DNA of 31,952 nucleotides, from the NCBI GenBank assembly GCA_041745535.1, contig JBGTIS010000298.1, positions 1 to 31,952 on the forward strand. The letters are read 5' to 3'. How positions within the stretch are numbered: the stretch's first letter is position 1; every line of letters starts with the position of its first letter. Below the pieces are notes generated by a model. It was not told where the DNA came from and did no database searches. It saw only the letters and a list, made by a program, of their open reading frames with translations. Of the stretch, positions 1 to 31,952 are shown piece by piece. A program made the position numbers and the translations under genes. Origin of the DNA: Cyclobacteriaceae bacterium (GTDB taxonomy: Bacteria > Bacteroidota > Bacteroidia > Cytophagales > Cyclobacteriaceae).

Positions 1-341
1 AGGAAAAATGGCAAACAAAACGGGGTGGGGTTGTTTTCATGGTTTCAAATTAGTGAAATGCTTTCAAAATAAAAACAGGCTTTAACCAGAAGGAAAATTA
101 GCACTTATTTGTAGGTAAAGTTTTCTTTAAGATAACACCAACCTCTGTAACGCTCTTCTTCACCAGGATGAATCCATCATACTTTTCAGTATTTCTCATT
201 TACTGAAAATCAAAGACTTGTCTGAGAAAAAATACCTTACTATGGGTATTTACTTGCTGGGAATAATATGGTATATTCATCTGAACATCGGTGAGGCTTG
301 GGAGTGATCATCTTCAATAGGTAACTTAAGCATCCTTAACC

Positions 342-2090
342 ATGAAAACCTGTTACTTCATTATTCTCGCACTAATTTTTTTCCTGTTTTCCTGTCATCC
401 ACAGCAAAAATCAGAAGATTTACAGGCCCCTTTATTTGATAACCTGGGCAATCATAGCCTTACCATAACTACCAGTTCTGAACTGGCACAACGCCTGTTC
501 GATCAGGGCCTGAATTTGGCCTATGGATTTAATCACAGTGAGGCCGCCCGTGCCTTCCGGGAAGCCGCCCGGCAGGATACCACCTGTGCCATGTGTTACT
601 GGGGAGTTGCCTATGTGTTAGGGCCTAATTACAACGCAGGCATGGAAGATGAAAATAAGGCAGAGGCGGTTGCTTCCATAAAAAAGGCACAACAACATAC
701 TGCACCTGTTTCTGAATGGGAAAAAGCTCTTGTTGATGCGATGGCAGCCCGTTACCACTACGAAAAAACTGAAGAGCGGCCTGTACTCGATCAGGATTAT
801 GCCAACACCATGCGCAAAGTGTATATCCAATATCCGGATAATGATGATATTGGGACCTTGTTTGCTGAGTCTTTGATGGATACTCATCCCTGGGATTTAT
901 ATACCCAAGATAGGCAGCCCAAGGCCTGGACGCCGGAAATTGTAGCTACTCTGGAAGCTATTCTGGCCCGTTCGCCCCGGCATCCGGGTGCCAATCATAT
1001 GCTGATTCATGCGGTAGAAGCCTCCAGTAATCCGGGCCAGGGAACGAAAAGCGCCGATCGGTTAACCACGCTGGTTCCCGGATCAGGCCATCTGGTGCAC
1101 ATGCCTTCGCACATTTATATCCGTACCGGGCGCTACCACGAAGGATCGGTAATTAATGAAAAAGCGATTTTGGCCGATAGTATATATATTGCCAATTGCA
1201 ATGCGCAAGGGGTATATCCATTGTTATATTTCCCTCACAATATCCATTTTCTGGCTGCCTGTGCCGCGCTGGAAGGAAGGGGCGAGGTAGCCACCAACGC
1301 AGCTTTTGAGGTAGCTGCCCATGTAGATACCAGTTTAATACGCGAGCCGGGTTATGAGGCTGCCTTACAGCATTACCTGATTATTCCGTATTATCTGATG
1401 GCTAAGTTTGGGCAGTGGGACAAAATTTTAACCCTACCCGCTCCCGACGATGATCTGTTGTATCCAACTGCTATCTGGCATTATGTAAGAGGCATGGCCT
1501 ATGCCGGAAAAAACAATATGAAAAATGCTACCCGGGAGTTGGACAGTTTAAAAGAGATTTATAAAAACCCGATACTGGGGGAAATGTCTATCTGGGGGTT
1601 AAACACTGTAGACCATCTGGTAGGCATTGCTGAACTAATGCTGGAAGCCGCGCTGTTGAGAAAGCAGGAAGAGTACGATCAGGCTATTCAGCTGTTAAAA
1701 GAGGCAGTTGCCATAGAAGATGGATTAATTTATAACGAGCCACCCGACTGGTTTTTTTCTGTGCGCCATTCGTTAGGGGCAGCCTTGCTGCAGGCAGGGA
1801 AGTACCAGGAAGCTGAAAAAATATACAAGGAAGACCTGGAAAATTATCCGGAGAATGGTTGGGCACTGAAAGGCTTATACCTCAGTTTAGCTAATCAGAA
1901 CAAAACCCGGGAAGCAACACAGGTGAAAGAAAAACTGGACAAAGCCTGGCAGCATGCCGATATTGAACTGGCCTCTTCGGAGGTAAAGCCAATGGCATAT
2001 CAGCATATACAAATCAATCCGGTTTTAGATCGGTTTTTAGCTGGTAGAACGAACCTGCCCGTTTGTGGCTTACAAACCGGAAGACAATAG
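342..2090 (+). CDS. Putative TPR-repeat lipoprotein of unknown function
   Basis: 582-aa ORF. The N-terminus MKTCYFIILALIFFLFSC is a hydrophobic signal ending in Cys, which is lipobox-like. The C-terminal third contains TPR-like helical repeats (AYAGKNNMKNATREL..., LLQAGKYQEAEKIYKEDLENYPENGWALKGL). No catalytic motif was recognised. Confidence 0.6.
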   Translation: MKTCYFIILALIFFLFSCHPQQKSEDLQAPLFDNLGNHSLTITTSSELAQRLFDQGLNLAYGFNHSEAARAFREAARQDTTCAMCYWGVAYVLGPNYNAGMEDENKAEAVASIKKAQQHTAPVSEWEKALVDAMAARYHYEKTEERPVLDQDYANTMRKVYIQYPDNDDIGTLFAESLMDTHPWDLYTQDRQPKAWTPEIVATLEAILARSPRHPGANHMLIHAVEASSNPGQGTKSADRLTTLVPGSGHLVHMPSHIYIRTGRYHEGSVINEKAILADSIYIANCNAQGVYPLLYFPHNIHFLAACAALEGRGEVATNAAFEVAAHVDTSLIREPGYEAALQHYLIIPYYLMAKFGQWDKILTLPAPDDDLLYPTAIWHYVRGMAYAGKNNMKNATRELDSLKEIYKNPILGEMSIWGLNTVDHLVGIAELMLEAALLRKQEEYDQAIQLLKEAVAIEDGLIYNEPPDWFFSVRHSLGAALLQAGKYQEAEKIYKEDLENYPENGWALKGLYLSLANQNKTREATQVKEKLDKAWQHADIELASSEVKPMAYQHIQINPVLDRFLAGRTNLPVCGLQTGRQ

Positions 2091-2321
2091 GGGTGATTTA
2101 CCGGCAGGCTTTTTACTTTAAGAAAGTAGATTTCCTGGTTACAAATTATTGACCCTTGTACACAAATAATTAATTATCCGGTGAATAGTAACGATACGGT
2201 TACCAATATCAGTATTTGTTTTTGTTGATTCAGAAATTTATTAAACCACACAACTTTTCTATGAACTTTCAGCCATTTTTCAATCCAACTCTGTAGGTAG
2301 TTTTTTTAAATTCAAATTTTA

Positions 2322-4376
2322 ATGAGAAACCTGCTTTTTAACGTTGGTACAATTTATTTGAAAGTTACACCCAATGCTTGTGGCAGCAAATTGGTATTTT
2401 TATTTTCTATAGTAACCATCAGTCTTTTTTCGTCTTGCAATTATTTTAACACAAATTTACCTGTTCCTAAAGCTGAAAAAGGAAAGTTAGACCTGAGAAA
2501 CTGGGATTTTGAAAAAGATGGCAATATCAATCTGAATGGTGAGTGGGAGTTTTACGAGAATAAATTATTGTATTCCGAAAACTTTTCTTCGGCTTCACCG
2601 CCTTCGTTACCAGGTTGGATAACCGTACCCTCGGTGTGGAATAACAGGGGTATACAAACAGATAAAACCCATAGACTGGGTTATGCTACCTACCGGTTAG
2701 TGGTGCTAACCGATGAACACCAGAATAAGCTTGCCATTAAAATGCTGACAGCCTCCACAGCTATGGAAGTATACATAAACGGAGAATCTGTATACAAGCA
2801 AGGTAAGGTTGGGAAAAGCTGGGAAACAATGCAACCGCAGTACCTCCCAGGTGTGGCAACTTTTAATCCCCAGAATAAAATGATAGAAATTGTTATTCAT
2901 GTATCAAATTTCTATCACCGGAACGGCGGGCTTTGGGAAAGACTGAAACTGGGCACCGAAAAAAAGATTTACCGAGCCTGGTTCAATACCAATGGCCTGC
3001 ACTTATTTATTGTAGGATGTATTTTTATTGTTTGTACCTACCATTTGTTAAGCTTTAGAGCCGACCGTTCTTCTCTTTATTTCAGTATTTTTTGTTTTTT
3101 AATTATAATCAGAATTTTATCTACCGGCGAATGTCTGCTTGCACATCTTTCCTTGCTTTCCTGGTATTGGATTATCAAGCTGGATTACCTCAGTTTTTAT
3201 TTGGGAGCCATGGCTTTTCTCATCTTTTTCAGATCGGTTTTCCCTGGTTTATTTCCAAAAAAAATTGCTTCTTACAGTCTGATACCGTATGGCATAGCGG
3301 CTACCATAGTTATTTTTTTTCCTGCTAATGTGTTTACCCATACGACCATCCCTATACAGTTGCTTACCATACTGATGGCTGCTTATCTCCTGTACTTATT
3401 ATGCGTGGGTTATATCAGAAAAATGGAAAGTATCCTTTCCTTTCTGCTGGGTTTTGTCGCCATTTACGTTTCCTTTATCAACGATGTTTTATATGCCAAC
3501 GACCTGATTATGACGGGCTATTACAGTTCGGTTGGTATTATGTTTTTTATACTCACACAAAAATGGCAGCTCTCTAAACAGTTTTCCATAGCTTTTATTA
3601 ACCTGGAAAAAATGAATGAAACGCTGGTAGAAAAGAACAAACAAATTGAGGAGCAAAACGAAACGCTACAAAATCTGAATAAAGAGTTGGATTTATTTGC
3701 GCACCGGACCTCTCACGATTTGCGAGCGCCCATTGCCTCAGTGTTGGGTCTGATCGATCTTTCCAGGAATGAAAAAGACATAAGCCAGATAAAGAACTAC
3801 CTGAACCTGAAGGAAAAAGCGCTAAAAAAGCTTGATAGTTTTATTGGAGATATGCTATTTTACTCGAGGAACTCTAGAACCAGCCTTGAACTGAACGAGA
3901 TCGACTTCGATAAAATGGTGCATGAAACACTAAATATGTATACCCACTACAATAATTTCGACAGAATCAAAAAACATATAGATATTAGTCAGCAGGATGT
4001 TTTCGTGAGCGACGAAAAGCGATTGTCTGTGATTTTTAATAACCTGATTTCCAATGCCATCCGCTACAGCAATCCATATATAGAAAGCCCTTTTCTGCGA
4101 ATAAAAATAATAGTGGATACCAAAATGGTCAAAATTGAAATAAAGGACAATGGCGTAGGTATCGAACAGAAGCATGTAGATAAAATCTTCGATATTTTTT
4201 TTCGGGCCAACCAGCATTCGAGTGGCTCAGGCCTGGGGCTGTTTCTGGTAAAAGAAACGGTAGGCAAACTGTCTGGTTCCATCAGCGTTTCCTCAAAAGT
4301 AAACGAGGGCTCCTGTTTTTGCGTTACTCTGCCCAATATGAAAAAACTTCAGCCTACAGAATCCTCTGTTTACTGA
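2322..4376 (+). CDS. Sensor histidine kinase with N-terminal 7TMR-DISM-type extracellular and 7TM domains
   Basis: The N-terminal periplasmic region carries an LNGEWEFY motif typical of 7TMR-DISM extracellular domains. A block of about seven hydrophobic helices spans residues ~230-410, followed by a coiled coil. The H-box is FAHRTSHDLRAPIASVLGLIDL, and the HATPase N/G boxes are ISNAIRYS, DNGVGI and GSGLGLFLV. Confidence 0.8.
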   Translation: MRNLLFNVGTIYLKVTPNACGSKLVFLFSIVTISLFSSCNYFNTNLPVPKAEKGKLDLRNWDFEKDGNINLNGEWEFYENKLLYSENFSSASPPSLPGWITVPSVWNNRGIQTDKTHRLGYATYRLVVLTDEHQNKLAIKMLTASTAMEVYINGESVYKQGKVGKSWETMQPQYLPGVATFNPQNKMIEIVIHVSNFYHRNGGLWERLKLGTEKKIYRAWFNTNGLHLFIVGCIFIVCTYHLLSFRADRSSLYFSIFCFLIIIRILSTGECLLAHLSLLSWYWIIKLDYLSFYLGAMAFLIFFRSVFPGLFPKKIASYSLIPYGIAATIVIFFPANVFTHTTIPIQLLTILMAAYLLYLLCVGYIRKMESILSFLLGFVAIYVSFINDVLYANDLIMTGYYSSVGIMFFILTQKWQLSKQFSIAFINLEKMNETLVEKNKQIEEQNETLQNLNKELDLFAHRTSHDLRAPIASVLGLIDLSRNEKDISQIKNYLNLKEKALKKLDSFIGDMLFYSRNSRTSLELNEIDFDKMVHETLNMYTHYNNFDRIKKHIDISQQDVFVSDEKRLSVIFNNLISNAIRYSNPYIESPFLRIKIIVDTKMVKIEIKDNGVGIEQKHVDKIFDIFFRANQHSSGSGLGLFLVKETVGKLSGSISVSSKVNEGSCFCVTLPNMKKLQPTESSVY

Positions 4377-5248
4377 TCCATGGGAATAGGTGGAAGCCGG
4401 TAAATGATATCCGCGTTCTCGTGAAAAAATTTACTCCGTTCCAAATGAGAGTAACCTTTTACAACTTCTTGTACTAGCTGAAACCATTGCTGGTACGTAG
4501 CGGCCAGTCGTAAAACCGGCCAGTCGCTGCCATACATTACCCGACTAAACCCAAAGCACTCGATCACGTGGTTGATATAGGGAGCCACATCTTCGGCTTT
4601 CCAGTTTTTATGATCAGCTTCGGTAACCACGCCTGATATTTTGCAACTGATATTGGGCAGGGCAGCCAGTTCTTTTATGTGTTTTCGCCACGATTCAAGC
4701 TGATTGTCCACAATATCGGGTTTTCCAATGTGGTCTAACACAAACTTAACATCGGGGCATTGTTTTACCAGTTCGGTAATGGCTGGCAACTGATGATGCC
4801 TTACACACACATCGAAGGTATAGTCGTATTGTTTTAGTAAACGAATGCCTTCAATAAAATTTTTCTGTAAACAAAAATCCGGTGCCTCATCCTGCAAGAG
4901 TCTGCGTACGCCCCGCACAAGTGGTTGGGTACCCAGCCAGGCCAGGTGCTCAGCCACATCTTTTCCTTTTTCCAATGAAGCATGGGCAATCATTCCCTGT
5001 ATTTTGAAATGGTCTTCTGCCAGCGTATGCACCCAGTTTACTTCCTGCTGGCTGATGCTGTCGTCCATAGCGCTGGTACATTCCACGAACAGAATCTTCC
5101 CGATATTGAGTCCTTCAGTTTCCTGGGCGTAATCCTGAAATAAAAAATTTTTATTAATTTGTGGCGTATTATGCAGCCAGGAGTACTCAATATGTTCAAT
5201 ATTCCAGAGATGTACGTGGGTGTCTATAACAGGAATGTGGTTATCCAT
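4370..5248 (-). CDS. Amidohydrolase-2 family metal-dependent (TIM-barrel) hydrolase
   Basis: 292-aa ORF with the N-terminal metal-binding motif IDTHVHLW and the later HIG and D-W motifs typical of PF04909-like amidohydrolases. It converges on the histidine kinase and overlaps its 3' end by 7 bp. Confidence 0.7.
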   Translation of the reverse strand: MDNHIPVIDTHVHLWNIEHIEYSWLHNTPQINKNFLFQDYAQETEGLNIGKILFVECTSAMDDSISQQEVNWVHTLAEDHFKIQGMIAHASLEKGKDVAEHLAWLGTQPLVRGVRRLLQDEAPDFCLQKNFIEGIRLLKQYDYTFDVCVRHHQLPAITELVKQCPDVKFVLDHIGKPDIVDNQLESWRKHIKELAALPNISCKISGVVTEADHKNWKAEDVAPYINHVIECFGFSRVMYGSDWPVLRLAATYQQWFQLVQEVVKGYSHLERSKFFHENADIIYRLPPIPMDQ

Positions 5249-5537
5249 AATTAACTTAATTTTTATTTAATACAATTCGTCACAAAACAGGCAACGGTAT
5301 CTGCTCACACTAAATCTTAAAAGCGAAGAAATGTTTAATGCGATTTCATTTAAATTTTCCTGCTACAATTATATTACTTCAGCCTATTTAATAAAAAGCG
5401 ATTGGTTATAAATTTTATCCTGTACCGGGCAATTCGTAGCGTTACTACTGATCTGAAAGTGGTCTTTATCCAATAAATTGCACGTAAAACTGGTTTTCTG
5501 TTATAACTTTATATTTTGTCAAAAAATAATAAATTCT

Positions 5538-6101
5538 ATGCCTGATAAAATCCGATGTTCCTGGTGTTTGAAAGACCAGCTTTATATGGATTACCACGAT
5601 AACGAATGGGGTGTGCCTGTGCATAACGACCGGCAGTTATTCGAACTGCTGATTCTGGAAGGAGCACAGGCCGGGCTTAGCTGGCATACGGTGTTAAAGA
5701 AACGGGAAAATTACCGACAGGCTTTTGATAATTTCGATCCGAAAAAAATAGTGAACTATGACGAAGATAAAATTCAGTCCCTATTACTGAATCCCGGTAT
5801 TATCAGAAATCAGTTGAAAATCCGGTCGGTAGTAACCAATGCGAAAGCTTTCTTAAAAATTCAGGAAACTTTTGATAGCTTCGACTATTACATCTGGCAA
5901 TATACCAATCACGAGCCTATTATCAACTATCCGGAAACGTTAAAAGATGTACCGGCCACTTCCCCTATTTCCGATGCCATGAGCAAAGATTTGCTGCAAC
6001 GGGGATTTAAATTTGTCGGTTCCACCATTTGTTATGCCTTTATGCAGGCCACAGGCATGGTAAACGACCATTTTACTACCTGCTGGAAAAAGACGGGTTG
6101 A
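5538..6101 (+). CDS. tag: DNA-3-methyladenine glycosylase I (Tag)
   Basis: Very strong similarity to E. coli Tag can be read directly from the translation (YHDNEWGVP, LFELL.LEG.QAGLSW..VLKKRENYR.AF, GFKFVGSTICYAFMQA.G.VNDH). The zinc ligands are present: the N-terminal RCSWC pair and the C-terminal H-x3-C. The internal Met at 5538 was chosen as start because the 20 codons upstream (from 5478) do not resemble Tag. Confidence 0.85.
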   Translation: MPDKIRCSWCLKDQLYMDYHDNEWGVPVHNDRQLFELLILEGAQAGLSWHTVLKKRENYRQAFDNFDPKKIVNYDEDKIQSLLLNPGIIRNQLKIRSVVTNAKAFLKIQETFDSFDYYIWQYTNHEPIINYPETLKDVPATSPISDAMSKDLLQRGFKFVGSTICYAFMQATGMVNDHFTTCWKKTG

Positions 6102-6243
6102 ACAACAGCTATTCGGTATATGCGAATGTTTTATAGGGTAATTAATTTAATTCCCAATAATTATCTACTACCTTCGCAGCAAAATAAAATTGTTAAATCC
6201 ACAAGAAAACAATCTTTTCTAACCTTTAACTGTATTCTATTAC

Positions 6244-9057
6244 ATGCCTAAGGACAATAGCATAAAATCTATACTGATCATAGGGAGTGGTCCCATCATT
6301 ATCGGACAGGCTTGCGAATTTGATTATTCAGGCTCACAGGCGGCCAAATCATTGCGGGAAGAAGGCATTGAGGTTACCCTCATCAATTCTAATCCGGCAA
6401 CTATTATGACCGACCCTGTGATGGCCGACCATATTTATCTGCGGCCGCTGGAAAAAAAGTATATTATTGAAATACTGGAGAAACATAAAATAGATGCCGT
6501 TTTACCCACCATGGGTGGACAAACCGCGCTTAATCTGGCTATTGATTGCGAACAGGCAGGTATTTGGAAAAAATATGGTGTACGCATTATTGGGGTAGAC
6601 ATCAATGCCATAGAAACTACCGAAGACCGGGAAAAATTCAGGCTGCTGATGAAGAAGTTAAACATCAATGTGTGTGAAGGGCGTACCGCTACCTCTTTTT
6701 TATTAGGGAAAGAAATAGCCCAGGAAATAGGCTTTCCCCTGGTAATCAGACCATCTTATACCCTAGGTGGTACCGGAGGTGGCTTTGTGGAAAAACCTGA
6801 GAATTTCGACAAAGCCCTGAACAATGGCTTACATGCTTCTCCCATTCACGAAGTTCTGATAGAACAAAGCATTATGGGCTGGAAAGAATATGAGCTGGAA
6901 TTGCTGAGAGATAACATTGGCAATGTCATTATTATCTGTTCGATAGAGAATTTTGACCCTATGGGCGTACATACCGGAGATTCTATCACCGTTGCTCCAG
7001 CCATGACCTTACCCGACACAGTATACCAGGAAATGCGCGATCTGGCGATCAGAATGATGAATGGAATCGGACAATTTGCCGGAGGCTGTAACGTACAGTT
7101 TGCCGTTAATCCGGAAGACGATTCTATCATTGCCATAGAAATTAATCCACGGGTATCTCGGTCATCTGCCCTGGCATCGAAAGCTACCGGATATCCCATT
7201 GCCAAAGTAGCCGCCAAATTAGCCATTGGCTATAATTTGGATGAGCTTAAAAACCAGATTACTGAAACCACGCCCGCCTTCTTTGAGCCTGCGCTGGACT
7301 ATGTAATTGTAAAAATTCCGCGCTGGAACTTCGAGAAATTCCAGGGCGCCGATCCGCTGTTGGGCTTGCAGATGAAAGCCGTAGGAGAAGTGATGGGCAT
7401 TGGCCGCACCTTTCAGGAAGCCCTGCAAAAAGCCTGTCAGTCGCTGGAAATTAAGCGAAATGGTCTGGGTGCTGATGGCAAAGAAGTAACCGATCAGGAA
7501 AAAATACTGTACAGCCTGGAACACCCCAGTTGGGACCGGTTATTCCATATTTACGATGCCTTTAAACTGGGCATATCTTTCTCAACCATTGAGCGGCTCA
7601 CCAAAATAGACAAGTGGTTTTTGCGGCAAATCGAAGATCTGGTTGATTTTGAGGACGACCTTGAGAAATTTACCCTGGATACCATTCCAAAGGACATGCT
7701 GCGCACAGCCAAAACAAAAGGTTATGCCGACCGGCAGATTGCCCATCTGTTGCGTTGCCTGGAAAGTCAGGTGTATAATAAAAGGATGGAAATGAACATC
7801 CACCGGGTGTACAAAGTGGTAGATACCTGTGCGGCTGAATTTGAAGCAAAAACACCTTATTTTTATTCTACTTTTCAGGAAGAAAACGAATCGGTGGTTA
7901 CCGACAAGAAAAAAGTAGTAGTACTGGGATCGGGCCCGAACCGCATTGGGCAGGGTATCGAATTTGACTATTCCTGCGTGCATGGGGTGCTGGCTGCCAA
8001 AGAATGTGGTTACGAAACCATCATGATTAACTGCAACCCCGAAACCGTTTCCACTGATTTTGACATTGCCGACAAGCTGTATTTTGAGCCCGTGTTCTGG
8101 GAACATATCTACGACATTATTCTGCACGAAAAGCCGGTAGGAGTAATTGTACAGTTGGGCGGACAAACCGCGCTGAAACTGGCTGAAAAACTGAACCGCT
8201 ATGGCATAAAAATTCTGGGTACCAGTTTTGAAGCACTGGACTTGGCAGAAGATCGCGGTAGTTTTTCTAACTTACTGAAAGAAAATGATATTCCTTATCC
8301 AGAGTTTGGTGTGATTGAGGATGCGGAATCGGCCCTGGAATTATCGCATACCATCGGATTTCCACTGCTGGTGCGCCCTTCGTATGTATTGGGTGGGCAA
8401 AGCATGAAAATTGTGATCAATGAGAAGGAACTGGAATCGCATGTGGTGCATATTTTACAAGATATGCCTGACAATAAAATTCTGCTCGACCATTTTCTGG
8501 ATGGCGCCATTGAAGCTGAAGCGGATGCCATTTGCGATGGGGAGCAGGTGTATATTATTGGCATTATGCAGCACATTGAGCCAGCCGGTATCCACTCAGG
8601 CGATTCCTATGCCGTACTGCCTCCCTACAATCTGGGCGACTTTGTGATGCGGCAAATTGAAATGTATACCAAAAAAATTGCCCTGGCGCTGAGAACCGTC
8701 GGGCTCATTAACATACAGTTTGCCATTAAAGACGATAAGGTTTATATTATAGAAGCGAATCCACGGGCTTCCCGTACCGTACCTTTTATTTGCAAGGCGT
8801 ATGGCGAACCTTATGTGAATTATGCTACCAAAGTAATGCTGGGAGAAAAGAAAGTAAGCGACTTTACCTTCAAGCCTAACAAAAAAGGATATGCCATTAA
8901 GGTGCCTGTATTCTCATTCAATAAATTCCCGAATGTAAATAAAGAATTAGGCCCGGAAATGAAATCAACCGGCGAAGCCATATACTTTATTGATGATTTA
9001 ATGGACGATTATTTTCTGGAAATTTACCGAGAACGAAACTTATATCTGAGTAGATAA
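6244..9057 (+). CDS. carB: Carbamoyl-phosphate synthase large subunit, short form lacking the C-terminal MGS-like allosteric domain
   Basis: 937-aa protein with duplicated ATP-grasp halves (IIGSGPIIIGQACEFDYSGSQA and VLGSGPNRIGQGIEFDYSCVHG), the oligomerisation domain, and the NPRASRTVPF and GPEMKSTGE motifs near the C-terminus. It ends about 35 aa after STGE, where E. coli CarB continues with a ~135-aa MGS-like domain. Confidence 0.9.
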   Translation: MPKDNSIKSILIIGSGPIIIGQACEFDYSGSQAAKSLREEGIEVTLINSNPATIMTDPVMADHIYLRPLEKKYIIEILEKHKIDAVLPTMGGQTALNLAIDCEQAGIWKKYGVRIIGVDINAIETTEDREKFRLLMKKLNINVCEGRTATSFLLGKEIAQEIGFPLVIRPSYTLGGTGGGFVEKPENFDKALNNGLHASPIHEVLIEQSIMGWKEYELELLRDNIGNVIIICSIENFDPMGVHTGDSITVAPAMTLPDTVYQEMRDLAIRMMNGIGQFAGGCNVQFAVNPEDDSIIAIEINPRVSRSSALASKATGYPIAKVAAKLAIGYNLDELKNQITETTPAFFEPALDYVIVKIPRWNFEKFQGADPLLGLQMKAVGEVMGIGRTFQEALQKACQSLEIKRNGLGADGKEVTDQEKILYSLEHPSWDRLFHIYDAFKLGISFSTIERLTKIDKWFLRQIEDLVDFEDDLEKFTLDTIPKDMLRTAKTKGYADRQIAHLLRCLESQVYNKRMEMNIHRVYKVVDTCAAEFEAKTPYFYSTFQEENESVVTDKKKVVVLGSGPNRIGQGIEFDYSCVHGVLAAKECGYETIMINCNPETVSTDFDIADKLYFEPVFWEHIYDIILHEKPVGVIVQLGGQTALKLAEKLNRYGIKILGTSFEALDLAEDRGSFSNLLKENDIPYPEFGVIEDAESALELSHTIGFPLLVRPSYVLGGQSMKIVINEKELESHVVHILQDMPDNKILLDHFLDGAIEAEADAICDGEQVYIIGIMQHIEPAGIHSGDSYAVLPPYNLGDFVMRQIEMYTKKIALALRTVGLINIQFAIKDDKVYIIEANPRASRTVPFICKAYGEPYVNYATKVMLGEKKVSDFTFKPNKKGYAIKVPVFSFNKFPNVNKELGPEMKSTGEAIYFIDDLMDDYFLEIYRERNLYLSR

Positions 9058-9088
9058 GTTTAGTATAGTAAAAACAAATTTTTCGAAG

Positions 9089-9373
9089 ATGTCACTAAAG
9101 TTATTAATCATATTATTCCTTGTTGGTTTTATAGTTTATAAAGCAGGCCGGTTTTTATATAAAATACTTTATTTTCTGGCAGGAGGAAGACCTCCTTATT
9201 CCCAGCAGACCTTCAATGGAAAAAACTATCGTAATGGAACGGCCAACGGCCAACCCGATAAACGCCGGGCGCCAAACAGCAATCTGAATATTGAATATAT
9301 TCCTGATGATAAAAATAAAGATAAAAAAGATTTTAGAGGCGGGGAATATGTCGATTATGAAGAAGTAAAATAA
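9089..9373 (+). CDS. Small membrane-anchored protein, DUF4834-like
   Basis: 94 aa. An N-terminal TM helix (LKLLIILFLVGFIVYKAG) is followed by a polar, low-complexity tail ending in the GGEYVDYEEV motif, which I recall as characteristic of the Bacteroidota DUF4834 family. The assignment is from memory, not from a search. Confidence 0.5.
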   Translation: MSLKLLIILFLVGFIVYKAGRFLYKILYFLAGGRPPYSQQTFNGKNYRNGTANGQPDKRRAPNSNLNIEYIPDDKNKDKKDFRGGEYVDYEEVK

Positions 9374-9394
9374 TTTATAGAAAACTTATTTTAT

Positions 9395-10141
9395 ATGAGA
9401 GAAGATGAAGTTGAAGAGTATTTAGAAAGTGTATCCATGGATATAACATTTCTGGAAGAAAAATTACAAAATGATATTCAAAATCCAGCGATAACGTCAT
9501 TATCGAAACCAAAAGTTGCTTCTTCGCTTGAAAATTTAAGAAGATGTTTGGATTATATAACTAAAGATGTTTTTGAAATTGTAATCCTACCTTCACTTAC
9601 TAACTTTCCAGAGGAAAAAAGAGAAAAATTAAGAAAAAATTCAAAATTTCCATATGGAAAAGACCTGTCTCAATTTACAAGTATGCTTAATAGCTCATTG
9701 CCTGATCTTGAAAATTTAGACCAGGATGTTTTTATGGAATTTAAATCAATTCAACTTTTCGAAAATAAACAGAGTACAGTTTATGATTTATGTAGTCGGA
9801 CAAATACTTTAAAACATGATCATTCAAACCAAATTAAACAGGAACTAAATGATGGTCTGATCGTTGAAGATAGTTTTTATATAAAAAACTCTTCTGATAT
9901 ACTTTTTGTTGATTGTTCAATTGAGGATAAAAAAATTGACTATTTAAGAATTAATGATTCTGATACTTGTGACGTAGAATTAATTGCCAACTTACCACTT
10001 GAATTGAGAAGTATTAATCATAGAACCACATTTTGTTTTAAAGACTCAAAAATAGATGTGCTAAACTTAATTACACATAGCCTTATTATTATTTTAAAAT
10101 TCAAAGAAAAGATTTACTATTTACTTCAAAAAAATATATAA
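9395..10141 (+). CDS. Hypothetical protein, AT-rich orphan gene
   Basis: 248-aa ORF, clearly more AT-rich (~30% GC by eye) than its flanks. It starts 21 nt after the previous gene and ends in a strong hairpin terminator. No domain was recognised. Residues ~135-141 form R-x5-H (SRTNTLKH), which fits the HEPN Rx4-6H pattern but is not diagnostic. Confidence 0.5.
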   Translation: MREDEVEEYLESVSMDITFLEEKLQNDIQNPAITSLSKPKVASSLENLRRCLDYITKDVFEIVILPSLTNFPEEKREKLRKNSKFPYGKDLSQFTSMLNSSLPDLENLDQDVFMEFKSIQLFENKQSTVYDLCSRTNTLKHDHSNQIKQELNDGLIVEDSFYIKNSSDILFVDCSIEDKKIDYLRINDSDTCDVELIANLPLELRSINHRTTFCFKDSKIDVLNLITHSLIIILKFKEKIYYLLQKNI

Positions 10142-10177
10142 AAAAAGCAAACCAATAGCATGGTTTGCTTTTTTTAT
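10141..10177. terminator. Rho-independent, potentially bidirectional terminator hairpin
   Basis: The sequence is AAAAAA-GCAAACCA-atagca-TGGTTTGC-TTTTTTT: an 8-bp perfect stem with a 6-nt loop, an A-run upstream and a T-run downstream. It lies immediately after the stop codon of the 9395-10141 gene. Confidence 0.6.
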
Positions 10178-10210
10178 TTCGTTTTGCCTGCTTCTACTCA
10201 AATACTCACT

Positions 10211-10268
10211 CGCTCCGTCCTTCAGGGCGGAGCAATAAATGCCCAAATAGGGAGAGGGCTTTAGCCCT
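10211..10268. repeat. REP-like palindromic element cluster, left flank of the RAYT
   Basis: The 20-mer CTCCGTCCTTCAGGGCGGAG at 10212-10232 is the reverse complement, with one mismatch, of the copy at 10743-10762. A hairpin AGGGCT-tt-AGCCCT sits at 10255-10268. Confidence 0.6.
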
Positions 10269-10689
10269 TTTCAAACTCATATTTGCTGATAAATTCTTCA
10301 TATTCTTCCTGAAAGCCTTTCTTTGTATGATGGGCTTCCTGGTTACGAATATATCGCCTTACCACCTCAACCTGTGAATGACTTACCGAAGCCGCGAAAT
10401 ATTCACCCTGCCAGCCAAACTTTGTTTGGGTCAGTTTGTTTTTGTTGATCCAAAAAGAAGATTCACCTTTTAGTAAATTGGCGATGGTAGCTATATTTTG
10501 ATCCGAATTAATGGACAGTAAACAATGTACATGCTCAACATACCCGTTGATATGGTCCAGATGAATTCCCTTACCCTGAGCATATTCTTTGATGTGTTGA
10601 AAAACCTTATACCTGATACTTTTGGTCAGATAAGGCTTTCTGTCTTTGGTCGTCCAAACCATGTGTATCCAGATTTTTATATATGGCAT
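10261..10689 (-). CDS. REP-associated tyrosine transposase (RAYT), IS200/IS605-like Y1 transposase
   Basis: 142 aa. The HuH motif is present (YVEHVHCLL). The motif WQGEYFAASV carries a catalytic-Tyr candidate. The overall MPYIKIWIHMVWTTKDRKPYL start is typical of TnpA_REP / PF01797 proteins. The gene sits directly between inverted REP-like palindromes. Confidence 0.8.
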   Translation of the reverse strand: MPYIKIWIHMVWTTKDRKPYLTKSIRYKVFQHIKEYAQGKGIHLDHINGYVEHVHCLLSINSDQNIATIANLLKGESSFWINKNKLTQTKFGWQGEYFAASVSHSQVEVVRRYIRNQEAHHTKKGFQEEYEEFISKYEFEKG

Positions 10690-10706
10690 TTTTCCTTCCT
10701 TTTTTA

Positions 10707-10794
10707 AGGGCTAAAGCCCTAAGTTCTTTTGATCTTTCTTAACTCCGCCCTGAAGGACAGAGTTACTTACCAGATTTTAAAAGGCTAAAGCCAT
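10707..10794. repeat. REP-like palindromic element cluster, right flank of the RAYT
   Basis: AGGGCT-aa-AGCCCT hairpin at 10707-10720. The 20-mer CTCCGCCCTGAAGGACAGAG at 10743-10762 is an inverted copy of 10212-10232. A third small hairpin GGCT-aa-AGCC sits at 10783-10792. Confidence 0.6.
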
Positions 10795-11064
10795 GCTATT
10801 TTTGCTATGTCTTCTGATTTTCACCTTCAAGAAAGATATTCCTAAGTACCTTTATATGAGATTTTGTGTTTTCAGAGGTGTTTAGTTAAGCATCTCATGG
10901 GTTTTCAAGAGTTTTTTTATGCCAATTTGTTTGTATTGCTGCCAAAAGGGTGGAAAGGAGTATGTAAATTTCTTTTAATAGTCAGCGCATTGATTAGGCA
11001 AGGAACCAAGGTTGGATCTGCCTGCTTCGTCATAGCTTTAGAAAAGGTAATCGAATTCTTATAT

Positions 11065-11844
11065 TTATTTCATCCTTTCCAGCAATTCCTTCATTTGGCT
11101 TTCCAAAACGGCTACCCGCTCTTCCAGCATTACTGGAGGCTTTAACAGGGTACTGAAATATCCTTCTACTTTCCACAGTTCCAACAGGTCTTTTGGCTGA
11201 ATTTCCAGGGGGTTGGCCACCGCGTTATCCGCTTTAAATTCCCAGGTTTTGCGTTTGGTCGCCAGCCGCCTTACATAAATATCAGTTGGGGTAACTGCCA
11301 CACACACATCTCCGATTTCCAGGGTTTTGGCTTCTCCCACCGAAACCGGGGAGCATGAAAGGATGTCTCCGGCATGCAATCCTTGCCCGTTGAACTCCAT
11401 GGCATTGTCCTGCACCTCAAAAGCGCGCGACTTTTTGTGTCGGGTATGCGGCAAACGAATGCAGGGCAGCTTATTGATAAAGTCTTTATTCAGGTAATTC
11501 ACAATATATTCCAGGTAAATTTCCTTGTTGACCAGCGGCGTATCTTCCTGGCTTTCATCTGTGTCGGTTTTCCGGACTGTCGCAGGCTGACTCTCCTTGA
11601 ATTCTTTATTAAAGATATCGAATTTATAGAGTTCGTTCACGGTAAGCTCTTTGGTTAGCAGCACATCTACCGATAAGCCAAAATAATTGGCTATTTTTAT
11701 GATAGTGTCTGTTTTTGGTTCAGCCCTTCCTTCTTCATAAGCCCCTACACTGGGCCGGGCTAATCCAAACATTTCAGCAAAATCAGCCTGACTGATCTTC
11801 TTTACCGTTCTTATTTTTCTGATATTTTTCCCTATCAATGACAT
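11065..11844 (-). CDS. XRE-family HTH transcriptional regulator with a C-terminal S24 (LexA/cI-like) peptidase-fold domain; the catalytic dyad appears substituted
   Basis: The N-terminal HTH is IRKIRTVKKISQADFAEMFGLARPSVGAYEEGRAEP..IIKIANYFGLSVDVLL, which is XRE / PF01381-like. The C-terminal region FEVQDNAMEF..GLHAGDILSC...IYVRRLATK aligns by eye to the LexA segments VSGMSMKD..GDLLAV...VKRLKK, but the nucleophile Ser is Ala (DNAM) and the general-base Lys appears to be Ala (RLAT). The gene is divergent from the PspA-flotillin-AAA cluster. Confidence 0.7.
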   Translation of the reverse strand: MSLIGKNIRKIRTVKKISQADFAEMFGLARPSVGAYEEGRAEPKTDTIIKIANYFGLSVDVLLTKELTVNELYKFDIFNKEFKESQPATVRKTDTDESQEDTPLVNKEIYLEYIVNYLNKDFINKLPCIRLPHTRHKKSRAFEVQDNAMEFNGQGLHAGDILSCSPVSVGEAKTLEIGDVCVAVTPTDIYVRRLATKRKTWEFKADNAVANPLEIQPKDLLELWKVEGYFSTLLKPPVMLEERVAVLESQMKELLERMK

Positions 11845-11993
11845 TTTATAAAAAAATTTTAGCTAAAAATTTGAGCAATGCTAACTTTTTTAGTAAACTT
11901 ACGTAAATAATTCTTAACCGAAAACAAAATTGAATTAATTATCCCAAATTGAAGTAAATATTCTTTTAGAAAAAATTTAAACGATCAACTATC

Positions 11994-12413
11994 ATGAACC
12001 AATCATTTGCCAAGGTAAAAGATTATCTCCTGGAGCTGGATTACACCATGGTGTACGAAAGTGAAAAAGAAGGCGTGTTTATCATTGAAAATGAAGAGAT
12101 GGGCATCAGTAAAATGGTGGTAGGCTGTGCCGACCCCCTACTGATTATCGAACAGTATATTTTCGATATCCGGGAGCCCTCTATGGAAATTTATCAAAAG
12201 CTGCTGCAAAAAAACCGTGATATTATTCATGGCGCTTTTGTACTCGACGAATCAGGCCGAAAGGTGATATTCCGTGATACACTGCAAATTGAAAATCTGG
12301 ACCTGAACGAACTGGAAGCCTCCTTTAACTCTTTAGGACTATTATTAAGCGAGTATTCCGACGAAATTATCAGGTTTAGCAAGCAGCATGCGCTTAAACA
12401 TATACATTCATAA
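11994..12413 (+). CDS. YbjN/YjfI-like protein (T3SS-chaperone-like fold), first gene of the PspA cluster
   Basis: 139-aa acidic protein. The N-terminal pattern (VKDYLLELDYTMVYESEKEGVFIIENEEMGIS..VVGCADPLLIIEQ) resembles the YbjN family (PF10722). Its position immediately upstream of a PspA homologue mirrors the E. coli yjfI-yjfJ arrangement. The assignment is pattern-based, not from a search. Confidence 0.45.
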   Translation: MNQSFAKVKDYLLELDYTMVYESEKEGVFIIENEEMGISKMVVGCADPLLIIEQYIFDIREPSMEIYQKLLQKNRDIIHGAFVLDESGRKVIFRDTLQIENLDLNELEASFNSLGLLLSEYSDEIIRFSKQHALKHIHS

Positions 12414-12469
12414 AACAACTTTACCCAATATTTATCAATTAAAATTCATTAACTTAAAATATTATAACA

Positions 12470-13186
12470 ATGAACATTTTCAGTAGATTTTTCAAAATAG
12501 GACAGGCAGAAACTCATGCGGTGATTGATCAGCTTGAAAACCCAATCAGGATGACCGAGCAGGGTATCCGCGATATGAAAGTGGATCTGGATAAAAGCTT
12601 ACAGGCATTGGCCGAAGTAAAAGCCATGACCATTCGCGCTAAAAACGATACCCATACTTATCAGCACCAGGTAACCGATTATGAAAAGAAAGCGATTTTA
12701 TTACTAAAAAAAGCAGAAGCCGGAGAAATGGAAAGTACAGAAGCCGACCGCCTCGCTACTGAAGCCCTGACCAAAAAAGAACAGGCACAGCAGCAGGTAA
12801 GCAGACTTACCGAAGAGTATAAAAAATACGAAGCTTCGGTACAACAATTGGAGAGCAACATCAGAACGTTGCGAAGCAACATCAGCAAATGGGAAAACGA
12901 ACTTCGTACGCTGACGGCCCGGATGAAAGTGAGCTCTGCTACCAAAACCATGAACAAGCAACTGGCAAAAATTGATTCTTCCAGTACGGTTTCTATGCTG
13001 GAAAGAATGAAGGAGAAAGTAGAGCAGGAAGAAGCGCTGGCTGCCTCTTATGGTGAAATTGCCAACGAAAGCAAATCGGTAGATGAAGAGATCGACAAAG
13101 CCCTGGATCATAAACCAGGACAGGCTTCTAAAAGTCTGGAAGACCTGAAAAAACGGATGGGTCTGTCTCAGAATCCAGCTGAATAA
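12470..13186 (+). CDS. pspA: PspA/IM30 (Vipp1/LiaH) family protein, a bacterial ESCRT-III homologue
   Basis: 238 aa. The N-terminus MNIFSRFFKIGQAETHAVIDQLENPIRMTEQGIRDMKVDLDKSLQALAEVKA is the canonical PspA/IM30 start (amphipathic helix plus the 'dpe.ml.q.ir.m...l...r.a.a...a' pattern). It is followed by a long heptad coiled coil. Confidence 0.85.
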   Translation: MNIFSRFFKIGQAETHAVIDQLENPIRMTEQGIRDMKVDLDKSLQALAEVKAMTIRAKNDTHTYQHQVTDYEKKAILLLKKAEAGEMESTEADRLATEALTKKEQAQQQVSRLTEEYKKYEASVQQLESNIRTLRSNISKWENELRTLTARMKVSSATKTMNKQLAKIDSSSTVSMLERMKEKVEQEEALAASYGEIANESKSVDEEIDKALDHKPGQASKSLEDLKKRMGLSQNPAE

Positions 13187-13273
13187 TACCATAGAACCGG
13201 TATGATCTGATCCATCAGGTCATAGCCGGTTCCATCCCGGCGGGGTACGCTAATAATAATAAATAGCACACAG

Positions 13274-13906
13274 ATGAAAGAATTGCTTAACGCCGCCGTT
13301 TCCGCTCCTAATCTGCTTCCCACAGCACTGCTCGTGTTTGTGCTGGTATACTGGATCGTGGTAATTCTGGGAGCCATTGACCTGGATTTTATCGACCTCG
13401 ATCTGGAATTGGGCGAAACCGAGGCAGACGGCGTGGCGGAAGGTGAGTTTTCAGCTGCCTGGCTCAACGCAGTATTGTCGTTTTTCAACTTGGGCCAGGT
13501 TCCTTTCATGGTGTTTTTAACATTTCTGATTATCCCGATCTGGGTAATCTCGGTAATGGGCAACTATTACCTCGACAATACTTCATTCGGCATATCAATG
13601 CTATTATTCATGCCCAATCTGGTAATCAGTTTGTTTATCGCCAAATTCCTGACCATGCCGTTCATCGGATTATTCCGAACCATGGATCAGGAAACAGGCG
13701 AAACAATGATTGGAAAAATTTGTACCGTTACCTCAACCGTAAGCAGCGGTAAGGTAGGACAGGCAAAGGTGAAAACCACCGGCGCTCCGCTTTTGCTTAA
13801 TGTGCTTACCTATAATGAGGTAACCTTACAACACGGCGATACGGGTATTGTAATCGATCGTCGGAAGGACCGCAATATTTATTTTATTGAACCCTATATA
13901 AATTAA
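13274..13906 (+). CDS. YqiJ/NfeD-like inner-membrane protein with a C-terminal OB-fold
   Basis: 210 aa. It has several TM helices (LLPTALLVFVLVYWIVVILGAI; VPFMVFLTFLIIPIWVISVM; ISMLLFMPNLVISLFIAKFL) followed by a C-terminal beta-rich segment, GKICTVTSTVSSGKVGQAKVKTTGAPLLLNV..GDTGIVIDR, which is typical of NfeD/YqiJ OB-folds. It is 8 nt upstream of, and presumably coupled to, the flotillin gene. This mirrors yqiJ-yqiK and nfeD-floT. Confidence 0.65.
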   Translation: MKELLNAAVSAPNLLPTALLVFVLVYWIVVILGAIDLDFIDLDLELGETEADGVAEGEFSAAWLNAVLSFFNLGQVPFMVFLTFLIIPIWVISVMGNYYLDNTSFGISMLLFMPNLVISLFIAKFLTMPFIGLFRTMDQETGETMIGKICTVTSTVSSGKVGQAKVKTTGAPLLLNVLTYNEVTLQHGDTGIVIDRRKDRNIYFIEPYIN

Positions 13907-13914
13907 TACTCATC

Positions 13915-16080
13915 ATGGAAATGTCTATGCTCTGGGCTCTGATCATTATTGGAGCCGTTCTCACGATAGGTTTGCTATCGCTGATCATCAAAATGTATAA
14001 CAAGGCCGTACAGGGAGAAGCCCTGGTACGCACAGGATTGGGCGATGTGAAAATTTCGTTCTCCGGACTTTTCGTCGTGCCTATTCTTCACAAAATGGAG
14101 GTGATGGACATTACGGTAAAAACCATCGTGATTTCCAGAATGAGCGAAGATGGGTTAATTTGTAAAGATAATATGCGTGCCGATATCAAGGTTACTTTCT
14201 TTATCAGGGTTAATAAAACCATAGAGGATGTGGTACACGTAGCGCAGTCGATTGGTTGTAAACGCGCTTCCGACCATGAACAACTGGAAATTCTGTTCGA
14301 TGCCAAATTCTCTGAAGCCTTAAAAACGGTGGGAAAACACTTTGAATTTGTTGAATTATATAACTCCCGCAGAGAGTTTAAAGAAAGAATTCTGGATGAA
14401 ATCGGCACCGACCTGAACGGTTACGTACTGGACGATTGCGCCATCGATTACCTGGAGCAAACCCCGATTACTTCGCTGAACGAACATAATATTCTGGATG
14501 CGGAAGGTATCAAGAAGATTATTGACCTTACTGCCCAGCAAAAAGTGCAGTCTAACCTGATAGAGAACGAAAAGCGGAAAACTCTGAAAAAACAGGATGT
14601 GGAAGCACAGGAAACCATACTGGAACTGGAAAGGCAACTGGCCGAAACCGAAGAAAAACAACGTCGTGAAATTGCCAACATCAAGGCGCGCGAACTGGCC
14701 GAAACCGAAAAAGTACAGCAGGAAGAGCGGCTAAAAAGCGAAAAAGCCCGCATAGCCACCGAAGAAGAAATCGGCATTGCCGAACAGAATAAAGAACGGC
14801 AGGTACTGGTAGCCCAAAAAAATAAAGAACGTACCGATGCCGTAGAAACCGAGCGCGTACAACAGGCCAAAATGCTGGAAGCCACCGAAAAAGAGCGTAT
14901 TGTGGAACTGGCACAGATCGCGAAAGAAAAATCGCTGGAAGAAGAGAGAAAGAATATACAGGAAGTAATTCGCGAGCGGGTTGTGGTAGAAAAAGCTACC
15001 GTAATAGAAGAGGAGAAAATTAAAGACACCAAGGCCATGGCTGAGGCAGAGCGAAGCAAGCAGGTAGCGCTGGTTAATGCCGCACGGGATGCGGAAGAAG
15101 CGTTGGTGAAAGAAATAAAAGCCGCTGAGGCCGCCAAACAAGCTTCTGAGTTCAAAGCCAAGCAGGTAATGATTGACGCCGAAGCTGAAAAATCTTCTTC
15201 CGAACATCGGGCGCAGGCCATCAAGACCATGGCCGAAGCCGAAGCTTCTCAAAAGGCTGCACTCGGTTTGGCCGAAGCGCAGGTAATGGAAGCCAAAGCC
15301 CTGGCTCGTGAAAAAGAAGGGCAATCTGAAGCCAAAGTCATTGAAATGAAAGCGGAAGCAGAAGCGGAAGGGATTAAAGTTACCTCCGGCGCACAGGCCG
15401 AAGCCGATGAAAAACTGGGTTTTGTAGCCGCCCGGGTAAATCGTGAAAAAGGATTGGCCGAAGCGGAAGTGGTAGAAGTGAAAGCCGCGGCCGAACAGAA
15501 AAAAGGCATAGCCGAAGCCAAAGTGATGCGCGAGAAATTCAGTGCCGACGCACAGGGTGTGAAAGAAAAAGCCCAGGCCATGCAGGCGTTGGACGGTGTT
15601 GGCAAAGAGCACGAAGAATTCAAGCTGCGACTGGAAAAAGATAAAGTAATCGCGCTGGCCGATATCAATATTCAGAAAGATATCGCGGAAGCACAGGCCA
15701 AAGTAATTGCCGAAGCATTGAAATCTGCTAACATTGAAATTATTGGTGGCGAAACCATGCTGTTTGAGCAAATTATGGGGTCTATTACCAAAGGCAAAGC
15801 CATCGATAAAATGCTGGGCAACAGCGCCGTATTAACCGATGTGAAAAATGCCTTTTTCAATACCAATGGCGGATCTTCTTTCAAAGATAATCTGCACAAG
15901 TTCATCGATCAGTTCGGCATCAGTTCAGAGGATGTGAAAAACCTATCGGTTTCAGCCCTGATTATGAAAATGATGGGAACCACCCAAAGCCAGGATATAA
16001 AACAAAACCTGGGGCAATTGCTGAATGTGGCCAAAGCCGCTGGCATTGCCGATGAGCCGGCCAGAAAGATTCAGATATAA
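13915..16080 (+). CDS. Flotillin-like SPFH/Band-7 protein (YqiK/FloT type) with an extended E/A/K-rich coiled-coil region
   Basis: 721 aa. An N-terminal TM anchor (LWALIIIGAVLTIGLLSLII) is followed by the SPFH domain (GEALVRTGLGDVKISFSGLFVVPILHKMEVMDITVKTIVI...DIKVTFFIRV). About 450 residues of EA/K-rich heptads follow (AEAEA, EAEKV, AKQVMIDAEAEK), then a C-terminal globular tail. Confidence 0.85.
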   Translation: MEMSMLWALIIIGAVLTIGLLSLIIKMYNKAVQGEALVRTGLGDVKISFSGLFVVPILHKMEVMDITVKTIVISRMSEDGLICKDNMRADIKVTFFIRVNKTIEDVVHVAQSIGCKRASDHEQLEILFDAKFSEALKTVGKHFEFVELYNSRREFKERILDEIGTDLNGYVLDDCAIDYLEQTPITSLNEHNILDAEGIKKIIDLTAQQKVQSNLIENEKRKTLKKQDVEAQETILELERQLAETEEKQRREIANIKARELAETEKVQQEERLKSEKARIATEEEIGIAEQNKERQVLVAQKNKERTDAVETERVQQAKMLEATEKERIVELAQIAKEKSLEEERKNIQEVIRERVVVEKATVIEEEKIKDTKAMAEAERSKQVALVNAARDAEEALVKEIKAAEAAKQASEFKAKQVMIDAEAEKSSSEHRAQAIKTMAEAEASQKAALGLAEAQVMEAKALAREKEGQSEAKVIEMKAEAEAEGIKVTSGAQAEADEKLGFVAARVNREKGLAEAEVVEVKAAAEQKKGIAEAKVMREKFSADAQGVKEKAQAMQALDGVGKEHEEFKLRLEKDKVIALADINIQKDIAEAQAKVIAEALKSANIEIIGGETMLFEQIMGSITKGKAIDKMLGNSAVLTDVKNAFFNTNGGSSFKDNLHKFIDQFGISSEDVKNLSVSALIMKMMGTTQSQDIKQNLGQLLNVAKAAGIADEPARKIQI

Positions 16081-16191
16081 ACCAGGTAAAAAATATTTCA
16101 TTCCAGGAATAGCCTGTTTTCAGCCGGCTTTACCGGGTGAAGTATTTCTGAACCATTGCTTTATTCAACCAACCATTAAACCAATCCTGCC

Positions 16192-16941
16192 ATGTATGTA
16201 GTCAATGTGTTACTCGGAGCCATATTTTGTATCATAGCTTTTGCGCTTAATAAGTACAATGCCCGGTATGTGCTTTCGGGGTACAATACCCTTTCGGAAG
16301 AGGAAAGAAAACAATTTGATCTGAAAAATTATCTCAGGTTTTTTAAAAGGTTTTTTCTTACCGTTGGTATGGCTATTATGGTTGGCTTTTTTCTGCTCGA
16401 TCAGTTGGTAGACACAAAAATCGCTACCGCATTTACGGTACTATTTCCATTGATCGCGCTCTTTTATTTCATGATCAGCAGTAGCCGGTTTAACCATAAT
16501 CCGCCAGAAAAGAAGAAGTCAATAGCTCTGATTATATCATTTATCATTATCGGCATTTCCATTATTGGGTCTACTACCTTATTGGTTGGAAGTATTCTGG
16601 ATAACAAAATTACTTTCGAGGAAAAAGCTACCAGCATATCAGGCTTTTATGGAGAAGATATTCCTTACCTCAATATTATTTACCTGGATACTGTGAACAC
16701 ACTTCCCGCCATTAGTTACCGTGCTAATGGCATTGCATTGGGGAGTAGCTGCCTGAAAGGATATTTCAAAACCCGGGATCGAAATACGGTAAAGCTGCTG
16801 ATTAATGAGGACAAACCACCTTATATTCAGCTCAAAACCAATAACGATCAGTCTATCTTTTTCAATGCCAGCAACCCGGAACAAACTAAGTCTATTTACG
16901 ATAAACTGCGGGAACGCGTGATGTATATGTCTGTGAAATAA
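16192..16941 (+). CDS. Membrane protein with an N-terminal DUF3784-like TM domain and a C-terminal soluble domain
   Basis: 249 aa. The N-terminal TM helices and the GYNTLSEEERKQFD motif are characteristic of DUF3784 (PF12650), recalled from memory. About 110 additional residues follow two more TM helices. The gene ends 18 nt before the giant ATPase gene. Confidence 0.5.
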   Translation: MYVVNVLLGAIFCIIAFALNKYNARYVLSGYNTLSEEERKQFDLKNYLRFFKRFFLTVGMAIMVGFFLLDQLVDTKIATAFTVLFPLIALFYFMISSSRFNHNPPEKKKSIALIISFIIIGISIIGSTTLLVGSILDNKITFEEKATSISGFYGEDIPYLNIIYLDTVNTLPAISYRANGIALGSSCLKGYFKTRDRNTVKLLINEDKPPYIQLKTNNDQSIFFNASNPEQTKSIYDKLRERVMYMSVK

Positions 16942-16959
16942 GAAATTTAAATTAAAACA

Positions 16960-19900
16960 ATGCCTGAAAATATGCCTGTTGTTGATGCTGGTCTAACCCA
17001 TGAAAAAGTAAAGCTGGAAGGTGGTTCGTACGAAATATTACAAAACCGTTTGAACCAACAGCGTGAAAAGCTTTTTGCTCAATTGGAAAAGCTGAATCAG
17101 TCGCGTAAAGAGGTTTTTGGTGCTATCGAAACCCAACTGATTGCTACCGAGCGTATTTCTACCGATCATAATTGCATTCCCTATGATATGGTGCCGGTAG
17201 GGCAACAGTTTATTTTTGGCTATAATGTGCATTTAGGCTTAAAATCGGAAATAGAACTTTCGGATGTTTTTAGTATGTATGAATATCAGGATCGTAGTTT
17301 CTACCGCCTTTCCCTGGAGCTAATCGAGAATGCTGATTTCGTCCGCGATTTCCAAAAATTGTATAAGTATTACAAGCATACGCGGTTTTCCCGATTTACC
17401 ACAGCAGGCCCTTACCTGTATATGATTTTTCAGGTAGGAAAAAGCGCATCCGATATCAAAGCTTTCAAATGGGGTATTAAAAGCAATACTTTACAATACC
17501 TGGACGATCGCAGCGATCATGAAATTACATTTCCGGCGCAACACGAATTTACCTGGAAAAGAACTACCCGCGATGACCAGCGGGAAGGGAAATTCCCGCA
17601 TATTTCTATTGAAAACCGCGTGTTTGTAGAAACTATTGGTGGTGACCTGACCATTAAGGTTGAGGATAATACCGATGAAGGGCAAGGCATTTATACAGAG
17701 CCTGTAGATGAAAAAGACCAAACCCTGGACGATGCTGAAATCTACTATGTTATTCTGGATCATATCATTCTATTGAAAATCAAACCCTACCAGGAAAAAG
17801 ACTTCCGGTTCCTGGCCTATAATGAGAAGCTTCGGACAGTCCGCCGGATTGATGCCATCAAACATGCCTGCCTGCTGCTACCCGACGATCAGGGTATTAT
17901 TTTTTCTGAAGGGTATTACCTGCAAACCGGTGAGTTCAAGCAGTTTGAAAGCCGGTTGGAAACCCGGTTGGAAACCCTGGTTTATGAGAAAAAAGTAACC
18001 TCACCCAATGGTGAAGATTTTCTCTATGTTTTCTATAACCAGCAAAACGGAGTGTATCTGTTGCTTCCTTATAACCTGATTGAGCAAACTGTAAAAAACC
18101 CGATCGTTTGCCATGGTTATGCCATTTTTGAGAATGGTGAACTTTGCTATTTCAATGCCGATAATGAACCCAAAAAGCACCATGCCATCCGCATCTGGCA
18201 AACCCCGTTTACCGGACCCGATTTTAAACTGGAAAGTCATGGCGAATCGTATCTGTTTAAAATCGGCAACAAAGATATTGTACGGGCGATGGCCGAATGC
18301 AATGCCATCAATTCGCTTATTCAGAAAGGCGATCAGTATCAGGACTTATATGCCGATTTGCGTAAAGAGGCAACCTCTATTCTGGACAGTTACCATTGGC
18401 TAAATCACGCTGATGCTTTTTTACTGAGCGAACCTTTAAAAGCCATTCACGAAACCGCTACCGCAGCCATTGACGAATTTGAGAAAGTCCGGAAAATTAG
18501 AAAAAACACCGAGGATCAGGTAAAAGAGGTAACGCAGGAAGCCGACGCACTGATTAATTCATTGAAAAGGGAAAAGCCGGCCCATATTTATGATTTTGTG
18601 AACCTGCTGTCCCGGCTTCGGGAACTATTGGGGAAAGTGCTTTCGCTCAAAGAATTGCGGTATGTAGATATAGCACTGGTAGAAAATTACGAGCAGAAAC
18701 TTAATGAAAACACCCGCGAAGTTTCGCGCCAATGTGTACAATTTCTTTTGCGGGAAAAAGCCCTGGAGCCATACCATCAGCAGGTTCAGGAATTAGATAC
18801 TTCCGTAGAAAAAGTAACCAAAGTAGTGGAAGCTCACCAAGTTGAAACTGAAACAGATAAAACCAGTGCGGAACTGGAAATGCTGATGGAAACGGTGAGC
18901 AACCTTGAAATTGAAGATGCCACAGAAACTACCCGCATCATCGATGCTATTTCGGCTATTTTTTCTTCTTTAAATAAAGTAAAAGCCAGCCTGAAACGGA
19001 AAAGACAGGAATTACTGACCCAGGAAGGAAAAGCGGTTTTTATTGCCCAATCCAAACTTATTCAGCAGGCGCTGGTCAATTACCTGGATATTTCCGATAC
19101 GCCGGAAAAGTGCGATGAATATGCCGCCAAACTGCTGGTACAACTGGAAGAACTGGAAGGCAAATTTTCTGAGTTTGAAGCGTTTTCCGAAAAAATAGCA
19201 GCCCAGCGCTACGAAGTGTATAATGCCTTTGAAGCTAAAAAAGTTTTACTGATTGAAACCAAAAACAAGCGGGCCAACCTGTTGTTGCAATCTGCCAATA
19301 GGGTTATCAAATCCATTCAGAGCCGTGTCAACAGTTTTAAAGACGTAAGTGAGCTCAATGGTTATTTCGCTGCCGATTTTATGGTGAATAAAATCAGGGA
19401 AATCGCGCGGGAACTGCTTACCCTGGGCGATACGGTAAAAGCTGATGATATACAGAGCAGACTCAAAACCACCCGGGAAGATGCCGTGCGGCAACTGAAA
19501 GATAAGGCCGAACTCTTCGTGAACGGAGCCGGCATTATTCGCTTTGGTAATTTCCAGTTTTCGGTCAATACAAGTGCATTGGGCATTACCACCGTTGTTA
19601 AAGACGAGCAGATGTATTTCCATCTTACGGGCACCAATTTCTATGAGCTGGTCAGTGATCCCGAAATTACAGCCCACCGGGTATTGTGGAATCAGCACCT
19701 GGTTTCTGAAAATCAGCAGGTATACAGGGCCGAATACCTGGCTTTTAAAATACTGGAAGCAGGCGGAAAGCGGTTCAATACCGCAGATGGCAACCATTTA
19801 AGTACAAAAGAATTGAATAACCTGCCGGAAAAAGAATTGCTGCAATATGTACAGCAGTTTATGGCCGTTCGCTATCAGGAAGGATACATCAAAGGCGTAC

Positions 19901-21900
19901 ACGATTTTGATGCTTCACTGATACTGAAAGGTCTGGTGGAAATTCTGACCACAGCTGGCTTGCTTCGGTATACGGCAGAAACTCGTGCCTGTGCCACGCT
20001 GTTCTGGAAAACCTTTTCGCGGGAAGATCAGAAACAGCTTTTTGACGATCAGATCAAAGGTGCTGGCGCTATTTTAACAGCTTTTCCGGAAAGCGATGAG
20101 TTTGATAATTTACTGGCAGCTTTACAGAAAGAGCTTGTGAATTTTGTCAGGGAAACCGGTTTATTTTCCGAAACCAGTGTGCCTCAGGCGGCGACTTACC
20201 TGTTTCACGAACTTACCCATGATAACGATTTTGTAACCGACCAGCAGGCAGTTACCATTGCGGAAGCCTTTTCAAAACATATCAAAGAAACCAAAAGTAA
20301 GGAAGCTTTTGACAATTCCATATCCCGGTTCAAAAATCATCCGGTATTACAATTTAATTTGGTCCGAAAGTGGATCAGGTCGTTTTTAAAGCAAACCAGG
20401 CAGGCAGCACAGCTTGAGTATGCCGATGAAGCCAGTGTGTTGCTTTTTTATGGTGATCCTGATCCCGCACATAAAGTAGCCATCGCGCAAAGTCATGAAA
20501 TACCAGCCTTGCGGGGTACGCATGCCGTTATTGTGGAAGGGAAATACCAACTCCACCTCCATCAGTTTATGGATAAACTCCAGCAATACGATGCGCTAAC
20601 GGTACCTGCTTTCAACCGCTTTTCTGAATTGAAGAAAGCACTTACCCAGCAGTTTGAAGCCGACCTAAGGCTTAACGAATTAAAACCGATCGTGATGTCG
20701 TCTTTTGTGCGTAACAAACTGATTGACAAAATTTATTTACCTTTGATTGGTGCCAACCTGGCAAAGCAGATAGGGACTGCCGGTGAAAACAAGCGCACCG
20801 ACCGCATGGGCATGCTGATGTTGATATCGCCGCCGGGGTATGGCAAAACCACCCTGATGGAGTACATTGCCCACCGGCTGGGCATCGTGTTTGTGAAAAT
20901 TAACGGGCCGGCCATCGGGCATAAAGTTACTTCCGTTGATCCGGCAGAAGCTACCAATGCGGCTGCACGGGAGGAACTGGAAAAGCTGAACCTGGCTTTT
21001 GAAATGGGCGACAATGTAATGATTTATGTAGACGATATCCAGCATTGTAACCCTGAATTTATGCAAAAATTTATTTCCCTCTGCGATGCGCAGCGCAAAA
21101 TTGAGGGCGTATACAAAGGGAAAAGCCGAACGTATGATTTTCGTGGCAAAAAGGTTTGTGTGGTAATGGCCGGGAACCCCTATACTGAAAGCGGTGAGAA
21201 ATTCCAGGTTCCGGATATGCTTTCCAATCGTGCCGATATTTACAACCTGGGCGATATTATTGGCGATTCCGCCCATGAATTTAAGCTCAGTTACCTGGAA
21301 AATGCCCTCACTTCCAATCCGGTGTTGCATCAGCTGGCCGGAAAAAGTCAGAAAGACCTGTACACGTTCGCGGATATTGCCGCTACGGGTATGCACGACG
21401 GCATCGACTTTGAAACCAATTATTCGCCAGAAGAAATCAGCGAATATGTGGCGGTACTTAAAAAGCTGCTGGTGGTACGCGACACCGTATTGGCGGTAAA
21501 CAGCGAATACATTCGGTCGGCCGGTCAGGCTGATATGTACCGCACCGAGCCTGCTTTCAAACTGCAGGGTTCTTACCGCGACATGAATAAGCTTGCCGAA
21601 AAAGTAATGCCTTTGATGAATGAGAAAGAGCTGCAAACGCTAATCATGACACACTATGAAAACGAAGCCCAAACCCTAACCACGGGTGCCGAGGCCAATC
21701 TGCTGAAGTTCAAAGAAATGACAAAGCAGATGACCGATAATGAAAAAACACGGTGGACTCAGATTAAAAACATATTTGCCGAGCAACAGCAAATGAAAGG
21801 CTACGGCGAGCACCAGGTAGGGCAGGCCATCGCCAAAATAGGAAACACACTGGTACAAAGTCTGGAAGGCATTAAAGAGGCTTTAAACAAAGAGAAGTAG
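16960..21900 (+). CDS. Giant (1646-aa) protein: an N-terminal ~1250 residues of unknown, mostly helical or coiled-coil sequence plus a single C-terminal MoxR/AAA_5-like AAA+ ATPase module
   Basis: Uninterrupted 4.9-kb ORF. The Walker A motif is LISPPGYGKTTLMEY (~aa 1290). The Walker B-like motif is MIYVDDIQHCNPEF, which is DD rather than DE. The sensor-1 region is VCVVMAGNPYTESGEKF (compare MoxR ATQNP.E.G). The motif VPDMLSNRADIY matches the MoxR LLDRF. No second P-loop exists anywhere in the protein. The N-terminal 1250 aa have no motif I can recognise. Confidence 0.8.
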   Translation: MPENMPVVDAGLTHEKVKLEGGSYEILQNRLNQQREKLFAQLEKLNQSRKEVFGAIETQLIATERISTDHNCIPYDMVPVGQQFIFGYNVHLGLKSEIELSDVFSMYEYQDRSFYRLSLELIENADFVRDFQKLYKYYKHTRFSRFTTAGPYLYMIFQVGKSASDIKAFKWGIKSNTLQYLDDRSDHEITFPAQHEFTWKRTTRDDQREGKFPHISIENRVFVETIGGDLTIKVEDNTDEGQGIYTEPVDEKDQTLDDAEIYYVILDHIILLKIKPYQEKDFRFLAYNEKLRTVRRIDAIKHACLLLPDDQGIIFSEGYYLQTGEFKQFESRLETRLETLVYEKKVTSPNGEDFLYVFYNQQNGVYLLLPYNLIEQTVKNPIVCHGYAIFENGELCYFNADNEPKKHHAIRIWQTPFTGPDFKLESHGESYLFKIGNKDIVRAMAECNAINSLIQKGDQYQDLYADLRKEATSILDSYHWLNHADAFLLSEPLKAIHETATAAIDEFEKVRKIRKNTEDQVKEVTQEADALINSLKREKPAHIYDFVNLLSRLRELLGKVLSLKELRYVDIALVENYEQKLNENTREVSRQCVQFLLREKALEPYHQQVQELDTSVEKVTKVVEAHQVETETDKTSAELEMLMETVSNLEIEDATETTRIIDAISAIFSSLNKVKASLKRKRQELLTQEGKAVFIAQSKLIQQALVNYLDISDTPEKCDEYAAKLLVQLEELEGKFSEFEAFSEKIAAQRYEVYNAFEAKKVLLIETKNKRANLLLQSANRVIKSIQSRVNSFKDVSELNGYFAADFMVNKIREIARELLTLGDTVKADDIQSRLKTTREDAVRQLKDKAELFVNGAGIIRFGNFQFSVNTSALGITTVVKDEQMYFHLTGTNFYELVSDPEITAHRVLWNQHLVSENQQVYRAEYLAFKILEAGGKRFNTADGNHLSTKELNNLPEKELLQYVQQFMAVRYQEGYIKGVHDFDASLILKGLVEILTTAGLLRYTAETRACATLFWKTFSREDQKQLFDDQIKGAGAILTAFPESDEFDNLLAALQKELVNFVRETGLFSETSVPQAATYLFHELTHDNDFVTDQQAVTIAEAFSKHIKETKSKEAFDNSISRFKNHPVLQFNLVRKWIRSFLKQTRQAAQLEYADEASVLLFYGDPDPAHKVAIAQSHEIPALRGTHAVIVEGKYQLHLHQFMDKLQQYDALTVPAFNRFSELKKALTQQFEADLRLNELKPIVMSSFVRNKLIDKIYLPLIGANLAKQIGTAGENKRTDRMGMLMLISPPGYGKTTLMEYIAHRLGIVFVKINGPAIGHKVTSVDPAEATNAAAREELEKLNLAFEMGDNVMIYVDDIQHCNPEFMQKFISLCDAQRKIEGVYKGKSRTYDFRGKKVCVVMAGNPYTESGEKFQVPDMLSNRADIYNLGDIIGDSAHEFKLSYLENALTSNPVLHQLAGKSQKDLYTFADIAATGMHDGIDFETNYSPEEISEYVAVLKKLLVVRDTVLAVNSEYIRSAGQADMYRTEPAFKLQGSYRDMNKLAEKVMPLMNEKELQTLIMTHYENEAQTLTTGAEANLLKFKEMTKQMTDNEKTRWTQIKNIFAEQQQMKGYGEHQVGQAIAKIGNTLVQSLEGIKEALNKEK

Positions 21901-22083
21901 CCTTTTCGAATGCTGCCAAAAATTAAATGCATGCATCACGCCCCGCTTAAGAATTGATTTATTGGGTACAGAACGATACATTAGCGCAAAGTCTGGATGG
22001 TATTAAAGAGGCTTTGAATGAAGGAAAATAAGATTTCCAATTTGTGCCGTAGTTAAATTTTTGTTCAATTAAAAAGTGAAAAT

Positions 22084-22662
22084 ATGGCGATACCATATTA
22101 TTTAGTAGACAATGCCCTTACAGAAAACCCCAATGATTTTCGGGGTGTGTTGGGGCTGAAGGGGGTTAAAACAGAGCTGGACATTGTTGTCAGGATTCTG
22201 AAAAACAATGTGGGTATCTCAGAGGCGGAGATTCTGGCGGTGTTAAAGCAGGAGCAGAGTGCCATTAAGGAATTTCTGGAAGATGGGTACAAAGTAGATG
22301 CCGGGCTGTTTGCCATTAAGCCTACCATGAAGGGAGTGTTCGATAGCGCGAAAGAAATTTTTACGGATGAAAAACATGCCTTACGATTCAGAATAGCCCC
22401 GCGGAAAGCACTGAAGGCAATTTTGAAAAATATTTCTCTGGTTAAAGTAGTGAATGGCGGAGTACGTCCTGTGATTACCGTTTTTGAGGATATGATCAGC
22501 AAAACCAACGACGACACCATTACCCCCGGAAAAACCGCCAAACTGTTTGGCGACAAGCTAAAGTTTGACGTGGAAGATGTGGAGCAGGGCATTTTCTTTA
22601 TTAAAGATAAGTATAAGGATAATTCAAATAGGAAGCATAAAAAAGGAATCATTTCTTGGTGA
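22084..22662 (+). CDS. HU-HIG-like (HU-fold) N-terminal domain protein with a DUF4469-like C-terminal domain
   Basis: 192 aa. The N-terminal pattern MAIPYYLVDNALTENPNDFRGVL....ELDIVVRILKNNVGISEAEILAVLKQEQSAIKEFLEDGYKVDAGLFAIKPTMKGVF resembles the Bacteroidota-specific HU-like 'HU-HIG' family. The C-terminal half (VITVFEDMISKTND.TITPGKTAKLFGDKLKFD) resembles the DUF4469 partner domain. It is the last co-directional gene after the giant ATPase. Confidence 0.5.
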   Translation: MAIPYYLVDNALTENPNDFRGVLGLKGVKTELDIVVRILKNNVGISEAEILAVLKQEQSAIKEFLEDGYKVDAGLFAIKPTMKGVFDSAKEIFTDEKHALRFRIAPRKALKAILKNISLVKVVNGGVRPVITVFEDMISKTNDDTITPGKTAKLFGDKLKFDVEDVEQGIFFIKDKYKDNSNRKHKKGIISW

Positions 22663-22911
22663 TCTATTTGATTTTTAATGAATAGAAAATACTTAGTCAA
22701 ATTTTCAAAAATAAAAATAGCGGCATCCAACAATGAAGAAGGGATAAAAAATTTTTATCTGACCTGGCGCTAAATTTAAGCTCTCATTCATCGAGTCTGT
22801 GAGCTCACTACATTTTGTCTAACCCCGTACCTGAAGGTATCCCCCATCATTTTTTAATGGTCAGTAAATCATACTTGCTGCTATTCCTTGCTGATGCTTG
22901 CAATTAATTGC

Positions 22912-24030
22912 AACTAAGTACTAAGACAAATTTAGTTTAAATCATGTAATTTTGTTCAAAAAAAGGTATGGGCAAAATCCGAGTCATAGAATTAACAGAG
23001 GCACAACGCTTAGCATTAGAAAAAGGCTATCAGCAAGGGAGAACTCACTTTTTCCGTCAATTGTGCCAGATGGTGCTTCTTAAAAGCCAAAGACGCTCTT
23101 CAAAAGAACTAGGAGCTATCATAGGTAAATGTGAGCAAACAGTGAATAGCTGGTTAGATCGTTGGGAGAGGGAAGGCATTACTGGTTTGCAAATCAAGCC
23201 GGGCCGGGGTGCTAAGCCTAAAATAGATCAACAAAAGGATATGGAAAAGGTCAAACAAGTGGTTAAAGGGAACCGACAACGCCTATCATTAGCCAAAGCT
23301 GAATTGGAAGTAATGCTTAACAAAAAGTTTAGTACCAAAACATTAAATCGCTTTGTAAAAAAAATGGTGGACGATTCAAACGCATTAGACGAGCTTTAAA
23401 AGGAAAACCCTTAGCTGAGGTATATGCGCTAAAGAAGGCATATTTATTTGAGATAGAACAATTAGCTGAAAAACAATGGATTGATTTATATTATGGCGAT
23501 GAAACACAAGTAAGCCTGACGCCTTGCGTGCCCTATGGCCGCGTCGGCGGTCCGATGGCAATTTTCTGACGAGCAAGTCCTCATGCCTACGGCAAAAGGA
23601 GGTAAACTCAACTGTTTTGGGCTTATATCCCGACGGAATCACTTAATCTGCAAGACTACCAGTCAATCTATTGACAGTGAATTTATTGTCCAACAAATGG
23701 AAACCTTATCCTTGAAAATTAACAAACCAACCGTTGTAGTGTTAGATAACGCGCAACCGCACACTGCTCATAAAGTCAAAGCAAGCTTCCAAGTTTGGCA
23801 AAATCGGGGCTTATATATCTTTTATCTGCCCACTTACTCTCCACAACTTAATATCGCTGAAACCCTGTGGAGAAAGCTTAAATATGAATGGCTTAGGCCA
23901 GAAGATTATCAATCAGAGGAAAATTTAGCCTATGCTGTTAATCGTGCTTTTGCTGCTGTGGGTTCTTTACTTAGTATTCAGTTTTCCCCTTTTAATTTAA
24001 ACTAATTATGTGCAGGTACTTAGTAGCAAG
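22912..24030 (+). mobile_element. IS630 (Tc1/mariner-like) family insertion sequence, degenerate copy; boundaries approximate
   Basis: The transposase reading frames are listed separately as a pseudogene. Putative imperfect terminal inverted repeats share the core ACTAAGTAC / GTACTTAGT, at ~22912-22927 (AACTAAGTACTAAGAC) and ~24014-24030 (GTACTTAGTAGCAAGT). Confidence 0.55.
22968..24005 (+). pseudogene. IS630-family DDE transposase disrupted by two frameshifts
   Basis: ORF1 (22968-23399, frame 0) encodes the HTH/winged-helix N-terminus (LTEAQRLALEKGYQQGRTHFFRQLCQ...NSWLDRWEREGITGL). A middle segment is open only in frame 2 (23402-23569) and carries the first catalytic D region (LFEIEQLAEKQWIDLYYGDETQVSL). 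ORF2 (23535-24005, frame 0 again) carries the rest of the DDE_3 domain (VVVLDNAQPHTAHKV...LYIFYLPTYSPQLNIAETLW). Two frame changes are needed to join the three pieces. Confidence 0.75.
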
Positions 24031-24102
24031 TAAGCCATATTTTAGGACAAATATCCAGCAAAAGAGTATTTGATAATTTTATCATAAAGTCCTAAAGACT
24101 TG

Positions 24103-24838
24103 TCAAAGTATCCCCCTTTTTTGATACAGTTGCTTGAGAAACTCCTTGACTTTGTTTCTGTTAAAATACTCTGGATCAAAAAGTATGTGTTCCTGCCAAT
24201 ACCCTTCTATCTGCACTGACTCAGTAATGTTATTTTTTAGTTTTTGCTCAGTAGAAATAATAGCTCCTAATCGCGCCCATATCTTGATTTGCTGATGAAA
24301 TAGTTTTAATAAAAACTGATCGTATAATTTAGGCCCACCTATTTCTTCTGGGAGACAAGCTCGTTTTCCGGCAAGACAGACCGGATACTGTATAGCAGGA
24401 TCGAAAGGTAATAGCTTTTTCCATCTAATCAGAGGTTTCCACACTTCTGTAAAGTCAATTCATAAGTGAATTTCAAGCGTTGGCCGCGCCATTGAGCAGA
24501 GGATTCAAGTCTTTCAAGCACACTTTCATGGGATGGTCACTGAACATCATGCCCCCAATATGGCTAACACCATAATTTTTGCCGTAGATTTTGAGGCAAT
24601 TCAAATGTGTATCACTCCATCCCATGACATGCTGAACAATGTAATGGAGTTCAGCCATGGTGGTGTCAGCTCGGACAATAAATTTTCTCCAAATCATCGG
24701 AGAGATGCCAACCAGATGAAATTTAAATTGATAGAGCGCTTCGGTTTCAGCAGCCATATTGGCAAGTGTGCTTTTAACCAATATAATAAATTTGATATTG
24801 GTGAACAATGACGCAGCCAGTATCTTGTATTGCCCCAC
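24103..24838 (-). pseudogene. pRiA4b ORF-3 family protein (PF07929-like), split by a frameshift into two ORFs
   Basis: The upstream ORF (24473-24838) contains the hallmark N-terminal motif YQFKFHLVGISPMIWRKFIVRADTTMAELHYIVQHVMGWSDTHL. The downstream ORF (24103-24444) contains CLAGKRACLPEEIGGPKLYDQFL, which is the family's C..PE..GG.W.Y motif region. The two ORFs are in different frames (24838 mod 3 = 1 versus 24444 mod 3 = 0). Confidence 0.65.
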
Positions 24839-24936
24839 GGTTTTTTATGCTCTCCTAGGAGCTAGTTTAAATCATTTGAGCCTATCATCTGTCGGCTTCC
24901 CCTCAATTTTGACCTATAATTCTCTATTCTACTTTT

Positions 24937-26727
24937 TTATTCAGCTACGCATTTTAACTGAATCCAAAAAGTACTTCCTTCACCTTCTTTGGAATGCAGT
25001 CCAATACCACCGCCCATCGCTTCAATAAATTCCTTTGAAATAGCTAACCCAAGCCCTGTACCTTCACTGTTATTATCGGATATACGGGTAAACTTATGGA
25101 ATATCCGTTGCTGGTCGACAACTGCTATGCCCCTTCCTTTGTCAATTACGGCAATTTTTATATATTGATCTTCAGTCTGAGCGGTGATAAGGATGGTGCC
25201 ATGTTCGGGCGAATATCGGATGGCATTGGTTAGAAAATTATTCAGTACCCAGACTGTCTTATGCGGATCTGCAAGGATTTCAGAAAGATCTGGTTCAATG
25301 TCCATTTCAAGTGTCAGGTGTTTATCTTCCAAGAAAGGTAACACCCCTTCTCTGGCTTTTTTTACGATAGACTTTGGAGAAACGTACTCTGTACGGATGT
25401 CGATCAAACCACTTTCTATTTTTGATAGATCGAGGATCTCAGTGATCGTTCTTTTAATTCTGCCAACATTAGCGTCAATGGTCTTTATCAGCTTCTTTTG
25501 TTCCTTGCTGAGTTGACCTACTTTATGATTGCCAATAAGATTGGTGCTTAATTCAATAGCTGCTACAGGTGTCTTAAGTTCATGGGAAAGGGATGCGATG
25601 AATTTTGTTTTGGCTTCGTCTTTTTCAGCAAAGTCTGTGATGTCTGAAAGAATGATCACGTGCCCTATTAATATTTCCCGGCTTTCTCCTGTAGGTTGAG
25701 CCGATACATTAACGATATTTTTTGCAAACAGTCTTTCTTTATTTCCATCAACAATTTTCAGCGGGTGATATTCTTTAGCTTCCCAAGACTCAAAGCTGAT
25801 TATCAGTTCGCTAATCATGGCATTCATTAATTTATTGTGTACAGCTACATCCGGAGCATACCGATGGAGCAGTTGCTCAAGGGGTAAACCTAACAATCTC
25901 AGTGCACGATCATTGGCAAAAATAATTCTTTTAGATTCATCCAGGCCAACAATTGCCTCTGACATCTGATTGATGATTGTTTCAATCAATTTTTTCTCAC
26001 TCAGCAGTTTTGCCAAATTGCTATGTTCGTATTCGTCCAACTTGGCGGCCATATGATTAAAAGAGGCGGCCAATTGTCCGAATTCATCTTTTGCTTTGAT
26101 ATGCAGTTTAGTTCTATAATTGCCTTGAGCGATCTCCTGAATAGCTTTGTTAAATTTGATGATAGGCCGGGAAATATAAACCGGAATACCCACTACGAAT
26201 ACCAAACCAATGATGATACTGGCAATACCGATTAAAGTCATGTATAATACTACTTTATCAGCTGTATCATTGGCACGAGCATTTTTTCGAACAATGGCTT
26301 CCTGGTTTACCGCATATATCTGATCAATTTGTTTGAGTAGCTGAAATATTTCCGTATGCAAGGCTGCTTTATTATCCAGTTGGTTAACCAGTGCCGCGAA
26401 ATCAGAGAGCAACTGATCGGAAAGTTGTTGTTCGCCAGACTCAGTGACATTTTGCAATTGTAATTGTATGTTTTCTTCAAACAATGCGACGGCCTGCTGT
26501 ACCAATGGAATTTGCAAAGAAAGTGAATCCTTTGCCTGGATATACAGAAGGACATCCATTGACTGATCCAGTTTTTCCATATACCCCAGCGTACGGTAAT
26601 TGTCTTCAATAATGGCATGCGAATCATTGGCCAGCCAACGAAGGTAATAGCTCCCTACTCCCCCCAAAAGCAGAATTACTAAAAAGAGAAAAGCAATGGC
26701 TAAGGTGAGTTTTAGTCTCAGTTTCAT
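24937..26727 (-). CDS. Sensor histidine kinase (TM-periplasmic sensor-TM-HAMP-PAS-HisKA-HATPase_c), NtrB/AtoS/ZraS-like partner of the sigma54 regulator
   Basis: 596 aa. TM1 is LTLAIAFLFLVILLLGGVGSYYL. A ~150-aa periplasmic region follows, then TM2 VVLYMTLIGIASIIIGLVFVVGIPVYI. The HAMP domain is KFNKAIQEIAQGNYRTKLHIKAKDEFGQLAASFNHMAAKL. The H-box is IASLSHELKTPVAAI. The N/G boxes are NAIRYS, DKGRGI and GTGLGLAISKEFIEAMGG. Confidence 0.85.
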   Translation of the reverse strand: MKLRLKLTLAIAFLFLVILLLGGVGSYYLRWLANDSHAIIEDNYRTLGYMEKLDQSMDVLLYIQAKDSLSLQIPLVQQAVALFEENIQLQLQNVTESGEQQLSDQLLSDFAALVNQLDNKAALHTEIFQLLKQIDQIYAVNQEAIVRKNARANDTADKVVLYMTLIGIASIIIGLVFVVGIPVYISRPIIKFNKAIQEIAQGNYRTKLHIKAKDEFGQLAASFNHMAAKLDEYEHSNLAKLLSEKKLIETIINQMSEAIVGLDESKRIIFANDRALRLLGLPLEQLLHRYAPDVAVHNKLMNAMISELIISFESWEAKEYHPLKIVDGNKERLFAKNIVNVSAQPTGESREILIGHVIILSDITDFAEKDEAKTKFIASLSHELKTPVAAIELSTNLIGNHKVGQLSKEQKKLIKTIDANVGRIKRTITEILDLSKIESGLIDIRTEYVSPKSIVKKAREGVLPFLEDKHLTLEMDIEPDLSEILADPHKTVWVLNNFLTNAIRYSPEHGTILITAQTEDQYIKIAVIDKGRGIAVVDQQRIFHKFTRISDNNSEGTGLGLAISKEFIEAMGGGIGLHSKEGEGSTFWIQLKCVAE

Positions 26728-26731
26728 GGAA

Positions 26732-26884
26732 TTAAATAATTTTCAGATCAATTAAAATGATTAATACCAGGATAAGGATAACAAAAAATATTATAGGCCA
26801 CTTCAAATATCCTATATCCTTGTACCAGTCATCTACTGACTTATAATGTTTCTTTTCTTTTGAATCAGATTGATTTTCCTCCAT
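26732..26884 (-). CDS. Unannotated 50-aa single-pass membrane peptide immediately upstream of, and coupled to, the histidine kinase
   Basis: Hand translation of the minus strand gives MEENQSDSKEKKHYKSVDDWYKDIGYLKWPIIFFVILILVLIILIDLKII*. This is an acidic N-terminus followed by one clear TM helix. Its stop (26732-26734) lies 4 nt from the kinase start codon (26725-26727). It is absent from the ORF track, presumably because it falls below the size cut-off. Confidence 0.45.
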   Translation of the reverse strand: MEENQSDSKEKKHYKSVDDWYKDIGYLKWPIIFFVILILVLIILIDLKII

Positions 26885-26911
26885 ATTATTCCTTTTAGAT
26901 ATTATTAAATT

Positions 26912-27271
26912 TTAAAACCTGAACATTTCTTTATATCGCTCCTTCATCGCCGGTGGCATCTGATCAAGGACCCATGGATGTTTTGTAAGGTTCACTTGCG
27001 CTTGCAAGCAATAAAAGTAAATTTTCTCGAATTTTATTACAGCTGAGGAATTGGCTTCTGTATGAATGTACTCTGCCACAAGAAAAGCTTCTTTTACTTT
27101 ATCTTTAGGGGTTTCTTTTTCCCTTCTTATTTCTACTTCTTTGATTAATTTAACAGTGTACATTGCAAAAAAAGTGGCTTGAACGGCCAGATATTCGTTT
27201 GGGTCCTCTAAGTCAGGTTTTAAGGCAATCTCTGTAGAATCCAACAAGCCTAATATCATATTCATATCCAT
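26912..27271 (-). CDS. Hypothetical 119-aa cytoplasmic protein embedded in the two-component operon
   Basis: The ORF has three alternative Met starts (MDMNM). It has no TM segment and no recognisable motif. It is on the same strand as, and lies between, the NtrC-like regulator and the kinase. Confidence 0.5.
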   Translation of the reverse strand: MDMNMILGLLDSTEIALKPDLEDPNEYLAVQATFFAMYTVKLIKEVEIRREKETPKDKVKEAFLVAEYIHTEANSSAVIKFEKIYFYCLQAQVNLTKHPWVLDQMPPAMKERYKEMFRF

Positions 27272-27491
27272 TATTTTACTTTTTCAAATACCTATGGAAT
27301 CCGATCAAGGCAAAGAATTCCATTTATTGCACTAGACAAGAGCCAAGCTTTATACCAAGCCGAAAAACATGTTAATATTTGGTTATTAAAAGCCTGAAAT
27401 GCAGCTAATTACAGTAAAAAACGTAAATGTAGATATATAATTAACTCTTCCATTTTGGAAGGTTTTTTCCATAATGGGTGGGTATTAGAAG

Positions 27492-28832
27492 TTATTCCAG
27501 ATCGTATTCTAGGATTTTTCTATAAAGGGTAGTAAGGCCAATTCCTAATAACTCAGCGGTTTTAGTTTTATTGCCTTGGGTATAATGTAACACGTTCAGG
27601 ATATGTGACTTTTCCACATCCTGTAATTTGAAAACTCCTGCCGAAACACCCTGCACACCCGTATATTGGAAATTGAAAGGTAATAAGTCTTTGGTAAGCT
27701 GTTCATTTTCACACAAAATAACGGCGCGTTCTATGACATTGCGTAGTTCACGGATATTGCCTTTCCAAAAGTGCACTTGCAAAGCTTGTAAAAAATCTTG
27801 GTGGATGCTTTTGATTTTTTTCTGCATTCTAATGGAGAATTGCCGCATAAAATGTTCGGCGAGCAAGGGAATGTCTTTCCTCCGTTCATCCAAGCCAGGG
27901 AGGCGAATGGTAAAAGAGGAAATGCGATAGAATAAATCTTCCCGGAAATTTCCTTGCAGGATTTCGTGCTCCAAGTTGTGGTTGGTAGCAGCGATGATGC
28001 GTACATTTACTGTGGTTTCTTTGGTTTCTCCTACTTTTATGAAAGTCCCACTTTCCAGCACCCGCAATAATTTGGCTTGTAACCCCGGATGCAATTCACC
28101 GATCTCATCCAGGAAAAGCGTGCCTTCATGGGCCTCTTCTATCAGTCCTTTTTTGTCCCTGCTGGCTCCTGTAAAAGCCCCCGCTTTATGGCCAAACATT
28201 TCACTTTCCAGCAAATCTTTTCCAAAAGCACTGCAATTCAGCGCCACAAATGATTCGTTTTTACGAGGGCTTTCGGCATGAATGGCATGGGCGAATACTT
28301 CTTTTCCAGTGCCGGTAGCACCTGTCAAAAGCACGGTAGTAGCTGAGGAAGCTACTTTTCTGGATAGTTCCATAGCTTCCCTGATGAGATTGGATTTCCC
28401 AATGATATTTTCAAAACCATATTGTTTGGAAACCTTTTCTTCCAGGTGCCGGATGCGAAACTGCAACCGGGCTTTTTCGGCTGCCTTGGCTACCATGGGG
28501 ATAATTTTTGGGTTGTCATCCCCTTTCACCAAGTAGTCAAAGGCCCCCTTTTTCATGGCCTTTACCCCATCCTGGATGCTGCCAAAGGCAGTAAGACAAA
28601 TAATTTCCGTTGCAGGGGATATTTTCTTTAATTCTTCTGTGAGTGCAATGCCATTGATATCTGGCAGTTTGATATCTGTAAGTACTACCTGTATTTTATG
28701 GGCCTCAAGTATTTTTCTACCGTATTTTCCATTGGTGGCCTTATATACATGATAATCCTCCAGTTCCAGCGTTCTGGCCAATAATTCCAAGATGTCTTTC
28801 TCATCATCTATGATCAACAGACTGTATTCCAT
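27492..28832 (-). CDS. Sigma-54-dependent response regulator (NtrC/AtoC/ZraR family: REC-AAA+ sigma54 activator-Fis HTH)
   Basis: The REC domain is LLIIDDEKDILELL...VVLTDIKLPDINGI...TAFG. The Walker A motif is TVLLTGATGTGKEVFAHAIH. The GAFTGA motif is present (GHKAGAFTGAS). The Walker B motif is GTLFLDEIGEL. The C-terminal Fis-type HTH is NKTKTAELLGIGLTTLYRKI. Confidence 0.9.
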   Translation of the reverse strand: MEYSLLIIDDEKDILELLARTLELEDYHVYKATNGKYGRKILEAHKIQVVLTDIKLPDINGIALTEELKKISPATEIICLTAFGSIQDGVKAMKKGAFDYLVKGDDNPKIIPMVAKAAEKARLQFRIRHLEEKVSKQYGFENIIGKSNLIREAMELSRKVASSATTVLLTGATGTGKEVFAHAIHAESPRKNESFVALNCSAFGKDLLESEMFGHKAGAFTGASRDKKGLIEEAHEGTLFLDEIGELHPGLQAKLLRVLESGTFIKVGETKETTVNVRIIAATNHNLEHEILQGNFREDLFYRISSFTIRLPGLDERRKDIPLLAEHFMRQFSIRMQKKIKSIHQDFLQALQVHFWKGNIRELRNVIERAVILCENEQLTKDLLPFNFQYTGVQGVSAGVFKLQDVEKSHILNVLHYTQGNKTKTAELLGIGLTTLYRKILEYDLE

Positions 28833-28958
28833 GCTATAAAGTTAACAATTAGCTCATACTAAAATTCAGTACAAAGTTAAAGAGGACACGATAAAAATTT
28901 GGTAGGCAACTTACCTGAATGTTCTTGGTTAATAGGAGTGGATTATTAAATTTGCTCC

Positions 28959-30776
28959 ATGAAATTTGATTTTAGAAACATCCGCCTTTCTGATAGAAAT
29001 TTAAAAGCAATACAAAAAGTTTTACAGGGCATTGATATTTTTCTAATCATTTCAAGTCTTATTGGAGTTTTTACCGTCCTGTATGATACAGGATTCGAGC
29101 GAGATCTCATTTTAAAAATCAAACTACAAACTTTTTACTCCTTTTGCCTGCTCACATTTTTTATCGCTATTTTTATAAAACTATTACTACAGTTCAATAA
29201 AGAAATTAAACGCAGCAGACTTATTTCAGAGTACATTTTGTTTTTGGTGTTGTTGCTGATGGTCGTTATCAGGTTTACTCCAATAGAGTATTTTATTGGC
29301 AATTCCTTTCTTTCCATTCTGAATGAACATTTCTTTATCAATCTGGTATTCCTGGTCATCTTTATCATTGAAATTTCAAAACATAGCGTTGACTTGTTTC
29401 AATTCAATGTAAACCCGCCCATATTGTTTGTGTTAAGTTTTCTTTTACTCATTCTCATGGGTACCGGATTGCTCCTTTTACCTCATGCTACCGTAGAGGG
29501 TATTAGCGTTGTGGATGCACTTTTTACTTCTACCAGTGCAGTATGTGTAACAGGTTTAATTGTCGTGGATACAGCCACCTATTTTACCGATTTCGGAAAA
29601 ACTATCATTCTGATATTATTTCAGGTGGGCGGGTTAGGATTCATGACATTTTCCAGCTTTTTTGGTTTCTTTTTTAAAGGCAGCTCTTCCTTACAGAATC
29701 AGTTATTTCTGAGAGATTATATCAATGAGGAGAAAATTGGTGAGATATCAAAAACGCTTGCCCGCATAATTGTGTTCACTTTTGTGGTAGAGTTGTTGGG
29801 TGCAGTCATTATTTTTTTCTCTTTGGGTTCGTTTTTATTCAACAATACTTCAGAGAAAATTCGCTTTGCCGTTTTTCACGCCATTTCTGCCTTTTGTAAT
29901 GCCGGATTCTCTACCTTATCCAATGGACTTTTTGAAGAAGGCATCCGGGATAACTATAATGTGCATCTCATTATTGCTGTCATCATTATAATTGGCGGGA
30001 TTGGTTTTCCTGTCATCATCAATTTTTATAACTACTTTAAGAGTGTTTTTGTCAGAGCATCCCGTCATTTTATTGTAAGGGAAGAATACCGACATTCCGT
30101 AAGAGTTTTCAGTGCGAATACCAAAATCGTGATAAGTACCACAATGGTTCTACTTTTGATTGGATGCCTCACCTTTTTTTCCTTTGAATATAATCATGCC
30201 CTGAAAGGTTTATCATGGTATGGTAAAATGGCAACTACTATTTTTGGGGCTGTTACGCCAAGAACGGCAGGGTTCAACACAGTAGACATGACTGCCCTTA
30301 CTTTGCCTACGGTGCTGATTTATCTCATCCTAATGTGGATTGGGGCTTCTCCCGGGTCAACAGGAGGAGGACTGAAAACAACTACTTTTGCTGTGGCAGT
30401 TTTAAATGCCCTCAGTATAGCGAAAGGGAAAGATAGGGTTGAAGCTTTTCAACGGGAAATTACCAATGAATCGGTAAGAAAAGCTTTTGCCGTGATTCTG
30501 TTATCCTTCCTTGTCATTGGACTTGCTGTATTCCTTGTTATGTTTTTTGATCCTGATAAAAAATTAGTGGAGGTTGCTTTTGAGTGTTTCTCGGCCTTTA
30601 GTACGGTGGGTTTGAGTTTGGGAATCACCGGAAGTTTGACAATGGGTAGCAAAATTGTAATCAGCATTACCATGTTTTTAGGCAGGGTTGGTATTCTGAC
30701 CCTATTGATTGCTTTTTTTCAAAAAGTTAAATCGTTGAATTATCGCTATCCGGATGAAAGTGTATTTATTAGCTGA
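28959..30776 (+). CDS. TrkH/KtrB-family potassium uptake permease with an N-terminal extension
   Basis: 605 aa and polytopic. It has repeated M-P-M selectivity-filter-like loops with the glycine signatures VCVTGLIV, QVGGLGFMT, NAGFS, and TGGGLKTTT. This is longer than typical TrkH (~480 aa) because of ~120 extra N-terminal residues carrying two TM helices. Confidence 0.8.
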   Translation: MKFDFRNIRLSDRNLKAIQKVLQGIDIFLIISSLIGVFTVLYDTGFERDLILKIKLQTFYSFCLLTFFIAIFIKLLLQFNKEIKRSRLISEYILFLVLLLMVVIRFTPIEYFIGNSFLSILNEHFFINLVFLVIFIIEISKHSVDLFQFNVNPPILFVLSFLLLILMGTGLLLLPHATVEGISVVDALFTSTSAVCVTGLIVVDTATYFTDFGKTIILILFQVGGLGFMTFSSFFGFFFKGSSSLQNQLFLRDYINEEKIGEISKTLARIIVFTFVVELLGAVIIFFSLGSFLFNNTSEKIRFAVFHAISAFCNAGFSTLSNGLFEEGIRDNYNVHLIIAVIIIIGGIGFPVIINFYNYFKSVFVRASRHFIVREEYRHSVRVFSANTKIVISTTMVLLLIGCLTFFSFEYNHALKGLSWYGKMATTIFGAVTPRTAGFNTVDMTALTLPTVLIYLILMWIGASPGSTGGGLKTTTFAVAVLNALSIAKGKDRVEAFQREITNESVRKAFAVILLSFLVIGLAVFLVMFFDPDKKLVEVAFECFSAFSTVGLSLGITGSLTMGSKIVISITMFLGRVGILTLLIAFFQKVKSLNYRYPDESVFIS

Positions 30777-30833
30777 TGGTTATTTTTAGCTTTTAAATTT
30801 ATAATTAGATTTTTAAAATTAAACCTTTATCGT

Positions 30834-31523
30834 ATGAAGTACATTATTGTGGGTATGGGAAATTTTGGAGCCTATTTATCCATTCGGCTTACTGAAATGG
30901 GCCATGAAGTGATTGGCGTAGATTCCCAAATGGGAAAAATTGATTTAATAAAAGAAAAAATCACCCATGCCGTTAATCTAGACGCGACTGACTTATCTGC
31001 TGTTAAAACATTACCCATTAAGGATGTAGACGTAGTGATTGTAGGGATTGGTGAAGATTTTGGCGCTTCTATTATGGCTACAGCCATTTTCAAACAGTTG
31101 AAGGTTAAGCGCCTGATCAGCCGCGCTATCTCTCCATTGCATGAAACAGTACTTCAGGCGATTGGTGTGGAAGAGATCATACACCCGGAAGAGGAAACCG
31201 CGGAAAGATTATCTAAAAGATTGGAGATGAAAGGGATTATAGATTCATTAAGCCTTTCGGAAAACTTTAATATCGTTGAAGCAGAAGCACCTGATAGATA
31301 TGTAGGAAGAACCATTGAAGAAATAGATTTAAGGGGTAATTTCAATATTAATATCCTAACAATTCTCAGGTTTGAAGAAAAGCAGAATATTTTTGGGGTC
31401 TCTCAGCAAAGAAAAAGAGCGCAAGGTGTGGTTTCCCCACACACAAGAATCAATAAAGGTGATATTCTGGTATTGTTCGGAGACATCAAAGATATTCAAG
31501 AGATGATGAACCTGACTAAATAG
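30834..31523 (+). CDS. TrkA/KtrA potassium transporter regulatory subunit (RCK N- and C-domains)
   Basis: 229 aa. The N-terminal Rossmann motif is IIVGMGNFGAYLSIRLTEMGHEVIGVD (GxGxxG). The TrkA-C-like C-terminal domain is FNIVEAEAPDRYVGRTIEEIDLRGNFNINILTILR. The gene starts 57 nt downstream of the permease gene. Confidence 0.8.
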   Translation: MKYIIVGMGNFGAYLSIRLTEMGHEVIGVDSQMGKIDLIKEKITHAVNLDATDLSAVKTLPIKDVDVVIVGIGEDFGASIMATAIFKQLKVKRLISRAISPLHETVLQAIGVEEIIHPEEETAERLSKRLEMKGIIDSLSLSENFNIVEAEAPDRYVGRTIEEIDLRGNFNINILTILRFEEKQNIFGVSQQRKRAQGVVSPHTRINKGDILVLFGDIKDIQEMMNLTK

Positions 31524-31616
31524 TTGTTTGAAATTCTAACTGAAGGCTTATAGCAATGTTATTAAGCTGACTATCAGTAGAGGTTCCTTTCTAATGAAAA
31601 AGCCATTTACTAAACC

Positions 31617-31650
31617 ACTCTGTACTTACAGTGCAGAGGTTTCTTTTCAT
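31617..31650 (+). terminator. Rho-independent terminator downstream of the trkA/ktrA-like gene
   Basis: CTCTGTACT-tac-AGTGCAGAG forms a 9-bp stem with one G-U pair, followed by GTTTCTTTTC. A second small hairpin AGGACT-gaa-AGTCCT sits at 31652-31666. Confidence 0.55.
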
Positions 31651-31952
31651 CAGGACTGAAAGTCCTTCTCTAATATAAAATCGCTACTATCGCTCTCATC
31701 TTTTCTATGGTGTTCAAGGTACTCTAGGTAACTCCCATATTCATGTTTTTTCTCACGTTAAGAGAAAAGAGGATGAAAAATTGACAGAATCAGTGTGCGA
31801 AAACGGATAAATAAGGATCGTGTAAAAAATAACTTATAATGGTTTGTAAAATACCATATAATTCCAAAGTGGCAACAGATGCCCAAAGATGATATAATTC
31901 TCAATGTTATGTTTGAACTCTTGTTGGTACTTACGCTTGATATTATAGTGTT

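Follow-up and report, generated by a model that had tools for sequence, protein, structure and literature searches.

A probable Cyclobacteriaceae example of a catalogued two-module membrane-maintenance operon built around a flotillin and a giant AAA+ protein

It is an open question how bacteria build flotillin scaffolds and PspA polymers, turn them over and supply them with energy. To our knowledge, no ATPase partner has been assigned to most PspA systems. In the yqiJ-yqiK operon of E. coli and the yuaF-yuaG(floT) operon of B. subtilis, a YqiJ/NfeD-like protein is followed by a flotillin, as it is in the locus described here. The E. coli pair yjfI-yjfJ, which encodes a CesT-like DUF2170 protein and a PspA paralogue, likewise combines a CesT/Tir-superfamily protein with a PspA-family protein, as this locus does.

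An operon with all of these elements is listed in section 19 and Table S3 of Ravi et al. 2024 (PMC11237479; mSystems 9:e00847-23), with Dokdonia donghaensis ANH61663.1. In these parts of the paper, the genes are treated as one operon class, the regulator domain is called a "protease", and abbreviated flotillin-YqiJ-AAA+ operons are said to be more widespread, which matches the census presented below. As far as these parts of the source go, the gene set was described earlier by comparative genomics (2020/2024), and the present locus is a fresh example of a catalogued operon type.

The window is the entire 31,952-nt stretch of contig JBGTIS010000298.1 (assembly GCA_041745535.1, Cyclobacteriaceae bacterium). 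Seven genes on the + strand encode, in order, a CesT/Tir-like protein, PspA, a YqiJ-like protein, a flotillin, a DUF3784 protein, a giant AAA+ ATPase and an HU-fold protein. They are separated by gaps of 56, 87, 8, 111, 18 and 183 nt. A regulator gene on the - strand diverges from the first of them across an AT-rich intergenic region of 149 nt. The ORF coordinates and gaps of the first-pass annotation agreed exactly on recheck, most of its domain calls were right, and its picture of one compact membrane-scaffold locus is supported. Its description of the module as undescribed was wrong, as the same gene set and order are present in the consulted parts of Ravi et al. 2024 (PMC11237479). All features of that class were found here: a CesT gene next to pspA, a YqiJ-flotillin pair, a propeller/coiled-coil AAA+ protein and a divergent regulator. 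We put the probability at roughly 0.75 that this catalogued two-module membrane-maintenance operon is what the chromosome carries here, with DUF3784 and HU outside the system. A scan for sigma-70-type promoters, whose consensus is unsuited to Bacteroidota promoters, gave sites at or below shuffle expectation, and a scan of the intergenic gaps found no intrinsic terminators.

To define the conserved neighbourhood, we used 80 genomic loci encoding homologues of the 1646-aa protein, 63 of which had enough flank. The earlier proposal had tied this protein to both flotillin and PspA, and homologues scattered without such linkage would have spoken against it. In 59 of the 63 loci, spread over at least six phyla, the giant gene is immediately preceded on its own strand by a flotillin gene. 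The homologues are therefore not scattered, and the linkage to flotillin is very strong. A YqiJ-like gene precedes the flotillin in 51 of the 63, and four loci have the giant gene without a flotillin inside 10 kb upstream. The tie to PspA stood only in part: PspA lies upstream of the YqiJ-flotillin-AAA+ triad in 17/31 Bacteroidota loci, compared with 0/27 others. The regulator was found in 16 and CesT in 15 of the 80 loci. In 16 Bacteroidota loci, orthologues of the regulator sit divergently at the corresponding place, and CesT is directly upstream of PspA in 15.

These arrangements suggest two modules. Module 1 appears to be an ancient core, in which a YqiJ/NfeD-like gene is followed by a YqiK-type flotillin (SPFH) gene and by the gene for a cytoplasmic propeller/coiled-coil/AAA+ protein of ~1650 aa. 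This core triad was found in Bacteroidota, Planctomycetota, Verrucomicrobiota, Desulfobacterota, Calditrichia and Hydrogenedentota. Module 2 appears to be a Bacteroidota add-on, a CesT/Tir-like and PspA dyad placed upstream of module 1 under a divergent XRE-HTH/S24-like repressor.

The two modules could also be independent neighbours, a regulated CesT-PspA stress unit beside a constitutive YqiJ-flotillin-AAA+ unit, with no cooperation between PspA and the ATPase. All 27 non-Bacteroidota loci, and 14 of the 31 in Bacteroidota, do have the triad but no PspA. In one locus (L019) PspA is downstream on the opposite strand. The candidate operator described below is only upstream of CesT-PspA, and at the present locus 87 nt separate PspA from the YqiJ-like gene. 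However, wherever PspA is within 10 kb it is nearly always on the same strand and directly upstream, in the fixed order regulator, then divergently CesT-PspA-YqiJ-flotillin-AAA+, and the relevant parts of Ravi et al. 2024 (PMC11237479) treat the genes as a single operon class. We consider two independent units rather unlikely.

The first-pass annotation had also counted the DUF3784 and HU-HIG proteins as working parts of one eight-gene module, acting alongside PspA, the flotillin and the AAA+ ATPase. The DUF3784 membrane protein has 249 aa with a C-terminal soluble domain (16192-16941, + strand; Pfam DUF3784, 5.4e-15), and the HU-fold protein has 192 aa (22084-22662, + strand; Pfam HU-DNA_bdg and DUF4469). 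Like the PspA call, both domain calls are backed by Pfam matches. The genes do run in one direction with little space between them, and DUF3784 occupies the same slot between flotillin and AAA+ in the closest relative (L081, 27% identity) and, weakly, in L068. However, DUF3784 and HU were each found in 0 of the 80 homologous loci, and the next-closest relative (L082) has neither. Both are also absent from the operon as listed in PMC11237479. The nearest DUF3784 homologues (33-36% identity) sit in unrelated neighbourhoods, beside genes for lipoate ligase, SecA and FAD-oxidase. A functional module of all eight genes is very improbable.

Within the two-module operon, the space between flotillin and AAA+ is variable in Bacteroidota. 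The gap exceeds 300 nt in 19/30 Bacteroidota loci compared with 2/33 others, and the slot carries DUF559, DMP19, an esterase or DUF3592 in other Bacteroidota. By this comparison, DUF3784 is probably a lineage-specific passenger outside the conserved system. Since it recurs in the L081 slot and weakly in that of L068, it may have a lineage-specific accessory role.

The HU-fold gene is a neighbour with no relation to the operon. It is set off by the 183-nt gap, which contains a duplication scar, and adjoins the IS630-type element. The scar is a direct repeat of 71 nt (21847-21917 and 21978-22048, 72% identity). Its second copy includes a fossil in which the final 17 codons and the stop of the giant gene are duplicated (21978-22031, + strand; TLAQSLDGIKEALNEGK followed by the stop). 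This duplicate marks a rearrangement scar at the 3′ boundary of the operon, after the stop of the giant gene.

Both flanking mobile elements noted earlier were found. On the left is a Y1_Tnp gene with hairpin-bearing inverted arms (10261-10689). On the right is the IS630-type element, with 39-nt terminal inverted repeats (22904-22942 and 23995-24033), an HTH ORF and a DDE_3 ORF. A composite transposon was rejected, as the two elements are from different families with their own terminal repeats and the operon is retained across a wide range of chromosomal settings unrelated to one another.

Mobile elements on both flanks would suit an anti-phage defence locus of abortive-infection-like type, with the giant ATPase as the sensor of infection and the membrane proteins as effectors. 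The giant protein is of STAND-like size with an ATPase and a repeat domain. XRE regulators are common beside defence genes, and the regulator here matches PADLOC control-protein models via its generic HTH. However, the CesT, YqiJ, flotillin and DUF3784 proteins match no PADLOC-DB 2.0 model, and the match of the giant protein is only a 14.8-bit P-loop. Overall, the PADLOC models returned generic HTH or coiled-coil noise and no real match, which speaks against the defence alternative raised earlier. The neighbouring genes are ordinary chromosomal ones. Across six or more phyla, the giant protein (≥50%) and the flotillin (48-71%) keep full-length identities of at least 48-50% in a fixed order, a pattern typical of housekeeping genes and not of defence genes, which evolve fast. 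We give a defence function hardly any credence.

The 210-aa protein (13274-13906, + strand) and the 721-aa protein (13915-16080, + strand) have no Pfam or NCBIfam match. To identify them, family profiles were compared with E. coli YqiJ and YqiK from NC_000913 by hhalign, and both members of the proposed NfeD/YqiJ and flotillin pair were supported. The 210-aa family matched YqiJ with a probability of 97% (E 1e-10), which makes the protein a YqiJ/YuaF (NfeD-like) membrane protein. The YqiJ_N model was matched by 19 of 24 family members, and the window protein alone reached only E 0.16. A PDB profile search gave a weak match to YuaF (2K14, E 0.53). Its N-terminal TM helix and acidic D-rich linker are followed by two further TM helices, with an OB-like beta domain at the C-terminus.

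The 721-aa family matched YqiK with a probability of 100% (E 2.8e-40, 30% identity) over 408 columns starting from the TM helix, and its homologues are labelled flotillin or YqiK by NCBI and JGI. A TM helix and an SPFH domain come first, after which a long Ala/Glu-rich coiled coil leads to a C-terminal domain. The Pfam Band_7/Flot models detected 0 of 25 family members. Against the PDB, the sole match of the full profile was a coiled-coil stretch of QmcA (E 0.0014), and the profile of the N-terminal domain matched nothing. An AlphaFold2 model from a 25-sequence alignment was unusable (mean pLDDT 55.7, SPFH region <50).

The giant protein (1646 aa; 16960-21900, + strand) has more than 5800 homologues. 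Pfam assigned DUF3686 (8e-188), DUF7902 and, at residues 1287-1406, one AAA module, C-terminal and single as had been claimed. The AAA (35.4 bits) and AAA_5 (27.3 bits) scores are both over cutoff, and no MIT or Vps4 domain was found by Pfam. An N-terminal helix is followed by a beta-propeller inside DUF3686 (aa ~59-414), by helical/coiled-coil segments from 430-700 onward that include DUF7902, and by the C-terminal AAA+ module. An AF2 model of aa 1-700 (mean pLDDT 82.5) showed the helix, the propeller and helical bundles. In Foldseek, this model matched generic beta-propellers, including the clathrin terminal domain and linker and IFT-A. A protocoatomer relationship is not claimed, as the TM-scores were low (only ~0.2).

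The AAA+ motifs are Walker A PPGYGKTT (1291-1298), Walker B DD (1358-1359), sensor-1 N1406 and R1424. These residues, including the Walker B DD, are invariant in an alignment of 10 sequences. Having DD rather than DE, the module may hydrolyse ATP slowly or in a switch-like manner instead of acting as a processive unfoldase. PDB matches to VCP, Cdc48, Rix7, Rpt and RuvB span only the P-loop, ~40 residues around Walker A. A few homologues carry the JGI label MoxR-like, and this label, which the first-pass annotation also gave to the module, is tentative. The family is called "DNA repair ATPase" by the NCBI product name and the Pfam DUF3686 description. We found no literature on DUF3686/PF12458 or on a "DNA repair ATPase" with flotillin, and no experimental work on the giant ATPase family. 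The name has no visible support in the literature.

Upstream of the core, the first gene (11994-12413, + strand) encodes a 139-aa CesT/Tir-like, chaperone-fold protein that is the presumed PspA partner. Its main match is CesT_Tir_1 (2.7e-58), and for the earlier YbjN-like label a weak YbjN match exists (4e-5). After 56 nt it is followed by pspA (12470-13186, + strand). The 238-aa product, of the PspA/IM30 (bacterial ESCRT-III) family, matches PspA_IM30 (PF04012) over residues 2-229 with 154.7 bits against a cutoff of 33.9 (3.6e-45).

The regulator (11065-11844, - strand) has Pfam matches to HTH_3 (1.7e-12) and Peptidase_S24 (1.6e-7). The XRE-type HTH (aa 4-66) precedes the S24/LexA-like beta domain (aa ~134-225), and the helix at the C-terminus (LEERVxxLE) is conserved. 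As for the earlier XRE/S24 call, the HTH and the S24-like domain are there, but an active S24 protease is not supported, the catalytic dyad being absent. When 17 aligned orthologues were compared by hhalign with LexA (S119/K156) and UmuD (S60/K97), the catalytic Ser position fell on A147 or E149, in columns that vary among the orthologues, and the Lys position was Arg. The two templates agree. Because the S24 matches reach a probability of 78-80% (E ~1.5e-5), the dyad assignment is of moderate confidence. Without the Ser/Lys dyad, canonical autoproteolysis is unlikely, judging from the aligned sequences.

This bears on whether the locus is an SOS-like DNA-damage regulon, with a true DNA repair ATPase under a LexA-like self-cleaving repressor. 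The database names, the S24-like domain of the regulator and the weak P-loop matches of the giant protein to RuvB would all fit. However, our literature search found no paper backing the repair name, and the dyad required for RecA-stimulated self-cleavage is missing. The similarity to RuvB and VCP is limited to the Walker A segment, and the obligate neighbours of the giant gene encode membrane proteins. An SOS-like regulon is very unlikely, the least credible of the readings considered.

From an alignment of 17 regulator-proximal intergenic regions, we identified a conserved double palindrome that adjoins the regulator start codon and is kept only in regulator-bearing loci. The candidate operator palindrome P1 is GCTAAAAATTTGAGC (11862-11876; family consensus GCTMAAAnTTTGAGC). 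It is the sole match in the window, where 0.13 would be expected. A relaxed P1 pattern was found in 11 of the 80 loci, every one regulator-bearing, and mostly within the regulator/CesT intergenic region. Within 11881-11907, the second palindrome, P2, CTAACTTTTTTAG (11881-11893; consensus CTAAAAnTTTTAG), is followed by a conserved CGTAAA (11902-11907). The operator palindromes, the Walker B DD and the loss of the dyad were not found in the consulted parts of Ravi et al. 2024 (PMC11237479).

In the mechanism that we propose for the two-module operon, a repressor dimer would sit on the palindromes and silence both divergent promoters until it is released by a signal other than LexA-type self-cleavage. 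Flotillin and YqiJ would build an oligomeric scaffold at the inner membrane, and PspA, handled by the CesT-like chaperone, would polymerise on damaged membrane. The giant ATPase would dock on the flotillin/PspA polymers via its propeller and coiled coil and spend ATP on remodelling or recycling them, in parallel to Vps4 on ESCRT-III and FtsH with HflK/C. We infer this membrane-remodelling role from gene linkage and analogy. On the boldest reading, the propeller/coiled-coil/AAA+ protein would be an ATP-driven machine dedicated to remodelling or disassembling flotillin (SPFH) assemblies. In Bacteroidota it would be coupled to PspA/ESCRT-III polymers, and it would be induced via an S24-like repressor that has lost protease activity and responds to a signal from the membrane, not to DNA damage. 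This boldest reading is tentative, and we rate its odds as clearly below even. If it is true, prokaryotes would have in the giant protein a functional counterpart of Vps4 that acts on SPFH scaffolds.

The locus is of a kind already known. It is a clean Bacteroidota example that separates the core (YqiJ-flotillin-AAA+) from the add-on (repressor/CesT/PspA), and it contributes a candidate operator and sequence evidence against a self-cleaving regulator. In at least six phyla, this operon type sets a very large, highly conserved AAA+ protein directly next to flotillin, which makes it an obvious place to begin experiments.

Compared with the class as listed in Ravi et al. 2024, every conserved component is the same in order and strand, including the divergent cHTH and protease-like regulator. 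The DUF3784 insert between flotillin and AAA+ and the HU/IS630 neighbour are differences, neither of them conserved, and the regulator described there as a "protease" lacks the catalytic dyad here. The E. coli and B. subtilis flotillin operons have no giant AAA+ protein, PspA or XRE regulator, whereas the present locus has all three. The flotillin here is also longer (721 aa versus 553 aa) and is missed by Pfam Band_7/Flot. In contrast to yjfI-yjfJ, the CesT subfamily is PF22550 CesT_Tir_1 with YbjN similarity and not DUF2170, the dyad is joined to the flotillin triad, and polyamine genes are absent. The S24 beta-domain of the regulator resembles those of LexA, lambda CI and UmuD, and its N-terminal DNA-binding domain is placed as in CI. 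However, the Ser is replaced by Ala, Glu or a variable residue and the Lys by Arg, and a conserved C-terminal helix is added. With Vps4/ESCRT-III and FtsH/HflK/C, the likeness is a functional analogy only, that of an AAA+ protein with an ESCRT-III-family polymer (PspA) or an SPFH cage. The giant protein has no MIT, protease domain or TM anchor, its N-terminus is a beta-propeller with a coiled coil, and it is a member of neither the Vps4 nor the FtsH family.

ORF calling reproduced the gene map of the first-pass annotation exactly, with one minus-strand gene (11065-11844) and seven plus-strand genes (11994-22662). The gaps between the seven are 56, 87, 8, 111, 18 and 183 nt, and an AT-rich region of 149 nt separates them from the divergent gene. 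Domains were assigned by Pfam search. The divergent gene encodes a regulator with HTH_3 and Peptidase_S24 domains. On the plus strand lie genes for a 139-aa protein (11994-12413) with CesT_Tir_1 (2.7e-58) and a weak YbjN match, a 238-aa protein (12470-13186) with PspA_IM30 (3.6e-45), a 249-aa DUF3784 protein (16192-16941), a 1646-aa giant protein (16960-21900) and a 192-aa protein (22084-22662) with HU-DNA_bdg and DUF4469. The giant protein carries DUF3686 (8e-188, aa 39-479), DUF7902 (aa 600-684) and a single AAA module (aa 1287-1406).

The other two plus-strand products, of 210 aa (13274-13906) and 721 aa (13915-16080), had no match in Pfam or NCBIfam, and a check of 25 orthologues of the larger protein gave no Band_7 or Flot match either. 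Family profiles were compared against both proteins of E. coli yqiJ-yqiK. The 721-aa family aligned to YqiK with a probability of 100% (E 2.8e-40, 30% identity over 408 columns); the alignment begins at the TM helix and takes in both the SPFH domain and the coiled coil. The 210-aa family aligned to YqiJ (probability 97%, E 1e-10), and 19 of its 24 orthologues matched YqiJ_N. Because of these alignments, the earlier labels "flotillin" and "NfeD/YqiJ" are right. The AlphaFold2 model of the flotillin (pLDDT 55.7) was too poor for use. The YqiJ-like protein has a strongly acidic linker of D-x-D repeats, DLDFIDLDLELGETEADG..., after its first TM helix (13330-13450, aa ~36-60). In an alignment of orthologues the length of this linker varies, some reaching ~40 residues of DxDxD, and its character is conserved while its sequence is not. 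The linker may bind cations or act electrostatically.

To survey the neighbourhood, one genome per species was scanned, which gave 80 loci with giant-protein homologues (50-62% identity) from Bacteroidota, Planctomycetota, Verrucomicrobiota, Desulfobacterota, Calditrichia and Hydrogenedentota. ORFs were called at each locus and searched with the proteins of the window. Flotillin lies directly upstream of the giant gene, on the same strand, in 59 of the 63 loci with at least 3.2 kb upstream (Bacteroidota 30/33, others 29/30), so the homologues are not scattered with respect to flotillin. A YqiJ-like gene precedes flotillin in 51 of the 63. PspA was found upstream of this YqiJ-like/flotillin/AAA+ triad in 17/31 Bacteroidota loci and 0/27 others with at least 7 kb upstream. 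The proposed linkage of the giant gene therefore holds for flotillin, and for PspA it is restricted to one clade. Since the triad usually occurs without PspA, the idea that it and the PspA dyad are unconnected units lying side by side still carries some weight. The divergent regulator was found at 16 census loci and the CesT-like gene at 15. Cultivable relatives that have the complete operon include Pontibacter, Hymenobacter, Rufibacter and Dokdonia.

The DUF3784 and HU genes had been counted as components of the module. With a cutoff of E < 1e-5, homologues of each were found at 0/80 census loci, which places both outside the conserved unit; they are local additions to the operon. The gap between flotillin and the giant gene exceeds 300 nt in 19/30 Bacteroidota loci versus 2/33 in other phyla. 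The junction is a variable slot and insertion hotspot in Bacteroidota, whereas elsewhere the two genes are nearly contiguous. Cargo in the slot is unrelated between Bacteroidota loci and includes a DUF559 endonuclease (Hymenobacter), a DMP19-like protein, an esterase, DUF3592, lipoproteins and an ABC transporter (examples at census loci L013:9433-9918, L014:9533-9952, L005:8621-9247, L077:2478-3344 and L031:9232-9750). In L081, which is the closest relative and has a giant protein of 68% identity, the slot contains a DUF3784 gene of only 27% identity and a 23S_rRNA_IVP gene. The slot of the next relative, L082, is empty, and that of L068 contains a weak DUF3784-like ORF. The nearest database homologues of the DUF3784 protein (33-36% identity) either have lipoate ligase on one side and THDP succinyltransferase on the other or adjoin SecA; flotillin, PspA and the giant gene are all missing from these surroundings. 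The protein has an extra C-terminal soluble domain of ~110 aa (aa ~140-249) with no Pfam match, and its L081 homologue, aligned over the full length, has the same domain.

At the 3' end, the 183 nt that separate the giant gene from the HU gene contain a fossil duplicate (21978-22031) of the giant gene's final 17 codons and stop. It belongs to a 71-nt direct repeat of 72% identity (21847-21917 and 21978-22048); the giant protein ends in TLVQSLEGIKEALNKEK and the fossil copy in TLAQSLDGIKEALNEGK, each followed by a stop. The duplicate looks like a rearrangement scar, or boundary, at the end of the operon. The HU gene adjoins an IS630-type element (22904-24033), whose terminal inverted repeats (22904-22942 and 23995-24033) are imperfect and 39 nt long. 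Because two ORFs 135 nt apart, HTH (22968-23399) and DDE_3 (23535-24005), share out its split transposase, this element is probably degenerate or frameshifted. On the other flank is a minus-strand Y1_Tnp (IS200-like) gene (10261-10689), which may encode a RAYT or an IS200 TnpA, between 35-nt inverted arms (10213-10247 and 10728-10762), so mobile elements do bracket the locus as first noted. Both arms include a GC-rich hairpin, CTCCGCCCTGAAGGACGGAG, similar to REP or IS200-end structures. Past the IS630-type element, about 2-6 kb downstream, the minus strand encodes a HAMP/PAS histidine kinase (24937-26727) and, at 27492-28832, a sigma-54 enhancer-binding response regulator. Classical psp operons are under the sigma-54 activator PspF, but we saw no evidence connecting these two genes with the operon.

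The giant-protein family is large, with 5812 matches at E ≤ 1e-10 among 8000 candidates scored. Its usual NCBI/UniRef product name (homologues P0001-P0120) is "DNA repair ATPase", after the Pfam description of DUF3686. Our literature search found no paper supporting a DNA-repair role, and none mentioning DUF3686, PF12458 or "DNA repair ATPase" together with flotillin. Since, in addition, membrane proteins are the conserved neighbours, the name seems to have arisen as an artefact of annotation. Residues 1-700 gave a confident AlphaFold2 model (pLDDT 82.5), with an N-terminal helix predicted at 21-53, a beta-propeller at 59-414 and, at 430-700, helical bundles or coiled coil; Foldseek matched this model to generic propellers. 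The AAA+ motifs did not vary among 10 aligned sequences: Walker A PPGYGKTT (with K1296), Walker B with DD (D1358/D1359) rather than DE (IYVDDIQH), sensor-1 N1406 and R1424. The earlier label "MoxR-like" for this module is tentative. Pfam AAA and AAA_5 both scored above their cutoffs for it, and its resemblance to solved AAA+ structures (VCP, Cdc48, Rix7, Rpt, RuvB) is limited to ~40 residues around the P-loop.

We aligned 17 orthologues of the regulator and compared them with LexA and UmuD by hhalign. The catalytic Ser aligns with A147 or E149, in columns variable in the family, and the catalytic Lys aligns with an Arg. By these alignments the S24-like domain is most likely a non-catalytic module; the C-terminal helix that follows it is conserved. 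With the dyad lost, the name unsupported and the obligate partners membrane proteins, a DNA-repair or SOS unit is unlikely. Two conserved palindromes, P1 (GCTAAAAATTTGAGC, 11862-11876) and P2 (CTAACTTTTTTAG, 11881-11893), with CGTAAA after them, are found immediately upstream of the start codon of the regulator. They align across most regulator-bearing loci, with the patterns GCTMAAAnTTTGAGC and CTAAAAnTTTTAG. P1 is unique in the window (0.13 matches expected), and a relaxed P1 pattern matched 11/80 loci, all 11 with the regulator. Together P1 and P2 form a candidate operator of the regulator.

The analysis shows which genes make up the locus, how they are ordered and conserved, what their products are homologous to, how the N-terminal part of the giant protein is built, a candidate operator and the loss of the dyad. 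The membrane-remodelling mechanism is a proposal. An XRE/S24-like dimer at the palindromes would repress the divergent promoters and respond to some cue that is not RecA-stimulated self-cleavage. YqiJ and flotillin may build an inner-membrane scaffold, and the CesT-like protein and PspA would supply ESCRT-III-type membrane repair. The giant ATPase could use its propeller and coiled coil to engage these polymers, remodelling or recycling them with ATP. We infer this mechanism from a suggestion of Ravi et al. (PMC11237479) and by analogy with Vps4/ESCRT-III and FtsH-HflK/C. A role in defence is unlikely, because PADLOC gave no matches beyond generic HTH or coiled-coil hits and one 14.8-bit P-loop hit, and the cross-phylum conservation looks housekeeping-like. 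Overall, the observation made in the first-pass annotation stands and its interpretation is supported in part.

The window locus belongs to a known operon class, described computationally and experimentally untouched. Section 19 of Ravi et al. 2024 (PMC11237479; bioRxiv 2020) describes an operon in which CesT/Tir-PspA is joined by a Band-7/flotillin protein, an AAA+ ATPase with a beta-propeller and coiled coil, and a YqiJ/YuaF 3TM protein, and reports a wider distribution of abbreviated flotillin/YqiJ/AAA+ operons. The coupling of PspA, flotillin and giant AAA+, at first taken as undescribed, was thus already published, though as comparative genomics only, since the operon presented there has the same architecture as the window locus, divergent regulator included.
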